Below are positions 1 through 64,000 of a stretch of 64,000 nucleotides of DNA, in pieces. The stretch is from the NCBI GenBank assembly GCA_964506795.1, contig CAZDMR010000001.1, positions 157,173 to 221,172 on the forward strand, given 5' to 3'. Both the position numbers and the translations under genes were made by a program. Every line of letters starts with the position of its first letter. Positions within the stretch are counted from its first letter, which is position 1. A model generated the notes under the pieces. It ran no database searches. It was not told the origin of the DNA and was given only the letters and a program-made list of their open reading frames with translations. This DNA is from an uncultured Acidobacteriota bacterium (GTDB taxonomy: Bacteria > Acidobacteriota > UBA6911).

Positions 1-781
1 CTGTTTTGACGCGCCATTCCTTATCGGCATTGGGGACCTGGTATGCAGCAGACGCCCCGACATGAAAAACCCTCGTGTCCGAACGGAGAGGCGCGAATGT
101 GAGGCGCCCTGAGGAAGTCCATCCCGAATCCCCTTCATCCTCGGCCCTGACATCGTAGTCATCTCCGAAAAAACCGGCGGCGGCCGTCCATGATTGGGCA
201 TAGTAATAGGCGCCGACGCCGACCTTGCGATCCGGGACAAGCGTATTCGGCAGCGCTCGTTCCATAAAAGTCACATGCTTTTTAGAACCCATCTGCTCCA
301 TGCTGAAGGGCGTCTTGAAATTGCCGATTCTAAAGGCGAGGGGGCCGAATCCGTTATATTCGAGGAACGCATCTTTTATTTCCACCTCCGCATCGCTGAA
401 TTCCATCGAATATTCATAATTCCAATCGGCAAAGACCGTTCCTTCGAATTCGACGCGGGCTGTACGGATTTCCGTCCCGTTTCCCAGGGGATTTTTTTCT
501 TCGTTATAAAACGCGGCGTCAACGCCGAAGCGCCCGCCCAATTGGAACGAAAACCTTCCGTCATAACTCGATACTTCAAAGCCGCCTTCCGTGGTTAATT
601 TGTAATCCGCAGATTGATTCCTCTCATTTGCCGGCGCTTCCTTTTTCAGCTTGTCGTATTGCTCTTGCGTAATAGCGCCGTTGTTCAGCAATATTTCCGC
701 AAGCCCGGCGTCGCCCTGCATTGCATAAGCCGAACCCAAGGCAAGGATTGCGCAATAAAAAGCAATAGCTAAATACTTCAT
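1..781 (-). CDS. Phosphate-selective porin OprO/OprP family, 3' end runs off the window (absent from the ORF track)
   Basis: Manual translation from ATG 781 is open to base 1: MKYLAIAFYCAILALGSAYA signal peptide, then GGRFGVDAAFY..GTEIRTARVEFEG..IKDAFLEY..IGNFKTPFSMEQMGS..FMERALPN..DRKVG, motifs typical of OprO/P porins. Confidence 0.8.
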   Translation of the reverse strand, partial: MKYLAIAFYCAILALGSAYAMQGDAGLAEILLNNGAITQEQYDKLKKEAPANERNQSADYKLTTEGGFEVSSYDGRFSFQLGGRFGVDAAFYNEEKNPLGNGTEIRTARVEFEGTVFADWNYEYSMEFSDAEVEIKDAFLEYNGFGPLAFRIGNFKTPFSMEQMGSKKHVTFMERALPNTLVPDRKVGVGAYYYAQSWTAAAGFFGDDYDVRAEDEGDSGWTSSGRLTFAPLRSDTRVFHVGASAAYQVPNADKEWRVKT

Positions 782-879
782 AAGAAAATCTCCGCTCATT
801 TAATCCTGATTATTCACAGATAAACAACTCGGCTAATCGGCATGGAGCTATTGTATGATTAGTTAATAAATACATATGT

Positions 880-918
880 TTAGCTCCGATTATGCATAAG
901 GATTCGCAGCAAGGCGCC
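880..918 (+). repeat. Left-end fragment of the TTAA-ended MITE family
   Basis: TTAGCTCCGATTATGCATAAGGATTCGCAGCAAGGCGCC aligns with the left end of the 5244-5441 element. Confidence 0.55.
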
Positions 919-958
919 GTCGGGCGCTTATTGCTGGCGCCGTCGGGCGCTTATTGCT
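913..958. repeat. Exact 2x23-bp tandem duplication GGCGCCGTCGGGCGCTTATTGCT
   Basis: Read directly: 913-935 and 936-958 are identical. Confidence 0.9.
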
Positions 959-1027
959 GGACACCCACTAAGCCCCTTTGCTTTGGGAGATTTTCCTGGA
1001 CACCCACGATTGTATGTGGACACCCAC
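958..1027 (+). repeat. Three copies of REP-like 11-mer TGGACACCCAC
   Basis: Copies at 958, 997 and 1017; the same motif flanks both Y1 transposases. Confidence 0.8.
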
Positions 1028-1134
1028 TAAGAGCTTTTGCTTTATCTGCAGCTGGCACGCCGAAACGGTGCGACTGTGGGACGCGGCAAAACCATAAAAA
1101 ACAAACCGCTGATCCTCGAGGATTGGGGTGCATA

Positions 1135-1199
1135 TAACCGGCTTTATTCATGAAACCCTTTTAGGGGGCCGGCCGAGCCTCATGAATAAATCGCGTTAA
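1135..1199. mobile_element. Minimal 65-bp MITE-like element with terminal inverted repeats
   Basis: TAACCGGCTTTATTCATGA ... TCATGAATAAATCGCGTTAA, the same TIR family as 5244-5441. Confidence 0.6.
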
Positions 1200-1270
1200 A
1201 AAGAACCCTTTTATGCAATCCGTGAAAATCAGCGGTAGATTATCAAAGCAGGTTTTCCGAACACGCTCCT

Positions 1271-1933
1271 CTATTTTGCGGCGCCAGAAACAATGCAGGT
1301 CGATTTGATGTAATCGAGCTTAGGGAAAGATTTTTCAAGGTATGCATTGCCTTGCATGTGGATGTTTTGCTGAACAGGACTTTCTCCATAACCGCTGTGT
1401 ATGGAATCTACCACATTCATTCCCTGGATCACCTTCCCGACAGGCGAGAATCCCTGGGGATCCAGAAAAGAATTGTCGGCAAAGTTAATAAACAGCTGAG
1501 TGGTGCGCGTATTTGGTCCTGCCGTGGCAAACGTGACATATCCTCTTTTGTTCGATTGTTTGACCGCGTCATCTTTGATCTGCGCTGCGCGCCATTTTGC
1601 GCTGACTTTCGGATCGCCGTGAATGCCGAACTGGACCATGAAGCCTTCCACAACACGGAAGAACCGGCAATCATTGAAATAGCCGTTTTTCACAAGGTTA
1701 AAAAAGCGGTCCGCTCCGTTGGGCGACCAAGCCCGCGTGACTTCGACAACAAAGTCGCCCTTTGAAGTTTTGAATTCAGCCTGGAAAGTCTCCGGCGCTT
1801 TTTCGTTCAATTGAGCAGGATTCATAAGCTTCTCCATATTGGCATTGGCGCCCTCCTGGCCGGCGGCGGATCCGGGCGCAGCTAAAATAGCCAAAGCAAA
1901 AATCATTGAAACAACCATTGCCGTCAAGCGCAT
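1271..1933 (-). CDS. Exported cyclophilin-type peptidyl-prolyl cis-trans isomerase
   Basis: FFRVVEGFMVQFG, FATAGPNTRTTQLFIN, GKVIQGM cyclophilin motifs; ATG 1933 follows an AAAAGGAG RBS and starts a signal peptide, so the longer ORF start at 2341 is unlikely. Confidence 0.92.
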   Translation of the reverse strand: MRLTAMVVSMIFALAILAAPGSAAGQEGANANMEKLMNPAQLNEKAPETFQAEFKTSKGDFVVEVTRAWSPNGADRFFNLVKNGYFNDCRFFRVVEGFMVQFGIHGDPKVSAKWRAAQIKDDAVKQSNKRGYVTFATAGPNTRTTQLFINFADNSFLDPQGFSPVGKVIQGMNVVDSIHSGYGESPVQQNIHMQGNAYLEKSFPKLDYIKSTCIVSGAAK

Positions 1934-2354
1934 AAAATTTCTCCTTTTCGTTAAATAAAGATACCCATAATCGGCGGTTAAAGTTTCCTTCCGGATGCGC
2001 CAAAACTCAAGGAAAAAGCTGCACACGGAGCATCTTGTTCGATCTCGATCGAATCCCAGGGCGCTGCGGAAGATTTCAGAGAGTCGGTTGAAGCTAAAAT
2101 AAAAGGGCGCCACCACCGTCGATGCCCAGACTCCGCTTTCGTCGATGCGGCCGCGCGGCATAAATTCACTTGCAGCTGCAACCGACCGCCAAAAAATCAC
2201 AAATCCGCCGCCGAAAAACGGCGTGCGATACAGGGAACTCCAGTGCTTTGCAGCGTTTGAGGTTGATCCCGAAGCATCCTCGTGAGTATGATGGCTTTCA
2301 CCGACAAAAGCTTTTTTATTTTCAGCATCCGGTAGTGACAAAAGGAGAGATCCG

Positions 2355-3437
2355 ATGAGGATAAAATTAAATTTAATCGCCGCGTTTCCCGTATTCCTGT
2401 TTCTATTGGGGGGCTGTGAAAGCCCGAAGAAACCGATTTCTGAGCCTCAGACTACATGTGACCGTACGTGCTTGGAAGGCTATGTGGATCAATATATGGA
2501 CGCAATGCTTACCCATGAACCAAGCGAGACGCTTTTTGCGGAGGACTGCCGCTTCACGGAAAACGGAGTGAGGCTGCCTTTGGGAGAGGGTCTCTGGGCT
2601 AGCATGGTGGGAAAAGGGACTTATAAGTTTTATGTTCCAGATATCGAAACCCAGCAAATTGCGTTTATCGGTACTGCAAGGGAAGAAACACGGGATCCCG
2701 GAGAAGGAAATCCCGTCGCCATTGCCCTGCGCTTGAAGATTCAAAACGGACTTATTTCAGAGGCGGAACAGCTTGTCATACGTCCGGAGAGTAATCTGCC
2801 GCAGCTGGGCAGCGGGCCCGCAGGTCCCTCCGCCGGCGAAAGCATCGAAAAAATGGGTTCCCCCCATCCCGTTTTTAAAGAGGTTATTCCTGCGGATGAG
2901 CGGCCGGCGCGCGAAGATATGATTGAAACCGCCAATATGTATTTTACGGGAATGCAGCAGAACGACGGCAAGGGCCTTTATCCGTTTACAGAAGACTGCG
3001 ATCGATATGAAAACGGCATGAGATCGACGAATGTCCCTCTGGCGCCGGGCCAGAAAATGCCCGATCCGCTGACCGAGACGGTCTATTCAAGCCACTGGGG
3101 ATGCAAGAAACAATTCGAGTCCGGGCTTATCCATTTCGTGACGCGGATCCGCGACCGCCGCTTTGTTGCCGTGGATCGCGAGCGCGGGATCGTCTACAGC
3201 TTTTGTTTCTTCGATCACGCCGCAGGCAAATCGCGCCATTTCACAACGCCGGACGGGCGGCAGGCCATCGAAGGTCCCACCGAACCATGGACCTGGCAAA
3301 TCGCGGAGCTGTTTAAAATTGAAAAAGGCAAAATCCGGCGCATCGAAGCCGTTCTGCAGCGATGCCCTTATGGGATGAATTCCGGATGGATCACATATGA
3401 ACAAGGGATGTCGGACGAGATACAAATCATAAAATAA
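2355..3437 (+). CDS. Lipoprotein of unknown function, two SnoaL/NTF2-like repeats
   Basis: Lipobox LGGC after a hydrophobic signal; internal repeat (DCRFTENG / DCDRYENG); GGAGA RBS. Confidence 0.7.
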   Translation: MRIKLNLIAAFPVFLFLLGGCESPKKPISEPQTTCDRTCLEGYVDQYMDAMLTHEPSETLFAEDCRFTENGVRLPLGEGLWASMVGKGTYKFYVPDIETQQIAFIGTAREETRDPGEGNPVAIALRLKIQNGLISEAEQLVIRPESNLPQLGSGPAGPSAGESIEKMGSPHPVFKEVIPADERPAREDMIETANMYFTGMQQNDGKGLYPFTEDCDRYENGMRSTNVPLAPGQKMPDPLTETVYSSHWGCKKQFESGLIHFVTRIRDRRFVAVDRERGIVYSFCFFDHAAGKSRHFTTPDGRQAIEGPTEPWTWQIAELFKIEKGKIRRIEAVLQRCPYGMNSGWITYEQGMSDEIQIIK

Positions 3438-3519
3438 TTGCGAATCATGCAAAGGGGGGACTTGGACACCCACTATCTGGGGAACCGGTCCCCTGGACAC
3501 CCACGACCTCAATGAGATG

Positions 3520-3591
3520 TTTTGACTCTCATTAATAATAAAGCCTGAATTTTTTCAATCCACCTTGTCCATATTTCGATGGGAGTCAAAA
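3520..3591. repeat. Inverted repeat TTTTGACTCTCAT / ATGGGAGTCAAAA (12/13 match)
   Basis: Read directly at 3520-3532 and 3579-3591. Confidence 0.7.
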
Positions 3592-3745
3592 AAAGCTTAC
3601 AGCGCATTGAGAGAGAATTTCGGGATTAATCTAACGAACCTTGCCGCAGTTTGCTGAGAAATGCGGGTCCTTTTGTATGGAAATTAAATGATGCCCGAAA
3701 TGACGCAGTCCATAGGAAACTCAAATAGCATCCAGTTTAATTTAA

Positions 3746-3820
3746 ATTATTCATAAGGATTCGTACCGAGGCGGCGCAGGCTGGCGATGCGCTGACATCG
3801 TCGAGGATTGTCAGCGCCGC
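3746..3820 (+). repeat. MITE left-end fragment followed by GC-rich palindrome
   Basis: ATTATTCATAAGGATTCGTACCGAGGCGGC matches 880 and 5253; stem GCGCTGACA..TGTCAGCGC just downstream of the transposase stop. Confidence 0.55.
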
Positions 3821-3880
3821 AAATGCCGCCGCGGAGCGTGAACTCATACGCGCGTCACCTCCTTATGATCGGATAGCCTC

Positions 3881-5029
3881 CTAAACCAATATAGGCGGCG
3901 ACACTGCAAATGAGGCCCGGGCTGCAGCAACACCCTTAAACCACCGTCGGCCGATTTGATCAGCAAAACTGCGTAGATTGGAAAGGAGGCCGGCAGCGAG
4001 GTGGAATTTACATCCAAAGCGCGATATCGTTTCAGGCCACACTTCGGGATTGACGCCAATTCGCAAGAGAAACGGCTCAAGCTCCGCATCAATCTTGCCG
4101 CGTTTATCCGACCGGATTACGCGTCCTGATTTGTCCACCAGATCTAAATACTCAGCCGTGGTTATGCTCAGGATTCCGCGCTGATTTATTCCCGATGAAA
4201 TGGGGCATAACCAGCCGGTAGAAAACGCCGCATCTTTGAGGGAAACGCTCAGCGCAGGAACGCTTTCGGGAATTCGATTTGAGATTTTTCCCGGGTTTTT
4301 CGACATCGGCGCGTCCACCAGTGGAGGTTTATAATGAATGCTTCGGACGGCGCTTGCGGAGAGAGAGTTTTGAATCCTTTTTGCCTTATGCCATGCGCGA
4401 ATCCGTTCCTGAATGCTGGTGAACTTGCTTTCCTCAGGAGTCCGGGCCATAGCCGCCCGGATTGGATTTAGATCCACATAAACCATGCAAGCAGCGATGG
4501 CTGCATCATCCAGAAGCACCTGGCATTTGAATCTTGACTCCCAAAACCGGCCTTTAACCTTATCTTCTTTGTTGGCAGCGCGAGCTATGAATTCATTGAG
4601 CCTTCCCATAAACCAGCTCAAGCTGCACAATCGTTTGCGCAGCATTGCAATACGTTCCGGGCATTGCACCAGCAAGCGGATTTGTTCGTCAACTGCCGGT
4701 AATGCTGCACGTCCCAAACCGCGCAGCCTTGGGAAAAGCGTAAGCCATCGGATTGCCACCTCCTGATCCGACCAGCCGGCGACAACATCCGGCCGCGTGC
4801 GCAGAACGGCGTGATAATGATTGTCCATGACTGCGTAAGCGCACACATCAACAGCAAAAATTCCCGCGAGTTGCCGCAACCTGTCGACCAACCATTTCTT
4901 TCGATGGGAGAAATCACGGCCCGTGTGGTTATCTAATCCATAAAGGAATGCCCGGCGCACGCACCGGCTGAAGCAATGATATATTCCCTCTTTTCCTTCC
5001 TGGACATATCTGCCGCGCGCCAAAGCCAT
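3881..5029 (-). CDS. IS200-like Y1 (HUH) transposase, long RAYT-related form, 382 aa
   Basis: YHCFSRCVRRAFL, HUH motif NHYH, GRFWESRFK, catalytic Tyr in YVDLNPIRA; AAGGAG RBS. Confidence 0.9.
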   Translation of the reverse strand: MALARGRYVQEGKEGIYHCFSRCVRRAFLYGLDNHTGRDFSHRKKWLVDRLRQLAGIFAVDVCAYAVMDNHYHAVLRTRPDVVAGWSDQEVAIRWLTLFPRLRGLGRAALPAVDEQIRLLVQCPERIAMLRKRLCSLSWFMGRLNEFIARAANKEDKVKGRFWESRFKCQVLLDDAAIAACMVYVDLNPIRAAMARTPEESKFTSIQERIRAWHKAKRIQNSLSASAVRSIHYKPPLVDAPMSKNPGKISNRIPESVPALSVSLKDAAFSTGWLCPISSGINQRGILSITTAEYLDLVDKSGRVIRSDKRGKIDAELEPFLLRIGVNPEVWPETISRFGCKFHLAAGLLSNLRSFADQIGRRWFKGVAAARASFAVSPPILV

Positions 5030-5243
5030 CGGCCGCCCTCCTTACATTACTAATAAGCAACTCTCTAAATGAGCCAAAAAAAATTCAAAGCATGGGTGTC
5101 CGGTGGTTCCTCCAGTGGTTGTCAAAAATGGGTGTCCAGTGGTCAATGTCATAATTAGTCAACAAATGTCTTGACATAGAGACACTTACGTAGAAAATAA
5201 TGCAAATTATAATTTACTTTGGCAGACATCAACGGGTTGAGGG

Positions 5244-5441
5244 TTAACACGGATTATTCATGAGGATGTGTAGCGAGGCGGCTTAGACAGGCGCGGATAC
5301 AAAATGCGCGCCCAACACCTCCGCATGCGCAACGGCCAGCATGTCGAGGAGCCCGAACGAGCACGCGCATAAAAACCGAGCGCACGCCGCAAACGTGCCT
5401 GGATCCGCCGCAGGGGAAGCTTCATGCATAATCCGGGTTAA
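5244..5441. mobile_element. 198-bp non-autonomous MITE with 20-bp TIRs ending in TTAA
   Basis: TTAACACGGATTATTCATGA vs reverse complement of TCATGCATAATCCGGGTTAA match 18/20; no ORF; partial copies elsewhere. Confidence 0.75.
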
Positions 5442-5609
5442 GGCTAAGCAGTACTTTTTGAGAACACGACCGTGAGGGATTCACTTGCCTTTGAAAGCGT
5501 TTAAGTGCGAAGCGAAATCCAATCAAAACGTTCGACAATTTTTTGCCGTTAGCCGCGGCCCGGAACAGTTTGAAAAACGAAACTCAAATTCAAAAGCGGA
5601 GTCAAAACT

Positions 5610-8600
5610 ATGAATCGATTTTTTGTCGCAGCATCGTTGCTCTGCATTTTACTTTTGCCTGCCCTGGCCTTCGCTCAATCGAGCAACGCCAGCGTCAGCG
5701 GGACCATATCCGACAGCTCCGGAGCCAGAATACCCGGAGTGACGGTAACGGCAACGAATACTTCCACCGGCGTGGTAAGCAACGCGATCAGCAACAATGT
5801 GGGGATATACAATCTCCCCAGCCTGTTGCCCGGCGTGTATACCGTGAACGCCGAAATGCCCGGATTTAATACGCATACCTACAGAGATGTTGTGCTTGGA
5901 AATGCCGCACAAGTCCGCCTCAATTTTGAGTTGGAGGTTGGCGGCGTATCCACCGCCATCGAGGTCAGCGTCGCGGCAGACAGGCTGTTGCTGGAATCCA
6001 GTTCATCCACGGGCGATGTGCTCGCTCAAAGCGCGGTGCAGGATTTGCCCCAAGTGAACAGCAATGCTCTCGACTTTGTCAAGGTCATGTCCGGCTACAT
6101 TCCCGTTGACGGGAATGCGGTGTTTAATGCGAACGGCACAACCGTCGGCGGTCTCAGCGTTGCAAATCTCAATTTAAAGCGAGACGGCGTGGACGTCAGC
6201 GACGTTAGATTCCCCGCCGGCATCCATGCGCCTACCCAGATCAATCCCGAGCTGGTCGGAGAAATGCGCATCATCCAGTCTCCCGTGGACGCCGAAATGG
6301 GGCGCGGGAACGCACAGATCCATGTTCTGACAAAATCCGGTTCCAATGAATACCACGGCAGCGCGCTGTGGGACATCCAGAACTCGGGGCTGGATTCCAA
6401 CCAATGGGAGAACAACCGCAGCAATGTCGTCCCGCCCTGGAGGAACCTGCATCAGTACACGATCAGCGTGGGCGGGCCGATCATTAAGAATAAAACCTTC
6501 TTTTTTGCTTTATGGAACCAGCAGATAGCGCGACTGCGGGATTCTATAAATCCCAACGTTTTGACGCCATGCGCCAGGAAAGGCATATTCCGCTATTTCG
6601 ATAATTGGAATAACGGGCGCTATGGGCAGGCGACGACAACCGCAGGCACGCCGACGATTGCAGTCGTGGATTTCGCCGGCAATCCCGTGGCGCCGACGAC
6701 GAATCCGGACGGCACGCCCCACAACGGCATTCTCCGCTATTACAGCGTTTTTGGAGACCTGACCGAGTCTGCAAGATCCCAGATAGCGCAGGATCCCATC
6801 AACTGTTCCGCTTACGACTTCAGCGGCAACCACGGCATTGTCCCTGAGACGAACTGGGATTCCTACCGAACGGGAGTGGATTCGACCGGATTTATCGACT
6901 ACTTTTTGTCCCTTATGCCGCCTGCAAACAGCTACGAAAGCATCGGAGATGGCTTGAATACGGCAGGCGGCCGATGGACGCGCGGCACGCGCGGCGCCGA
7001 TAATATGTTTGGGATCGGCGAGGACAATAACCGCAAACAAATTAACGTAAAGATAGACCACATCTTGAATGAGAACCACAGAGTCAGCGGGTCCTGGAGT
7101 TTTGAGAAAGGCTGGGCCGACAACAACTTTAAGGTCTGGCCGGACGGCTGGGGGGGCAGGACCGAACGGCAGCCCCAGGTTGTGACTGTTAACTTAGCGT
7201 CAACACTGTCTCCCAGTCTCTTCAATGAAGCCCGGTTCGGAGTTTCGCGGACAGGAACGAACGGATATTTCCCGCTCGAAAGCCCTGAAACCGGCAAAGA
7301 ACTCGAGAGCCATCTTCCGCATGTCAACGGACTCCCTGTTGTGGTAAGCCCGGGAACCGGCGGCGCTCGTTTCAACGCTTCCGCAAGCAATTTCTTCGGC
7401 GGCAGGGGAGGAGACATATTCGGGGTTGGATGGACTAACGCCGACACCAGTCCCCGATGGACATTCGGCGATAACATCACCTGGATAAAAGGGCGGCATT
7501 CGATCAAAGCAGGCGGCGAATACCGCTTCAGTGGAACGAAATCCTCGGTTTACGGCACCAACTGGGGGTGGAATGTCAATCCATTTGCTCTCGGCGGCAA
7601 TGCACAAGCACTACCGGTCCAGGGAATCAACTCTACAAATATGGAAGGATTGGCGGGAAGTACCTTTGCCGGAAACCAGAGGGTGATGGAAAACCTTCTG
7701 ACTTTCTTCTCGGGCTCGCTGAGCGGCATCCAGCAAACCTATTTTGTTAATTCATCCAAAAATCTGGCGTGGAATGATCCTGTCACCGAAAAGCAAAAAG
7801 TCCGCGATATGCGCAAGAATGAATTTGCCTTTTTCGTGAAGGACGACTTGAAGCTGACTCCCGATCTTACCCTTAACCTCGGCGTTCGCTACGAATATTA
7901 CGGCGTGCCGTATTTAAGATCCGGTCTGACGGCAGCCCTGAAAGGGGGGAGCGCAGGCGTATACGGCATTTCGGGACAAAGCTGGGATGAATCTTTTTGG
8001 AATCCCGGAAGCCGTTCCGATTTGACGGAGCTCGTTTTTGTGGGTCCGGACTCGCCCAACCCCGATATGAGGGTATATTCCCGCGACACTAATAATTTCG
8101 GACCGGCAGTAGGCTTCGCCTGGCAGCTGCCCTGGCTTGGAAAGGGCAAGACAACCATTCGAGGCGGGTACCAGATCACCTACCAGAGCGGCGATAATTT
8201 GCAGACCGTCGAAGGCATCATTGCAAATCCTCCGGGCAGCACCACCAATGCCGGCTACAACGCAAGCGACATTTATCTCAGCCTGGAGAACATGGACGAG
8301 ATAATCCCCATAGCGCCGACCTCCGATCCCATGCAGCCGATCCCGCTTACGGACCGGACTCAAACCATCACGGCTTACGATAACAGCTTTGTCAGCCCGT
8401 ACGTGCAGAATGTGACTTTGGCCATTGTGCGGAATATCGGATCGAATTTTACGGTGGATGTCCGCTATATCGGCACCTTCAGCCGCAAGAACGTGGCTTC
8501 CAACAACGTTAATATGCCCAACTTCCTGACCAACGGCTTGCTTGAAGCGTTCAATGCGGCCCGATACGGCGACGATGGCAATCCTGCAACCCAGCTGCTG

Positions 8601-9725
8601 GACGATATTTTTTCTCCGGTCCGGGGGACCAAAAGCGGCGCGGAATATCTGCGCACTTCCACGCGGCGGGGGTCAGGCGGTCAAGCCAGAGCCATGCTTG
8701 CGATGGGCAACTACCAGGGTCTCGCAAGTCTAATAAACAGCTGGTCCAATCCCAGCGCTGCCCCCGGCACCACCGATAACGGGTGGCTGCTCAGAACCGC
8801 AGGATTCCCGGAGAATTTTATTGTTACCAATCCGCAGTTCAACACCGTGAATCTTCGGCTCAACCGGGGCACTTCAAACTATCACTCCATGCAGGCGCAG
8901 GTTACCATGCGGCCGAAAGCCGGCGTCAGCTTTCATCTGTCCTACACTTTGAGCAAAAATCTCGGCAATCCCGGCACCACGCCCACTGATCCGCGCAATC
9001 CGCGGTGGGATTACGGGATTTTAAGCAGCGACCGCCGGCACGTCCTGACTTCCTACGGGACTTTCGATTTGCCGATCGGGCCGAATAAAGCGTTTTTCAG
9101 CAGCAGCTCCGGAGCTTTAGCGCGATTTTTGGAGAACTGGAAGGCAAGCTGGATTTTCAACGTGAGCAGCGGAAGCCCAGTCAATGTCACGGCTCAAAAT
9201 ATGCTTTACGGCACCGGCGTCCCGGATCTGGCCGGGCCGTTCCCATATGACAAAATAGGAGTTTATTGGGAGCATAACGCATACTCGGGCAACTATTTCG
9301 GCGATTACTTCACAACCGTCGACGATCCCCAGGTATCGATGGTTACAGATAAGAATGACCTGAGGAACTATTGCACCCTTACAGCGGCTGCGGATTCGGA
9401 AGGCAATATTATTCTTCAGAACCCCATGCCGGGAACCCTGGGCACATTTGGAAAGAATAGATTCTATGGACCTTCGACCTGGAGTCTCGACATGGCCCTT
9501 GGCAAGTCGGTTCGAATCGACGAAACCAAAGGCATAGAAGTCCGCGTGGACGCCACGAACATATTCAACCACGCCCAGCCCGCGGGAAGCAGGGGCAGCG
9601 CGAGCACCCGGCTGTACTTTGCCAACCCGCCCGTTCTTAACATTAACAGCAGCGATCCCTTCGGCTATTTGGGGACGAAAGTCGGAAACCGCACCTTCCA
9701 GGCCCGGATCCGATTTACTTTTTAA
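5610..9725 (+). CDS. TonB-dependent receptor with N-terminal carboxypeptidase-regulatory-like domain (Oar/acidobacterial type)
   Basis: Signal peptide, SGTISDSSGARIPGVTVT, TKSGSNEYHGS, DTNNFGPAVGFAW, terminal aromatic beta-signal ARIRFTF; 1371 aa. Confidence 0.92.
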   Translation: MNRFFVAASLLCILLLPALAFAQSSNASVSGTISDSSGARIPGVTVTATNTSTGVVSNAISNNVGIYNLPSLLPGVYTVNAEMPGFNTHTYRDVVLGNAAQVRLNFELEVGGVSTAIEVSVAADRLLLESSSSTGDVLAQSAVQDLPQVNSNALDFVKVMSGYIPVDGNAVFNANGTTVGGLSVANLNLKRDGVDVSDVRFPAGIHAPTQINPELVGEMRIIQSPVDAEMGRGNAQIHVLTKSGSNEYHGSALWDIQNSGLDSNQWENNRSNVVPPWRNLHQYTISVGGPIIKNKTFFFALWNQQIARLRDSINPNVLTPCARKGIFRYFDNWNNGRYGQATTTAGTPTIAVVDFAGNPVAPTTNPDGTPHNGILRYYSVFGDLTESARSQIAQDPINCSAYDFSGNHGIVPETNWDSYRTGVDSTGFIDYFLSLMPPANSYESIGDGLNTAGGRWTRGTRGADNMFGIGEDNNRKQINVKIDHILNENHRVSGSWSFEKGWADNNFKVWPDGWGGRTERQPQVVTVNLASTLSPSLFNEARFGVSRTGTNGYFPLESPETGKELESHLPHVNGLPVVVSPGTGGARFNASASNFFGGRGGDIFGVGWTNADTSPRWTFGDNITWIKGRHSIKAGGEYRFSGTKSSVYGTNWGWNVNPFALGGNAQALPVQGINSTNMEGLAGSTFAGNQRVMENLLTFFSGSLSGIQQTYFVNSSKNLAWNDPVTEKQKVRDMRKNEFAFFVKDDLKLTPDLTLNLGVRYEYYGVPYLRSGLTAALKGGSAGVYGISGQSWDESFWNPGSRSDLTELVFVGPDSPNPDMRVYSRDTNNFGPAVGFAWQLPWLGKGKTTIRGGYQITYQSGDNLQTVEGIIANPPGSTTNAGYNASDIYLSLENMDEIIPIAPTSDPMQPIPLTDRTQTITAYDNSFVSPYVQNVTLAIVRNIGSNFTVDVRYIGTFSRKNVASNNVNMPNFLTNGLLEAFNAARYGDDGNPATQLLDDIFSPVRGTKSGAEYLRTSTRRGSGGQARAMLAMGNYQGLASLINSWSNPSAAPGTTDNGWLLRTAGFPENFIVTNPQFNTVNLRLNRGTSNYHSMQAQVTMRPKAGVSFHLSYTLSKNLGNPGTTPTDPRNPRWDYGILSSDRRHVLTSYGTFDLPIGPNKAFFSSSSGALARFLENWKASWIFNVSSGSPVNVTAQNMLYGTGVPDLAGPFPYDKIGVYWEHNAYSGNYFGDYFTTVDDPQVSMVTDKNDLRNYCTLTAAADSEGNIILQNPMPGTLGTFGKNRFYGPSTWSLDMALGKSVRIDETKGIEVRVDATNIFNHAQPAGSRGSASTRLYFANPPVLNINSSDPFGYLGTKVGNRTFQARIRFTF

Positions 9726-9771
9726 ATAATCCCGTTCCGCCGGATCTTTCGCGGACGCAGCAATGCATTAA

Positions 9772-9831
9772 AAGGGGACAGGCGGCGTGCTTCTTAATTT
9801 GAACAATTAGGAATCACAAAGCCTGTCCCTT
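9772..9831. repeat. 60-nt REP-like stem-loop AAGGGGACAGGC...GCCTGTCCCTT, possibly also a terminator
   Basis: Outer and inner stems (TTCTTAATT/AATTAGGAA) read directly, 47 bp after the receptor stop. Confidence 0.65.
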
Positions 9832-10130
9832 CCTTTCTGATCACTGCCGAAATGCCCCGTCGGGAAAACGGCCCCATCCAGCTCCAAAAGGCCGCCGGTT
9901 GCAGCCTGCATTGCCTTTCCAGATGCATCTCCGCCCCTCCCGCTTTATCGCCCCCACAGAAGCCTGTCCGAGAACTGGAATATCACGGACGATTCATTCG
10001 GCAGCGTCAAACGTGCGCGTAATCACGCCGATAGCATTAGAGACTCCAGCCGATGCAGTTTAAAATGCCGGTTAATGGGAGTTATACTCAAGAAAATCGC
10101 GCATTGCTGTTTGGAGTAATTGAAGGGGGT

Positions 10131-11270
10131 ATGACGGATCTCTCGCCGACCCCATGGCGGATCAAAAGCACGGGATGCCGCCTGCCGGCGCATGGACCCG
10201 CGTCGAGGATAAAAAAATTGCGTACGGCATTCGCTTTTATCGCATTCATGGTTTTCGCAGCGGCGCTCTTCCAGGCGGCATGTGGAAGCCCGCAAATGGA
10301 AGAAAGGACCTTCGAGAGCATCAAATCGCTTCCGACAGTGGAGATTGTACGGAGGATTGCTCCCTCCGTGGTGAGACTGCAGGCCCAAATGGGCAAGGGA
10401 TCCGACTCAAGCCGGGGATCCTCTGGCAACAGCGCGGGTACCGGCGTGATTTTCGACGAGGACGGACACATCATCACAAGCCTGCATGTGATCAGGCCCG
10501 GCGACAAAGAATTGCCGGATCGCGTTTTCACCACTCTTTCGGACCGGCGGACCTTTTATGCCGATGTCGTCGGCATCGACGAGAGACTGGACCTGTGCGT
10601 CCTGAAAATCAACGCCGGCCGCTTAACTCCCGCCACCTTCGGTGATTCCGAAAGAACGGAGGTCGGAGAAGACACGGTGGCGATCGGCTTCGCATTTGAT
10701 CTCGCCGGTCTGCCAACAGTAACCCGCGGCGTTGTAAGCGCGTTGGGGCGCAAAATCGTCCAGTCGGGCCTCATAATCCCGAACGCAATTCAGACCGATG
10801 CCGACATTCATCCCGGCAACTCGGGCGGCCCGCTGGTAAACTCGCGCGGCGAAGTAATCGGCATTAATACAGCAGTTGCGGGCTGGACCGGCGATCTCGG
10901 TTTCGCGGTTCCAGCCGAGATATTCCTGCCTGCGGCTGAATCCATCATCCGCAGCGGTTCCTTCCGGCGCGCTTATCTCGGAATCGCCACGGCGGATTCG
11001 CCGGTCCCGGCCGCGGCCGGCCCGCAGACAATCAAAGGCATCCCGGTCACGCTCGTAATGGATGGATCTCCGGCGCAAAAAGCGCGATTGCGGAATAGCG
11101 ATTTAATTTTTTCCATCGGAGGAGAAATCCCGACAACAGGCGCCGATATCCTGCGGATTTTGATCAAACGAAGACCCGGTGAAAAAATCGCGATCGAGTT
11201 TTACCGAGAAGGGAAGCGGCGCACCGTCATGGTGAAACTTGCAGAACAGCCGACCGGCGATCAGCGGTAA
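10131..11270 (+). CDS. HtrA/DegP-family trypsin-like serine protease with one PDZ domain
   Basis: Triad ITSLHVI / DLCVLKI / IHPGNSGGPL; C-terminal PDZ; start uncertain (10053 or 10131). Confidence 0.9.
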   Translation: MTDLSPTPWRIKSTGCRLPAHGPASRIKKLRTAFAFIAFMVFAAALFQAACGSPQMEERTFESIKSLPTVEIVRRIAPSVVRLQAQMGKGSDSSRGSSGNSAGTGVIFDEDGHIITSLHVIRPGDKELPDRVFTTLSDRRTFYADVVGIDERLDLCVLKINAGRLTPATFGDSERTEVGEDTVAIGFAFDLAGLPTVTRGVVSALGRKIVQSGLIIPNAIQTDADIHPGNSGGPLVNSRGEVIGINTAVAGWTGDLGFAVPAEIFLPAAESIIRSGSFRRAYLGIATADSPVPAAAGPQTIKGIPVTLVMDGSPAQKARLRNSDLIFSIGGEIPTTGADILRILIKRRPGEKIAIEFYREGKRRTVMVKLAEQPTGDQR

Positions 11271-11350
11271 TCCGGCGGCGGCAAGGAGCTGGGAGGAAAT
11301 GCATGCGGCATTGGAGAACATCCGGCGGGCAAAAAGCAGGGAAAGCATTC

Positions 11351-11416
11351 TTAACCCGGATTATTCCTGAAGCTTTTACTGCGGCACCGGATCCAGGCAT
11401 GTTTACTGCGTTGCGC
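11351..11416 (-). repeat. Right-end half copy of the TTAA MITE
   Basis: TTAACCCGGATTATTCCTGAAGCTTTTACTGCGGCACCGGATCCAGGCATGTTT aligns with the reverse complement of about 5380-5441. Confidence 0.7.
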
Positions 11417-11427
11417 GGCTGAGTTTT

Positions 11428-12372
11428 TCAGTCGACATTAATTCTTTCAACCCTGCGGCTGTCCAACAGCTTCTGAAGTCGACTCCCGGAAAATCCGGCA
11501 AAATTGGCGACTTGGCTTAAAATCATAAGCAGGCAGATAAGCAGGGCTTGCTTGCCTCGCTTCCGACGAAACGGGAAAAGGATCAGGTCCATATAAAAAC
11601 GCGGAGGCTCGAGACGCAGCTTCTCTTTGCTGCGCGCTTTCCGTTTCTCGTGGAAGAGGCCGGCGCGGTATCCGTATTTGAAATGCTGCCGCAGAAACTC
11701 CCCCAGATTCATCGCGTGAAAGTGGCGCACAACAATTTCAGGCGAATAGACGATTTGGAAACCGGCCTGCCGCAGGCGGTCGCAGAGGTCGCGGTCCTCG
11801 GCGCCGACATCCGTAAATTCAACGTCAAACCCGTGCATTCCAATAAAGGTCTCTCTCGGAATAATCAGATTATTCGACGTCACGAATCTGGCGTTCTGCG
11901 AATCGCGATTATAGTACTCATACAGGTAGTCGATGAGCATCTGGCTCGACTCGGAAAAGAGATTTTTAGTCAGACAATTTACCGTTCGCCCGCCGGTCGC
12001 GCAGTCTTGCCGAAGCCGGGAGATCGCAGCGCGCATCCAATCCGGGGGAAGCGTGCAGTCGTCGTCAAGAAAAACAAGGTACCGGCCCCGCGCCCTTTCC
12101 GCCCCGGCGTTCCGCGCCGCCGCCGGCCCAAGTTTTTCTTGATTTACGTAAACAAGATCGAGCTTTTTCCCAAATGCTTTGACAACGGAATCGTAGGCTG
12201 CAGTGCTGCCGTCGTTGACCACGATGACCTGGACCGCATTTTCGCCTACATTCAGCTCGCTTAAAGACTGCAAACAGCTGCGCAACCGCTCCGGCCGGTT
12301 AAAGGTCGGGATGACGATGGAAAGAATGACTTTCCCTTCGGGCTGGGACTCATTTCCGGGCTGACTATCCAT
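11428..12372 (-). CDS. Glycosyltransferase family 2
   Basis: SIVIPTFNR, VVNDGS, GPAAARNAG, FLDDD (DxD), AEDRDLCDR. Confidence 0.9.
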   Translation of the reverse strand: MDSQPGNESQPEGKVILSIVIPTFNRPERLRSCLQSLSELNVGENAVQVIVVNDGSTAAYDSVVKAFGKKLDLVYVNQEKLGPAAARNAGAERARGRYLVFLDDDCTLPPDWMRAAISRLRQDCATGGRTVNCLTKNLFSESSQMLIDYLYEYYNRDSQNARFVTSNNLIIPRETFIGMHGFDVEFTDVGAEDRDLCDRLRQAGFQIVYSPEIVVRHFHAMNLGEFLRQHFKYGYRAGLFHEKRKARSKEKLRLEPPRFYMDLILFPFRRKRGKQALLICLLMILSQVANFAGFSGSRLQKLLDSRRVERINVD

Positions 12373-13426
12373 CTATTTCAATCATTGTTCCGCTTTTAAA
12401 GGAAGCCACGGCCGCCAGGGCTGTCTTGACGGCCCGCCTGCCGTCTTCAAACACGCACTCAGGCTGCTTGTCGTGCAAAATACAACCGGCAAAATGCCGC
12501 CAAATTTGAAAAAACGTGTCCTGAAAATCGCCTCCTCGCCGCAAAACGGCCGTCCATCCGCCGGAATCCAACCCGGAGCGGACCGCTTTTTTGAGCCGGT
12601 CCCCGATGTCGCCGGGATAGATTGAGGAGGGATAAAATCTCAGACCGTCAAATCGATACAAATTGACATGCAAGCGTCCGCGATCGCCGTATATTTCGAT
12701 TTCGCTCGCAGGACTGGTTTTAAAAGTATAGTAAGCGCTCGCCAGGATTCCGTTCGACAGCCGGCCGCTGATCATGCTCGATTCGTCCTGGTAATACTGA
12801 TCGGAATCGTGAAACGCAAAAATGCGCTCCGCACTTCCTCCCACCAGATAATGCCATAGGTCGAAATGATGCACGCCTTCGTTGAACGTCACCCCGCCGC
12901 CGAGGTCGAGATCGCGGTGCCAATTTTGAGCGCTCCTGCCGTCGCGCAAATGGGTATAGATGCTGCAAACGGCCTTTATGTTTCCCAATTCTCCGGACCG
13001 GATTTTTTCCCGCGCCTGTTTGACCAGACGATGCCAGCGCAGGTTGAAACACAGGAGGCTTTTGGTGTTTGCTGCACGGCTTTTTTCGATCAGCTTGTCG
13101 CAATCGCTTAATGTCAACGCGAGCGGTTTTTCCATAAAAACATGCTTGCCCATTTCCAATGCCGCCAGGCCGATCTCGATATGGGAAGGCGTAGGCGTTA
13201 AAATTCCGACCGCATCGATGTCCGGATCTTCCAAAAGCTCGCGGTAGTCAGGATAACGGCGCTTGATTTTATATCTGTCCGAAAATTCCTCAAGGCCGTC
13301 CGGCCGAATATCCGAGGCCGCAATAATCTCGAAGCCGGGGATCCATTTTAAAGCCGGCATATGCCTTTCCCGCGCAACCCTGCCGCAGCCAATGATTCCC
13401 AGTCCAATTTTATTCAGCTTTTTCAT
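12365..13426 (-). CDS. Gfo/Idh/MocA NAD(P)-dependent oxidoreductase
   Basis: IIGCGRVA, KHVFMEKPLA, NEGVHHFD; ATG 13426 with GGAGG RBS; 8-bp overlap with the GT2 start. Confidence 0.9.
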   Translation of the reverse strand: MKKLNKIGLGIIGCGRVARERHMPALKWIPGFEIIAASDIRPDGLEEFSDRYKIKRRYPDYRELLEDPDIDAVGILTPTPSHIEIGLAALEMGKHVFMEKPLALTLSDCDKLIEKSRAANTKSLLCFNLRWHRLVKQAREKIRSGELGNIKAVCSIYTHLRDGRSAQNWHRDLDLGGGVTFNEGVHHFDLWHYLVGGSAERIFAFHDSDQYYQDESSMISGRLSNGILASAYYTFKTSPASEIEIYGDRGRLHVNLYRFDGLRFYPSSIYPGDIGDRLKKAVRSGLDSGGWTAVLRRGGDFQDTFFQIWRHFAGCILHDKQPECVFEDGRRAVKTALAAVASFKSGTMIEIDG

Positions 13427-13446
13427 GAATCCTCCCGCGGGATTGC

Positions 13447-14598
13447 TCAAACGAGATGACGGCAGTCGATCCCTCCGTTGAGAAAATAAATCTGCACGCT
13501 GACATCGGTGGTGCCGCGGTCGCGGTACGGGCAATTGCGACAGAAGCTGATCTTTTCGCTGTTATCGCGAATCTGCCGGCGGACGTATGCGGCGCGGTCG
13601 CCGTACCATAGGTCCTTGAATGTTGTCGATTCCGAGATCTTCCCCATTTCCAGCTTGGCGTTGTAATCCTGCTCGCAGCCGACCAGCGTCCCGTCCGCAA
13701 ACACCGTGGGGAACCAAAACGGCTCCAGGCAATAAAAATCATTTCTCTCAACGCGCCGGCCGTCCCGGTATTGATAGGCGCTATGCTCTTTGCTGTCGGG
13801 CGTCAGACGCCCGTGAACCGCATCCGGGGAGTCCGTATCAATAATGGACAAGGTTCGCACGCTGAGCCAATCAAAATGATGGTCGCGGGCAAATTCTTCC
13901 AGCTCCGGCACCTGGTGCTGATTGTGTTTCATGACAATAAAGCGCATATGAAGCAGCGGCAACGCAAGATTGCGTTTACGCTTCAATTCGGCAAGCTCTT
14001 TGATCCCCTTTAAAACCGGTTCCAGCCGGGCGCCGCGCCGGAATTTTGCATTTGTTTCGTCGGTCAGCCCGTCAATCGCGGTAATAAGAACGGTGGGGGG
14101 CTCGTTGATGAGGGCGTCAAGGACCTTCTCTCGCGCTAAAAACTGGCCGTTTGTAGAGAGCAGTTTTATGAAAGGATATCTCCGCGAAATCCTCAGGATG
14201 TCTTTCAGGCGGGGATGCAGCAGCGGTTCCCCCCACGCCCATAGGGACGCGGTCAATAAATAAGGCCCGACTTCGCCGAGGATCTGCTCATAGAGATCGG
14301 GATCCATTGCCATTTTTTCGCGCTTCACCGCGCCGATGCCGGCGGGACAAACCGGACATTTCAAATTGCAGTAATTGGTCAATTCGAACTGCATATGCAG
14401 GGGCATGCCCCAGGGCTTAAGCCGCCTGTACAGGAAGTTGCCTCCTGATATGTAAAGATTGAGGCGCTTCCTCCAGCTCATATTGTTCATGCTTAACGGC
14501 ATCTGGTCATAGACGAACGCATACCGCCCGCCCGCCAGGATTTGCCAACTCAATTGGGGCAATCTTAAAACGCCGTTGATTCGTTCGCGCGATCGCAT
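13447..14598 (-). CDS. Radical SAM enzyme with C-terminal SPASM/twitch domain
   Basis: CxxxCxxC (CNLKCPVC), WGEPLLHP, STNG; twitch-like CLEPF..TVFADGTLVGC..CRNC. Confidence 0.9.
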   Translation of the reverse strand: MRSRERINGVLRLPQLSWQILAGGRYAFVYDQMPLSMNNMSWRKRLNLYISGGNFLYRRLKPWGMPLHMQFELTNYCNLKCPVCPAGIGAVKREKMAMDPDLYEQILGEVGPYLLTASLWAWGEPLLHPRLKDILRISRRYPFIKLLSTNGQFLAREKVLDALINEPPTVLITAIDGLTDETNAKFRRGARLEPVLKGIKELAELKRKRNLALPLLHMRFIVMKHNQHQVPELEEFARDHHFDWLSVRTLSIIDTDSPDAVHGRLTPDSKEHSAYQYRDGRRVERNDFYCLEPFWFPTVFADGTLVGCEQDYNAKLEMGKISESTTFKDLWYGDRAAYVRRQIRDNSEKISFCRNCPYRDRGTTDVSVQIYFLNGGIDCRHLV

Positions 14599-14761
14599 GC
14601 GGCCTCCCGATCAGGAGCGAGATTTTCAACTGCTACAGTAAACTATACTATAAGCCGCCTCCACTATCGTCCGTCGCATAAAGACGGGGACAGCGGCGCC
14701 GACACGCATCCGTCAAAAGGCTCCTTTCCCGCGCCGTTGCGGGACCGTTGAACTGCAGAAT

Positions 14762-16549
14762 TCAAACTTCAAGGCCGACGGATCGCATCAGTTCAAGCGC
14801 ATTGCTTTTTCGGACCACTCCCTCTCTCAGACGGTAGTCAAAAGCAATGCGCCCGTCTGCTATATGGTCTTCAAAATGCACATTGGAAGCATGGGGCTTC
14901 AACGCATCGACGACATCCGCAAGGGCGAGATCGTGAGTGGTCACCAGGCCGATGGCGCCGCGGCGGGCCAGTCCCCGGACGACGGCTTCCGATCCGATTC
15001 GCCGATCGTGCGAATTCGTGCCGTGCAGCAGTTCATCCAGCAGGAACAAAAGCGGCACGGGCCCCTCGGCAAGCGCCACAAGCTTTCGGAGGCGAGTGAT
15101 TTCCGCGTAGAATCTTGAGGCGCCTCCCTGCAGCGAGTCCACGATCCGGATGGAGGCCCCCACAACCAGCGGCGAAATCCTCAGGCTGCGCGCGCGCACG
15201 GGCGCCCCCGCCAGGGCAAGCACTCCGTTGATGCCCACCGTCCTCAGCAGCGTGCTTTTCCCGGACATATTCGAACCGCTCACGACCAGAATCCGCATGT
15301 CCCCCGCCAGCGATATGTCATTGCGCACGCACCGGCTTTCCGGCAGCAGCGGATGCCCGAGCCCGCGGCCGTCAAAACAGGGCGACTGCTCCGAAAGCTC
15401 CGGGAACGGATCATCGGGATGTTCAAATGCATACCCCGCCAGCGACGACAGCGCCTCGAATTCGGCCGTTGCCGAAAGCCATCCGGCGACGGCCTCTCCA
15501 TACTTTTTGCGCCAGTTTTCAATGAGGAAAGCCAGCTGCAACTCCCAAAGAAGGAGGAAAGCCAGGGGAGCAAAAAGCGCGTTCTTTCTGGAATCGAGGA
15601 GCGCGATCAAAAAATTGAGGCGCCTGATCAGGCGCGAAGGAGGGATTCCCTCTTTATCAAGAGCGGCTCTCAGGTCTTTCAGGCGCTCGGTTTGAAATTG
15701 CTCTCTTTCCAGCCGGCCGAGTATAAGGGCAAGCAAATCGAGGTTTCGACCCGCCTGCTCCGCTCCGACTACGGACTGGCCGACGATTTTTCGCTGCGAG
15801 TAAATAAAAACAAGCTCCACGAGAAGCATTAGAAAAAACCATGCGTGCTGCCCCGTCATTCCCCAGACCGCCAGCGACGCCGCGGTCGCGGCGGCCGCAA
15901 GACCGGAAAGAAGCCTCAGCAGGCCGGAATTCAACCTGGGCGGCGCCTGCGCCCACCCGATCAGCGGAGCAGGGCGGATGCCTACCCGGACGTCGGTTCC
16001 AAGCGATGCAAGATCCTCCCGCAGATCAAGTTTAAAACGCAGCTCGTCGACGGCGCTTTGCCTCAATAAAATCACCTGGGCGGGCGCCGCCGATTTGAGC
16101 CAGGATGCCAGCAGCTCTTCTCCGGCGTGCGTGCGGGCGCAGCACAGCAATTCGAACAAGGATCCGCCTCCGAAAAGATCCAGATCCTCGGCGTAGGGGT
16201 GCGACGGATCCCTGAACAAATCTCCCGCGGCGCCTGTCCCTTTCCAGCGTTCCTCGAGGCGGGCCAGCCCCTTTTCATAAAAGTCGACCGCATGCCGCAA
16301 ACGCCGAAGTTTCGCGAGAACGCGGCTGTGCCAGACCATCAATGCCATAAATCCGCATAGGGGCGCCAGGAGCCACCATCCGGAAACAGCGCCCCGAAAA
16401 AAAGCGAACCAAGCCATCGCGGCCGCCGACAAAAAAACTGCCAGGCGCAAGTTGCCTATCTGCCGGTGCCTGGATTCACACTTTGCCGCGGCAGCGCGCC
16501 TCGCATCCAGCCGCCGCACATATTCGCCATGCGGTTCTCTATCCATCAC
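14762..16549 (-). CDS. Membrane-anchored MutS domain-V-only ATPase (MutS-related, not the repair MutS)
   Basis: Hydrophobic helix pairs; Walker A GSNMSGKST, LLDELLHGTN, TTHD; no mismatch-binding domain. Confidence 0.85.
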   Translation of the reverse strand: MMDREPHGEYVRRLDARRAAAAKCESRHRQIGNLRLAVFLSAAAMAWFAFFRGAVSGWWLLAPLCGFMALMVWHSRVLAKLRRLRHAVDFYEKGLARLEERWKGTGAAGDLFRDPSHPYAEDLDLFGGGSLFELLCCARTHAGEELLASWLKSAAPAQVILLRQSAVDELRFKLDLREDLASLGTDVRVGIRPAPLIGWAQAPPRLNSGLLRLLSGLAAAATAASLAVWGMTGQHAWFFLMLLVELVFIYSQRKIVGQSVVGAEQAGRNLDLLALILGRLEREQFQTERLKDLRAALDKEGIPPSRLIRRLNFLIALLDSRKNALFAPLAFLLLWELQLAFLIENWRKKYGEAVAGWLSATAEFEALSSLAGYAFEHPDDPFPELSEQSPCFDGRGLGHPLLPESRCVRNDISLAGDMRILVVSGSNMSGKSTLLRTVGINGVLALAGAPVRARSLRISPLVVGASIRIVDSLQGGASRFYAEITRLRKLVALAEGPVPLLFLLDELLHGTNSHDRRIGSEAVVRGLARRGAIGLVTTHDLALADVVDALKPHASNVHFEDHIADGRIAFDYRLREGVVRKSNALELMRSVGLEV

Positions 16550-16708
16550 CGCCGTCGCTCCCTTATCATTTCGTTCTTTGCCGCAGCCTTCCCGCAGATA
16601 TAATCGATCTCATTGAAGGCACGACAAGATTAGTCGGGAGCGCCTTGAAATGCAATCCGGTATCTCGCGGCGACCGACGCTTCGGCGGATGAGAGGGGAG
16701 GAACCCAG

Positions 16709-17278
16709 ATGAGAGTAGTGGGGATAGCGGGAAGCCCGCGAAAAAACGGCAACACGGAAATAATGATGCATGAAGTACTCCGGGCGGCCCGCGAAGCGGG
16801 CTGCGAGACGGAAGCGTTTCTGATGTCGGGAAAGCAGGTAACGCCGTGCGATGCGTGCGGAACCTGCTTCGAAGCGGGATCCTGCTGGATTCAGGATGAT
16901 ATGCAGGAGCTGTATGCCATGCTGAACCGGGCGGACGCGGTGGTTTTCGGCAGCCCGGTTTATTTCGGCACCGTCAGCGCGCAGACCAAGGCGGTCATGG
17001 ATAGGATGTTTGCTCTCCTTGGGCGCCGCGCCTTAAAAGACAAGATTGCGGGAGCCCTCGTTGTCACCCGAAGAGTCGGCGCCGTCCAGGCGCGTTCCTT
17101 GCTATACGGTTTCTGCATAACGCACGGCATGATTGTCGCCGGAGGCGCCATCGGCTACGGAAGAGAGCCGGGAGACGTGCTGGCCGGAGTCGGAGGCGGC
17201 ATCGATGCATCCGCGATGGAGGAGGCGAGGCTGCTGGGAGAGAGCATCGCCCGGATGGGCAGGCGCTTGAAGAAATAA
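16709..17278 (+). CDS. Iron-sulfur flavoprotein / NADPH-dependent FMN reductase family
   Basis: GSPRKNGNT, CDACGTC-x5-C cluster motif, GSPVYFG. Confidence 0.88.
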   Translation: MRVVGIAGSPRKNGNTEIMMHEVLRAAREAGCETEAFLMSGKQVTPCDACGTCFEAGSCWIQDDMQELYAMLNRADAVVFGSPVYFGTVSAQTKAVMDRMFALLGRRALKDKIAGALVVTRRVGAVQARSLLYGFCITHGMIVAGGAIGYGREPGDVLAGVGGGIDASAMEEARLLGESIARMGRRLKK

Positions 17279-17331
17279 GGGAATCGGGATATCCATCCAT
17301 CGAATTCTGCCGCCCGGCGGGAGTGCCGCCC

Positions 17332-17697
17332 TTATTTCCGGTCTCCCCAATAATCCCCCAGCTTGTCCACCAGCTTGCCGCAGTTTCGAATGATTTGTGC
17401 GATTTCCGCAGCCGTAATTTTATCCACATGGATCCCGGCTATGGCGCATACGGGCTTTTTATATCGCTTGCATAACCGATAGGCTGCGCTTCGGGCAACG
17501 GCATCTTCCTTATGGCCCAGCCTTGTCAGCACAGACGCGGAAGCCCGGTTGCGTTCATGATCGTAATCCGCCACGGCGACGGCGCCCAGATGCGCATCCC
17601 CATTAAAGATGAAAACAATCGGGTCCTTCCCCAGCCATTCGATGGAAAGGCTGACTTTGGTTCGTCCGGCGCCTTCGCTGAGTATTTTCCTTTTCAT
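17332..17697 (-). CDS. LpdD-like prenylated-flavin chaperone
   Basis: AHLGAVAV, LGHKEDAVA, VCAIAGIHVDKIT; ATGA overlap with the ubiX stop. Confidence 0.65.
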   Translation of the reverse strand: MKRKILSEGAGRTKVSLSIEWLGKDPIVFIFNGDAHLGAVAVADYDHERNRASASVLTRLGHKEDAVARSAAYRLCKRYKKPVCAIAGIHVDKITAAEIAQIIRNCGKLVDKLGDYWGDRK

Positions 17698-18266
17698 ACC
17701 CGTTTGCCGCCGCCCGGCCACCGCTTGAACAAGCGATGCTCGATGCGGAAAAGGTCCAGCGCCTTGCCCACCGTGTGATCGACGATATCCTGGACCGAAC
17801 GCGGATGATGGTAGAAAGCCGGGACTGGAGGCATGATGATGCCGCCCATTTCGGTGACGATCGCCATGTTTCTCAAATGAACAAGATGAAGCGGCGTTTC
17901 GCGAACCAAAAGCACCAGGCGGCGGCGCTCTTTCAAAGTGACATCCGCGGCCCTGGTCAGCAGGTTGTCAGCGTACGAGTGGGCCAGGGCGGAAAGCGTC
18001 TTCATGCTGCAGGGAGCGATGATCATGCCGTCATGCAAAAACGAACCGCTGGAAAGGCAAGCGCCCAGGTCGTCGATGCCATAATTCCAGGATGCCAATG
18101 ACCGGATATCGTCAGCTCTATATTCGGTTTCAATTTCAATGGTTCGCTCCGCCGCGGGGGTAATGACAAGGTGAGTTTCCACGTTCTTGCAGCCTGCCAA
18201 AACCTGAAGCAGCCTTATTCCGTATACGGCTCCCGTGGCACCGTTCATGCCGATGAGTATTTTCAA
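17694..18266 (-). CDS. ubiX: Flavin prenyltransferase UbiX
   Basis: GATGAVYG, SSGSF, APCSMKTL, RAADVTLKERRRLVLLVRETPL. Confidence 0.93.
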   Translation of the reverse strand: MKILIGMNGATGAVYGIRLLQVLAGCKNVETHLVITPAAERTIEIETEYRADDIRSLASWNYGIDDLGACLSSGSFLHDGMIIAPCSMKTLSALAHSYADNLLTRAADVTLKERRRLVLLVRETPLHLVHLRNMAIVTEMGGIIMPPVPAFYHHPRSVQDIVDHTVGKALDLFRIEHRLFKRWPGGGKRV

Positions 18267-18384
18267 TCCCCGTTCTCCTCAATGTATCCGCTTACTATAA
18301 CGCCAACACCCTGAAGACTCGAAGCATCCATAATGGGAAGAAGCCGATCGTAAGAGCGTGATCCGCATAAGAAAACATGGGCGC

Positions 18385-19878
18385 TTACAAAACGATTTTC
18401 CTCAATTCCCGCCTGAGGATCTTGCCTTGCGGCGTTTTCGGCAGCTCATCCACAAAATGCACGGTCTTGGGGACCTTGTAGCGCGCCAGACGTTCTTTGC
18501 AGAAGAGGATCAGTTCGCTTTCATCGGCAGCCAGGCCCGGTTTCAACATTACAAAGGCCGTGACGGCTTCTCCGTATTCCCGGTTCGGCATGCCCACGAC
18601 CCCGCATTCGTTGACAGCGCCATGCTGATGCAAAAGGTCCTCCACTTCCTTGGGATATACATTCTCCCCGCCTGTAATAATAATGTCCTTGATGCGGTCC
18701 ACAATAAAGAGGTAGCCCTCTTCGTCAAATACCCCCACATCTCCCGAATGAAGCCACCCGTTGCGCAGGGCCGCCTCCGTTTCTTCCGGCTGCTCGAAGT
18801 ATCCCTGCATGATATTGGGTCCGCGAATAATAATCTCTCCCTGCTCCCCCTGCCTGACTTCCCGGTCGTTGGAGTCGACTACTTTTACCTCGACAATGCC
18901 CGCAGGCACGCCGATGGACCCGATTTTATGGCGGAACAGATGATTGAATGTCACGCAGGACGCCGCTTCCGTCATGCCGTACGCTTCGTGAATGGGAATT
19001 CCAAAAGCATCAACCCAGCGGCGCACAATTTCGGCCGGCATGCTTGTGCCCCCTGAAAAGACGTAGCGGAGGCTTTTCAGCCGCTTCCGAGATTCCGGGT
19101 CGTTTAGATACCGGATAAAAACAGTGGGAACCCCGTAAAAACGGGTCGCGGCATGTTGAGCAACGGCGGCCGTGACTTTATCCATGTCGAACCCCGCAAA
19201 CAGCACCAGTGTGGCGCAATTAGAAAAAAAAGTGTGCATGACATGGCACTGGGCGAAAACGTGATTCAGGGGAAGGAAGCAAATTCCCACATCATCCGGG
19301 GTCGTCCTTTCGTGGTAGGCCACATTTTGCGCGCTATAAAGCAAATTCCGGTGAGTGAGCACGGCGCCCTTGGGCGTGCCTGTCGTCCCCCCTGTGTACA
19401 ATATGGCGGCCGCATCGTCTCCCGTAGTGTCTGCATGGCCGGCGCCCGGCCTGGGATACCCGCCTCTTAGAATCGACTGAAATACTTCGTCTTCTTCGAT
19501 AACAAGCACGCTGCGGACTTGGGGTATTTTTTCCGCCGGCGGAAGCTGCGAGCGAAGCTCCTCGGATGTTACAAGCATGCAAGAGCGGGAATCGCGGAGG
19601 ACACCCGTCATCTCAAAAGTCTTGTATGCGCCGGGCACGCAAACGGAAACGGCTCCGATCCTGGCAATCCCGTAATAAAACATAATCCATTCGGGCCGGT
19701 TTGACATGTACAGGGCAACACGATCCCCCTTTGAGACTCCCAGCCGCGTCAGATAGCCGGCGATTTTATCGATGATTGTGTTCATCGCGCCGTAGCTATG
19801 CCGCTGATCCGAGAATATCAGCGCTGTCTTATCCGGATAATAGCGAGCGGCGCGGGAGAATTCATCCGCTACATTCAT
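18385..19878 (-). CDS. Long-chain acyl-CoA synthetase-like AMP-binding enzyme
   Basis: YTGGTTGTPKG, YGMTE, SGDVG, IVDRIKD, PQGKIL. Confidence 0.9.
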   Translation of the reverse strand: MNVADEFSRAARYYPDKTALIFSDQRHSYGAMNTIIDKIAGYLTRLGVSKGDRVALYMSNRPEWIMFYYGIARIGAVSVCVPGAYKTFEMTGVLRDSRSCMLVTSEELRSQLPPAEKIPQVRSVLVIEEDEVFQSILRGGYPRPGAGHADTTGDDAAAILYTGGTTGTPKGAVLTHRNLLYSAQNVAYHERTTPDDVGICFLPLNHVFAQCHVMHTFFSNCATLVLFAGFDMDKVTAAVAQHAATRFYGVPTVFIRYLNDPESRKRLKSLRYVFSGGTSMPAEIVRRWVDAFGIPIHEAYGMTEAASCVTFNHLFRHKIGSIGVPAGIVEVKVVDSNDREVRQGEQGEIIIRGPNIMQGYFEQPEETEAALRNGWLHSGDVGVFDEEGYLFIVDRIKDIIITGGENVYPKEVEDLLHQHGAVNECGVVGMPNREYGEAVTAFVMLKPGLAADESELILFCKERLARYKVPKTVHFVDELPKTPQGKILRRELRKIVL

Positions 19879-20053
19879 GGCATCTTCCTCTCGTTCCAAT
19901 TCTATGGTGCCATTATAGAAGCTTTGGATTTTCCTGTCCTAAAATTATCCTTCAATGATTCCACCGGTTTTCGTTCGATACAAAAAGGAAGACCGCACGG
20001 GACATGTGCTAAAATAGACATGATCTTCGTCGCAAAGACATGGAGCATAGCAA

Positions 20054-20473
20054 TTGACGAGCGTTATACCCCCCCCAATTGATCCCGGCGATATCCGCTT
20101 CGAATTTATCCGGGCCTCAGGCCCCGGGGGGCAGAATGTCAACAAGGTAGCGACAGCCGTTCAGCTTCGTTTTGATGCGAGGAATTCAAAGTCGCTGGCG
20201 CCCGAAATCCGGGACCGTCTTCTCCGGCTGGCAGGCAAACGCGCAAACTCCTCCGGCAAAATTATAATTTCGGCCAAGCGGTTCCGAACTCAACAGCGCA
20301 ACCGCGAGGATGCGCTGCAGCGCCTTCTTCGATTGATCGAAAAAGCCTCTATGCCTCCCGCCCGCCGTCGCAAAAGCCGACCGCCGGCCGCGGCGGACAC
20401 CCGGCGACTTGCCGAAAAAAGGAGGCGTGCCGAACTGAAGAAGCTTCGGTCTCGCGCTTCCTTGCAGGAGTAG
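20054..20473 (+). CDS. arfB: Alternative ribosome rescue peptidyl-tRNA hydrolase ArfB
   Basis: RASGPGGQNVNKVATAV (GGQ), RTQQRNRE, basic C-terminal tail. Confidence 0.92.
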   Translation: MTSVIPPPIDPGDIRFEFIRASGPGGQNVNKVATAVQLRFDARNSKSLAPEIRDRLLRLAGKRANSSGKIIISAKRFRTQQRNREDALQRLLRLIEKASMPPARRRKSRPPAAADTRRLAEKRRRAELKKLRSRASLQE

Positions 20474-20571
20474 GCTTTGAGAAGGCGGAAACGATAGATT
20501 TGAATGGACCGCGGGCTTGGGGCAGATACCGAAAAACGCAAAGGAAAGGAAGCCGAGGAGAGAATCACAGC

Positions 20572-21411
20572 ATGGGAATTTGGCGAACGGTCCGCGAAGC
20601 GGAGCATGAAATAAGAAGGCGAATCAAGCATTTATTGACTTACCAAAAGCGACGATCTGCGGACGAGCTTCGCTCCGCTTCGGACGTCCGCCAAGAAATT
20701 CTCGAGCAGTTTGAGTCCAGGGTAAAACTTCAAGGGAATGAAAGGATCTTCCCCTTTAAGAAAGTGCTTGTGCGGCTGCAGCCCAACTCAAAAAGCATGA
20801 GCAAGATTTTCAAAACCTCATTCATTCAAAATGGTTCGCTGCAATCGGATATTATCCGCAGCTTGGTAGAATCCAAAGCCCGGTATTCCGATGAGATGGA
20901 GATTTCCGTTGAAATTCGGGAATATTCCGCCCCGGGCCGTCCCGTTCAAGAAGAATCTCTCGACAAGCCTTTATTCCACATACATTTCCTCCAACCCGAT
21001 TCGCTTTACCGCCGCAACGTTCCTGAAATCAATTTGGTGGTCTCTCTCGGCGCCGCCGAGCGGCGTGAATATCGCTTGAAAAAGGAATGCATACTGATCG
21101 GACGTTCCGCGGAAATAGAGGATTTTGAAGGAAGAATGGTCCGCATAAACGATGTGGTCTTCCTCGACAACGGAGACGAAATCAATTCGACCGTAAGCGG
21201 CGTTCACGCGCGGATCTGGTTTAGTTTTGAAAAGCAGGGATTTCTTGTTCTGGATGAAGGCAGCCGCTATGGAACGCGCGTCGTCCGCGGAGACCGTTCT
21301 ATCGACGTGCCCAGCGCGCATGACGAAGGTATTCTTTTGCGGCCCGGAGATGAAATATACTGCGGGCGCGCCTCTCTGCTGCTTGGAGCAGGCTCCCAGG
21401 AGCCCGTCTGA
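20572..21411 (+). CDS. FHA domain protein with FhaA-like N-terminal region
   Basis: C-terminal IGRS, VSGVHARI, GSRYGT FHA motifs. Confidence 0.75.
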   Translation: MGIWRTVREAEHEIRRRIKHLLTYQKRRSADELRSASDVRQEILEQFESRVKLQGNERIFPFKKVLVRLQPNSKSMSKIFKTSFIQNGSLQSDIIRSLVESKARYSDEMEISVEIREYSAPGRPVQEESLDKPLFHIHFLQPDSLYRRNVPEINLVVSLGAAERREYRLKKECILIGRSAEIEDFEGRMVRINDVVFLDNGDEINSTVSGVHARIWFSFEKQGFLVLDEGSRYGTRVVRGDRSIDVPSAHDEGILLRPGDEIYCGRASLLLGAGSQEPV

Positions 21412-21657
21412 GCATCGCAGCGGCGTATGGTTTTTCATATTTTTATGTTCCTATTTTGCGCCGAACCCCTAGGGAACAAACCGGGAATTTTCGAAGGTCC
21501 TACGAATTAAAAAGTTGTAAGCTCAATGTCCGTATAAATTTAGCCGAAAATAATAGATAAAATACTTATCGTATCGTTGGAAAATTTCGATAAGCTAATC
21601 GGGTTTCCCCATAAAAGGGCCCAGACAGCGGGAGATAGCCTTGCCGGGGTCCCCGGG

Positions 21658-22863
21658 ATGGCGTATATGCGCGCAAAAGTTTTGACTATCGACGACAGCA
21701 AAACGGTGAGGAGTGTAATCTCAAAACATCTTTCCCAGTTTTCTGTCGAAATGCTGGAAGCCGAAGGCGGAGAGCAGGGAATTTCTATCGCCCGAGAAAA
21801 TGCGCCGAATTTGATACTCTTGGATTACAACATGCCGGTAATGGATGGGTATCATACGCTGGTTGAGCTTAAAACGGACGAAAACCTTAAATCCATACCG
21901 GTTATCATGGTAACAACCGAAACCTCCAAGGATACGGTTGTCAAACTGCTGAAGCTCGGGCTTAACGGCTATATCGCAAAGCCATTTACGCGCGAAATCC
22001 TTCTGAAAAAAATCAATCCCATACTCAATCTATACAGCGGCGACGAGGTGCCTTCCAAGCCGCCCAACGTTTCGCACGGAAAAGCTCAAGAGACGCCTTC
22101 GGACAGTGCTTCCTCAGGCACCGCCATCCTGGTCGTCGACGACAAGGCCAGCGTCCGAGAACTGATGGGAAACTACCTCAATGGGATTTCCCGCCTGATA
22201 ACAGCCGACAGCGGCCGCGGAGCGCTTGCGGCGATGGCTCACAGGAATTTCGATCATATATTTTTGGACCTCGAAATGCCGGACATGAGCGGATTTGATG
22301 TTTTTCAGGCCTACTTGAAGAGCACGAAGGACGAAACCGCCGCGAGAAAATTCATCGGCATGGTGCTGCGTTCAGCTGTTTCCGATATTCATCGGGCTTC
22401 GGAGCTCGGCATACCGGTGCTTTTATATAAACCTTTCACGCGCGCCGATGTTCAAAACTCAATTGAACGGTCCGCCGCCTATCAGAGGGAATCGGCGACC
22501 CAAAAACGCTTCTACTTGACCGCCAACGGAGACGCGCGAATATTGGAGTGCCCGCCCCAAAAGAGCTCCAGATTCCGGCTTTTTGTAGAATCGTTGAATT
22601 CAGGAGTTGTCCGGGAGATTGACAAAATGGTGGAGGAAGGCTCCAACCTGCTGGTCATTAAGATCGGGGAAGATTTCCTTTCCAAACCTGAGGTCGCGGA
22701 TAAATTCATTGAACTGATGAATCATATTCGCCGGCTCCCCCTGACAATCCGTTTTGTCGTTCATTCTTCTCAATCGCGCAAAGTGCTCAGAAAGTTCAGT
22801 GAGACCGCATCGGTCCCCACCGATACTTCCGTGGAATGCGCTTTGAGTTCCATGGCTTCATGA
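21658..22863 (+). CDS. Response regulator with two receiver domains and a small C-terminal alpha/beta domain
   Basis: REC1 IDD..LDYNMPVMDG..KPFT; REC2 VDD..LDLEMPDMSG..KPFT; no DNA-binding domain. Confidence 0.85.
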   Translation: MAYMRAKVLTIDDSKTVRSVISKHLSQFSVEMLEAEGGEQGISIARENAPNLILLDYNMPVMDGYHTLVELKTDENLKSIPVIMVTTETSKDTVVKLLKLGLNGYIAKPFTREILLKKINPILNLYSGDEVPSKPPNVSHGKAQETPSDSASSGTAILVVDDKASVRELMGNYLNGISRLITADSGRGALAAMAHRNFDHIFLDLEMPDMSGFDVFQAYLKSTKDETAARKFIGMVLRSAVSDIHRASELGIPVLLYKPFTRADVQNSIERSAAYQRESATQKRFYLTANGDARILECPPQKSSRFRLFVESLNSGVVREIDKMVEEGSNLLVIKIGEDFLSKPEVADKFIELMNHIRRLPLTIRFVVHSSQSRKVLRKFSETASVPTDTSVECALSSMAS

Positions 22864-22886
22864 AATGAATCGAAGAGACCTTGGAC

Positions 22887-24437
22887 TCAGGCGCCGTCGA
22901 TCACTTCCCGGACTTTGCAAAGAAAGCTGTCGGCCGTAAAGGGTTTTTGAATAAAGGCCGCATTTGAGTCTGATAATCCGTCAAGCTGCGGTCTGTTATC
23001 CATATATCCGGAGACAAAAAGCGCAGGGAGCCCCGGGCGCACGGAGAATATCCTTTCAACCAATTCTGTGCCGCTCATGACCGGCATTACGACATCCGCC
23101 ACTACCAGGGAAACCTTTCCGGCGTGGTCTTCAAACAAGCGCAGCGCCTCTCTTCCATCGGCCGCTTCCAACACTTTATATCCACGATTGATCAGCATTC
23201 GGGCAAGCAGGCTTCTAACCATGGACTCATCCTCTGCGAGAAGCACGGTTTCTCCGTCCGCATCGCCGGACGCCTTTCCTTTGGTTTTTTCGGCGCGAAG
23301 CACGGTTTTTTCCCCGCAGGGGAAATAGATCCTGAAAGATGTCCCCTTTCCCTGTTCGCTGTGAACTTTAATGAAACCGCCGGCTTGCTCGACGATTTCG
23401 TAAACCGCAGACAGTCCCAACCCCGTTCCTCTCTGCGCGGTGGCGGCAGCGAAAACCGGATCGAAAAGACGGGCTTTTGTTACCGCGTCCATGCCCGTCC
23501 CGTCGTCACTGACAGCCAAAAGGACATACGCCCCCGGCGTCATTTCTTCATGAGGCCTTTCGGAGCCGCCGGCAAATGAAATGCGCGCCGTTTCAATGGT
23601 AAGCTTGCCCCCGGCCGGCATCGCATATCTGGCATTCGCGGCAAGGTTCATTATGAGCTGCTGAATTTGGCACGAATCGGCCCGAATCAATTCTATGCCT
23701 TCCTGCGTATTGCAGACGAGCTCCACATCCTCGCTGATAAGCCTCCGAAGCATCTTTTTTAGATCATAAACCAGTTCATTAAGATTCAAATCCTGTGGAG
23801 AACTAATCTGCTTGCGGGTAAAAGCAAGCAGTTGAGATGTCAAAGAACCCGCGCGCAGCCCCGCCTCTCGGATTTTTTCGAGATCCTGTCCCCTGGGATC
23901 GTCCTCATCGAGATCCTCCAGAAGCATTTCCGAATAACCGTTAACAATGTTTAGCATATTGTTGAGGTCGTGCATGACCCCGCCTACAAGAATGCCGATA
24001 GGCTCCATCTTCTGAGCCTGCAAAAACTGGGTTTTCAAGAGCTTATATTCCGAAATATCGCGCATAAATCCGACGACGTATCTTTTGCCCGCTTTATCCG
24101 TGAATCGGTCTCTTGTTACGGCAAACACGCGTTTTCGTCCTTGAGCGTCCTCTATTTCTTCCTCGGTTGTGCATTCTTTGCCCGCTTCCATATTGAGTTC
24201 CTCCTGCTTGAACATAAACTCATTTGGATTTACGGAGCGGAGCTCGCTAATTGTTTTACCGATAAGCTCGTCGCGCGGTTTTCCCACCAGAATGCAGAAA
24301 GCGCTATTTGCATGGATGAGTGTTTGCTCCTCGTTTTTGACAAAAACGGGATCGCGGATTCGGTCGAGAACTAATTCAAAGATTTCGGGATATTTATCGG
24401 TGGTTTCTTCATAGGCCAGCAAGGCTTTTTCGGGCAT
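22887..24437 (-). CDS. Cytoplasmic PAS hybrid sensor histidine kinase (CckA-like)
   Basis: PAS, H-box MHDLNN, NLAANARYAM, DDGTGM, GTGLGL, C-terminal REC (DVVMP, KPF). Confidence 0.92.
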   Translation of the reverse strand: MPEKALLAYEETTDKYPEIFELVLDRIRDPVFVKNEEQTLIHANSAFCILVGKPRDELIGKTISELRSVNPNEFMFKQEELNMEAGKECTTEEEIEDAQGRKRVFAVTRDRFTDKAGKRYVVGFMRDISEYKLLKTQFLQAQKMEPIGILVGGVMHDLNNMLNIVNGYSEMLLEDLDEDDPRGQDLEKIREAGLRAGSLTSQLLAFTRKQISSPQDLNLNELVYDLKKMLRRLISEDVELVCNTQEGIELIRADSCQIQQLIMNLAANARYAMPAGGKLTIETARISFAGGSERPHEEMTPGAYVLLAVSDDGTGMDAVTKARLFDPVFAAATAQRGTGLGLSAVYEIVEQAGGFIKVHSEQGKGTSFRIYFPCGEKTVLRAEKTKGKASGDADGETVLLAEDESMVRSLLARMLINRGYKVLEAADGREALRLFEDHAGKVSLVVADVVMPVMSGTELVERIFSVRPGLPALFVSGYMDNRPQLDGLSDSNAAFIQKPFTADSFLCKVREVIDGA

Positions 24438-24630
24438 TCATTTATCCTCGCTTATTCAGCCTATCTTTATCGGCTTATCCGCTTGAAATCAAAAGCGGTT
24501 TTTGCCGTTTTTTTCAGCCGATCGAGCGGGGCTCTCGATTTTGCAGAGATTGTGTTGGTAAAAGCAAAACGGTCCTGCAACCTGAAGCTTAAAAAGCGTG
24601 ATAATCTTTGTTGTATTGGATTATTCTCTT

Positions 24631-24748
24631 TTGCATAAATTGCAATTTAATCATGGCATATTGCATTTTTTAGCAACTAATAGATAACATTCTAATACAA
24701 GATTGGCATTATGCATGTATTATTTTGCACTTTTTGCACAAATTGCAA
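24631..24748. promoter_or_regulatory. Two copies of palindromic operator TTGCA(T/C)AAATTGCAA upstream of glnB
   Basis: 24631-24645 and 24734-24748 differ at one base; the second lies just upstream of the -35. Confidence 0.6.
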
Positions 24749-24756
24749 AACAGTTG

Positions 24757-24785
24757 TTGACACGCAACGCCGATTTTCTTATAGT
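24757..24785 (+). promoter_or_regulatory. Sigma70 promoter of the gln operon
   Basis: TTGACA (24757) - 17 bp - TATAGT (24780), 41 bp before the glnB ATG. Confidence 0.8.
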
Positions 24786-24826
24786 GATCGTCGAAGGAAT
24801 TGCCTGACTTGTTGAGGAGCGAAACA

Positions 24827-25165
24827 ATGAAAATGATCCTATCAATAATCCGCCCTCACCGTCTCCAGGACGTTAAGGAGGCTCTTTCCGAAATAGGCGT
24901 GGCCGGACTGACCGTTACCGATGTTCGAGGAGCGGGTAGGCAGAAAGGCCAGGTGGAACGCTATCGCGGTTCCGAATACAGCATCGACCTTCTCGCGAAA
25001 TGCAAGATCGAGGTTGCTGTCGCCGACGACCAGTGCGAGGAAGCAGTTCAAGCAATTCGAAAAGGCGCCTACACCGGCGAGATCGGAGACGGAAAAGTTT
25101 TCATTCTGCCTCTTGAAGACTCCATGCGGATTCGCACCGGAGAAAGGGGAGAGGATTCGCTTTAA
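24827..25165 (+). CDS. glnB: Nitrogen regulatory protein P-II
   Basis: 112 aa, T-loop GRQKG..YRGSEY with Tyr51, TGEIGDGKVF, RIRTGE; GAGGAG RBS. Confidence 0.96.
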   Translation: MKMILSIIRPHRLQDVKEALSEIGVAGLTVTDVRGAGRQKGQVERYRGSEYSIDLLAKCKIEVAVADDQCEEAVQAIRKGAYTGEIGDGKVFILPLEDSMRIRTGERGEDSL

Positions 25166-25214
25166 GTATTAATTTGCAATAGCACTCGAGATGAAAAAAG
25201 GAGAGAGCGGGACA

Positions 25215-26636
25215 ATGGTGAAAAATCCAAAAGAAGCAATTGATTTGGCACAAAAGGCGGGGGTTAAAATAATAGACCTCAGGTTCATTGACATGCCTGG
25301 AGTGTGGCAGCATTTTTCGATTCCCGTGGAGGATCTCACGGAGGAGTTGTTCGAAGACGGCCTGGGATTCGACGGTTCCAGCATCCGAGGTTTCAAATAT
25401 ATTCATGAAAGCGACATGCTGCTTATCGCCGATCCGGAAACGGCCTATGTGGACCCCCTTCTGCAGGTTCCCACGATGGATCTGATCTGCAATGTTTATG
25501 ATCCGCTTACGCGCGAACCTTACAGCCGCGATCCGCGCTATATCACCCAGAAGGCGGAACGCTATCTTAAAGGCACCGGCATTGCCGATGTGAGCTATTG
25601 GGGGCCGGAGCTGGAATTCTATATTTTCGATGATGTGCGCTACGACCAGAACGCACACGCGGGCTATTATTTCATCGATTCCGTAGAGGGGGTCTGGAAC
25701 ACGGGGCGCGTTGAGAATCCAAACCTGGGTTACAAAATCAGGCATAAGGAGGGGTATTTCCCCGTGCCCCCGACAGACGTCTATCAGGACTTCCGCTCGG
25801 AAATACTTCTAAAAATGAAGGAAGTCGGCGTTCCGATTGAAGTTCACCACCACGAAGTGGGTACGGCGGGACAGGCGGAGATCGACATGCGCTTTGCGCC
25901 GATGACGAAAATGGCCGATAACGTGATGTATTACAAATACGTAATCCGGAACATGGCAAAAAAGTACGGGAAAACCGTCACATTCATGCCGAAGCCTTTG
26001 TTTGGGGACAACGGTTCGGGCATGCACTGCCATCAGAGTTTATGGAAGGGAGACAGAAACCAGTTTTACGACGAATCGGGTTACGCCATGCTGAGCAAGA
26101 CGGCCCAGTATTACATCGGCGGCCTGCTTAAGCACGCCGCTTCATTGCTGGGTTTCTGTGCGCCCACTACGAACTCCTACCGGAGGCTTGTTCCCGGGTT
26201 TGAAGCGCCGGTGAATCTTGCGTATTCCCAGAGAAATCGTTCCGCCGCCGTTCGTATCCCGGTGTATTCCAAGAGCCAGAAATCCAAGCGAATCGAATTC
26301 CGCTGTCCGGACCCCTCCGCCAATCCCTATATGTGTTTTGCAGCGCAGTTGATGGCGGGACTCGACGGGATTCAAAACAAGATCGATCCGGGCGAGCCGC
26401 TGGAAAAAGATCTGTACGATCTTCCGCCGGAGGAGGCTAAGGCCATAAAAAATACGCCGGGATCGCTGGGCGAGGCGCTGGATGCACTGGAGCAAGATCA
26501 CGATTTCCTCCTCAAAGGGGACGTCTTCACTCCTGACGTTATTGAAACGTGGATCCAATACAAGCGGGAAAAGGAATGGACACAGGTAAACCTGCGGCCC
26601 ACTCCTTACGAATTCTTCTTGTATTTCGATCTATAA
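25215..26636 (+). CDS. glnA: Type I glutamine synthetase (GSI-beta, adenylylatable)
   Basis: FDGSSIRGF, GPELEF, HHHEV, GSGMHCHQS, RIEFRCPD, adenylylation site KDLYDLP. Confidence 0.97.
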   Translation: MVKNPKEAIDLAQKAGVKIIDLRFIDMPGVWQHFSIPVEDLTEELFEDGLGFDGSSIRGFKYIHESDMLLIADPETAYVDPLLQVPTMDLICNVYDPLTREPYSRDPRYITQKAERYLKGTGIADVSYWGPELEFYIFDDVRYDQNAHAGYYFIDSVEGVWNTGRVENPNLGYKIRHKEGYFPVPPTDVYQDFRSEILLKMKEVGVPIEVHHHEVGTAGQAEIDMRFAPMTKMADNVMYYKYVIRNMAKKYGKTVTFMPKPLFGDNGSGMHCHQSLWKGDRNQFYDESGYAMLSKTAQYYIGGLLKHAASLLGFCAPTTNSYRRLVPGFEAPVNLAYSQRNRSAAVRIPVYSKSQKSKRIEFRCPDPSANPYMCFAAQLMAGLDGIQNKIDPGEPLEKDLYDLPPEEAKAIKNTPGSLGEALDALEQDHDFLLKGDVFTPDVIETWIQYKREKEWTQVNLRPTPYEFFLYFDL

Positions 26637-26657
26637 TCCGCCTTTGCGGCTTCATGA

Positions 26658-26679
26658 GAGTTCGAGGCGCCTCGAACTC
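26658..26679. terminator. Perfect 22-bp palindrome between glnA and glnD (terminator or mRNA-stability stem)
   Basis: GAGTTCGAGG-CG-CCTCGAACTC followed a few bases later by TTTTT. Confidence 0.55.
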
Positions 26680-26728
26680 CCATGATTTTTATGGCCACGG
26701 GGATTCTCCTCGCTTATTCTTTTGATCT

Positions 26729-29311
26729 ATGCAAAAAGAAATTGAGTTTCTCCGCCGCAAGTTCCGCAACGGACGCACCGCTCTGTTTCGTCAAGTCGAT
26801 TGGACATCCCCATCGGGCGGCCTTCTCGAGGCGCATGCATCGCTTGTCGACGAAATCATCCGCCGGATCTACGCAATCTCGTGCGAATCGGCCGATCGCC
26901 GCGCCCCGCGCCATACGAATTCCGCGCTTGCCCTCGTAGCCACCGGCGGCTACGGACGAAAGGAACTGAATCCTTTTTCCGACATCGACATCGCATTTAT
27001 TCCATCGGAGGAAGAAGACCCCTGGGTTGAAGCCGCGGTTCACACGGCTTTTAAATTGGTCATGGACGTCTTTCTTTCCCTCAGGGACGTCCATGTAGGT
27101 TATTCTTTCCGCCCGGTGGCGGAAGCAAGCTCCTGGGACGTCGCGACAAAAACGGCCCTGCTGGATCTGCGCTACGTTTGCGGGGACATGGCGCTTGCCC
27201 GATTAATGCAGCGCCGCGTACGGGAAGTTCTTTCCCCGCTGGATTTAATGATTGAAACGCAATCCGCAACAAACGGGCGACAGAAGCCGGCGCGCACCTT
27301 GTATCTTGTTGAACCCAACCTTAAGGAAGGCCCCGGCTCGCTCAGGGACTTGCACCGCGCCCGCTGGATATTCCAATTGATGTTCAGCGGGGAGGAAATG
27401 GATCTTGAAACAGCGATGCGAACCCTGGCCGGAATTTCCAACCGGCGGATTGCCGAAGTACGGGCGGCGGCGGACTGGTTTCTGCGCGCCCGAACCTGGA
27501 TGCATCTCACCGCCGGCAGGCTTTCCGATGTGCTGATCACGAATTACCAGGACAGGATTGCCCGCGAGCTAGGCGACTGTTCCGCCCAGGAATGGCTTTC
27601 GAAGCATATGTTTTATTCCGAAATCCTAGCCAGATTTCGCGAGACCGCCGTCGTAACCCTTCTCCGCGGTCCCTTCTCAATTAACGGAGTGCTGTTGAAG
27701 GACGGATCCCTCCATCTGCCGGAAAATTCTACCGCCTTGAATGCGGCCGTCGGCATGTTTCAATTGTCCCAGAGATATTCGATCCCCGTGAACCTTAAGG
27801 ATCTGGAGCGGCTGGCGGAGCTGCGCGAACAAATGAATGCAACTCGGGAACCTTCCAAAGAAGAAGCGTGGGCTTTTAAGCGCATATTGGGAGAAGGCCG
27901 GGATGTGGCGCACACGCTGCGCACCTTATCGGATCTCGGATTTCTGGACAGGTTTATCCCCGATTTTTCGCTCGTCATGCGCTTTGTTCCTCCGGATCCC
28001 GCTCATCGCTATACGGTAGGAGAGCATTCAGTTCGAATGGTCGAGCATCTCGAACTGCTCCGCAGCGGAGCGGACGCGGCCGGGCGCCGTTTTACGGATT
28101 TGATCGGCCAGTGCGCCCATTTTGATATCCTCTGCCTGGCCGCGCTGCTTCACGATGCGGGAAAGCTTCTGCCGGGCGGCGATCATTCCGAAACCGGCGC
28201 GGAGCTGGCCAAGACCGTTGCGGCCAGGCTGAACCTTGCTCCCGAGAAAAGCGAGCTCCTCGATATTTTGGTGCGGCAGCATTTGTTGCTTGTGCGAACG
28301 GCCAGGCTCCACGACCTGAAATCCGCTCCCGTCATCCAGATGGTCGCAGAACGCCTTCGCGGCCCCGAAGCATTGCGCCATCTTTATGTCCTTACCTATG
28401 TCGACACCTGCGCCGTCTCGGAAGGAAACTGGACATCCATGGATGTCAGGAACATGGAAGACCTGTACCGCAGAATTCAGGAATTCTTTGATCGCCCGGA
28501 TGAAACTCAGAGCGAGGGAGCGCAGGAAGATCAGGCGGTGCGCTTACGTAAGAAGCTCGCCGCGCTTCAAACAACCAAAACGGATGCCGCTGTTTTAAAG
28601 CACTGCGACGCAATGCCCGCCGGATACGTGCTTAATACTCCCTTGGAAGAAATCTCTTTTCATCTGCAGCTTTTGGACAGGCTCGAGGCGGAAAGGGTGG
28701 TGCTGGACGTTTACAACCAGCCGGGAGAAGATTACACGGAGCTCACCGTCTGCGCTTATGACGACCCCAAGCCGGGCATATTGGCAAAAATTACAGGCAT
28801 TCTATACGGATGCAACGCGGACATCCACAGAGCCCAGGCATTTACCCTGGAGAAAGAGCCTCCGGTTGTTTTGGACACCCTTTGGATTCGTTCCAACGGC
28901 GCCCAGATTTCCGAAAACAGGGCCAGGCGAATCCGGACAAGCTTAAAAGACGCCCTCACGGGAGCCAAAACCGTCGAGCGCTTTCTTGAGGAGGCCGGCA
29001 AAAATCCCCCCAAAAGCATTGAGCTCGACGGCATCGATATGCGAAACGATCTCTCGGAAGAACACACGGTCGTTCATATCATCGCGCACGACCTGCAGGG
29101 CCTCCTTTACATAATGACGCGAAGCCTGTCGCGATGCGGACTTCATATCCATTCGGCCAAAGTCGCTACATGGAACGCTCGAGCAGAAAACAACTTCTAC
29201 GTAACTACCGCGAAGGGAAGTCAAATACCGAATAAGGACATACCTCTATGGACGGAGTGGCTTGAGCGGGTTTTAAGTGGCGATGGAGCCGAATCCTCCG
29301 ATCGAGCTTAA
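26729..29311 (+). CDS. glnD: P-II uridylyltransferase / uridylyl-removing enzyme
   Basis: GGYGRKELNPFSDID, LKEGPGSLRD, HD domain (HRYTVGEH..LHDAGK), two ACT domains. Confidence 0.94.
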   Translation: MQKEIEFLRRKFRNGRTALFRQVDWTSPSGGLLEAHASLVDEIIRRIYAISCESADRRAPRHTNSALALVATGGYGRKELNPFSDIDIAFIPSEEEDPWVEAAVHTAFKLVMDVFLSLRDVHVGYSFRPVAEASSWDVATKTALLDLRYVCGDMALARLMQRRVREVLSPLDLMIETQSATNGRQKPARTLYLVEPNLKEGPGSLRDLHRARWIFQLMFSGEEMDLETAMRTLAGISNRRIAEVRAAADWFLRARTWMHLTAGRLSDVLITNYQDRIARELGDCSAQEWLSKHMFYSEILARFRETAVVTLLRGPFSINGVLLKDGSLHLPENSTALNAAVGMFQLSQRYSIPVNLKDLERLAELREQMNATREPSKEEAWAFKRILGEGRDVAHTLRTLSDLGFLDRFIPDFSLVMRFVPPDPAHRYTVGEHSVRMVEHLELLRSGADAAGRRFTDLIGQCAHFDILCLAALLHDAGKLLPGGDHSETGAELAKTVAARLNLAPEKSELLDILVRQHLLLVRTARLHDLKSAPVIQMVAERLRGPEALRHLYVLTYVDTCAVSEGNWTSMDVRNMEDLYRRIQEFFDRPDETQSEGAQEDQAVRLRKKLAALQTTKTDAAVLKHCDAMPAGYVLNTPLEEISFHLQLLDRLEAERVVLDVYNQPGEDYTELTVCAYDDPKPGILAKITGILYGCNADIHRAQAFTLEKEPPVVLDTLWIRSNGAQISENRARRIRTSLKDALTGAKTVERFLEEAGKNPPKSIELDGIDMRNDLSEEHTVVHIIAHDLQGLLYIMTRSLSRCGLHIHSAKVATWNARAENNFYVTTAKGSQIPNKDIPLWTEWLERVLSGDGAESSDRA

Positions 29312-29333
29312 CCGCTCAAAGATTTAAGGATCC

Positions 29334-32261
29334 GTGATGCATCGAATCGTTGAAATAGCCCGCAAATCATTGGCTCCCGAACCGGTGCGGCAGGCGCTTG
29401 AGGGCGTGTCCGAATGCGTACCTTCCCGCCTGGATGATTATCCTGATTCCTTTCTCCTCGATCTGGGCCAGCTGCTGATTGTCTCGCCCCCAATGCTGGA
29501 TACGGTGAGGGCGCACCCGGAGTACTTGAGCTGGCTGCGAGACCGGTCGTCGGATGAGGGAGAAATGCGAAGCGGGCCCGCTGCTTTTCGACAGCGCTGC
29601 GAAGCCTGGAATGACGCGATCGAGGGGCAGTCGGATTTTTTTGACAGCCTGCGGGTTTTCAAGCGGCGGGAATACCTGCTTCTTTCTTTTATGGATGTAG
29701 CCAGCCGCCTTTCCTTTCAAGACATCGTGCACCGATTGTCCGAACTAGCGGACTGGGTCATTCAGACGGCGCTTCAGCACACTTGGAAAAAGCTTGCCGA
29801 AGAGGAATCCGCCCGGCCGGCGTCCTTTATACCGGAAAGCGGTTTTGCCGTGATCGCCATGGGCAAACTCGGCGGAATGGAGCTCAATTACAGCTCGGAC
29901 GTCGACCTGATTTTCTGCCGGCGCAATCCCGAAAACGCAAGGGAACAGGATTTTTTCCTAAAATTGGGTGAACGCCTTGTCGGGGTGCTCTCAAAGATCG
30001 GGCCCGAAGGATTTCTTTACCGGATCGACATGCGGCTTCGGCCCCACGGCGCCACGGGACCGCTGGCGCCGACCATCGACAGCCTTGTAAGCTACTATGA
30101 ATCTTGGGGGGAGCCGTGGGAACGGCAGGCGCTTATCAAAGCCCGCTTCATAGCGGGGAGTCCGGAAGTCGGCAGGCGTATTCAAGACTTCGTTGCCGCC
30201 TTCACTTTCTCGAGGCAGCTGGACGAATCCGCGCTCGAGGACGTCAAAAGGATCAAGCATCGCGCCGAGAAAGAGTTTTCTGTTGAACCGAAGATCCATC
30301 TGAAGCAGGGCCCCGGCGGCATTCGCGATATCGAGTTTTATGTCCAGTTTTCGCAGCTTACCATCGGATGGAAATACCCGGAGGTTTGCGAATCCAACAC
30401 TTTGAAGGCGATCGAAGCCCTGGCGCGGACGAAGGTTTTGCTCGAGGGGGAGGAAAGCGCGCTTTCTCTCGCTTATATATTTTTGAGGACTGTCGAGCAC
30501 CGGCTGCAGCTGAAAGCCTTGACTCCACAGGCTGTTCTGCCGGATTCTTCCGCGGAATTAAGTCTTCTGGCCTCCGCTCTGGGATACGGCAGCGAAGACG
30601 GCAATGCGCGGGATGATTTCTTGCGCGACCTTAATCGTCACCGCGTTCGGGTCCGGGGCATCCTCGAACGCGTGTATCTGGCTCCCGGCTACCTTCGGCT
30701 TCATGAGCGCGAAGAGGAGCTCGCGCAGCTTCTCAGCGACCGCGCGCCCAGGAGGCGAGTCCATGAACTATTGTCGCAATACGGTTTCCGCGATATCGAC
30801 AAAGCCTGGCAAAACATCCGGCTGCTCGCCCTGGGGCCGGAAGGACGATTGCTTCCGCCCGGGGAGCGGCGCTCATTCCTCGAATTTGCATTCCCCATGC
30901 TGGAGGTCTTGAAAGAGACTATTGATCCGGACAGGGCATTGCATAATCTGGAGGATTTCGCCACCGCCACCGGAAACCGAATCTCTTTTTTAAGGACTCT
31001 GGCTTCGAGGCGCCCGCATTTGTTGCGTCTCACCAATCTTCTCGCGCTCAGCAATCGATGCCGGCAGATTTTGTCGCGCCACCCTGAATACTTCGACAGC
31101 CTTGCGCGCGGAATATTTCTACATGAGGGGAGAGACGAAGACTCGATGCACGCCGAACTGCGGGAACGCATGGGGGTATCGCCGCGGGGAGAAGCGCGGG
31201 AGAACGTCTTGCGGAAATACCGGCAGCGGGAAACGGTCCGGATCGCCTATCGGGATCTGGCGGGGCTTGCGGATTCCCTGGAAATCAGCCGGGAATTGAG
31301 CGATCTTGCATCGGCATGCCTTCTCTCGGCCATGAATTGGACACGCACTCCATACACAGACCCCTCCGAAGATCGGAAAGATCCCATGTGTTTGATTGCG
31401 CTCGGGAAATTGGGTTCGCAGCAGATGCATTACGCCTCGGATTTGGACCTTATTTTCCTTTATGATGCCGAGCCCGAAGGAACTAGCCCGCAGGCACGAA
31501 GCTGCATTCAAAAGGAACAAGATGAAAGGGTTGAAAAAATCCTGGAGCTTCTGGCGGGCGTAACGCCCGAAGGAGTTGTGTATTCCGTCGATTTAAGGCT
31601 GCGCCCCGAAGGAGCCTCCGGTATACTGGCGCGCTCTTGGGAGAGTTTCCTGGAATACTCCAGAAAGCGCATGCAGCCCTGGGAGCGCATGGCCCTTGTG
31701 CGATCGAGAATGCTGACAAAAACTCGCGGCCTTCAGCAGCGATGGGATGCGCTGATTTCCGAAATTGTCTATGAATACGACTGGAATTCCGAGGCGGTAG
31801 AATCCATCCGCCATCTAAAAAGAAGAATCGAAACAGAGAAAAACCGGGAGACGCGGCACACGCTTGATTTTAAATACGGGAAAGGCGGAATCGCCGACCT
31901 GGAGTTTTTGGTTCAGTTTCTTCAAACACAACATGGTCGACGGCATCCAAACGTTCGTGCGGCGGGTTTGAATGACGCGCTTCTCGCTCTCCGCAACGAG
32001 GGCATCCTGGATGATTCCGAAGCGGATATCCTCCTTCGAGCCCACAAATTCGAGCGACTTGTCGAAAATCGATACCAGCTTATGGAAGAATGGACATCCC
32101 GGGAAGTGTCGCGCGAAGCCCCCGCGCTGGCTCGCCTTGCCGGAAGCATCGGTTACGGCAGACAAGAAGCTGCGGCCCGCAAATCCTTTATTTCCGATTG
32201 GGACAACACGGCGCGCTCCGTGCGCGCGTTGGTTGAAAAATACTTTTATTCCAAGCAATGA
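29334..32261 (+). CDS. glnE: Glutamine synthetase adenylyltransferase/deadenylase
   Basis: Two NTase halves: MGKLGGMELNYSSDVDL and LGKLGSQQMHYASDLDL; DMRLRP, WERQA, KQGPGGIRDIEF. Confidence 0.94.
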   Translation: MMHRIVEIARKSLAPEPVRQALEGVSECVPSRLDDYPDSFLLDLGQLLIVSPPMLDTVRAHPEYLSWLRDRSSDEGEMRSGPAAFRQRCEAWNDAIEGQSDFFDSLRVFKRREYLLLSFMDVASRLSFQDIVHRLSELADWVIQTALQHTWKKLAEEESARPASFIPESGFAVIAMGKLGGMELNYSSDVDLIFCRRNPENAREQDFFLKLGERLVGVLSKIGPEGFLYRIDMRLRPHGATGPLAPTIDSLVSYYESWGEPWERQALIKARFIAGSPEVGRRIQDFVAAFTFSRQLDESALEDVKRIKHRAEKEFSVEPKIHLKQGPGGIRDIEFYVQFSQLTIGWKYPEVCESNTLKAIEALARTKVLLEGEESALSLAYIFLRTVEHRLQLKALTPQAVLPDSSAELSLLASALGYGSEDGNARDDFLRDLNRHRVRVRGILERVYLAPGYLRLHEREEELAQLLSDRAPRRRVHELLSQYGFRDIDKAWQNIRLLALGPEGRLLPPGERRSFLEFAFPMLEVLKETIDPDRALHNLEDFATATGNRISFLRTLASRRPHLLRLTNLLALSNRCRQILSRHPEYFDSLARGIFLHEGRDEDSMHAELRERMGVSPRGEARENVLRKYRQRETVRIAYRDLAGLADSLEISRELSDLASACLLSAMNWTRTPYTDPSEDRKDPMCLIALGKLGSQQMHYASDLDLIFLYDAEPEGTSPQARSCIQKEQDERVEKILELLAGVTPEGVVYSVDLRLRPEGASGILARSWESFLEYSRKRMQPWERMALVRSRMLTKTRGLQQRWDALISEIVYEYDWNSEAVESIRHLKRRIETEKNRETRHTLDFKYGKGGIADLEFLVQFLQTQHGRRHPNVRAAGLNDALLALRNEGILDDSEADILLRAHKFERLVENRYQLMEEWTSREVSREAPALARLAGSIGYGRQEAAARKSFISDWDNTARSVRALVEKYFYSKQ

Positions 32262-32272
32262 GGTGGGTGTCC

Positions 32273-33604
32273 ATGACTTCGGCAAATCCTATTAACCAGG
32301 TTCTCGAAATCGCCAAGCAGGAAAGGGTGCGATTCCTTCGACTTCAGTTTACGGACATATTGGGATCGATCAAAAATGTGGAAATTCCGGAGCACCAGTT
32401 TGAACGCGCGCTTGAGGGCCAGGTGGTTTTTGACGGTTCGGCCATCGGCGGATTCCGACTGGAGGAAGCGGATATGATCCTGTGGCCTGATCCGGAGACC
32501 TTTAGGGTCTTCCCTTGGGAGGACCGGCGCGGGAAGGTCGCGCGCATGATCTGCGACGTTCGCCTCCCTGACGGATCGCCATTTTCCGGGTGTCCACGAA
32601 CCGCCCTTAAAAACATAGTTCGCCAAGCCGAAGAGATGGGATTTCAGCTGATTGTCGGGACGGAAGTGGAGTTTTTTCTGTTTTTAAGGGGGCCCGACGG
32701 CAAGGCAACCAACATCACTCACGACGTCGGCGGATACTTCGACCTTGCGCCGATCGACCGGGGCGAAGAGGCGCGCCGTGATATGGTCTCGACGCTGGAA
32801 CGCATGGGTTTTCAAGTTGAAGGCGCCCATCACGAAGTCGCCCCCGGCCAGCACGAAATAGATTTCAAACCCGTCGATGCGGTTACGGCGGGAGACAACC
32901 TCGTCACCTGCCGCTTCCTGGTGCGGAAAATCGCGATGGACAACGATCTTCACGCCACCTTCATGCCCAAGCCTTTCGTAGGCAAGAACGGTTCCGGCAT
33001 GCATCTCTACCAAGCTCTGTTCAAGGACGGGGTTAATGCATTTTCCGATCCGAAAGCAAAATATCGACTGACTCGGCAGGGCCTTCAATATATCGCCGGC
33101 ATGCTGGCGCACGCTCGCGGGATGACGGCTATCACCAATCCGTTGGTGAACTCTTATAAGCGCCTGGCTCCCAATTTTGAAGCGCCGACTCACGTCGCCT
33201 GGTCCGAGGTTAACCGCAATCCGCTGATTCGGCCTTCCAACCGCAGGGGCGAGGGAACCTTTTGCGAGTACCGTTTGCCGGATCCGTCCTGTAATCCATA
33301 TTTGTGCCTGGCCGCCGTACTGGCCGCCGGCTTGGAAGGGATTCGCAAACAAATGGACCCGGGGCCGCCGGTAAACAAGGATATTTACCGGATGAGCCAG
33401 AGAGAACGCAGCCGCCTGCGCGTCGAAAGTCTGCCGACCGATCTAAGCGAAGCGGTACGCGCTTTCCAGAAGGACAAATTCCTACAGAACGCTCTGGGTT
33501 CGCGCATCTCGGAGCACATCATTCAAGCCGAACGGACGGAGTGGCAGGAGTATATCGGCCAGGTGCATCCGTGGGAACTCGATCGTTATCTTGCGTCCTA
33601 CTAA
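32273..33604 (+). CDS. Second glutamine synthetase-family protein (GSI-alpha-like)
   Basis: LQFTDILG, FDGSAI, GTEVEFF, HHEVAPGQHEIDF, GSGMH, EYRLPDPSCNPY; about 443 aa; start 32258 or 32273. Confidence 0.9.
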   Translation: MTSANPINQVLEIAKQERVRFLRLQFTDILGSIKNVEIPEHQFERALEGQVVFDGSAIGGFRLEEADMILWPDPETFRVFPWEDRRGKVARMICDVRLPDGSPFSGCPRTALKNIVRQAEEMGFQLIVGTEVEFFLFLRGPDGKATNITHDVGGYFDLAPIDRGEEARRDMVSTLERMGFQVEGAHHEVAPGQHEIDFKPVDAVTAGDNLVTCRFLVRKIAMDNDLHATFMPKPFVGKNGSGMHLYQALFKDGVNAFSDPKAKYRLTRQGLQYIAGMLAHARGMTAITNPLVNSYKRLAPNFEAPTHVAWSEVNRNPLIRPSNRRGEGTFCEYRLPDPSCNPYLCLAAVLAAGLEGIRKQMDPGPPVNKDIYRMSQRERSRLRVESLPTDLSEAVRAFQKDKFLQNALGSRISEHIIQAERTEWQEYIGQVHPWELDRYLASY

Positions 33605-33607
33605 TTG

Positions 33608-34477
33608 CTATTCTGAATGAATCCCCCAGCTTTTAAACATATCCTTATAAAATTGCGGCTGTTCGAAATCCGGAAGCATGGACATGTACTGATCGCGATA
33701 AGAAAACATTCCTTTTTTCAGGCCTGTCATAAGCGCCGCCATCTTTACTTGAGGCACCGCGAATATCAACTCCTCTTCAAGCGTAAGCGCTCTCTGATAT
33801 TCCCCTGGATCGGGAAGCACGATGCAGTATTTCCCCGTTACAATGGGATCCACAACGCAATGCCCGCAGGACGGCAGCGACAAATGGGTGTCGACTTGCG
33901 ATCCGCCGCCGCTGTACATCATCGTGAGCAGCATCCCCCTGATTTGCGCGGGATTTGCATATATCAGGACGACATCCGGCATAAAAGAGGCGGTCTTTAA
34001 AGGAGCCGTAACCACGCCGATATATTTCCCGACATCAAAGCTTAGAAACGATTCTCCATACATCCCCATGGAAGCGGGCTTTTCCACCATTCCGTAGGCT
34101 ATGAGAGCCGTCGGACACCAGTGATCCTCCTTCAACATGGCTACGGTTTTCTTTTCCCGCCGCGACATGCCAAAGGCCTGGCACTGGGCTATATGATAGC
34201 CTCCGTCTTTTTTGGGCCGGAACGCTTCTTTAGGGATATCTTCTTCCTTCTCGAGCATTTTAACGGCCACAGGGGACGTTCTCATAATCAGCGATATTTC
34301 CAGCTCCTCTCCGTATTTATTGAACGCGCTCAACGCAGGCTCGGGATTTACCTGCTTCGGGAGAGGCTTTTTCGTGGTTTGAGCGGCGGAAATCGCCGCG
34401 CTTGATGTCCCCAAGGCTACCGCTCCGAGCCCCAGCTCCAGAGCTTCCCGTCTAGTGTATTTATTTTTCACGGACAC
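33608..34477 (-). CDS. DUF169-family protein with twin-arginine-like leader
   Basis: TRREALELGLGAVALG leader; CQAF, HWCP, PDVVLIYANPAQ motifs; GGAGGAG RBS. Confidence 0.7.
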   Translation of the reverse strand: MSVKNKYTRREALELGLGAVALGTSSAAISAAQTTKKPLPKQVNPEPALSAFNKYGEELEISLIMRTSPVAVKMLEKEEDIPKEAFRPKKDGGYHIAQCQAFGMSRREKKTVAMLKEDHWCPTALIAYGMVEKPASMGMYGESFLSFDVGKYIGVVTAPLKTASFMPDVVLIYANPAQIRGMLLTMMYSGGGSQVDTHLSLPSCGHCVVDPIVTGKYCIVLPDPGEYQRALTLEEELIFAVPQVKMAALMTGLKKGMFSYRDQYMSMLPDFEQPQFYKDMFKSWGIHSE

Positions 34478-34698
34478 TCCTCCTTAAAGTTGAAAACCAT
34501 AGGCATTTATATCTCCACCAGGTCCCGCAGGCGTTTTGCGGCAAGGCATAGAACGCCTGCGAAGGGATTAACGAGGACCCATCCGGGTGGATACCGCATT
34601 CAGCCTGAAAATTTCCCTCTCTCTCGACCGCCGTCCTCATCAAGCTAAATTCTCCATCCCGCAGTTTCAACCAAGCGCCCCCCTAATACAAGAGATAT

Positions 34699-36154
34699 TG
34701 GACACCCATTTTTTTCATGTTTTTTTTGGCTCATTTTACGAGTTCGCCATTATTACTATGAAAGGACCAAGCGATGGGTTTGCCGAGAAGCAAATATGTC
34801 CAGGAAGGGATAGAAGGAGTTTATCACTGTTTCAGCCGGTGCGTGCGCAGGGCTTTCCTCTGTGGATACGATACTGCCACAAACCGTGACTTTTCACACC
34901 GCAAGGCATGGCTGGTTGATAGGTTGCGTCATCTCGCCGGTATTTTCGCAATCGATGTTTGCGCTTACGCTGTCATGGATAATCATTATCATACCATCCT
35001 GCGCACCCGCCCCGACATTGTCGCCGATTGGTCGGATCAAGAAGTGGCAACGCGCTGGCTCGCTCTCTTCCCGCGGCATGGCGGCATTAAGGGGTCCGCT
35101 GGGCAGGCTGCCGAGAAGCAGATCCGCGCGTTGGCGTCCTGTCACGAACGTATCGCAGAGCTGCGCCGACGATTGTGCAGCCTGAGTTGGTTTATGGGAA
35201 GGCTCAATGAATATATCGCCCGCGCTGTAAACAAAGAGGAAAAAGTCAAAGGCCGCTTCTGGGAATCACGGTTTAAGTGCCAGGCGCTGCTTGACGACGC
35301 CGCTGTTGCGGCCTGCATGGTATATGTAGATTTGAATCCGATTCGCGCCCGTTTGTCCGGCAGTCTCGAAGAAAGTGACTTTACCAGCATCCAGCAGCGA
35401 ATCCGCGAATATTGCAGTCATACAACGCGCCCGAACTCCGCTTCCGACGATCACACTCAAAATATGCAAGCCAGCTTTCACCCTAGCAACAACTGTACGC
35501 CCGGAAATACTAATGAAAAGGCCGATTCTCTTCCCAAGCGTTTTTCTTCGATAAACGATTCCCCTGGCGGCGCAACTGGTTGCACATGGTGGTTGTGTCC
35601 CATTGCAACGGAAATTCATCGGCGCGGCATCCTGCCCATGACCGCAGCCGAATATTTCGATTTAGTGGACAAATCAGGAAAGCTCATTCGTTCAGATAAA
35701 CGCGGCGCGATCGATGCTACGCTAGCCCCGATTCTGCTGCGCATCGGCGCCAATCCAAAAGCGTGGCCTGAAACCATCTCACTTTTTGGGCGCAAATTCC
35801 GCCTTGCCGCCGGATTGATTTCAAATCTGCGCAATTTTGCCCATCAGCTCGGCCAACGGTGGGTAACGGGCGTCCCAACGGCCCGAACTGCATTTGCCGC
35901 ATCGCCATTGCAATCGGCCTGACTCATTGCAGCCCCCGCACACCCTCTCTGGAAACACGGTGGAAACCACTGATTTCCCCAATTGCTGCAAGCGTCTTTC
36001 GATTTCATGCCTACCGGTTGTTGCGTTGCAACTTCAATTCCTCACTGCTCGCTTTGGAAGCCTATCCTGCTTGCTTTAATCCCTCGGCCCAATGAAGCCC
36101 CAAACTGGAATTACTGGTCTCGAATCAAGAAAAATAATGATTAATGGATGTCCA
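34699..36154 (+). mobile_element. RAYT-like element 2 bounded by TGGACACCCAT ... ATGGATGTCCA
   Basis: Imperfect inverted 11-mers (10/11) at 34699 and 36144; leader homologous to element 1. Confidence 0.6.
34774..35922 (+). CDS. IS200-like Y1 (HUH) transposase, paralog of 3881-5029, 382 aa
   Basis: YHCFSRCVRRAFL, NHYH, YVDLNPIRA, EYFDLVDKSG. Confidence 0.9.
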   Translation: MGLPRSKYVQEGIEGVYHCFSRCVRRAFLCGYDTATNRDFSHRKAWLVDRLRHLAGIFAIDVCAYAVMDNHYHTILRTRPDIVADWSDQEVATRWLALFPRHGGIKGSAGQAAEKQIRALASCHERIAELRRRLCSLSWFMGRLNEYIARAVNKEEKVKGRFWESRFKCQALLDDAAVAACMVYVDLNPIRARLSGSLEESDFTSIQQRIREYCSHTTRPNSASDDHTQNMQASFHPSNNCTPGNTNEKADSLPKRFSSINDSPGGATGCTWWLCPIATEIHRRGILPMTAAEYFDLVDKSGKLIRSDKRGAIDATLAPILLRIGANPKAWPETISLFGRKFRLAAGLISNLRNFAHQLGQRWVTGVPTARTAFAASPLQSA

Positions 36155-36214
36155 TGAATTAAATTATGCTAAAAAAGATGCGTTTAAAAATTGAACTTAT
36201 TTTCAAAGGGCAAA

Positions 36215-37552
36215 ATGATGACTGTAAGAAAAGCGACAAAAGCGGCGAGAAGTAAAAGTACAGCTGTATCTGAGAAAGCTTACAATCCGTTCGAAATAGC
36301 TCAACAACAGTTCAACAGAATCGCCGAACTGCTTGGTTTGGATGAACCGACTCGTGATTTCATGCGCAATCCCGTGAGGGAATATCATTTCAACATCCCA
36401 GTCCGGATGGATCACGGCGGGATGCGTATTTTCCGCGGCTTCAGGGTGCAGCACAATGATGCGCGCGGACCTTGCAAGGGGGGCGTTCGTTTTCATCCGC
36501 TCGAGACGATCGACACGATCCGCGCGCTTGCCATGTGGATGACTTGGAAATGCGCCGTCGTCGACATACCTCTCGGCGGTAGCAAGGGCGGGATAATCTG
36601 CGACCCGCACAACCTCAGCGCACACGAAATCGAACAGCTTTGCCGGGGCTGGGTCCGGCAAATCTCCCGGGATGTGGGACCATTCATGGACGTGCCCGCT
36701 CCGGATGTGATGACCAATGCCCAAGACATGCTGTGGATGCTGGACGAATTCGAAAAGATCCACGGGGCCAAGTACCCGGGCTTCATCACGGGAAAACCGG
36801 TCAGCGTCGGAGGTTCTCTTGGCCGCAAAGAAGCGACCGGCTACATGGTGATCCACACTGTTCGCGAAGCTCTCAACGAAATGAATCTGAAACCCGAAAA
36901 CACAACGGCCAGCATTCAAGGCTTCGGCAATGTTGCTCAATACTCCCTTGATCTATACCACAAGATTGGAGGAACAGTGATCAGCATTTCAAGCTGGGAT
37001 CCCGCCGACAATAAGACATTCTGCTGCAGGAAAAAGACCGGGATCATATTTGACGAGATCAACTCAATCACCGATCCATGGGGCACAATTAATAGAAGGA
37101 AAGCCCAGGATCTCGGATACGAAATCCTGCCTGGCGAAGCGTGGCTGGAACAAGACGTTGACATTCTCATTCCTGCCGCCGTGGAAAATCAGATCACCGC
37201 AGAAACCGCGCCAAAAATAAATCCCAGGGTCAAGCTCGTGGCGGAAGGAGCCAACGGCCCGACCACGCCCGAGGGAGATCTGATACTGGATCAACGTGGG
37301 ATCTCTCTCATCCCCGATATTCTCTGCAATGCCGGAGGGGTAACATGCAGCTATTTCGAGCAAGTCCAGGGAAATATGAATTACTACTGGGAAGAGAAAG
37401 AGGTGCTCGACAAGCTGAGTTCAAAAATGTCTTCGGCGTTTTACGCAGTCAGGGAAGTGTCCAAGCGCCGCAAGCTTCCCATGAGAGATTCGGCTTATGT
37501 GCTCGCCGTAGATCGTGTTGCGCGCGCCTGCAAGGACCGGGGGTGGTGCTAA
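36215..37552 (+). CDS. gdhA: Glutamate dehydrogenase (Glu/Leu/Phe/Val family)
   Basis: RGPCKGGVRF, GGSKGG, DVPAPDV, GFGNV, EGANGPTT, NAGGVTCSYFE. Confidence 0.92.
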   Translation: MMTVRKATKAARSKSTAVSEKAYNPFEIAQQQFNRIAELLGLDEPTRDFMRNPVREYHFNIPVRMDHGGMRIFRGFRVQHNDARGPCKGGVRFHPLETIDTIRALAMWMTWKCAVVDIPLGGSKGGIICDPHNLSAHEIEQLCRGWVRQISRDVGPFMDVPAPDVMTNAQDMLWMLDEFEKIHGAKYPGFITGKPVSVGGSLGRKEATGYMVIHTVREALNEMNLKPENTTASIQGFGNVAQYSLDLYHKIGGTVISISSWDPADNKTFCCRKKTGIIFDEINSITDPWGTINRRKAQDLGYEILPGEAWLEQDVDILIPAAVENQITAETAPKINPRVKLVAEGANGPTTPEGDLILDQRGISLIPDILCNAGGVTCSYFEQVQGNMNYYWEEKEVLDKLSSKMSSAFYAVREVSKRRKLPMRDSAYVLAVDRVARACKDRGWC

Positions 37553-37734
37553 AGGAAAGCCGCAGAGAATCCTAGCCGCGGAGCGATTCTTCTGAGAAAG
37601 GGACGATTGGTCTTTGCCGGGAGTTGATCTCTGAAGGCAACTCACCGACCCCCTGGAATTGGGAAATCTTGGTTGCGGCCATAAACCGCGCCCGGTGAAA
37701 CAGAATAGCATCAGCACCTTACTGTTTTGGTCTC

Positions 37735-40700
37735 ATGAAAGAGAAACCGATAGACAGGCTGCTCATCGATCTGAAGGAAAGGGCCCGGGAACTCAACTGT
37801 CTATATGAAGTTGAAGAGATTCTGAGCGATTCCAACATCGCCCTGGAGGAGCTTTTCAGCCGGATTGTAAAAACGATTCCCGCCGGATGGCAATATCCCG
37901 ACGTATGCGAAGCGCGGATCGTTTACGGGAACAAGGAGTTTCAAACCAGGGGGTTCCGGGAGACCGAGTGGATCCAGCATTCGGATATTTTCGTCCAAGA
38001 CCAAACGGTAGGGCAGATCAGCGTCTGCTACACCCAAAAACGCCCGATTGCAGACGAAGGGCCGTTCCTGAAGGAAGAACGAAAGCTGATCAATACCATC
38101 GCGGACCGGTTGAAGCATCGGATTCTCCATTACAATCTTAAGTCCGTGTTCGAAAGGCAGAAACTCCATGGTGAATCCTCTGAAGAGTCCGCCGTTATTC
38201 TGGAACTGCTGAACCGAACCGATCCGCTTCTGCTCACGCGGATTTCGAGAAAGATGCTGAACCACCTCACATGGGCCGGATTTGAGGAAGCCCATCGGAT
38301 TCTGGAGCGCATCAGTCCGCCCCCAAGCCCGAATGGCAAGGATGAAGAGCAGGACGAAAACCAACCTTCGCGAATTTCGACAACTCAAGATCTTCTCTCC
38401 GCCACCAATGAGATCTTTAAGATGGCAAGGGAGCATCTGCCGGAGCCGGAAATATTATCCTTCATCCAAAAATGGATTCAGGAAGACCGTTCGGGATTTT
38501 TGATAAAAACCCTCGAAAATCCCAATTCCTCGCTGGTCGACATTGCCGCGGCAATAAAACGGTTTCGCCATCTTACCCCTCAGGGGATCGAGCTTTCACC
38601 GTCGCGGGCGCGAGCCTTTCAAGTTTCGTTGGTCCAGCGCCTCCTAAGCGACGATCCCCAGTTTCTTCAAGTCGCCACGAAATCGATCAACCTGAGCGAT
38701 TTCAGCGATTTGCTCGAGCATACGATTTACCCGGCGGAAAGCCATGGAAAACTCGGCGGAAAGGGTGCGGGCCTGTTTATCGCCATGCAAATCCTCAAAA
38801 GATACTCCGGCCAGCATAAGATCCTCCAAGGCATTCGAATCCCAAAAACATGGCATATCACATCGGACGGCCTCCTCAGCTTCATCAACTACAACGATCT
38901 GGAAGAGATCATTGAACACAAATACAAAGATATCGGCCAAGTCCGTCAGGAATACCCGTCGATTGTCCAGGTTTTCAAGAGCGCTTCCTTTCCGCCGGAG
39001 ATTCTCAGCGGGCTTTCCGTTGCGCTTGACGATTTCGCGGAAATACCCCTCATCGTGCGCAGTTCAAGCCTTCTCGAGGACAGCCGCGGAACCTCTTTTG
39101 CCGGAAAATACAAAAGCCTTTTTATCGCCAACCAGGGAAGCAAACGCCAACGGCTGGCCGCCCTCACAGACGCGATTTCCGAGGTCTATGCCTCTACTTT
39201 CGGCCCAGACCCGATCGGCTACAGGAAGGAGCGCCAACTGATCGATTTCCATGAAGGAATGGCGATCCTGATAGAGGAAGTGGTCGGAACCAGAGTAGGA
39301 AGATATTATATGCCTGCATTTGCAGGGGTAGGTTTCAGCCGTAACGAATTCCAGTGGTCTCGGCGCATACGGCGGGAAGACGGCCTTCTCCGCTTGGTCC
39401 CGGGTTTGGGGACGCGCGCCGTCGACAGGCTGTCAAATGACTACCCGGTTCTCGTCTCCCCGGGCCAGCCTTCTCTCCGCGTGAACGTCATGGTCGAAGA
39501 AAAGGTGCGCTACTCTCCCAAACGGATCGATGCGATCAACCTGGAAACCGGCTCATTCGAAACAATTGAGATCGAGGACCTTCTTAAGGAATACGGCAAC
39601 GACTACCCAATGATCAGTCAAGTGGTCTCTATCCTGGAGCATGACAGGCTGGTACAGCCGTGGGCTTCCGGGATCGACAAAGATAAAGACGTTGCGGTAA
39701 TCACATTCGAAGGCCTTCTTGGACAAACGCCTTTCATTGAGCAGGTTTCGACCATACTCAGAGTGCTTCAATCTGAACGCGGCATGCCGATTGACATCGA
39801 ATTTGCCCATGATGGGAAGGATTTCTATCTGCTTCAATGCCGGCCCCAGAGCTACGGCGCCCTTTATAAACCCGCGCCCATGCCGAGAGATGTCCCCGAT
39901 GAACAGATTCTGTTTTCCGCCAACCGATACGTAACCAACGGAACCGTCGCGGGCATCACGCACATAGTTTACGTCGATCCACAGAATTACTCGGACTTGC
40001 CGCAAAGGGCGGATCTGCTAGCGGTGGGACGCGCAGTCGCCAAGCTCAACCAGCTTTTGCCGAAGCGCCGCTTCATACTCATGGGACCGGGACGCTGGGG
40101 GAGTCGCGGCGATATCAGGTTGGGAGTCAGCGTGTCTTATTCCGATATCAACAACACGGCAATGTTGGTTGAGATCGCGCAGAAACACAAAGACTATACG
40201 CCGGAACTCTCCTTCGGCACGCACTTCTTTCAAGACCTCGTCGAATCATCCATCCGCTATCTTCCTCTTTATCCCAATGAGCGCGGGACCCTTTTTAACG
40301 AGTCCTTCTTCACAGATTCCCGCAATTGGCTGCCCGATCTGCTGCCCCAGTTTGCCTATCTCGCGGATACGATTCGAGTCATCGACGTGCCGAATACCGC
40401 GCCCGGAATGGTTTTCAACGTGTTTATGAACGGCGAGTCCGACGAAGCCATGGGCGTCCTGTCTCCGCGATCGGCGGAACCCGCGGAAGTGCTTCCCAGG
40501 AGCGAAAGAATCGGCGAGCCCGACTCTGCATCCGAAGATCATTGGCGCTGGCGCCTTGACAGTGTGGAGGAGATAGCGGAGCAGATGGATCCGGAAAAGT
40601 TCGGAGTCAAGGCGATGTACCTATTCGGGAGCACCAAGAATGCAACCGCGGGCCCGGAGAGCGACATCGACCTGTTAATTCATTTCGACGGCACCAAGAG

Positions 40701-40917
40701 CCAGAAAAAAGAACTGCTGACCTGGCTGGAAGGTTGGAGCCTTTGCTTGAGCCACAGAAACTATTTAAAAACCGGCCATAAAACGGCGGGACTAATCAAC
40801 ATCCACCTCGTAACCGATCAAGATATCCGCAACCGCACCAGCTACGCAGTTAAAATAGGCGCGGTTTCAGATCCTGCCCGCCCCATTCCGCTCGCCAAGA
40901 AGAAAAGCGATTCATAA
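37735..40917 (+). CDS. GAF-like / PEP-pyruvate-binding (PPDK_N ATP-grasp) / His-motif / pol-beta nucleotidyltransferase fusion, function unknown
   Basis: ELNCLY..PFLKEER N-terminal sensor-type domain; GKLGGKG, VRSSSLLED, SFAGKY, DIEFA..LLQCRP; SFGTHFFQD; FGS-x10-DID. Confidence 0.85.
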   Translation: MKEKPIDRLLIDLKERARELNCLYEVEEILSDSNIALEELFSRIVKTIPAGWQYPDVCEARIVYGNKEFQTRGFRETEWIQHSDIFVQDQTVGQISVCYTQKRPIADEGPFLKEERKLINTIADRLKHRILHYNLKSVFERQKLHGESSEESAVILELLNRTDPLLLTRISRKMLNHLTWAGFEEAHRILERISPPPSPNGKDEEQDENQPSRISTTQDLLSATNEIFKMAREHLPEPEILSFIQKWIQEDRSGFLIKTLENPNSSLVDIAAAIKRFRHLTPQGIELSPSRARAFQVSLVQRLLSDDPQFLQVATKSINLSDFSDLLEHTIYPAESHGKLGGKGAGLFIAMQILKRYSGQHKILQGIRIPKTWHITSDGLLSFINYNDLEEIIEHKYKDIGQVRQEYPSIVQVFKSASFPPEILSGLSVALDDFAEIPLIVRSSSLLEDSRGTSFAGKYKSLFIANQGSKRQRLAALTDAISEVYASTFGPDPIGYRKERQLIDFHEGMAILIEEVVGTRVGRYYMPAFAGVGFSRNEFQWSRRIRREDGLLRLVPGLGTRAVDRLSNDYPVLVSPGQPSLRVNVMVEEKVRYSPKRIDAINLETGSFETIEIEDLLKEYGNDYPMISQVVSILEHDRLVQPWASGIDKDKDVAVITFEGLLGQTPFIEQVSTILRVLQSERGMPIDIEFAHDGKDFYLLQCRPQSYGALYKPAPMPRDVPDEQILFSANRYVTNGTVAGITHIVYVDPQNYSDLPQRADLLAVGRAVAKLNQLLPKRRFILMGPGRWGSRGDIRLGVSVSYSDINNTAMLVEIAQKHKDYTPELSFGTHFFQDLVESSIRYLPLYPNERGTLFNESFFTDSRNWLPDLLPQFAYLADTIRVIDVPNTAPGMVFNVFMNGESDEAMGVLSPRSAEPAEVLPRSERIGEPDSASEDHWRWRLDSVEEIAEQMDPEKFGVKAMYLFGSTKNATAGPESDIDLLIHFDGTKSQKKELLTWLEGWSLCLSHRNYLKTGHKTAGLINIHLVTDQDIRNRTSYAVKIGAVSDPARPIPLAKKKSDS

Positions 40918-41148
40918 AGACTTCCGGCGCGTGGTAATTTTCTACGTTCGATCGCCCACCGAGCATGGGTTCAAAAAGATTGAAAAGGCGCTCGCCCACT
41001 GTGGACGGCAACCCATGGAATCAACCCTGGAAAATACACTTATTGCCGCAAGATGATCGGGCGCGGTTGAAAACACGCCGCCGATCTACAGGGAATTCGA
41101 AAGCTTGGCCGCCGGCACCGGCCGCGTTACGATAAATACGAGGACTAT

Positions 41149-42009
41149 ATGGCCGTTTGCTTTTTTGTTACGGATCTTCACGGGAGTCATCCGCGCTGTC
41201 AAAAGCTATTTGACGCGATTGAAAGAGAAATCCCGGACGCAGTGTTTCTGGGAGGAGATCTTTTTCCCTCCGGCCTGGGCGCGGCCCTGGCGCTTAAGAA
41301 CTACGAAGATTTTCTGGACGAAGTTTTTGCCGCGGGATTTTCCAAAATTAAAAGGAAAATGGGGCCGGCCTATCCCTCTGTCTTCCTGATTCTCGGCAAC
41401 GACGATGTGAAAATTGAAGAAGCGCGGCTGAAAGAGTTCGAGGCACAATCTATCTGGACTTACGTACACAACAGACGCGTTTCATGGAAGGATTATTCGA
41501 TTTACGGCTACGCCTGTGTGCCTCCAACTCCGTTCATGCTGAAAGATTGGGAACGGTACGACGTCTCGGCGTATTTAGATCCGCTCTCCGTCGCTCCGGA
41601 AGACGGCTGGTTTTCCGTGTCCGTTTCAAAACGGAGCCTCCGGCGCGAGACCATTCACTACGATCTTTATAAGCTCGCAGCCGATGACGACTTGTCGCGC
41701 GCGATTTTTTTGTTTCATACGCCCCCGTACAATACCGGCCTGGATAGGGCCGCGCTGGATGGAAAGAAGGTGGACCACGTAAACCTGGACGTTCATGTCG
41801 GGAGCATCGCGGTTAGACGGTTCATCGAGTCCAGACAGCCGCTGGTGACACTACACGGCCATGTTCATGAGTCCGCGCGACTTACGGGGGTGTGGAAGGA
41901 GCGAATCGGCAAGACCGTGGCTATTTCCGCAGCCCACGACGGCCCCAACCTAGCCCTCGTCAGGTTCGACCCCAACGAACCCCAAAGCGCAACAAGGGAG
42001 CTGCTTTAA
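41149..42009 (+). CDS. Calcineurin-like metallophosphoesterase
   Basis: TDLHG, GGD, GNDD, FHTPP, HGHVHE. Confidence 0.9.
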   Translation: MAVCFFVTDLHGSHPRCQKLFDAIEREIPDAVFLGGDLFPSGLGAALALKNYEDFLDEVFAAGFSKIKRKMGPAYPSVFLILGNDDVKIEEARLKEFEAQSIWTYVHNRRVSWKDYSIYGYACVPPTPFMLKDWERYDVSAYLDPLSVAPEDGWFSVSVSKRSLRRETIHYDLYKLAADDDLSRAIFLFHTPPYNTGLDRAALDGKKVDHVNLDVHVGSIAVRRFIESRQPLVTLHGHVHESARLTGVWKERIGKTVAISAAHDGPNLALVRFDPNEPQSATRELL

Positions 42010-42065
42010 CCCAGATTACTCATAAAGCTGCATCGAAAATAATGAAACCAAAGGCATAATCCGAA

Positions 42066-44168
42066 TTAAGATTTTGCTTCTCTCCCCTTTGCTCGATCCA
42101 GCACACTCAGGGCGCGCTCAACAACATTTTCGATTGTGTAGCCGAACTTTTCGAACACTATCTCAGAGGGCGCCGATGCTCCGAAGCGGTCCAGGCCCAT
42201 GACGTCTCCCTCATCGCCGACATACTTGTGCCATCCCTGGCAAACGCCCGCCTCGACCGCCAAGCGGGCGCGGATGGAGGGAGGCAGAACCGAATCCCTG
42301 TACTGCCGGGGCTGGGCGTCAAACAGCTCCCAGCTCGGCATTGAAACCGCGCGTGACGAAATGCCTTTTTCCAACAGCCTCCGCTGGGCCGCGACGATCA
42401 GAGCAACTTCCGATCCGCTGGCGATCAAAATCAATTGAAGATCCCCGCCCGGAGTATCCGCCAGAACGTAGGCTCCCTGCGTCAGTCCGGCGGCCGACGC
42501 ATAGCGCGCCCGGTCGAGTGTGGGGACGCTCTGCCGGCTCAAGATAAGCGCCACGGGAACTCGGCGGTTTTCCACGGCAAAGCGCCAGGCCGTCACAGTT
42601 TCGTTGGCATCGGCCGGGCGGATTGCGATAAGGCCCGGGATGGCGCGAAGGGCAGCCAGATGTTCGACCGGCTGATGTGTGGGTCCGTCTTCGCCGACTC
42701 CGATGCTGTCATGTGTAAAGACATAGATTACTCCCAGCTCCATCAATGCCGCTAAACGGATAGGCGCGCGCATATAGTCGGAAAAAACAAAAAATGTAGC
42801 ACAATAGGGAATGAGTCCGCCGTGGGCGGCCATTCCGTTGGCTATGGCTCCCATTGCGTGCTCCCGGACGCCGAAATGCAGATTCCGCCCATGGTATCCC
42901 CATCCGCCCCCCACCATTCCCTGCACATCGGCGGGCTTGGAATCAGGGTTTTGAAAATCGCCCGCATTCTTGAGAGCGCTCTTTGTCGAAGGATTCAAGT
43001 CGGCCGAACCTCCAATCAACGCAGCAAGCTTGGGACTGATTGCTTCCATCGCTTTGGCCGAAGCAGCCCGCGTTGCCATTCCTTTTTCATCGGCCGCAAA
43101 TGAGGGCAAATCAGCAGCCCAGCCGTCCGGAAGCTCGCCCCGCATCAATTGCAGAAATTCCCGCGCCGCATCCGGAAATTCGGCGGAGTAGGCCGCAACC
43201 TGCTCATTCCATTCCGCTTCCCATTTCCTGCCCGCCCGTATCGCTTGGCGGAAATGGTTTAGCGCCTCATCGGGGACGTAAAAAGGGGGATCCGCCGGCC
43301 AGCCCAGGTTCTTCTTGGTTAACAGCACCTCTTCGACCCCGAGCGGCGCGCCGTGTGCCTCATGGGAATCCTGCTTGTTTGGGGAGCCGAAACCGATGTG
43401 AGTCCGGACCATGATAATCGATGGGTGTCCACTTTCGTCTTTTGCAGCCTGTATTGCTGCGGCAAGAGAGTCCACGTCGTTCCCATCCTGAACGGCGATC
43501 GCATGCCATCCAAGGGCCTCAAAGCGCCCCATGCGGTCCTCGCTGAAGGAAAGGTCCGTTGCCCCGGCAAGGGAGATCCGATTATCGTCATAGAGACATA
43601 TTAACTTGCCGAGCTTCAGGTGCCCCGCCATCGAGGCAGCCTCATAAGCCACCCCTTCCATCAGATCACCGTCCCCTGCCAGAATATAGGTATGATGATT
43701 CACCATCACACGACCCGGACGGTTGTAGCGCGCGGCCTGATAGGATTCCGCAATCGCCATCCCCACCGCGTTCGCGAATCCCTGGCCGAGCGGGCCGGTC
43801 GTTACTTCAACCCCGGGAACCAGGCGGCATTCCGGATGCCCGGGCGTCCGGCTTCCCCATTGACGGAACCGCCGTATTTCATCCAGGGAAAGGTCGTAGC
43901 CGGTCAGATACAACAGGCTGTACAAAAGCATGGATCCATGCCCTGCCGAAAGCACAAACCGGTCGCGATCCCACCACTCAGGGTTGGCGGGATTGTGCTT
44001 CAAAAACCGCGTCCAAAGAACATAGGCCATGGGAGCGGCTCCCAAAGGCAGTCCGGGATGGCCGCTCCTGGCCTGCTGAATCGCATCCACGGAAAGAAAC
44101 CGCAGGGCGTTGATGCAAATCCGGTCTAGAGGCGAAGTGGAGGACAATCCCGAAGAATCCTTGTTCAT
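42066..44168 (-). CDS. tkt: Transketolase
   Basis: [43 protein letters not shown]; start 44168 or 44180. Confidence 0.96.
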
Positions 44169-44401
44169 AAAAAGCTCCATGGGAAACGATGAAATTATTG
44201 CCGCAAGGCAGCCTTCGGATTCGCAGATTCGAAGGGGTATGCAATTGAAAGGCAAATTTAGATTGCCCCGGCCCGGATGTCAAACTCATATCGCGGATCC
44301 GGAGCGCGGACGTTTTACAAATCTCCGCGCCGCCGAGGATACCGATGCTTTTTCCGGCTGTCCGAAGTTATAATTAGTGTTTATCACAAGGAGAATCAGC
44401 T

Positions 44402-44854
44402 ATGCGCGTTGTACTGGGTTCCGATCATGCCGGATATGAAATGAAACAAAGCATTCTTGCCTACGTCAAAACCTTAGGGCACGAAATATTGGATGTGGGC
44501 GCCCACAGCAGCGAATCCCCGGTCGATTACCCGGATTACGCCGAAGCCGTGGGAATGGCTGTCGTCAATAAAGAAGCCGACAGAGGAATCCTGATTTGCG
44601 GCAGCGGCGTCGGGTCGGTCGTAGCGGCGAACAAGATCCCGGGCATCCGGGCGTCAGTCTGTCATGACTGTTATTCCGCCCATCAGGGCGTCGAGCACGA
44701 CAATATGAATGTGCTGGTGCTTGGTTCCCGGGTCATCGCTCCTTGGCTGGCGCAAGACCTGGTTCGGCTGTTTTTGGAAGCGACATTTTCCGGCGAGGAG
44801 CGCCACCTCAAGCGTTTGGCCAAGATGCAAAAACTCGAAGCCAAGTTCCGCTGA
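44402..44854 (+). CDS. rpiB: Ribose 5-phosphate isomerase B
   Basis: GSDHAG, DYPD, CGSGVG, ANKIPGIRA, HDNMNVL. Confidence 0.96.
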   Translation: MRVVLGSDHAGYEMKQSILAYVKTLGHEILDVGAHSSESPVDYPDYAEAVGMAVVNKEADRGILICGSGVGSVVAANKIPGIRASVCHDCYSAHQGVEHDNMNVLVLGSRVIAPWLAQDLVRLFLEATFSGEERHLKRLAKMQKLEAKFR

Positions 44855-44928
44855 TCTTTCAAAGCTTCACAAAAGATTAAAGACGCTTGTCTTTTCTGAA
44901 AGCAGACCTTCAATAAGGAGGGCGGGAA

Positions 44929-46569
44929 ATGGCCGCCGATGCCGTCAAAAAATCCGGAGCATTAAAAGCGACCGCTATTGTGGCTGTACTCCTTATAGCC
45001 GCAATCATCGCAATCCCTTTTATTCTGGACATCAATCAGTTCCGCCCCGAAATCCAATCCCGGCTTAGCGCCCAGCTGGGCCGCGATGTCCGCATCGGGG
45101 ATCTGGACCTTTCCATCCTGTCGGGCGGTATTCAGGCGGATACGATCACAATCGCAGATCATCCCGCTTTCAGTTCTTCACCTTTTCTTTCTTCGAAATC
45201 TCTCAAAGCGGGCGTTGAACTGCTCCCATTGGTTTTTTCCAGGAAGGTGCGCATCACGAGCCTATCTCTGGACCGTCCCCAAATCCGGCTTATTCAGTCC
45301 TCCTCCGGGATGTGGAATTTTTCCGACTTGGGAAAAACAGCCGGCGCAGAGGATGAAACATCCCGCGGCGAATCGTCTCAGGCGGATATTTCCGTTAAAG
45401 AGCTGAAAATCACGGGCGGTCGAATAATCATTACCGGGGGTCGCGGAAATCCCGTCGTCTATGATGATGTCAATATCCTGGCCCGCGATCTTTCCTATGA
45501 TTCGTCCTTTCCTTTTTCATTAAGCGCATCGCTGCCCGGGGGAGGCGCTTTGAAGCTGGAGGGCAAAGCAGGGCCTTTGAATCCCATCGACGCGATACGG
45601 ACTCCCATGACGGCCGGCTTTGAAGTCCGCCGCTTTGACTTTGCCGCCTCCGGATTTGCCGGACCGGACTCCGGAGTGTCCGGAATTCTCGATTTCGACG
45701 GAACCGCGGCATCGGATGGGAAGCGCGCCGAAAGCAGAGGAAGCGCTGTTATCGAGAAGTTCCAGCTGGTCTCGGGCGGGAGCCCCGCCCGTTCGCCGGT
45801 CTCTTTGCAGTATACTCTTCAATACGATCTTGCGAATCGAAACGGAATTCTCAGCGAAGGGAAACTTGAATGCGGCAAGGCCGTTGCGCATCTGAATGGA
45901 ACTTACGCTGCAAGAGGGGATAAGCTTGCACTGAAAATGAAGGTGCAGGGATCCGATATGCCGGTGCAGGATCTGACGCCCCTGCTTCCGGCTTTCCGCG
46001 TCTTTCTTCCCAGAGGCGCCTCCCTCCAGGGAGGATCCCTCAACGCAGCCCTCTCGGCCGAGGGGCCCGCGGATAAGATCGTTGTTGCCGGGACGGTGGA
46101 AATTACCGGGACACGATTGGAGCAATTTGACCTTGGAGGGAAAATGGCCGTTCTCTCGTCCCTGGCCGGCATCCAATCAAGCAACACAACCGAGATTGAA
46201 AAATTCTTTTCGCGAATGACTCTCACGCCCGAAGGTACAGAGGTACAGGATCTTCTGTTGATCGCGCCGGCGTTGGGCGAATTATCCGGCGCAGGAAGAA
46301 TCGACGCAGATCAGTCCCTCGATTTTTCAATGCGCGCCGCTCTGAAACCGTCCGGCGCTCTCGGCGCCGGACTCTCGCGCCTGCTCCGGGGAGGCGCTAT
46401 GACAGTGCCTTTTCTCGTCCGCGGCACCGTTTCGGATCCAAAATTCTTGCCGGACGTGAGAGGCGCCGGCAGGAGCCTGCCCGGATCTGAATCAGAGGCG
46501 GTTCAGGAACCGTCAGACAGCGGCGCTACGATGGACAATATACTTCGAGGCATTTTGAGGAAAAAGTAG
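44929..46569 (+). CDS. AsmA-family protein
   Basis: N-terminal TM anchor, NQFRPEIQSRLSAQLGRDV, beta-rich body, C-terminal GTVSDPKF. Confidence 0.8.
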   Translation: MAADAVKKSGALKATAIVAVLLIAAIIAIPFILDINQFRPEIQSRLSAQLGRDVRIGDLDLSILSGGIQADTITIADHPAFSSSPFLSSKSLKAGVELLPLVFSRKVRITSLSLDRPQIRLIQSSSGMWNFSDLGKTAGAEDETSRGESSQADISVKELKITGGRIIITGGRGNPVVYDDVNILARDLSYDSSFPFSLSASLPGGGALKLEGKAGPLNPIDAIRTPMTAGFEVRRFDFAASGFAGPDSGVSGILDFDGTAASDGKRAESRGSAVIEKFQLVSGGSPARSPVSLQYTLQYDLANRNGILSEGKLECGKAVAHLNGTYAARGDKLALKMKVQGSDMPVQDLTPLLPAFRVFLPRGASLQGGSLNAALSAEGPADKIVVAGTVEITGTRLEQFDLGGKMAVLSSLAGIQSSNTTEIEKFFSRMTLTPEGTEVQDLLLIAPALGELSGAGRIDADQSLDFSMRAALKPSGALGAGLSRLLRGGAMTVPFLVRGTVSDPKFLPDVRGAGRSLPGSESEAVQEPSDSGATMDNILRGILRKK

Positions 46570-46720
46570 TCTCCGCTTTCGGCATCTTCACGTCGGATTT
46601 GCATCTCGGCTGTTTTTTGCTTCATCAAAGCATCGAGCGTTTCATCGGGATTGCAGGCGGACAGGGAGGTCTCCGCTTTATCTTGGGAATAGTCTATAAT
46701 CTTTGGATATTGAGGTGAAT

Positions 46721-48034
46721 ATGAAAGCGATCGGCATCGGACTATTGGGATTAGGAACCATTGGAAGCGGAGCGGTGAAAGTTTTGCAGTCTCACCGGGA
46801 AGAACTGGAAGAAAAAGCCGGAGCGCGGATGGAGCTGCGCGCTGTTGCGGATCTGGATATTGAAAATCCCAGGCAAGGCTTAGCGTTAAAAGACCTTCCT
46901 CTAACGCCGGATGCCGCGCGCGTGCTGGAAGATCCCGCCGTCGACATCGTAGTGGAGCTTATCGGAGGACTGGAACCGGCGCGAAGCTTCATTCTCCGCG
47001 CCCTGGCTAACGGCAAACACGTCGTCACCGCCAACAAGGCCCTTCTCGCAACGCACGGCGAGGAGCTATACGCCGAAGCGCGCAAGCACGGCCGCATGCT
47101 GGCCTTTGAAGCGGCCGTTGCGGGCGGAATTCCGCTGATTCGTTCCGTCAAGGAAGGTTTGGTTGCAAATCGGGTTACTTCTTTGTATGGAATTGTGAAC
47201 GGCACTTCCAACTATATACTCTCCAGAATGACGGATGAAGGAGAGGATTTCAGAGCTATTCTATCGGATGCGCAGGCACAGGGATATGCGGAAGCGGATC
47301 CCACTTACGATGTGGAAGGCATTGATTCCGCCCACAAGCTTCAGATCCTGGCCACCCTTGCCTTCCGGACTACTGTAAAATTGGACGACATTTATGTCGA
47401 GGGGATTTCAAAAATAACGCCGCAGGACATTTTCCTCGCCAAAGAGATGGGCTTTCGCATCAAGCTTTTAGCCATCGCCAAAGCCGACGGCGGCACACTG
47501 GAACTGCGAGTGCATCCGACGATGATCCGGGACACGTCCCCCATGGCCGCGGTCTCAGGTGTTTTCAACGCCGTCTTCCTAAGCGGGGATGTGGTGAACG
47601 ACTTGATGTTTTACGGCCGCGGCGCCGGTCAGATGCCAACGGCCTCATCGGTTTGGGCCGATATTGTCGAAATCGCCCGGCGCTTGGCTGCGGGACAGGC
47701 GGCGGTTCCTCAAGACCTTCCGGTGCTGGGACGCAAGCCTTTGAAGCTGAAACCGTTTGAGGAGGTCCTATCTTCCTATTACCTTAACGTGTCCGCTCTC
47801 GACCAGCCCGCGGTTCTTGCCCAGATAGCAGGCATCCTAGGCAAGCATCAGATCAGCATCGCCAGCGTGATACAAAAATTGCATCAATACGCCAAAGCTG
47901 TTCCTGTGGTGATGATGACTCACGAAGCACGGGAAGGGGCCATGCGGAAAGCGCTTGAGGAAATCGATAAATTGGGCGTAGTCGCCGAGCCCACTCGAAT
48001 GATTCGTGTGGAGGAATCTCAGAGCCGCTCGTAA
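46721..48034 (+). CDS. hom: Homoserine dehydrogenase with C-terminal ACT domain
   Basis: GLGTIG, VTANKA, EAAVAGGIP, NGTSNYIL, GYAEADP, GRGAG. Confidence 0.96.
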   Translation: MKAIGIGLLGLGTIGSGAVKVLQSHREELEEKAGARMELRAVADLDIENPRQGLALKDLPLTPDAARVLEDPAVDIVVELIGGLEPARSFILRALANGKHVVTANKALLATHGEELYAEARKHGRMLAFEAAVAGGIPLIRSVKEGLVANRVTSLYGIVNGTSNYILSRMTDEGEDFRAILSDAQAQGYAEADPTYDVEGIDSAHKLQILATLAFRTTVKLDDIYVEGISKITPQDIFLAKEMGFRIKLLAIAKADGGTLELRVHPTMIRDTSPMAAVSGVFNAVFLSGDVVNDLMFYGRGAGQMPTASSVWADIVEIARRLAAGQAAVPQDLPVLGRKPLKLKPFEEVLSSYYLNVSALDQPAVLAQIAGILGKHQISIASVIQKLHQYAKAVPVVMMTHEAREGAMRKALEEIDKLGVVAEPTRMIRVEESQSRS

Positions 48035-48150
48035 CAGCCCGTGGTAAAAATATAACAAGTCTCGCATTTCAGGAAGCCTGCCGCAAAAATTCGGCCAAGA
48101 AAAAGTCTCCGCAAGAAATCGGCGGCCGGAGCTTTGATATTCGGCTTTGA

Positions 48151-49974
<1,824 letters not shown>

Positions 49975-49975
49975 T

Positions 49976-50063
49976 GCCTCCGGTCCGGCACGGGAGACTG
50001 AGATTTTCGATTCAGATCCCAAGCCGCGAACGGTAATGCCGCCCGCCGTATTCCCGGGAAGGA
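49976..50063 (+). ncRNA. Degenerate TPP-riboswitch-like sequence immediately 3' of thiC
   Basis: CTGAGA (49998), ATCCC (50016), GGTAATGCCG (50032), GGGAAG (50056) in canonical order; other conserved positions deviate. Confidence 0.3.
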
Positions 50064-50095
50064 AACCGCTGCGCGCACGGGAATTCCGCAAAAGG

Positions 50096-50986
50096 TCAGG
50101 AGCTCTTCTGCGGGTTTTGCATAAGTTCTATAAATTTGAGCGCCGCCGGGTTCATGGGCTGTTTGCTGCGAACGAGGATGCCGAGAGACCGGTAAAAATT
50201 CTTATCCGTGAAATTAATCTGGACCAAACTGCCGTTTTGCACTTCCTTTTGAACGCTTAGGATCGGCACTATCGCAACGCCTGCGCCTATTTCGACGCTG
50301 CGCTTTATGGTTTCAATATTGTTGAACTCCATTACGACATTCACCTTTATGTTGTGTTCCTGAAAAATGCGGTCCAGGGCGCGCTGGCTTGCCATTCCTT
50401 TTTCGAACGCTACATAATTCAAATCGTTGAGCTTTCGAATGTCTATATGATGCCGGCGGGCCAGAGGGTGGTCCGGAGCGCAGATCAGAGCAAGCTTGTC
50501 CGACGGGAGAGGAATAATGCGGAGCCCCCTGCGCGGTTCCGGGTAGGTCACGATTCCCAGGTCAAAGGCGCCTTTCAGGCAATCTTCGTAAACGCGCGCC
50601 CCCTGGAGGTACTCAACGTGAAGATTTACCTTGGGGTAGATTTTAAGAAAAGTCTTTACCACCACGGACATCTCATAAATACCCACGGTGTAAATGGCCG
50701 CGACACGGACGCTGCCGGCCATATCCTGGCCGATCGATTTCATTTCCAGTTGCATGTGTTCAAAACTATCCAGAATGGCGCGCGAGCGTTCATACAAAAT
50801 GCGGCCGGCCGGCGTGGTCGTTATAAGCTTTCCCTCCCTGCGCAAAAGCTGATTCTCGAAACGAGATTCCAGATTTTTCACCTGCTGGCTGACGGCCGAT
50901 TGGGTAATGGAGTTGCTTAAGGCGGCGTTTGAGAAACTCCTGCTTTCGACCAGGTCACAAAATACCTTGAGCGTCTCGATTTGCAT
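50096..50986 (-). CDS. LysR-family transcriptional regulator (CysL/CmpR-like)
   Basis: FSNAALSNSITQSAVSQQVKNLE HTH, ETIKRSVEIGAGVAIVP; GGAGG RBS. Confidence 0.92.
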   Translation of the reverse strand: MQIETLKVFCDLVESRSFSNAALSNSITQSAVSQQVKNLESRFENQLLRREGKLITTTPAGRILYERSRAILDSFEHMQLEMKSIGQDMAGSVRVAAIYTVGIYEMSVVVKTFLKIYPKVNLHVEYLQGARVYEDCLKGAFDLGIVTYPEPRRGLRIIPLPSDKLALICAPDHPLARRHHIDIRKLNDLNYVAFEKGMASQRALDRIFQEHNIKVNVVMEFNNIETIKRSVEIGAGVAIVPILSVQKEVQNGSLVQINFTDKNFYRSLGILVRSKQPMNPAALKFIELMQNPQKSS

Positions 50987-51314
50987 AAATCCTCCAAAAA
51001 CGCGCAGTCTCTGCTTTATCCCCTGATCCGGGGGCATCCGTTGCCATTCCCCTGAGCTTCAGGGACGCCCGGTGTTAGCCCGCATTTCTCGCATGCTTTT
51101 CTCCCGCGGCAGCGGATCCGGATATGTCTGCGGCATTTTGCCCCATCGGCGTGCCTTCAACTATGTCTCCGGCGCCGCCGGTCGCCAGCCTTGCCTTCAT
51201 CCCGTTCTACACCGCCTCAGCGCCAGGCCCTCCGAGAAATGCAGTTCAGAATTCTTGCCCCAGCATAAGTTATTCTGATCCATTTATCAAAATCATTTAT
51301 TTGCATTGCAGCGG

Positions 51315-51355
51315 GGGTCCGCCGCCACAGCAGAAGTCTCATGAATAATCCGGCT
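51315..51355 (+). repeat. Right-end fragment of the TTAA MITE family
   Basis: GGGTCCGCCGC..GAAGTCTCATGAATAATCCGGCT matches 5401-5441. Confidence 0.55.
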
Positions 51356-51453
51356 GAGAACTTCCCCTTTTGGGCGCTTGGAGACGGTTCCGCGACGATG
51401 CGCGCCGGAGGACTCCACCGAATCCTTTCCGCCCCTGCTGGTTCGCTTGATTT

Positions 51454-51996
51454 TCATTCGCCGGGGTGAGATTCCGGAATTGATTGCTGCCGGTTGATAT
51501 AGCGGGCAAGTACAAAAAAGAGATCGGAAAGACGATTAAGATAGCGAAGAATCTGAGGATTTATTTTTTGGAGCCGGGAGAGTGACACGCATCGGCGCTC
51601 GGCTCTCCGCGTCACCGCGCGCACAAGATGAAGCTCAGCGCCGGCAGCTTCTCCGCCGGGCAGGATGAAACGCTTCAAGGGAGGCAAGACCTCTTCGAAC
51701 GAGTCGATTTCCTTCTCCAAGGCAAGAACGTCCGCATCCCGGATCTCCCGCTTCTTTTCGGGCGCATCTTCGGGAGTCGCCAGTTCCGCTCCTATCGTAA
51801 ACAAATTCTCCTGGACCGCAAGCAGAACCTTGTCCACTTTATCCGGAATGATGCGGCTGCGGACCATGCCGATAAGCGCGTTCAGTTCATCCAGGGATCC
51901 GCAGGCCTCAATGCTGCCCGCATCTTTGGACACTCTTTTCCCGCCGATCAGGCCGGTGGTTCCGTCGTCTCCCGTCCGCGTGTATATCCTGGGCAA
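51454..51996 (-). CDS. PduO-type cob(I)alamin adenosyltransferase
   Basis: IYTRTGDDGTT, GSLDELN, FILPGG, RRAER, LNRLSDLFF. Confidence 0.93.
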   Translation of the reverse strand: MPRIYTRTGDDGTTGLIGGKRVSKDAGSIEACGSLDELNALIGMVRSRIIPDKVDKVLLAVQENLFTIGAELATPEDAPEKKREIRDADVLALEKEIDSFEEVLPPLKRFILPGGEAAGAELHLVRAVTRRAERRCVSLSRLQKINPQILRYLNRLSDLFFVLARYINRQQSIPESHPGE

Positions 51997-52065
51997 TGAT
52001 TCCTCCCTGCGGAAATTGCCGCTTCACAATATCATAGTTGCAGGAAATTTGCTCTAATCGCCACT

Positions 52066-52200
52066 CCGAGAACTAGAATACGCCGCGTATTCCGGGTGCC
52101 GCAGGGGCCGATGCTGGGCGGTGCGACACAGGCAATGTGGCGGCTGTGTCAAGGAGCCAACGCAGAAGATGCAGTGCGCCGCCGAAAGCCTTCGGGTGGA
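52066..52200. repeat. Palindromic REP/MITE-like intergenic element starting CCGAGAACTAGAA
   Basis: Start motif recurs at 52740 and 9968; internal stem GACACAG..CTGTGTC. Confidence 0.4.
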
Positions 52201-52270
52201 TAAAAGCCGCGATCAGCCGGCGGCTGCAGCGCGTGTTGTCGAATAAGAAGGTTGTACGGAAGGAAATCGA

Positions 52271-52612
52271 TCAGGCTGTCTTCTTTTCCTTGCATGCAAG
52301 GCAAACGGACGTCCAGGGTACCGCTTTAAGGCGCGCAAGGCTGATCTCTCCTTCACAGTTCGTGCAGATGCCGTAAGTGCCGTTCTCGATTCTTTCGATC
52401 GCCGCTTCGATGGCACGAAGAAGCTTGGCATCTATTTGGAGCCGCCGGAGATTAACATGGACTTCATTGTCGTCGCTCGCCTGATCAACAAAATCCCCAT
52501 GTCGCGTATCCTCCATATTCTCCCAATGCGCTTTCTTCCCCGTCGCGTTTATTATGGAATCGCGCTTTTTTTCAAGAGCAGCCTTAAACTTTTTGAGGTC
52601 CCTTTTATTCAT
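52271..52612 (-). CDS. DksA/TraR-family C4 zinc-finger protein
   Basis: DFVDQA coiled-coil tip (DxxDxA), GTYGICTNC..RLKAVPWTSVCLAC. Confidence 0.92.
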   Translation of the reverse strand: MNKRDLKKFKAALEKKRDSIINATGKKAHWENMEDTRHGDFVDQASDDNEVHVNLRRLQIDAKLLRAIEAAIERIENGTYGICTNCEGEISLARLKAVPWTSVCLACKEKKTA

Positions 52613-52660
52613 AGAAACAACCTCTGATAATTAAACGCATAAATATAAATCAAAATGCTT

Positions 52661-52676
52661 TGCATGTAAACCGCCA
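52661..52676 (-). promoter_or_regulatory. Sigma54-like promoter of the DksA/TraR gene
   Basis: TGGCGGTTTACATGCA on the minus strand, exact GG-N10-GC spacing, about 50 bp upstream of the ATG. Confidence 0.5.
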
Positions 52677-52845
52677 TATGAGATCGGCAAGATAACCGGA
52701 TTTTATAGGTTTTTTTCATGCGATCCGGTGGGAGGCTGTCCGAGAATTAGAAGGTGCCGCGTCTTTCTCCCCGGAAGTTTTAATCAGAGCATGTTGAATT
52801 TTGAGGAAGCTTACAGCTTGCTCGAAGCATGAAAGCGGCATTAAT

Positions 52846-53802
52846 TCACAAAGGCAGATCTTCTCCCATCCCGGACTGCACCGCCTCATCGTAAATCCGG
52901 GCCGCAAGTGCAACGTCCTCCAGGGCTATTCCGTGCGATTCAAACAGCGTGATTTCGTCGTCGTCTTCCCGCCCCGGGAATTCCCCTATGACAACCAGCC
53001 CCAGTTCTCTGGCATCTTCCCAAAAAAACGCCTCTTTTTCGGCCGCCTCAGCAAGATCGCCGGATTCCAGCATCGCCTGCTCATGGCAGTCCACAATTAC
53101 GCAGGCGCATTTCCCGACTGTTTCTGCGTCCAATTCCTGCTTTGATTTTGAATTCGCCCCAATCGCATTTATATGGGTCCCCTTGGAAAGCCATTCCGCT
53201 TTAAAGACCGGCTCTTTCGAAGTGGTCGCTGTTACCACGATATCCATTCCCTTGACCGCCTCTTCAGGCGCAGCCGCCGGACTGATGTCGATGCCCGAAA
53301 TTTCGGTCATTTCTTTGCAGAATTTTTCCCGTTTTGCCGCATCCCTTGAATAGGCAAAAACGGTCTTTATGGGACGGACCTCGCGAATGGCCTGTATTTG
53401 AAAACGCGCATGGAATCCCGTGCCGAAAATCCCCAGCCGGGAGCTATCCTCCCGCGCCATATATTTGGTTGCCACCGCCGAAGCGGCTCCCGTGCGCATC
53501 CGGCCAAGAGCCTCCGCTTCGATGATTGCGGCCAACCGGCCGTCGTCTTTGTAGAGCAGCACCGCGGAATGACTGACCTCGGCTGCGTTTGTATAGCTCT
53601 TAAGCCCCGCATAACCCAAGACCGGCAGCGACGCGTTCATCGCGTAAAGCATCCCCCCGTTCAGGTTCAGCCTGCAGCCGCGCCTGGCCGCAACATCCGC
53701 CCTCCGCTCGGCCTGAAAACCAAAAGCCTGTTCAACAGCCTCGATTGCCATTTTCATTGTAGCCAGCTTTTCCACATCCGATTCCCTTAGCAAAATCGCC
53801 AT
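52846..53802 (-). CDS. Ornithine cyclodeaminase / mu-crystallin family protein
   Basis: RMRTGAASAVAT, FGTGFHA, VTATTS, HINAIGA, FESHGIALED. Confidence 0.9.
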   Translation of the reverse strand: MAILLRESDVEKLATMKMAIEAVEQAFGFQAERRADVAARRGCRLNLNGGMLYAMNASLPVLGYAGLKSYTNAAEVSHSAVLLYKDDGRLAAIIEAEALGRMRTGAASAVATKYMAREDSSRLGIFGTGFHARFQIQAIREVRPIKTVFAYSRDAAKREKFCKEMTEISGIDISPAAAPEEAVKGMDIVVTATTSKEPVFKAEWLSKGTHINAIGANSKSKQELDAETVGKCACVIVDCHEQAMLESGDLAEAAEKEAFFWEDARELGLVVIGEFPGREDDDEITLFESHGIALEDVALAARIYDEAVQSGMGEDLPL

Positions 53803-54086
53803 AAGAGCCCCCAGACTCAATACTTTCAACTAGACCCGCGTCTTGCGGCAGCTTTGGCGGCCGAGCGCGGGAATCCACCGCGAATTTTTGGCCAAACCAA
53901 TCTGCAGTTTCAAATATACTGGACCCGACCGACGGCTCCAAGCCCGAAAACTGGATTCAGCCGGGACTGAAATCGCAGCGCTCGACGGCATCTGAAGGTT
54001 GCTTTGTCTTGGAGCTTCCGCCGGGAAATGGTAAAAGCTTATCGTCGACGCATAATAAAAGTTTTAACCGGGGGGGAGTGGGCCCT

Positions 54087-54572
54087 ATGATCAGAAAATC
54101 GGTGTTCTGGACAATTACACTCATTCTTGCGCTGGCATTGGCCTATCTGATTATTCAGGGCCGCCGAATGGAGAAGAAGCAGGCCGCGAGGTCGACGGGA
54201 GTGGTCCGGGAATATAAACCTACGCCGACAAGAGCCCTGGCTCCGTGCGATCTGGACATTTTTCTGCAAACAATGATGTTGGAAAAAGAATCTGATCCAT
54301 CAGATCCATCAAAAGAATTCCGGACCGCGCGCCATGCAATAAAGCTCAGAAACAACGGAAGGGTTTCCTACAACAAAATTCAGTTCCTCTTCGAATATCT
54401 CAACCAATACGGCGAGGTGCTGGAAACCAGGACGTGCGCCGCCGACCGCAGTATTTCGCCCGGAAGCATCCTGGAGCTCCCGGATATTAAAATCCAGAAA
54501 CTCCCGAAGGATACAAAAAATTACAGGGCCGCCGTCCTATGCGCGGATATAGGGCCGGATTCTCAGCGGTAG
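54087..54572 (+). CDS. Membrane-anchored hypothetical protein with FxLYD-like Ig domain
   Basis: N-terminal TM helix; IKLRNNG..FLFEYLNQYGEVL. Confidence 0.55.
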   Translation: MIRKSVFWTITLILALALAYLIIQGRRMEKKQAARSTGVVREYKPTPTRALAPCDLDIFLQTMMLEKESDPSDPSKEFRTARHAIKLRNNGRVSYNKIQFLFEYLNQYGEVLETRTCAADRSISPGSILELPDIKIQKLPKDTKNYRAAVLCADIGPDSQR

Positions 54573-54789
54573 GCCGCGAGCATTTGCGTCCGACGCCCGG
54601 CGGCGCCCGGAACAAGCCAGCCTGCACTCCCGCCACGGGCTGCCATGGCGGCTTAAAGAGAAAACCGGGACCGTTTTTGCAGGCCGGCAACACGGCGGCT
54701 CCATTTGACTTAAAATTTTTACTGTGCTATTTATTGCCTAAATAACGGAATCGCGTGGAATGCATTATGGCGCCGAGGAGTACTGGGGA

Positions 54790-56562
54790 ATGAAACCTTC
54801 CTCTCGAAGAGCATTAACCCTATCGTACTTTTTATTTTTTATGTTTTGGGCGGCAGCTGCAAACGGGGCAGATAACAGCCGCATTACCGGAAATATAACC
54901 ACCACCGCCGGGAACCCTCTCCGCAACGCGATCGTAAAAATCCTCCGGGAAGCGCAACACGGCAATATCATTTCATTTGCCCAAAGCAACGAGAAGGGGT
55001 TTTTCAGATCCATGAATCTGGAGCCGGGGACCTATTATCTTCAGGTTTCACGGCAAGGGTATAAGCCCATCACAACGTCGAAATTCAGCATTGATCCAGG
55101 ACGAACAGTGTCTCTGGATATTGCCTTGCAAAAATTCATGGACTACGTTTCGAAAGACGAAGATTTTCGAAACTGGGATATGAGTACGGTGATGCGCAGC
55201 GTATCGGACCGCCGCCTCATATTTCGGAATTTACCCGCTGGAGCAGCGTCCGGGCACAAGGAGGAAAAATCGCCGTTCTATCGCAGCGGAGCCATGAACA
55301 TCGCTTCGCGAACTTCGCTCGGCAACGAAAGCCATGTGGCGTGGCCCCAAACAAGCCAGAACGGTGTGTCGTCCACATTCGCCTACAGCGAGCCTATAAG
55401 CAGTCATGCTCGAATGCTTCTTTCGGGGCAGCTCGATTTCGGCTACGGTTCGTTCTGGAGAATACGCGACACCTTTAACTACAGGCCCAATAGCGACCGC
55501 GACTACAGAATTTCGGTAGGCTATGGACGCATGAATGCAAGATACCTCGGATCCGATTCCATCCCTTCGGAACTGGTGACCGACGAACCGGGCATGCCTG
55601 AATCCGCGGTACAGACGCTGGCTTTCGGGATAGAATGCAACAGCCGATTCTTTGATCTTCTATCCGTCAAATACGGATTTGATTATTCGCGTCTCCATTA
55701 CGGAAAAGCCAAAAGCCTGTTTTATCCGTCCCTCGAGGTGTCGCTTGTCCCTTTGGATCATTGGATGGTGCGGACATCCTTTACGTCCCGCCGTTTGAGC
55801 GATGAAAATACCGTCGTGCTCCCGGACGGAGAGGTTCTCGATCTCGCGGAGCCAACGCTCATAACAATGGTGGGCGAGAAAGTAAACATGTCCCAAGTCC
55901 GCCATTCTGAACTGGCGGTTCAAAGGACGCTCTCTTGCGACGCAGCCATCGAGGTAGCGGTTTTTCAGGATTATATGCGGGGGCCAGGACTCCCCGTGAT
56001 GATTACGACCATCACCCCGCTTGAAAGAAAGTCTTACTTGATTTCGATGAATGAAGACCACTCCAGGCAGCGCGGAGTTCGAATTACGGCCGGGAAGAAA
56101 ATCTGGGACCAGTTGAGCGGCTCGATAGCCTACGTCTTTGGAAACGCTCTCGATATATCGACCGTAAACGCCCCGCTGTCGAACGATCATCCCGATGGGG
56201 ATCTCATTAATTTCATGCAAAGGGATGCGCAGCATTCATTAACGGGTCAATTCGACATTTCAGTGCCCGTAACAAAAACTAGTGTGCTGGCGACTATCCG
56301 GTGGAATTTCGGCAGTCCTCTGGCTCCAGTGGACTGGTTTTCCGACAGGATCGATATCGGAACAAGATCGACAAACCTGGAGATCCGCCAGATTGTTCCG
56401 CTCTCGGAATTCCTGGGAAGCGTGGGCCGGTGGGAAATTCTGGTAGATCTCCGGAATATCCTGAACCAGGGCATGGAAAGCCTCCCCACGCCGGGCGGAG
56501 AAATTGTATTAAACCGGAACCCGCGCTCTTTGCGCTTCGGCTTCAGCTTGAGCTTCAATTAG
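54790..56562 (+). CDS. Outer-membrane beta-barrel protein with N-terminal carboxypeptidase-regulatory-like domain
   Basis: Signal peptide, ITGNITTTAG..PGTYYLQV, C-terminal RFGFSLSFN. Confidence 0.75.
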   Translation: MKPSSRRALTLSYFLFFMFWAAAANGADNSRITGNITTTAGNPLRNAIVKILREAQHGNIISFAQSNEKGFFRSMNLEPGTYYLQVSRQGYKPITTSKFSIDPGRTVSLDIALQKFMDYVSKDEDFRNWDMSTVMRSVSDRRLIFRNLPAGAASGHKEEKSPFYRSGAMNIASRTSLGNESHVAWPQTSQNGVSSTFAYSEPISSHARMLLSGQLDFGYGSFWRIRDTFNYRPNSDRDYRISVGYGRMNARYLGSDSIPSELVTDEPGMPESAVQTLAFGIECNSRFFDLLSVKYGFDYSRLHYGKAKSLFYPSLEVSLVPLDHWMVRTSFTSRRLSDENTVVLPDGEVLDLAEPTLITMVGEKVNMSQVRHSELAVQRTLSCDAAIEVAVFQDYMRGPGLPVMITTITPLERKSYLISMNEDHSRQRGVRITAGKKIWDQLSGSIAYVFGNALDISTVNAPLSNDHPDGDLINFMQRDAQHSLTGQFDISVPVTKTSVLATIRWNFGSPLAPVDWFSDRIDIGTRSTNLEIRQIVPLSEFLGSVGRWEILVDLRNILNQGMESLPTPGGEIVLNRNPRSLRFGFSLSFN

Positions 56563-56778
56563 ACCGCCACTTTTATTAGCCTTTATCCCGTGCAGCTACC
56601 TGGTGCTTACTTCAACATTATGGTCTTTCTTCTTGAAGCAAAACGGATAAATGTACAAAATATTGAATACAGCGGTCCAATCAGTTGAACAAAATCCTAT
56701 GGCAGGAGCCAGGAAAGGCATTTAAAATATAAACTATTTATTTTCAATAAATTACTTTTCATTTTCTAAGGCCAATTG

Positions 56779-56794
56779 TGGCGCATAAATTGCT
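56779..56794 (+). promoter_or_regulatory. Sigma54 promoter of the sensor kinase/regulator operon
   Basis: TGGCGCATAAATTGCT fits TGGCRC-N5-TTGCW; AT-rich IHF-like tract at about 56720-56760. Confidence 0.75.
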
Positions 56795-56837
56795 TTAACC
56801 CTGCATGCTGAATTATTTATCAGACGAAAGCGTTTCA

Positions 56838-59660
56838 ATGAATAGATTCCCGGTGCCGTTTAAGATTATTGCCGCGATCATCCTAAGCTTTCTGCTGATA
56901 GCTTTGGGCTTGTTGAATCTGCGAGATCGTATTGCCTGGAATGATCCCACGGATGGCATATTTTGGTCCGAAACCGAATCAGGACTCAGGGCAGAAGCTG
57001 TGGATCCCGCGGGCCCGGGCGCCTCGAATGGCATTCGACGGGGAGACCGTCTCCTAGGCATTAACGAACAACCAATAGCGAACCTGGGCCAATATTCCGA
57101 CTTTATTTACCGGATGAAATCCGGCGCTATAGTCACCTACCGGCTGCAAACTCCGTCCGGCATTTGCGAGACCGCAATCCCGCTTGGTTCAAAGGAGCTT
57201 TTCACCGCCACGGACGGCCTTAAGACGCTGCTGGCCTTTCTCCATCTCGGCATCGGAGTTTTTGTTCTGATCCGCATCAATTCGTCGGCGCAAGGATTTC
57301 ACTTCTATCTCATCTGTCTCGCGGCATTCGTGGTGTTTTTCTTCAGTTGGACACCTAAACTGGGCGCTATCGATTGGTTAATTTATGCCTTGTCGATATC
57401 CGCTTTTATTCTCCTGCCCGCGCTTTTTGTGCATTTCTGCATGCGTTTTCCCATAGACGCCGCTTTCGGCAAAGGCCGCGCGTTCCTGCTCTATATTCCG
57501 GTAATTGTTTTGGGCGCATTGCAGCTGCTTTGGGCAACCGGACGCTTGGCGTCTGCCGGATTGCCCCGAACCGCCCGGTCGAGCGAAATTCTGGATCGCG
57601 TTCAGCTTGCATTTTTCTTTGTCGGGTTCCTTGCCGGCGGAGCGCTCCTTATTAAAAAACATCTCGAAACGCGGGATTTTATTGTGCGCCAGCAGATGAA
57701 ATGGATCGGCTACGGAACGCTGGCGGGCGTTTTGCCGTTCGTGTTGATTTACGCCGTCCCGGCGCTGTTTGGAGCGCGGCCCAGCTTTGTCATGAATGCA
57801 TCGATACTCTTTCTCGCATTTATACCACTTTCGATGAGCTATGCACTTGTTCGTTACAGGCTTCTGGATGTGGATACCATCGCCAGGCGGAGCGCCGCGT
57901 ATTTCATCGCCAGCTCGCTGCTTTTGGCCTTTTATCTTTTTTTCGTGCTCCTCCTGGGCAGGACATTGCAGTGGCTGGCTCCCCAAGCGAATTACGTGGC
58001 AATTTGCTTTATTGTCCTGACCATTGCGCTCCTTTTTGCGCCCCTTCGCAACGCGGTGCAATCCAGACTGGATCGTCTGTTTTACAGGGATCATTTCGAG
58101 GACCGGAACACTCTATTGGATTTCGCCCGCGCTTTGGGCTCGGAAATAAGCCTGGAGCCGCTCGCGCATGGGATTCTTGAGCGCATATCCAAAACCTTTG
58201 GGATTGACAGCGCCGCCGTTTTTCTCTCCGATAGGGCGCATGATGGGTTCTTCCGCTTGGCATATGCCCTGAATCTGAAAAATCATCCCGGCGATCGAAG
58301 TTACACCAGCGATGAGATGGCCGACAGCGGCGACGGAAAAGGCACGGTCTATGCCGCAAAGGGAGCCAATTATCTATATCGAACGGGCCCTGAGCTCAGG
58401 AAGCTGGGATTGCACTACCTGCAGGATCTCAAGCTTCAAGGCAGATCCGTGGGAATGATCGCGCTCGGAAAGCTCCCGAAGGGGAATCATTTTTCCACCG
58501 AGGACCTGGATCTTATCTCGGCTCTGGCCGGTTATGCGGCGATGGCTTTGGAAAATGCAAATCTCTACCGGTCCATCGAGACTAAAGCTCAGGAAATGGG
58601 ACGCTTGAGGGCTTATACGGAGAACATTATCGACAGCATTAATATCGCGGTCCTGGCTCTAAATCCGAAAGGAGTGATCACATCCTGCAACCGCGCTTTT
58701 GAAGCCCTTTTCGCAGCGACACGCGGGCAAATCATTGGTAAGCCGATAGAAATGGTATTCCCGGCGGATGTCCTTGAAGCCATCCGGGGAGCCGCCGGTA
58801 TTTCAACCTGGGAGCCGGAATCCCCCGCGAGCATCTATAAGCTTTCTCTGGATAACAAGGGGGGAAGGCGCCTGATTGTGAATCTGAAACTGATCCCGTT
58901 AAGGAGCGCCAAGGCATCCGAGTCGGGCTCTCTCATTGCCCTGGACGATATTACGGAGAAAATCGAGCTGGAGAACCAGTTGTTGCAGGCTGAAAAGCTT
59001 TCATCCATCGGCCTCCTCGCGGCCGGTGTCGCGCACGAAGTCAACACCCCCATTGCGGGCATTTCCAGCTACACGCAAATGCTTTTGAAAGAGACTCCTC
59101 CCTCGGAAAAGCACAAGCGCATATTAAAGAAGATTGAAACTCAGACATTCCGCGCCGCAGAAATTGTAAACGCGCTGTTGAATTTTTCCCGGCTCAGCGG
59201 CAGCGAATTCCAAGCCCTCGACATCAACCAGTTGATTAAGGACAGCCTGGTATTGATCACCCATCAGCTGCAATCCAATTATATCCGCGTGGAATCCAGG
59301 CTTGAAGACGCCCTGCCCCCCGTATACGGGAATAAGGGGAAACTGCAGCAGGTATTCATAAACTTGTTTCTGAACGCGCGGGACGCGATGCAGTCCGGAG
59401 GGGAACTCGTAGTCGAGACGGGGATGAACGAGTCCATGGTTGTCGTGGATATTTCCGACACGGGGGCGGGGATTTCCGAGGAAAACATGAAAAAGATTTT
59501 TGATCCATTCTTCACCACGAAAACCGTCGGGCAGGGAACCGGCCTAGGGCTTTCGGTCACTTACGGGATCATCCAGGAACACGGCGGCAGAATATTGGTG
59601 GACAGCAGTCTCGGAAAAGGGACGCATTTCAGACTTAAACTCCCGACCAGGCTTAACTAG
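56838..59660 (+). CDS. PDZ-multiTM-GAF-PAS sensor histidine kinase
   Basis: Periplasmic PDZ ([12 protein letters not shown]), several TM helices, GAF (ALENA), PAS, AHEVNTP, GTGLGL. Confidence 0.92.
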
Positions 59661-59662
59661 GA

Positions 59663-61039
59663 ATGAATATAAGCGGTCGCATACTGGTAGCCGACGATGA
59701 ACAGATCATGAGAGATGTGCTCTCGGACTTGCTGTCTGCGGAATCCTACGCGGTCGACCTGGCCAAAAATGGATCCGAAGCCCTCGAAATGATCCTGGAC
59801 AAGGATTACGACGTTCTGCTGCTCGACCTGCTGATGCCCGATATGGACGGCCTTTCCGTCCTTGAACAGCTCAAAAAATTGGACAACAGCCCCGCGGCCA
59901 TAGTTCTGACCGCCTTCGCATCCATCGATAAGGCCGTAACGGCCACCAAGCTCGGCGCCCATTATTTTATCGCGAAGCCTTTTAAAAACGATGAACTGCT
60001 CGTGGCCGTGAAAAATGCGATCGAACACCGCCGCCTTCTGGAAGAAAACCGGCGTTTAAAGAAATCGCTTCTCAAGCAATACAGCTTTCAGAATATTGTG
60101 GGCAAGAGCCGCGCTATGCAGCAGGTGTTTGAAATGATTGCGCAGGTCGCTCCGCGGCGAAGCACGGTTCTCATTGAAGGCGAAAGCGGAACAGGCAAAG
60201 AACTGGTGGCCAAAGCGATCCACGCCACCGGCAGCAGGGCGGAAGCACCGTTCGTCGCCATCAACTGCGGCAACATACCCTCGGAGTTGCTGGAAAGCGA
60301 GCTCTTCGGCCACGTCCGCGGAGCCTATACCGGAGCGACCCATGCAAAAAAGGGATTGCTGGAAATTGCCGACGGCGGCACTCTCTTTCTGGACGAAGTG
60401 GCCACGATCTCGATGGAAATTCAATCCAAGCTGCTGCGCGTGATCCAGGAAAGAGAGTTTCGCCGGCTCGGCGGCTTGGAAAACATCAAGGTGGATGTAC
60501 GCATTATCGCGGCGACCAACACGGATCTTCAGGCCGCGGTGCAGAAAGGGACGTTCCGGGATGATCTGTTCTACCGTCTGAACGTTATCGTGATCCGCAT
60601 CCCTCCGCTCCGCGAGCGCACCGACGATATTCCGCTGCTTGCAGAGCACTTCATCAAAAAATACGGAGAAGAGAACCAGAGAATCGGCCTTTCACTGAAG
60701 CCATCCGCCATGAAAGCATTAATGGACTACGAGTGGCCCGGCAACGTCCGCGAGCTTGAAAACGTCATCGAGCGCGCCGTGGTGCTCTCGTCCGAGAGTA
60801 CCATTTCGGCGGATATCCTGCCCAAAAGCATCGCCCAGCCGAGCGCCGCACAGAATCCCGCTTTTTCCCCGGAGAACGGTTCACTGAAGCAAATAGTAGA
60901 GGAGTATGAGAAGGCGATTATTCTTGCGGCCCTGGAAAAGACCAACGGGAACCAAAAGAAAGCCGCGCGGCTGCTATCGGTAAATGCGACGACCCTGAGC
61001 GAAAAACTCAAGCGCTACAAAATCCGAAACCTTTATTGA
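59663..61039 (+). CDS. NtrC-family sigma54-dependent response regulator
   Basis: REC (DLLMP), GESGTGKE, ESELFGHVRGAYTGA, FRDDLFYRLN, WPGNVREL, Fis-type HTH. Confidence 0.95.
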   Translation: MNISGRILVADDEQIMRDVLSDLLSAESYAVDLAKNGSEALEMILDKDYDVLLLDLLMPDMDGLSVLEQLKKLDNSPAAIVLTAFASIDKAVTATKLGAHYFIAKPFKNDELLVAVKNAIEHRRLLEENRRLKKSLLKQYSFQNIVGKSRAMQQVFEMIAQVAPRRSTVLIEGESGTGKELVAKAIHATGSRAEAPFVAINCGNIPSELLESELFGHVRGAYTGATHAKKGLLEIADGGTLFLDEVATISMEIQSKLLRVIQEREFRRLGGLENIKVDVRIIAATNTDLQAAVQKGTFRDDLFYRLNVIVIRIPPLRERTDDIPLLAEHFIKKYGEENQRIGLSLKPSAMKALMDYEWPGNVRELENVIERAVVLSSESTISADILPKSIAQPSAAQNPAFSPENGSLKQIVEEYEKAIILAALEKTNGNQKKAARLLSVNATTLSEKLKRYKIRNLY

Positions 61040-61166
61040 CTCTAAAACATCAAAAACGAGCGAAATTCCATCCTTTCCCCGAGCTAAATGCCGGAGCGGC
61101 GGCCTGCATTGACTTGGGCGGCCAATAACGCTAACTTTGTTTTTAACTCGGGAATGAGAGGTGCCC

Positions 61167-62147
61167 ATGAAAAAGCGGTTCCCCGCAGTCTTGCTGATTC
61201 TGGCTTTGGCAACGCTACTGCCGGCTCCAAGCGCGAGCGCGGATTATAAACAAGCCGTCGCCTATTACAACCAGAAGCGCTACACCGACGCGATTCAGGA
61301 ATTAAAACCGGATCTCGACAAGAACCCCAATTGGGAATTCGGCCACCGCCTGCTGGGATTGTGTTATCTCAATATCAACAACAATGCATTGGCCGAATCT
61401 TCTCTGAGGCGTGCGGCGGAGCTTCAGTCGACCGCTTTTTCCACCTACTATGGACTCGGGCAGGCCTATTTCAATATGCAGAGGTACGCGGATTCCGTGA
61501 CGGCCCTCAACCAGGCAGAACCCCTTGCCGCTAAAGAAAGGGAGCCGGAAAAAGAAAGAGCGAAATTGTACCGCCTCCGCGGTTCCGCCTATTACCGAAT
61601 GAACCAATACAACGAGGCTGCGGGCGACCTCACAAACGCGCTGCGGACGGACTCATCCAACTGGGCGGATTACTCTATGCTCGGCGTCGCTTATTTCAAG
61701 CTGAACCGCACGGACGAAGCGATACAAGCCCTCGAGAAAGCTCTTTCCATGAACCCCGGACAGAGCGCCACCGCCGAAACGCTCGGTAAAATCCATTTTA
61801 AACTCGGAGTGGACGCCTTGTCGCAGAAACAATATGGGGCCGCCGTAAACGCTTTTCAAAAAGCAAGCCAGTACGATCCGAAGAATGGATACACTTATTA
61901 CAATCTCGCGGAAGCCTACCTTTTTTCCAAGAAGTATCCGGAAGCGGAGAGGGAGCTGATTCAGGCCGCCGAGTTGATGCCCCAGAGCGCCGAAGTGTAC
62001 GAGCGCATGGGCCTTGTTTATGAAATGCAGAAGAAATGGAATCTTGCTTTGAAATCCTACAAAAAGGGAGACAAAATCCGGTCTTCCAAATCAATTAAGG
62101 AAGCGATCGAGCGGGTGGAAAGCAATTTGAAAGAGGGACAGCCCTGA
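61167..62147 (+). CDS. Exported tetratricopeptide-repeat protein
   Basis: Signal peptide, about 8 TPR-like repeats (YGLGQAYF, LGVAYF, YNLAEAY). Confidence 0.85.
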   Translation: MKKRFPAVLLILALATLLPAPSASADYKQAVAYYNQKRYTDAIQELKPDLDKNPNWEFGHRLLGLCYLNINNNALAESSLRRAAELQSTAFSTYYGLGQAYFNMQRYADSVTALNQAEPLAAKEREPEKERAKLYRLRGSAYYRMNQYNEAAGDLTNALRTDSSNWADYSMLGVAYFKLNRTDEAIQALEKALSMNPGQSATAETLGKIHFKLGVDALSQKQYGAAVNAFQKASQYDPKNGYTYYNLAEAYLFSKKYPEAERELIQAAELMPQSAEVYERMGLVYEMQKKWNLALKSYKKGDKIRSSKSIKEAIERVESNLKEGQP

Positions 62148-62182
62148 AGGGAGAATTCAGACAGCGCACCGCTTAGGGCCTG

Positions 62183-63325
62183 TCAATAAATAACATTTGC
62201 ATTTTGCTGTTGGTCCCCAGGTCCGCCGGCATCAACTTTGTATTTTCCGTCCCACCGACGCAAATTCCCGACTTCATCAATCGCAGTCACTTGGTATTTG
62301 TATTGGCCGGGCGGGCAATCGGGCTCCACGGGGATGAAGGCCGAAAAAAAGGCATTTGCGCCTTCGGATGCGGCCTGAACCTGCAAAAGGCGCCCGGTAC
62401 GTTCATCCCGCAAAAAAACGCCGGCCGCGAGGAGATTTCCCGCTCTATCCTCAATGAAGAATCGAAATCGAATATCCGCGCCCGGCGCAACGGGGTTCGG
62501 AGCTATTTCAGTCCTGGTCAATCGCGGAGCTTCTTCGGCCACCGTGGTTATTTCATCAACCGGCGGGTATTCGCGCACTCTCTTAAGCCAAATCTTTTCA
62601 AGCTCCGAAGGAGGGGACTTGAAAGCCTCCGCGAGGCTGTCCATAAGACTCTTCTTCCTCAGAGCCTTGAAAAGCTTCATGGGTTGTCTCCGGCCTTGAA
62701 GATCGCGGAAAGTCGTCAGGAACGTGAATCCGGGCGCCGCGTTGCGAAGGCATTGATTGTTTTCCGAAAAATCAGACCAGGAGCGCTGTGTGGCGAAGCC
62801 GAGCATTTTCATTTCATCAAGAAATTTGGAGAAAACCCAGGCGGCTTCCAAGCGGCGTGAACTTCTGAAATATTCATGCACGAGGATTTCGATCATCCCC
62901 TTGAACAAGAATTCCGTGTCCTGTCTCTGGGCTCCTTGAGAAAGTTCCAAGAGCCCTAAATGGGCGATCTCTCTGGCGGCGCTGTAAAGAAAAAATTCTT
63001 TTATGTCCGCAACCGGTTGATTCATTCCCAGCAGGATGCTGGCCCGCTCCCGACTGCAGGTGCTGTCGGACGCTTCCCAATCCACGGTGATAAAGACTTT
63101 GTCGGGCAGGCTCCCGTCGATGGCTCTGTTCATATATCCATAGCACTGTTCGATATTCCCGATTAAGTCCCTCCCCAGCAGCTCCCTTTCCACGGGCACG
63201 AATATCTGAATGTGCTCCGACGTGATGCTTACGTTCTGCCGGGCAGAGGAGGATGCGGGCTGAAAAAGATACGCAGCCCCCATCGCCACAGCCGTCAAAT
63301 AACAAATGAACCGTTTAACCATCAA
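62183..63325 (-). CDS. Exported peptidase-MA-like protein with degenerate zinc motif and C-terminal Ig-like domain
   Basis: Signal peptide; AAREIAH and FLFKGMIE at the positions expected for HExxH and EG. Confidence 0.5.
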   Translation of the reverse strand: MMVKRFICYLTAVAMGAAYLFQPASSSARQNVSITSEHIQIFVPVERELLGRDLIGNIEQCYGYMNRAIDGSLPDKVFITVDWEASDSTCSRERASILLGMNQPVADIKEFFLYSAAREIAHLGLLELSQGAQRQDTEFLFKGMIEILVHEYFRSSRRLEAAWVFSKFLDEMKMLGFATQRSWSDFSENNQCLRNAAPGFTFLTTFRDLQGRRQPMKLFKALRKKSLMDSLAEAFKSPPSELEKIWLKRVREYPPVDEITTVAEEAPRLTRTEIAPNPVAPGADIRFRFFIEDRAGNLLAAGVFLRDERTGRLLQVQAASEGANAFFSAFIPVEPDCPPGQYKYQVTAIDEVGNLRRWDGKYKVDAGGPGDQQQNANVIY

Positions 63326-63361
63326 TTTCAGCAGACTGATACGGATGCGAAAAAGAAAACG

Positions 63362-63712
63362 TCAGCCCGGAATATTTACGAAGCTTTGGATCGCCGACGA
63401 TTCATTTTCATAGCAATCGAAAACATCCAGAAGCTTGGTAATCGTGAGCAGGTCGATAATCCGCGCGTTGGGCGACAGCAATTTGAACCCTCCCCCCTTT
63501 TTGCGCACAGTTGTAAAACAGCGGATGATTTCCCCGAGTCCCGCGCTGTCCAAATAAGGGACCTTGGCCAGATTCAGGATGATTTTTTTATAACCGCTTT
63601 CCAGAAGACTATCCACCGACTTTTTTATTTCAACATCCCCTTCTCCCAGAAGGATTTCTCCTTCAACATCAAGGATTACGATATCTCCCATTTTCCTGGT
63701 CGAAAATTTCAT
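63362..63712 (-). CDS. STAS-domain anti-sigma factor antagonist
   Basis: LNLAKVPYLDSAGLGEI with phospho-Ser motif. Confidence 0.92.
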   Translation of the reverse strand: MKFSTRKMGDIVILDVEGEILLGEGDVEIKKSVDSLLESGYKKIILNLAKVPYLDSAGLGEIIRCFTTVRKKGGGFKLLSPNARIIDLLTITKLLDVFDCYENESSAIQSFVNIPG

Positions 63713-63957
63713 GGAGCCTCCGCCATCTGAAAGGAGAAACTAACATAGGCTGCGGAAGCTGTCAATTTTACCCGATTCCCCCCGTAAACACCGCATTGCG
63801 CCCCGGCGGCGGTCGCTGCGGGTTGAACCCTGGACATTTTTTAAAATCCGCAGTTTATTCTTTGTTTTCCGAACAGAAGCATTCTTGTTCCTTGTTGCGG
63901 CCTGTGTTATACATGGTTTTTAGTTTTCCGACATCAGATCTTGCTAAAGGAGCGGAA

Positions 63958-64000
63958 ATGACGGGCATCATTCGTTCTGTAGCAGCGAGGGAAATTCTCG
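63958..64000 (+). CDS. eno: Enolase, N-terminal fragment (runs off the window)
   Basis: AAGGAG RBS then MTGIIRSVAAREIL, matching the enolase N-terminus. Confidence 0.75.
   Translation, partial: MTGIIRSVAAREIL

Follow-up and report, generated by a model that had tools for sequence, protein, structure and literature searches.

Glutamate dehydrogenase (GDH) is the chief gateway through which the nitrogen of amino acids and central carbon metabolism are connected. Its established control in bacteria is by GarA/OdhI-type inhibitors and allostery, and we know of no established system there that is dedicated to modifying GDH. In the PpsR/PDRP-PEP synthase, DraT/DraG-nitrogenase and AceK-isocitrate dehydrogenase systems, a single metabolic enzyme is switched covalently, either by two enzymes dedicated to it or by one that is bifunctional, and modifier genes adjoin the genes of their targets in ppsR-ppsA and draTG-nifH. 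GlnE/GS and GlnD/PII tie a pol-beta nucleotidyltransferase (NTase) to nitrogen-status sensing, and PtsP (EI-Ntr), a member of the PEP-utilising superfamily that phosphorylates His and regulates nitrogen-related targets, carries a fused GAF sensor for glutamine/2-oxoglutarate. MNT-type NTases AMPylate a tyrosine of the partner protein in MntA-HepT (MNT-HEPN). The PPDK_N-type ATP-grasp is the nucleotide-binding domain of PEP synthase, PPDK and rifampin phosphotransferase, and to our knowledge every known PPDK_N enzyme phosphorylates small molecules or glucans, not proteins. AMPylation of GDH itself is described for SelO, which inactivates mammalian GDH (GLUD1) in this way (PMC12375108).

The window (the whole 64-kb stretch of DNA analysed here) comes from an uncultured Acidobacteriota bacterium and carries adjoining genes for GDH, a 1060-aa fusion protein and a metallophosphoesterase (MPE). 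The initial annotation had read this trio as a writer/eraser switch for GDH, and the three reading frames are present, all on the plus strand, at the coordinates it gave (Table 1). The gdh product is 445 aa long from the ATG at 36215, which has an AAAGGG box 5' to it, or 453 aa from an in-frame alternative TTG at 36191. No intrinsic terminator-like site was found in the 182-bp gdh-fusion spacer or the 231-bp fusion-MPE spacer, promoter and terminator scans gave background, and Rfam returned no match over 33-45 kb of the window.

Table 1. Features of the GDH locus and of the GS cascade upstream of it, in window coordinates.
Feature	Coordinates	Strand	Basis or remark
PII	24800-25165		
GS	25191-26636		
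GlnD	26729-29311		
GlnE	29334-32261		
Second GS	32258-33604		Ends 2.6 kb 5' of gdh
DUF169 gene	33608-34477	-	Between second GS and gdh
Transposase-like ORF	34774-35922		Between second GS and gdh
Glutamate dehydrogenase (gdh)	36215-37552	+	Pfam, alignment to 1euz, motifs
gdh-fusion spacer	37553-37734	+	182 bp; most relatives have a 585-aa PPDK_N-CTD gene here
Fusion protein, 1060 aa	37735-40917	+	ORF and Pfam domains
GAF-like putative ligand-sensing domain, fusion aa 1-145	37735-38169	+	AF2 model and Foldseek
All-helical domain, fusion aa 150-335	38182-38739	+	DSSP of model: helices only
PPDK_N-type ATP-grasp, fusion aa 339-706	38749-39852	+	Pfam PF01326, E 2.5e-56
C-terminal domain (CTD), fusion aa 707-885	39853-40389	+	No known-domain match; invariant motifs
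MNT/ANT-type pol-beta NTase, fusion aa 931-1060	40525-40914	+	Pfam and Foldseek
Metallophosphoesterase (MPE), 286 aa	41149-42009	+	Pfam Metallophos, metal ligands; distantly YfcE-like phosphodiesterase

From its N-terminus, the fusion protein has a GAF-like putative sensor followed by an all-helical domain, an ATP-grasp of the PPDK type, a new C-terminal domain (CTD) and an NTase of the MNT type. It resembles GlnE/GS and GlnD/PII in tying a pol-beta NTase to putative nitrogen-status sensing and in the proposal that an enzyme central to ammonium handling is nucleotidylated reversibly. Unlike GlnE and GlnD, its NTase is of the minimal MNT type, and GlnE (PF03710) and GlnD_UR_UTase (PF08335) domains are absent from the fusion, occurring only in the true upstream GlnD and GlnE. 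The putative mark would be removed by a separate metallophosphodiesterase and not by a second NTase or an HD domain. The core of the fusion is an ATP-grasp plus the CTD, both missing from GlnE, and GDH is its putative target. The fusion shares with PEP synthase, PPDK and rifampin phosphotransferase a homologous ATP-grasp that has all the catalytic motifs, whereas their swivel, PEP/pyruvate TIM barrel and rifampin-binding domain are absent; its family instead has a new alpha/beta CTD, sensor domains and an NTase. PtsP uses PEP as donor and has a swivel and a TIM barrel but no ATP-grasp, the only one of these elements in the fusion. The cassette has no HEPN partner as in MntA-HepT, SelO is a pseudokinase fold of unrelated sequence, and PpsR/PDRP, DraT/DraG and AceK belong to unrelated enzyme families with unrelated chemistry, none of which has an ATP-grasp or an MNT NTase.

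Pfam detects ELFV_dehydrog_N and ELFV_dehydrog in the window GDH (E 2e-52 and 6e-65), which aligns over its full length to Thermococcus GDH 1euz (E 2.4e-116). The GGSKGG catalytic-Lys motif, the NAGGVT.S motif and the K/S residues that bind the glutamate side chain are retained. Judged by its sequence, the protein is a bona fide GDH of the hexameric 'archaeal/Thermotoga-type' class. It scores 449 with the NCBIfam archaeal GDH equivalog, below the cut-off of 750, and thus belongs to a distinct clade. Its identity to the GDHs of 65 of 67 related cassettes is 55-83%. A search of the cassette GDHs for a candidate modification site gave none; the only inserts that they have in comparison with 1euz are small and moderately conserved. 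Cassette GDHs have no special extra domain, and no GDH alignment column separates cassettes with an intact NTase from those without one.

The gene linkage is conserved far beyond the window. A survey of 80 genome loci from more than 10 phyla found a GDH orthologue adjoining the fusion in 65 of the 67 informative loci and the MPE at 50 of these 67. The three-gene association is far above chance, and the linkage of the fusion to gdh and to a phosphoesterase that the initial annotation had anticipated is borne out. GDH also stands beside the fusion at 41 of 46 metagenome loci; that scan was aimed at a class of ~770-aa PPDK_N-CTD proteins but mostly re-found the fusion family, and it is therefore a replicate and not a test of the 770-aa class. 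The fusion occurs in at least 506 genomes at species level; Melioribacter roseus and Caldithrix abyssi are cultured examples. Cassettes usually run from GDH through a 585-aa PPDK_N-CTD paralog ('mid') and the fusion to a convergent MPE, with median gaps of 52 bp between GDH and mid and -4 bp between mid and fusion; in some genomes mid and fusion are joined as single 1630-aa proteins. A further paralog, REC-PPDK_N-CTD, lies immediately 3' of a GDH of another class (453 aa) in all 5 contigs sampled, which mostly lack the remaining cassette genes, and it also occurs at loci L046, L047 and L108. This REC-type family keeps the GDH link and has neither an active NTase nor an MPE. The window locus has no mid gene, and neither mid nor the REC-type paralog is present elsewhere in the 64-kb window. 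The initial annotation's statement that barrel-less PEP/pyruvate-binding (PPDK_N) proteins recur beside gdh and are usually mislabelled ppsA agrees with both the fusion and REC-type loci and with the labels 'pyruvate, water dikinase' and 'phosphoenolpyruvate synthase' that homologs bear in public sources. No description of the fusion or cassette family was found in the searched literature.

The N-terminal 338 aa of the fusion have no Pfam match at E<=10, and a profile search of PDB sequences returned nothing meaningful for them. AF2 model mc27ff26f69e6 has a pLDDT of 80-93 across aa 1-145; the alignments behind the structure models are shallow, with 15-17 sequences. Foldseek matches this region to the GAF domains of Nlh1, NifA, PDE5, CodY and PtsP (3ci6) with a probability of ~1.0 but E of only 0.02-0.5, and TM scores are 0.5-0.6 normalised to the target. 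Residues C22, C58 and W52 are invariant. The N-terminal sensor postulated at the outset is modelled as a GAF-like fold. The helical domain that follows is common to the fusion and the ~770-aa class; the 777-aa class aligns to the fusion from about aa 147 onward. A HEPN identity of this domain was discarded, as its R-x4-H string lacks conservation. The ATP-grasp motifs GGKGAGL, VRSSSLLED, FAGKYKS, DIEFA and LQCRP do not vary among 22 homologs.

The CTD has no Pfam match (E<=10) and no profile match among PDB sequences, and a Foldseek search with its core matched nothing. No resemblance to the swivel phospho-His domain was detectable, and Foldseek with aa 700-1060 returned no PPDK, EI or PPS match. 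The CTD family comprises 1551 cluster representatives at E<=1e-3 and is preceded by a PPDK_N domain in every protein scanned. The conserved core is PPDK_N plus the new CTD, not the NTase. Two CTD motifs are invariant, GPGRWGS(R)GD and S-x-G-T/S-H-F-F, and the histidine of the second (His830) is invariant in the fusion, mid, REC-type and 770-aa classes. The model, in which both motifs have low confidence, places His830 at the N-terminus of a helix after Gly-Thr/Ser, an arrangement that locally resembles the G-G-x-T-S-H motif of PPDK_N dikinases. The phospho-His of PPDK and EI also sits at a helix N-terminus.

The NTase domain is matched by NTP_transf_2/Polbeta at aa 946-995 (NTP_transf_2 35.4 bits against a Pfam cut-off of 21). 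Foldseek relates it to AAD(9) (6xz0) and the MNT antitoxins 2rff, 8xeh and 7ae9 with a probability of 0.9-1.0 but E of only 5e-3 to 3e-2. The hG[GS] and DxD motifs are present (G965-S966 and D977-I-D979) and are intact in ~90% of 148 loci; the NTase is absent or degenerate in ~15% of cassettes. Position 1022, the putative third carboxylate as judged from model topology, is Asn in the window (LINIH) and Asp in ~97% of relatives (LLDVH), so nucleotidyl transfer may be weakened in the window organism. Its subclade of at least 69% identity has N or S at this position.

The MPE scores 47.5 bits with Metallophos against a gathering score of 21.5 (Pfam), and it has the metal-ligand motifs DxH, GD, GN(H/D)D, H and GHxH; D9, H11, D37, N84-D85, H190, H238 and H240 do not vary among 25 orthologs. 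The NCBIfam YfcE phosphodiesterase model PRK09453 matches 21 of these 25 weakly (best E 6.7e-8) and the window MPE with 18 bits against a cut-off of 117, short of equivalog level. The MPE is found at 75 of 105 loci with an intact NTase and at 1 of 21 with the NTase degenerate or absent (Fisher p = 8.5e-9, a test that ignores kinship among loci). A reverse look-up from the MPE found a PPDK_N-NTase fusion beside 3/3 informative homologs. This co-occurrence fits a writer/eraser or maker/breaker pair. The phosphoesterase is a co-conserved partner, as the switch first proposed would require, although it is missing within 10 kb at ~25-45% of loci. The shared transcription implied for it does not hold generally: the MPE is convergent, tail to tail with the fusion, in 43 of 44 loci, and thus not co-transcribed. 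The co-oriented layout is particular to the lineage of the window.

Gene context points to covalent control of GDH as the best-supported reading. In the scheme that we infer from the domains observed, the conserved active sites, the linked genes and the co-occurrence of NTase and MPE, the GAF-like domain would sense a metabolite, most plausibly a ligand reporting C/N status (2-oxoglutarate, glutamine or glutamate), and would control the ATP-grasp of the 1060-aa protein. The ATP-grasp would split ATP and load a phosphoryl group on His830 in a dikinase-type relay. This group would then pass from His830 to GDH as the acceptor and alter its activity. The NTase and the MPE would be an accessory pair that places a nucleotidyl (phosphodiester) mark on GDH, or on the fusion itself, and takes it off again. 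That the window trio is a reduced version of a widespread, uncharacterised GDH-dedicated cassette working by this mechanism is a tentative proposal, put at somewhat under an even chance. The specific claim that PPDK_N-CTD proteins are new protein-modifying dikinases, phosphorylating GDH through a novel phospho-His carrier with a reversible nucleotidylation layer provided by NTase and MPE, is rather unlikely.

The coupling of NTase and MPE would also suit a second messenger, in which the ATP-grasp/CTD and the NTase make a nucleotide-derived GDH effector on signal and the MPE degrades it. The two enzymes co-occur like the synthase/hydrolase pairs of signalling nucleotides, the MPE is nearer YfcE-type phosphodiesterases than PPP protein phosphatases, GDHs are classically nucleotide-regulated, and the acceptors of known PPDK_N enzymes are all non-protein. 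This is nevertheless unlikely. The ~15% of cassettes without an active NTase and MPE, and the whole REC-type family, keep the link to GDH. MNT-type NTases are moreover known mostly to modify proteins, antibiotics or RNA ends, and no additional nucleotide-binding domain is recognisable in the GDH class of the window.

The PPDK_N-CTD proteins could also be metabolic enzymes, ATP-dependent dikinases acting on a small glutamate- or 2-oxoglutarate-related metabolite that GDH merely supplies or consumes. PPS, PPDK, the rifampin and flavonoid phosphotransferases and glucan water dikinase phosphorylate a hydroxyl or enolate of non-protein substrates, the ATP-grasp is catalytically intact, and the operon with GDH is tight. 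Input domains such as the GAF-like domain of the fusion and the REC of its paralog are, on the other hand, typical of regulatory enzymes and suit them better than pathway enzymes. The sole recurrent genes near the fusion are those for GDH, the PPDK_N-CTD paralogs and the MPE, with no further pathway enzyme conserved, and the two GDH classes have two or three paralogs per locus as partners. A metabolic role is judged quite unlikely.

The fusion might instead act as a scaffold, binding the GDH hexamer and tuning it through ATP- or ligand-dependent conformations with no group transfer. Its identity of at least 52% over 1060 aa across phyla is expected of large interaction surfaces, and the gene order suggests stoichiometric co-expression. 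The strong conservation of catalytic residues in the ATP-grasp, at His830, in the NTase and in the MPE argues for chemistry beyond binding alone, and a non-covalent regulator is very unlikely.

The name 'pyruvate, water dikinase' in public sources and the GS cascade ending just upstream would make the fusion either a PEP synthase/PPDK or an extension of the GlnB/GlnD/GlnE/GS cascade, both extremely improbable. Only the ATP-grasp third of a PEP synthase is present, with 54 bits against a cut-off of 598 for PRK06464 and 48 against 740 for TIGR01418 (NCBIfam), about ten times below the equivalog cut-offs. The swivel (PF00391) and the TIM barrel (PF02896) are absent from the fusion and its recurrent neighbours, and the swivel also from mid and the REC-type protein, as the initial annotation's doubt about an ordinary PEP synthase had implied. 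The cascade that it had placed nearby is real, but GS, GlnE or GlnD lies within 10 kb of the fusion at 0/80 related loci, and in the window a gene on the minus strand and a transposase-like ORF lie between the two clusters. The switch first proposed is partly supported, in its conserved gene linkage and not in its ties to the GS cascade or in co-transcription of the MPE. A defence or toxin-antitoxin element around the NTase, suggested by its nearest relatives (MNT antitoxins and ANT enzymes) and by weak partial PADLOC matches to candidate systems PDC-S09 and PDC-S10, is scarcely credible given that those matches span only 36-40 residues, the HEPN partner is absent, the locus has no compositional anomaly, and the gene is linked to a core metabolic enzyme and syntenic across phyla.

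The cassette most likely forms a novel switch controlling GDH, a key carbon/nitrogen enzyme. Its family is large, spans many phyla, is tightly linked to two GDH classes and includes an undescribed domain, and the combination of a dikinase-type ATP-grasp, an NTase and a phosphodiesterase has not been seen before. If the proposal is true, it would add a new mechanism of enzyme regulation, correct thousands of 'PEP synthase' annotations and matter for how abundant uncultured heterotrophs cycle nitrogen. If the PPDK_N-CTD proteins do phosphorylate GDH, many anaerobic and soil heterotrophs (Acidobacteriota, Bacteroidota, Ignavibacteriota, Calditrichota, Planctomycetota and others) would possess a GDH switch parallel to GlnE/GS.

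Over its whole length, the dehydrogenase aligns with hexameric glutamate dehydrogenases (GDHs) of solved structure (Thermococcus 1euz, E 2.4e-116), retains the catalytic GG(S)KGG and NAGGVT.S motifs, and is placed in the GDH family by membership testing. The full alignment and the conserved motifs identify it, by sequence, as a genuine GDH. The ORF list and Pfam confirm the three co-oriented genes of the initial annotation: gdh, a 1060-aa protein with a PPDK-type ATP-grasp and a nucleotidyltransferase (NTase) domain (the fusion), and a metallophosphoesterase (MPE). The 182-bp and 231-bp spacers contain no terminator-like site in a terminator scan and have no Rfam match. In the upstream nitrogen cluster, a PII gene comes before two GS genes, which bracket glnD and glnE, and the second GS start overlaps the glnE end by 4 bp. 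Between this cluster and gdh lie a DUF169 gene on the minus strand and a transposase-like ORF. This 382-aa ORF has weak similarity to tyrosine transposases of the REP-associated type (NCBIfam E 9.5e-11, under the cut-off) and may mark a rearrangement point that joined the two clusters. Just upstream of the PII gene, one gene encodes a 428-aa double-receiver protein and another a 516-aa PAS-HisKA-HATPase-REC hybrid kinase.

Coordinates of features in the window and in related loci
Feature	Position	Strand	Remarks
gdh	36191/36215-37552	+	ORF list; both ELFV (Glu/Leu/Phe/Val dehydrogenase) domains (Pfam)
Fusion, 1060 aa	37735-40917	+	PPDK_N aa 339-706; NTP_transf_2/Polbeta nucleotidyltransferase aa 946-995 (Pfam)
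C22 codon of fusion	37798-37800		
C58 codon of fusion	37906-37908		
N1022 codon of fusion	40798-40800		
MPE	41149-42009	+	Metallophos (Pfam)
PII, GS, GlnD, GlnE, second GS cluster	24800-33604		Upstream of gdh
GS genes, two copies	25191-26636 and 32258-33604		Nitrogen cluster
Transposase-like ORF	34774-35922	+	
Double-receiver protein and hybrid kinase	21577-24437	+ and -, respectively	Upstream of PII gene
GDH paralogs around REC-type gene	L166 4990-13242; L169 6557-12449		Related loci
Variant cassette	L165 10973-18358		Related locus

The match of NCBIfam PEP-synthase models to the fusion is limited to the ATP-grasp part at about one-tenth of the cut-offs (54 versus 598 bits), and Pfam finds neither a swivel domain (PF00391) nor a TIM-barrel domain (PF02896). 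All 22 homologs compared, which come from several phyla, retain the ATP-grasp motifs GGKGAGL, VRSSSLLED, FAGKYKS, DIEFA, and LQCRP without change. An AF2 model of residues 1-338 (mean pLDDT 74) consists of an α/β domain (residues 1-145) followed by a helical domain. Foldseek matches the α/β domain to many GAF domains, including those of NifA, Nlh1, PDE5, CodY, and PtsP, with probability ~1.0; the E-values are weak (0.02-0.5), and the label GAF-like is therefore kept tentative. C22, W52, and C58 of this domain are invariant, the two cysteines in every homolog aligned; these cysteines could function in metal or cofactor binding or in redox sensing. Residues 707-885 form a conserved α/β domain (CTD) that has no relatives in Pfam, PDB sequences, or Foldseek. 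Its GPGRWGS(R)GD and S-x-G-(T/S)-H-F-F motifs are invariant across all architectures examined. His830 is positioned at a helix N-terminus in the model, and the phospho-His of PPDK and EI is likewise located at a helix N-terminus. At His830, the G-T/S-H string is similar to G-G-x-T-S-H, a likeness over too few residues to serve as evidence. In P0033, a 69% homolog of the fusion, several sites that are invariant elsewhere are substituted, with His830 to Ser (SFGTSLFQDL) and GPERWGS among the changes; the sequence may reflect either a copy in decay or a sequencing artefact. The C-terminal 130 residues are an MNT/ANT-type NTase with intact GS and DxD motifs; two of the three motifs in the MNT-type membership test are present.

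Full-length homologs (≥54% identity, ~1060 aa) are abundant under the public names 'pyruvate, water dikinase', 'PEP synthase', or 'nucleotidyltransferase'. When one genome was scanned for each species, at least 506 proved to encode the fusion, and the best 80 belong to Acidobacteriota, Ignavibacteria, Calditrichia, Bacteroidota, Anaerolineae, Planctomycetota, Zixibacteria, Delongbacteria, Eisenbacteria, Synergistia, and Clostridia-labelled MAGs. Among these 80 loci, 67 had enough upstream sequence to score GDH and 67 enough downstream sequence to score MPE. The neighbourhood survey bore out the predicted gene context: a GDH at least 55% identical to that of the window is present in 65/67 loci (co-oriented and <3.5 kb away in 62), and MPE is immediately downstream of the fusion in 44/67 and within 8 kb in 6 more. 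The usual order is GDH(429), mid (a 585-aa PPDK_N-CTD paralog of the fusion), fusion, and MPE on the opposite strand. GDH and mid are separated by a median of 52 bp, mid and fusion overlap by ~4 bp, and 1630-aa proteins in some genomes are mid and fusion joined. MPE lies on the opposite strand in 43 of the 44 immediate neighbours, with stop codons a median of 3 bp apart, so its co-transcription with the fusion is not the general layout. Mid is missing, and MPE is co-oriented, in the window, in its closest relative L002, and in L161. The same pattern holds in 80 metagenome loci (GDH 41/46; MPE 31/56, 29 of these convergent). When all flanking ORFs were clustered de novo, PPDK_N proteins, GDH, and MPE were the only recurrent families. 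The GS cascade is real in the window, but its proximity is not general: GS, GlnE, and GlnD are absent within 10 kb of the fusion in all of the best 80 loci. Antisense ORFs of ~470-750 aa overlap the GDH gene in L034, L039, L041, L042, L046, L055, L058, and L064 and win the longest-ORF gene call, an annotation artefact at these loci.

The CTD was detected in 1551 cluster representatives (E ≤ 1e-3). PPDK_N precedes it in every scanned protein, in architectures of ~590, 770, 990, 1060, and 1630 aa, and no PPDK_N neighbour has a swivel or TIM-barrel domain. A ~1000-aa family, REC-(DUF5752-like)-PPDK_N-CTD (REC-type), is encoded directly downstream of a distinct 453-aa GDH class in 5/5 contigs picked by length alone, and fusion, mid, and MPE are all absent nearby in four. 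The pair recurs next to the main cassette as well, at several loci: in L046, L047, and L108, an operon of GDH454, REC-type, and MPE converges on an operon of GDH429, mid, and fusion, and in four others only the REC-type gene precedes MPE. The GDH link is a property of the PPDK_N-CTD superfamily. In L166 and L169, 2-3 GDH paralogs (470, 453, and 415 aa) surround the REC-type gene, and a SIR2-family gene immediately adjoins the 415-aa GDH in L166. Mammalian GDH is ADP-ribosylated by a sirtuin. L165 has a variant cassette of REC-type, GDH(428), mid(566), and a 919-aa PPDK_N protein lacking the NTase; it has no MPE, and a bacterial-microcompartment shell protein (PF00936) is encoded two genes downstream.

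The GS and DxD motifs of the NTase are intact in ~90% of 148 loci and are degenerate, or the NTase is missing, in a few lineages. MPE accompanies 75/105 intact NTases versus 1/21 degenerate or absent ones (Fisher p = 8.5e-9, uncorrected for phylogeny), and the exceptions represent at least four groups by architecture or motif. Reverse look-up from MPE homologs found an adjacent PPDK_N-NTase fusion in 3/3 informative cases. In L164, this fusion is 1.8 kb from MPE on the opposite strand and a REC-type gene ends 7 bp before the MPE start. MPE belongs with the calcineurin-like enzymes in membership testing, all its metal ligands are invariant, and its sole named similarity is a distant one to YfcE-type phosphodiesterases. 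As a caveat for the window, fusion residue 1022 in the NTase (LLDVH), the putative third catalytic carboxylate, is Asp in ~97% of loci, Asn in the window, and Asn or Ser across the window's whole ≥69%-identity subclade. Mid is missing from this subclade, and MPE is co-oriented in the loci sampled from it (window, L002, L161); the three lineage-specific changes may be connected.

These data establish a dedicated functional link of PPDK_N-CTD enzymes with GDH and a second link of the NTase with MPE. A regulatory enzyme that acts on GDH fits better than a pathway enzyme, given the sensor/receiver input domains, the intact ATP-grasp, the invariant His, and a neighbourhood in which no further pathway gene is conserved. 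Modifier genes adjoin their target genes in ppsR-ppsA and draTG-nifH. Mitochondrial GDH is inactivated by AMPylation (PMC12375108). The regulatory features and both precedents tentatively favour a ligand-gated fusion that would pass a dikinase-type phospho-relay onto GDH, with nucleotidylation and phosphodiesterase as an accessory layer; we infer its chemistry, target, and ligand. The NTase-MPE link also accommodates a nucleotide-derived effector that the pair would synthesise and break down, a reading that appears unlikely. A small-molecule dikinase within glutamate metabolism, a pathway role to be set against the absence of other conserved pathway genes, is distinctly unlikely, and a non-covalent regulator, beside an intact ATP-grasp and invariant His, is improbable. 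An ordinary PEP synthase (the fusion falls outside PEP synthase/PPDK, and outside GlnE/GlnD, in membership tests), an extension of the GS cascade (by the 80-locus result), and a defence system can in effect be discarded. The GDH switch of the initial annotation thus keeps its gene context and loses the generality of its GS-cascade link and MPE co-transcription, and its mechanism remains a proposal. The full-text literature searched, which covers few subscription journals, contains no description of the family or its GDH linkage, and this is absence of evidence only. The proposed phospho-relay onto GDH would resemble GlnE/GS, AceK/IDH, and DraTG/NifH in logic, and PtsP in that a GAF-type sensor and a His-phosphorylating enzyme are fused. 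We rate a dedicated enzyme switch as a known kind of system and this set of parts, including the new domain, as unprecedented.

What the first reader, a model, noticed from the sequence alone, without database searches (positions are those of the whole stretch)
37735..40917. Four-module enzyme: sensor domain, barrel-less PPDK ATP-grasp, non-canonical His domain, minimal NTase
Seen: residues about 1-130 resemble the ELNCLY..PFLKEER GAF-like module of anaerobe kinases. The ATP-grasp motifs run from G338 (GKLGGKG) to LLQCRP. The canonical swivel motif GGxTSH and the PEP/pyruvate TIM barrel are absent; instead there is GPGRWGS..PELSFGTH830FFQD. The C-terminus has G965-S966..D977-x-D979 with both metal-binding Asp intact. 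Established: rifampin phosphotransferase uses ATP-grasp plus a phospho-His domain without the barrel to phosphorylate a non-pyruvate substrate. Inference: His830 is the phosphocarrier and the substrate is not pyruvate; the fused NTase adds a second chemistry.
Basis: partly seen in the sequence, partly recalled or inferred. Interest (0 to 1): 0.68.

Follow-up and report, generated by a model that had tools for sequence, protein, structure and literature searches.

The report
Sensor-linked dikinase-like enzyme beside glutamate dehydrogenase
This is a real 1060-residue protein from a large, uncharacterised bacterial family that joins a sensor module, a pyruvate-phosphate-dikinase-type ATP-binding domain, a new histidine-bearing domain and a small nucleotidyltransferase, and its gene sits directly after a glutamate dehydrogenase gene in many phyla, so it probably controls that enzyme.

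Summary
Pfam finds a PPDK_N ATP-grasp (339-706, E 2.5e-56) and a minimal nucleotidyltransferase (946-991, E 1.5e-8). It finds no swivel His domain (PF00391) and no PEP/pyruvate barrel (PF02896).

Residues 718-914 fold with high confidence (pLDDT 91.7). They match nothing in the PDB, BFVD, Pfam, or E. coli PpsA and PtsI. This is a new domain, not a diverged swivel domain.

His830 and the ATP-grasp residues K343, R442, E689 and Q701 are kept in all 118 family genes of 500 residues or more from 80 species; R703 is K in one. The nucleotidyltransferase is optional in the family and less conserved. Here its third catalytic carboxylate position is Asn (N1022).

A glutamate dehydrogenase gene lies near the family gene, usually directly upstream, in 58 of 80 species loci across more than ten phyla. 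This also holds for relatives without the sensor and nucleotidyltransferase. A ~585-residue paralogue (ATP-grasp plus new domain) is often inserted or fused, and other paralogues carry a response-regulator receiver.

Best reading: a signal-controlled His-autophosphorylating regulator of glutamate dehydrogenase. The mechanism is inferred. The closest functional precedent is VadK of M. tuberculosis.

The parts
37735..40917 (+). Whole gene, 1060 aa
   Evidence: ORF list and translation. Full-length homologues at 54-79% identity.
37735..38169 (+). N-terminal small sensor module (aa 1-145), GAF-like, with ELNCLY and GPFLKEER motifs
   Evidence: AF2 shows two helices, four strands and a long helix. 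Weak Foldseek GAF matches. The same module is repeated in tandem in P0225 and occurs in protein kinase P0218. No Pfam model matches it.
38182..38739 (+). All-helical domain (aa 150-335) preceding the ATP-grasp, kept in the ~765-aa relatives
   Evidence: AF2 secondary structure. Match ranges of the representatives. No Pfam hit.
38740..39852 (+). PPDK_N-type ATP-grasp (aa 336-706). K343 lies in GGKG, R442 in VRSS, S461, and E689/Q701/R703 in DIEF...LLQCRP.
   Evidence: Pfam PF01326 E 2.5e-56. Foldseek to rifampin phosphotransferase E 6e-14. The profile alignment puts R442, S461 and E689 on RPH R117, T136 and E297 (roles from PMC4844700). These residues are invariant.
39853..39900 (+). Poorly conserved linker (aa 707-722)
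   Evidence: The consensus is mostly 'x' in A1. No regular secondary structure.
39901..40476 (+). New alpha/beta domain (aa 723-914). Motifs: GPGRWGS (40084-40104), E813, and S-F-G-T-H830-F-F-Q-D (40210-40236; His codon 40222-40224).
   Evidence: AF2 pLDDT 91.7, pTM 0.90. No structural or sequence relative found. Conservation data.
40477..40536 (+). Disordered linker (aa 915-934)
   Evidence: pLDDT below 50. Variable in the alignment.
40537..40902 (+). Minimal (MNT-type) nucleotidyltransferase (aa 935-1056). G965-S966, D977, D979 are present; the third carboxylate position is N1022 (40798-40800); H1024 is invariant.
   Evidence: Pfam PF01909 and PF18765. NCBIfam MntA-like hit, 26 bits, below its cut-off. 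Foldseek 8xeh_E and 2rff. Column counts.
36191..37552 (+). Glutamate dehydrogenase gene directly upstream on the same strand, with a 182-bp gap. The likely true start is the ATG at 36215.
   Evidence: Pfam ELFV_dehydrog_N plus ELFV_dehydrog. NCBIfam GdhA_Arch E 2e-134. A homologous GDH is present in 58 of 80 related loci.
41149..42009 (+). Calcineurin-like metallophosphoesterase downstream
   Evidence: Pfam Metallophos E 3.6e-12. A homologue is present in 31 of 80 related loci, directly downstream and convergent in about 21.

Best explanation
The gene encodes a signal-regulated, barrel-less phosphotransferase of the pyruvate-phosphate-dikinase ATP-grasp lineage. It works together with the glutamate dehydrogenase (GDH) encoded just upstream.

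Shown here:
- The protein has four modules: a small GAF-like sensor, a helical domain plus a catalytically intact PPDK_N ATP-grasp, a new ~190-residue alpha/beta domain, and an optional minimal nucleotidyltransferase.
- The conserved functional unit across the family is ATP-grasp plus new domain. That pair also exists alone (~585-590 aa).
- The family gene follows a GDH gene across many phyla.
- Inputs are swapped between paralogues: a GAF-like module in some, a response-regulator receiver in others.

Inferred:
- The ATP-grasp binds ATP and, as in PPDK, PEP synthase, rifampin phosphotransferase and VadK, transfers a phosphoryl (or pyrophosphoryl) group to a histidine on a tethered domain. Here that would be His830, at the N-terminus of a helix next to the Gly-rich GPGRWGS loop.
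- The phosphorylated domain then either passes the phosphate to GDH or changes how the protein binds GDH. This would tune glutamate/2-oxoglutarate flux in response to the signal sensed at the N-terminus.
- The C-terminal nucleotidyltransferase, where catalytically intact, may add a second, GlnE-like modification (AMPylation). The neighbouring metallophosphoesterase may reverse a modification.
- In this particular protein the nucleotidyltransferase may be weakened, because N1022 replaces the third carboxylate.
For: Architecture.

ATP-grasp competence:
- K343, R442, S461, E689, Q701 and R703 are invariant in 67 homologues.
- The pentad K343/R442/E689/Q701/R703 is intact in 117 of 118 family genes of at least 500 aa from 80 species; the exception has K for R703.
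- R442, S461 and E689 align to RPH R117, T136 and E297. The roles of these residues and of K22 were tested by mutagenesis in RPH (PMC4844700).

His830:
- Present in 66/67, 67/69 and 118/118 sequences.
- It is one of only nine invariant residues in 36 copies that are 34-44% identical.
- It sits at a helix N-terminus in a low-confidence (mobile) loop of the full-length model.
- The domain is tethered by a variable linker.

Unit of function:
- 585-aa paralogues consist of ATP-grasp plus this domain only.
- They are often translationally coupled to the long form or fused to it (~1630 aa).

GDH link:
- A GDH homologue is present in 58 of 80 species loci, mostly directly upstream and co-directional.
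- Duplicated GDH-X pairs occur within single loci (L042, L070).
- The same adjacency holds for distant members without sensor or nucleotidyltransferase: P0138 with overlapping stop/start, and P0179. It also holds for a receiver-domain member in L090.

Signalling character:
- The N-terminal module is shared with a Ser/Thr kinase.
- Receiver-domain paralogues occur in the same loci.
- One member sits between a STAS gene and an HDOD gene.

Local context in the window: PII, GS, GlnD, GlnE, GS, then GDH and this gene.

Precedent: VadK, a barrel-less PPDK derivative, autophosphorylates on His and regulates nearby methylcitrate-cycle enzymes (PMC13400623).
Against: - No biochemical datum exists for any member. 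I found no paper on the family.
- The His-bearing domain has no detectable relationship to the swivel phosphohistidine domain. The analogy therefore rests on position and conservation only. A conserved His could equally be a metal ligand or a general base.
- Protein phosphorylation by a PPDK_N-type enzyme has not been demonstrated. For VadK only autophosphorylation and binding are shown.
- About a quarter of loci with enough flanking sequence lack an adjacent GDH. Other members have unrelated neighbours: LGT, UPF0102, an Asn synthase region.
- The metallophosphoesterase is mostly convergent, so it is not co-transcribed.
- No transcript data are available.
Confidence: 0.4

Rival explanations
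1. It is a small-molecule dikinase. The ATP-grasp plus the new domain would phosphorylate a metabolite connected to the GDH reaction (a glutamate- or 2-oxoglutarate-derived compound or a cofactor), and the new domain would be the acceptor-binding site. The sensor and receiver domains would then simply regulate a metabolic enzyme.
For: All characterised PPDK_N enzymes other than VadK act on small or polymeric non-protein acceptors: pyruvate, rifampin, hydroxyphenylethanones (Foldseek hits 5hv3, 9goj, 1kbl; PMC4844700; PMC12167813 listed). The new domain has a Gly-rich loop after a beta-strand, as in nucleotide- or phosphate-binding Rossmann-like folds. GDH adjacency fits a shared pathway.
Against: No other pathway enzyme is conserved in the neighbourhood: only GDH, paralogues and a phosphoesterase recur. 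Input domains are swapped between paralogues, and a STAS/HDOD context occurs, which is typical of signalling proteins. Duplicated GDH-X pairs within one locus suggest cognate protein pairs rather than one pathway.
Confidence: 0.2
2. His830 is not a phosphocarrier. The new domain would be a catalytic or ligand-binding domain of another kind, for example a phosphoesterase-like or nucleotide-binding site, in which His830, R787, E813 and D834 bind a metal or a ligand. The ATP-grasp would act on its own or serve as an ATP/AMP energy sensor.
For: No similarity to any phosphohistidine domain. The weak structural neighbours are Rossmann-like hydrolases and nucleotide-binding proteins, plus several calcineurin-like or Mre11 phosphoesterases, none significant. 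About 710-aa relatives have sensor plus ATP-grasp without this domain.
Against: The ATP-grasp phosphoryl-transfer residues and His830 are conserved together in 117 of 118 genes. Every studied PPDK_N enzyme needs a His carrier (PMC4844700, PMC13400623). The ~710-aa forms lacking the domain often also vary at Q701 and R703, as expected if the ATP site and this domain work together.
Confidence: 0.2
3. The nucleotidyltransferase is the main effector. It would AMPylate or uridylylate GDH as GlnE does glutamine synthetase, and the ATP-grasp part would be regulatory.
For: G-S and D-x-D are conserved. The domain is of the MntA type, which is named a protein adenylyltransferase in NCBIfam. GlnD and GlnE are encoded nearby in the window. 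A metallophosphoesterase follows only the forms that carry the nucleotidyltransferase: 22 of 54 against 0 of 11.
Against: The domain is missing from many GDH-linked relatives. Its catalytic positions vary, whereas the ATP-grasp and His830 do not. This protein has Asn at the third carboxylate position. The association is confounded by gene order within clusters.
Confidence: 0.1
4. It is a bifunctional drug- or xenobiotic-inactivating enzyme: a rifampin-phosphotransferase-like kinase fused to an aminoglycoside- or lincosamide-type nucleotidyltransferase.
For: The best structural match of the ATP-grasp is rifampin phosphotransferase. There are weak NCBIfam hits to RPH and to ANT families.
Against: The NCBIfam RPH score is 38.6 bits against a cut-off of 999, and it covers only 361-519. 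There is no rifampin-binding domain and no swivel domain. The ANT hits have E above 0.03. The conserved GDH and nitrogen context, and the sensor domains, do not fit a resistance gene.
Confidence: 0.03
5. It is a toxin-antitoxin or anti-phage defence component built around an MNT nucleotidyltransferase.
For: PADLOC candidate family PDC-S09 (minimal nucleotidyltransferases) matches residues 954-990 at E 3e-8. Foldseek matches a HEPN-MNT complex, 8xeh_E.
Against: The match covers the 40-residue core motif only. No HEPN partner is annotated among the neighbours. The context is housekeeping nitrogen and carbon metabolism and is conserved across phyla.
Confidence: 0.02

Closest known systems
VadK (Rv1127c) of Mycobacterium tuberculosis, a PPDK-derived regulatory histidine autokinase (PMC13400623)
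   Same: Both are barrel-less derivatives of the PPDK ATP-grasp lineage. The paper reports that VadK binds methylcitrate-cycle enzymes and tunes their flux; this gene lies next to a central-metabolism enzyme gene (GDH). Both have a conserved His in the domain that follows the ATP-grasp (for VadK; here).
   Different: VadK keeps the canonical PPDK phosphohistidine domain; its His422 was located by overlay on PPDK. The domain here has no detectable relation to that one. VadK is ~490 aa with no sensor and no nucleotidyltransferase. Its partner enzymes are methylcitrate synthase and dehydratase, not GDH. Autophosphorylation is shown for VadK and untested here.
Rifampin phosphotransferase (RPH-Lm; PDB 5hv1, 5fbs; PMC4844700)
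   Same: It is the best structural match for the ATP-grasp (E 6e-14). The equivalents of R117, T136, E297 and K22 are conserved. The His-bearing domain is C-terminal to the ATP-grasp rather than central. There is no PEP/pyruvate barrel.
   Different: There is no rifampin-binding domain and no swivel His domain. The NCBIfam RPH model scores 38.6 bits against a cut-off of 999. This protein has extra sensor, helical and nucleotidyltransferase modules, and a different genomic context.
Pyruvate phosphate dikinase and PEP synthase
   Same: The PPDK_N ATP-grasp (PF01326) with its phosphate- and Mg-binding residues.
   Different: This protein lacks PF00391 (the GGxTSH swivel) and PF02896 (the TIM barrel). 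NCBIfam PEP synthase models score 54 bits or less against cut-offs of about 600-1060.
GlnE and GlnD, the nucleotidyltransferase regulators of nitrogen assimilation
   Same: Conceptually similar: a large sensor-coupled enzyme with a Pol-beta-type nucleotidyltransferase, encoded next to the nitrogen-assimilation enzyme it might control. Genuine GlnD and GlnE genes lie 5-11 kb upstream in this window.
   Different: There are no GlnE (PF03710) or GlnD_UR_UTase (PF08335) domains. The nucleotidyltransferase here is the minimal MNT type and is optional in the family. The conserved core is an ATP-grasp, not a nucleotidyltransferase.
MntA-type minimal nucleotidyltransferases (type VII toxin-antitoxin)
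   Same: The G-S...D-x-D core and the overall size of the C-terminal module.
   Different: It scores below the NCBIfam cut-off (26 bits against 60). There is no HEPN partner. It is fused to a 930-residue enzyme. The third carboxylate position is Asn here.

Membership tests
PPDK_N ATP-grasp superfamily (PF01326) | Domain match above the curated threshold | tested here: met
   191.8 bits against a cut-off of 27, residues 339-706. Foldseek to RPH and PPDK ATP-grasp at E 1e-14 to 1e-6.
PPDK_N ATP-grasp superfamily (PF01326) | Phosphate- and Mg-binding residues: the equivalents of RPH/PPDK K22 and of RPH R117, T136 and E297 | tested here: met
   K343 in GGKG, R442, S461 and E689 are invariant. The alignment to RPH is and the residue roles come from PMC4844700. 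The K343-K22 equivalence is by motif position only.
Canonical PEP-utilising dikinases (PPDK, PEP synthase) | Central swivel phosphohistidine domain (PF00391, GGxTSH) | tested here: not met
   No Pfam hit at E<=1, or at E<=10 in 36 copies of the region. hhalign against PpsA and PtsI gives probability below 1%. Foldseek finds no swivel domain.
Canonical PEP-utilising dikinases (PPDK, PEP synthase) | PEP/pyruvate-binding TIM barrel (PF02896) | tested here: not met
   No hit. The sequence after residue 706 is accounted for by the new domain and the nucleotidyltransferase.
Rifampin phosphotransferase | Full-length match to the RPH equivalog model, including the rifampin-binding domain | tested here: not met
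   NF041857 scores 38.6 bits against a cut-off of 999, and only residues 361-519 match.
Rifampin phosphotransferase | C-terminal swivel His domain carrying the catalytic His | tested here: not met
   A conserved His lies C-terminal to the ATP-grasp, but it is in an unrelated fold.
VadK-like barrel-less PPDK-derived His kinases | ATP- and Mg-dependent autophosphorylation on the His of the domain following the ATP-grasp | not testable with these tools
   This needs a biochemical assay. Here only the conservation of His830 is shown.
VadK-like barrel-less PPDK-derived His kinases | Canonical PPDK phosphohistidine domain retained | tested here: not met
Minimal nucleotidyltransferase (PF01909 / Pol-beta superfamily) | hG[GS] motif and the D-x-D metal ligands | tested here: met
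   G965, S966 and D977 are in 67/67 sequences and D979 in 66/67. Pfam scores 35.4 bits against a cut-off of 21.
Minimal nucleotidyltransferase (PF01909 / Pol-beta superfamily) | Third catalytic carboxylate on the following beta-strand | tested here: not met
   Position 1022 is Asn here. In homologues it is D in 50, S in 9 and N in 8 of 67. Assigning this position as the canonical third carboxylate rests on strand order in the model and on my knowledge of the Pfam consensus.
MntA-HepT type VII toxin-antitoxin | Adjacent HEPN toxin partner and a score above the equivalog cut-off | tested here: not met
   NF047752 scores 26 bits against a cut-off of 60. The neighbours are GDH and a metallophosphoesterase.
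GAF domain | Match to GAF sequence models or a clear structural match | tested here: inconclusive
   No Pfam GAF hit in 35 members. Foldseek GAF matches are at E 0.03-0.1. The weak Pfam GAF hit of P0225 (E 1.2e-7) falls within its first copy of the module. The model has four strands rather than the usual six.
GlnE / GlnD regulators | GlnE (PF03710) or GlnD_UR_UTase (PF08335) domains | tested here: not met
   Absent from this protein. They are present in the true GlnD and GlnE genes upstream.

The most novel reading that the evidence does not exclude
The ATP-grasp plus new His domain is the catalytic core of a previously unrecognised class of signal-controlled protein-modifying enzymes. These enzymes would covalently switch glutamate dehydrogenase on or off by His-relayed phosphorylation, with AMPylation added by the fused nucleotidyltransferase and reversal by the neighbouring metallophosphoesterase. 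This would be a GDH counterpart of the GlnE/glutamine synthetase cycle, using a new kind of phosphohistidine carrier domain and operating in many anaerobic phyla.
Probability: 0.2. Interest if true: 0.85.

Novelty: new variant of a known kind. Interest (0 to 1): 0.62.

Why it matters
Glutamate dehydrogenase sits at the junction of carbon and nitrogen metabolism. In bacteria it has no widely conserved dedicated covalent regulator comparable to GlnE for glutamine synthetase (this is my own knowledge).

The family is large: more than 1000 clusters at 50% identity, and at least 587 species. It is tied to GDH genes in Acidobacteriota, Bacteroidota, Ignavibacteria, Calditrichia, Zixibacteria, Eisenbacteria, Planctomycetota, Bacillota and other phyla. 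It carries interchangeable sensor inputs. That makes it a strong candidate for such a regulator in sediment and gut-type anaerobes that ferment amino acids.

It would also extend the PPDK-type dikinase mechanism to a new carrier domain. Alongside VadK, it would be a second, independent case of this ATP-grasp lineage being recruited for regulation rather than catalysis of a metabolic step.

In databases these proteins are currently named 'pyruvate, water dikinase' or 'phosphoenolpyruvate synthase'. The absence of the barrel and of the swivel domain shows those names are wrong.

Tried and rejected
Searches that led nowhere:
- The window protein is not on record in the contig index, so I took context from 80 species loci instead.
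- The new domain gave nothing in a profile search of PDB sequences, Foldseek against PDB and BFVD, Pfam at E<=10 on 36 copies, or hhalign against E. coli PpsA and PtsI. The several weak BFVD hits to Mre11 and calcineurin-like phosphoesterases (E 0.02-0.6, TM below 0.3) are too weak to use.
- By eye, FILMGPGRWGS...AMLVE...SFGTHFF looked like ILV..TSP.D...GILT..GGxTSHAA of swivel domains. None of the tests supported this, so I dropped it.
- A domain-only homology search returned only fragments of the same family, with no new architectures.
- Four literature searches found no paper on the family. The last of these surfaced VadK.

A lead from memory that I could not verify: Baggio and Morrison 1996 reported that Bacteroides thetaiotaomicron GdhA activity depends on trans-acting gene(s) in about 3 kb downstream of gdhA. 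The paper is not held. The only gene identity I could recover near my remembered locus tag, BT1971, is a catalase. I do not use this as evidence.

Other negatives:
- No RNA-seq runs hold the locus, so co-transcription of GDH and this gene is untested.
- The promoter and terminator scan of 35900-42100 gave fewer sites than the shuffled controls and nothing between GDH and the gene.
- Neighbour clusters c3 and c5 in the locus comparison are spurious antisense ORFs of high-GC genomes. The hisG/D/C/B block downstream is lineage-specific synteny.
- My first regular-expression classification of 'long' forms was too narrow. The first hmmalign numbering was off by one and was corrected.

Full report
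**The observation**

The window carries an ATG-initiated ORF at 37735-40917 on the + strand, encoding 1060 residues. I re-translated the codons to confirm this:
- GKLGGKG starts at G338, with K343.
- LLQCRP is at 699-704.
- GPGRWGS is at 784-790.
- SFGTH830FFQD is at 826-834.
- G965-S966 and D977-I-D979 are present.

Pfam recognises a PPDK_N ATP-grasp at 339-706 (E 2.5e-56) and a minimal nucleotidyltransferase at 946-991 (E 1.5e-8). It recognises nothing else. There is no PEP-utilizer swivel domain and no PEP/pyruvate barrel. NCBIfam models for PEP synthase, rifampin phosphotransferase and PigC/RedH match only part of the ATP-grasp, at scores 10- to 50-fold below their cut-offs.

The protein is not an oddity of this contig. 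A search of 5.8 billion proteins returned more than 5000 hits, and nearly all of the best 120 are full-length, most of about 1050-1070 aa, at 54-79% identity. An exhaustive search of 50%-identity representatives found 12025 relatives, 1093 of them below E 1e-30. A scan of one genome per species found at least 587 species with a relative. The run index places the sequence in salt-marsh metagenomes.

**Anatomy**

AlphaFold2 with 67 sequences gave mean pLDDT 79.5. The model divides as follows:
- A small alpha/beta module, residues 1-145.
- A helical domain, residues 150-335.
- The ATP-grasp, residues 336-706.
- A variable linker.
- An alpha/beta domain, about residues 723-914.
- A disordered linker, residues 915-934.
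- The nucleotidyltransferase, residues 935-1056.

Foldseek of the whole model against the PDB is dominated by the ATP-grasp of rifampin phosphotransferase (E 6e-14), HpeI and PPDK. It gives weak matches of the N-terminus to GAF domains (E 0.03-0.1) and of the C-terminus to minimal nucleotidyltransferases (8xeh_E, 2rff).

A profile of the family aligns R442, S461 and E689 with R117, T136 and E297 of rifampin phosphotransferase. In that enzyme K22, R117 and T136 were shown by mutagenesis to be needed for the first phosphotransfer, and E297 coordinates Mg (PMC4844700). K343, R442, S461, E689, Q701 and R703 are invariant in 67 homologues. The ATP-grasp therefore looks catalytically competent.

**The domain carrying His830**

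I modelled residues 718-914 alone with 50 sequences and obtained pLDDT 91.7 and pTM 0.90. Foldseek against 350,542 PDB chains gave no match below E 0.086. The best TM-score was 0.37, to generic Rossmann-like proteins. No PPDK, PEP synthase, enzyme I or rifampin phosphotransferase His domain appears in the top 50.

BFVD also gave nothing significant. Pfam at E<=10 on 36 copies that are only 34-44% identical to the window's copy gave no PF00391 and no recurrent family. A profile of those copies found nothing in PDB sequences. hhalign against E. coli PpsA and PtsI gave probabilities below 1%.

So this region is not a 'non-canonical swivel domain' in any sense I could detect. It is an unmodelled domain. 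Its conservation pattern is nonetheless that of an active site. In the 36 divergent copies, only P785, R787, G789, E813, S826, G828, H830, F831 and L835 are invariant. His830 counts are:
- 66 of 67 close homologues.
- 67 of 69 representatives that cover both domains.
- All 118 family genes of at least 500 aa found in 80 species loci.

In the same 118 genes K343, R442, E689 and Q701 are always present, and R703 is K once. His830 begins a helix. Together with the GPGRWGS loop, it lies in the only low-confidence (mobile) stretches of the domain in the full-length model.

**The nucleotidyltransferase**

G965, S966 and D977 are invariant and D979 is present in 66 of 67. The position that normally supplies the third carboxylate, on strand 1021-1026, is Asn in this protein. 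Among close homologues it is D in 50, S in 9 and N in 8.

Across the species loci about 75% of the genes carrying the domain have the full G-S-D-D-D-H set, and the rest vary. Many relatives lack the module altogether. Representatives of about 920, 765 and 590 aa end cleanly after the His domain. The nucleotidyltransferase is therefore an accessory under weaker constraint than the ATP-grasp and His830.

**Architectural variation**

The constant unit is ATP-grasp plus the new domain (~585-590 aa). To this unit are added the helical domain (~765 aa), the GAF-like module (~920 aa) and the nucleotidyltransferase (~1060 aa).

A further paralogue class of about 1000 aa replaces the GAF-like module with a response-regulator receiver and a DUF5752-like segment. 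The N-terminal module of the window protein recurs four times in tandem in P0225, which has a weak Pfam GAF hit within its first copy. It also recurs in a Ser/Thr protein kinase. These are hallmarks of a signalling output domain with exchangeable inputs.

**Genomic context**

I called ORFs in the 80 species loci and the window, and clustered them by BLASTP. Apart from the family itself, two neighbour families recur.

A ~428-aa glutamate dehydrogenase is present in 58 of 80 loci, normally directly upstream and on the same strand. In a subset classified by position, 29 had GDH directly upstream of the gene block, 7 had GDH nearby, 7 had no GDH, and 7 were too close to a contig end.

A ~287-aa calcineurin-like phosphoesterase is present in 31 loci. 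In most of those it lies directly downstream, usually convergent.

In about 33 loci a ~585-aa paralogue lies between GDH and the long gene, often with overlapping stop and start codons. In the ~1630-aa proteins the two are fused in the same order. Some loci contain two successive GDH-X pairs (L042, L070).

The link extends to distant members. P0138 (767 aa, with no sensor and no nucleotidyltransferase) starts on the stop codon of a 428-aa GDH gene. P0179 (766 aa) follows a GDH gene. In L090 a receiver-domain member follows a GDH gene. Other members have different neighbours: a STAS protein upstream and an HDOD protein downstream, UPF0102, LGT, and an asparagine synthase region.

In the window itself the neighbourhood is a nitrogen-control block: PII (24800-25162), glutamine synthetase (25191-26633), GlnD (26729-29308), GlnE (29334-32261), a second glutamine synthetase (32258-33604), then DUF169, a RAYT-like transposase gene, GDH (36191-37552), this gene and the phosphoesterase.

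**Interpretation**

What is shown: a competent-looking PPDK-type ATP site; a tethered new domain with an invariant His-centred motif set that is conserved together with the ATP site; exchangeable sensor inputs; and a conserved gene pairing with GDH across many phyla.

What I infer: the enzyme autophosphorylates His830 from ATP. Every studied member of this ATP-grasp lineage phosphorylates a His on a mobile domain (PMC4844700, PMC13400623). The phosphorylated state would then act on GDH, either by transfer or by binding, under control of the N-terminal sensor. I give this 0.4.

The closest functional precedent is VadK of M. tuberculosis. It is a barrel-less PPDK derivative that autophosphorylates His422, binds methylcitrate synthase and dehydratase, and tunes flux through that cycle. 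VadK keeps the canonical His domain, which this family does not.

The rivals are:
- A small-molecule dikinase in a GDH-linked pathway (0.2).
- A new domain whose His is not a phosphocarrier (0.2).
- A nucleotidyltransferase-centred, GlnE-like mechanism (0.1).
- A drug-modifying enzyme (0.03).
- A toxin-antitoxin or defence element (0.02).

**Verdict**

The barrel-less ATP-grasp, the conserved His and the non-pyruvate substrate hold up. The swivel-domain ancestry does not.

I class the protein as a new variant of a known kind. It is a PPDK_N-lineage phosphotransferase with a new partner domain and a new, conserved association with glutamate dehydrogenase, and I found no literature on it. The database names 'pyruvate, water dikinase' and 'phosphoenolpyruvate synthase' given to its relatives are not justified.

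Noticed in passing
window 24800-33604: A compact nitrogen-control block on the + strand: PII (24800-25162), glutamine synthetase (25191-26633), GlnD-like uridylyltransferase with HD and ACT (26729-29308), GlnE (29334-32261), and a second glutamine synthetase (32258-33604) whose start overlaps the GlnE stop by 4 nt.
   Followed up: partly
window 34774-35922 (+) and 3884-5029 (-): Two paralogous 382-aa ORFs, 64% identical, with a weak match to REP-associated tyrosine transposases (NF047646, E 9.5e-11, below its cut-off). One sits between the glutamine synthetase/DUF169 genes and the GDH gene.
   Followed up: partly
L001:6230-7996, L032:6154-8004 and about 31 other loci: A ~585-aa paralogue (ATP-grasp plus the new His domain only, with all catalytic positions intact) lies between GDH and the long gene. 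It often has overlapping stop and start codons, and it is fused to the long form in ~1630-aa proteins (P0108, P0112, P0113, P0117, P0122). This suggests a heteromeric pair. The window lacks this paralogue.
   Followed up: partly
L042:1799-4804, L058:654-3677, L070:8788-11766, L080:1800-4781, L090: A third paralogue class of about 1000 aa has a response-regulator receiver (Pfam hit in two of the five checked) and a DUF5752-like segment (three of the five) in front of the ATP-grasp and His domain. It lies in the same loci, sometimes with its own upstream GDH gene.
   Followed up: partly
representatives P0143, P0154, P0158, P0160, P0163, P0167, P0177, P0178, P0192, P0230 and others: Relatives of about 700-715 aa end right after the ATP-grasp, with no His domain. 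Many vary at the Q701/R703 positions (for example KREKQ, KRERH, KRTRS). They may be regulatory pseudo-enzymes.
   Followed up: no
contigs carrying P0171, including L087:49-405: One 771-aa family member is preceded by a 118-aa STAS (anti-sigma-antagonist) gene with overlapping start, and in longer contigs it is followed by an HDOD gene. This is a partner-switching-like context in which the upstream protein is a classic phospho-acceptor.
   Followed up: no
P0225 (481 aa) and P0218 (1279 aa): The ~130-aa N-terminal module (ELxCLY...GPFLxEE) occurs as four tandem copies making up a whole protein. It also occurs in several copies in a Ser/Thr protein kinase. No Pfam model describes it.
   Followed up: partly
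related loci, gene downstream of the long form; window 41149-42009: The calcineurin-like phosphoesterase follows only those family genes that carry the nucleotidyltransferase: 22 of 54 against 0 of 11, Fisher p 0.011. This is confounded by gene order within clusters and by phylogeny.
   Followed up: partly
window 56805-61036: A PDZ-GAF-PAS histidine kinase (56805-59657) is followed immediately by an NtrC-type sigma-54 response regulator (59663-61036).
   Followed up: no
window 33608-34477 (-): A DUF169 (COG2043) protein is encoded on the opposite strand between the second glutamine synthetase gene and the transposase-like ORF.
   Followed up: no
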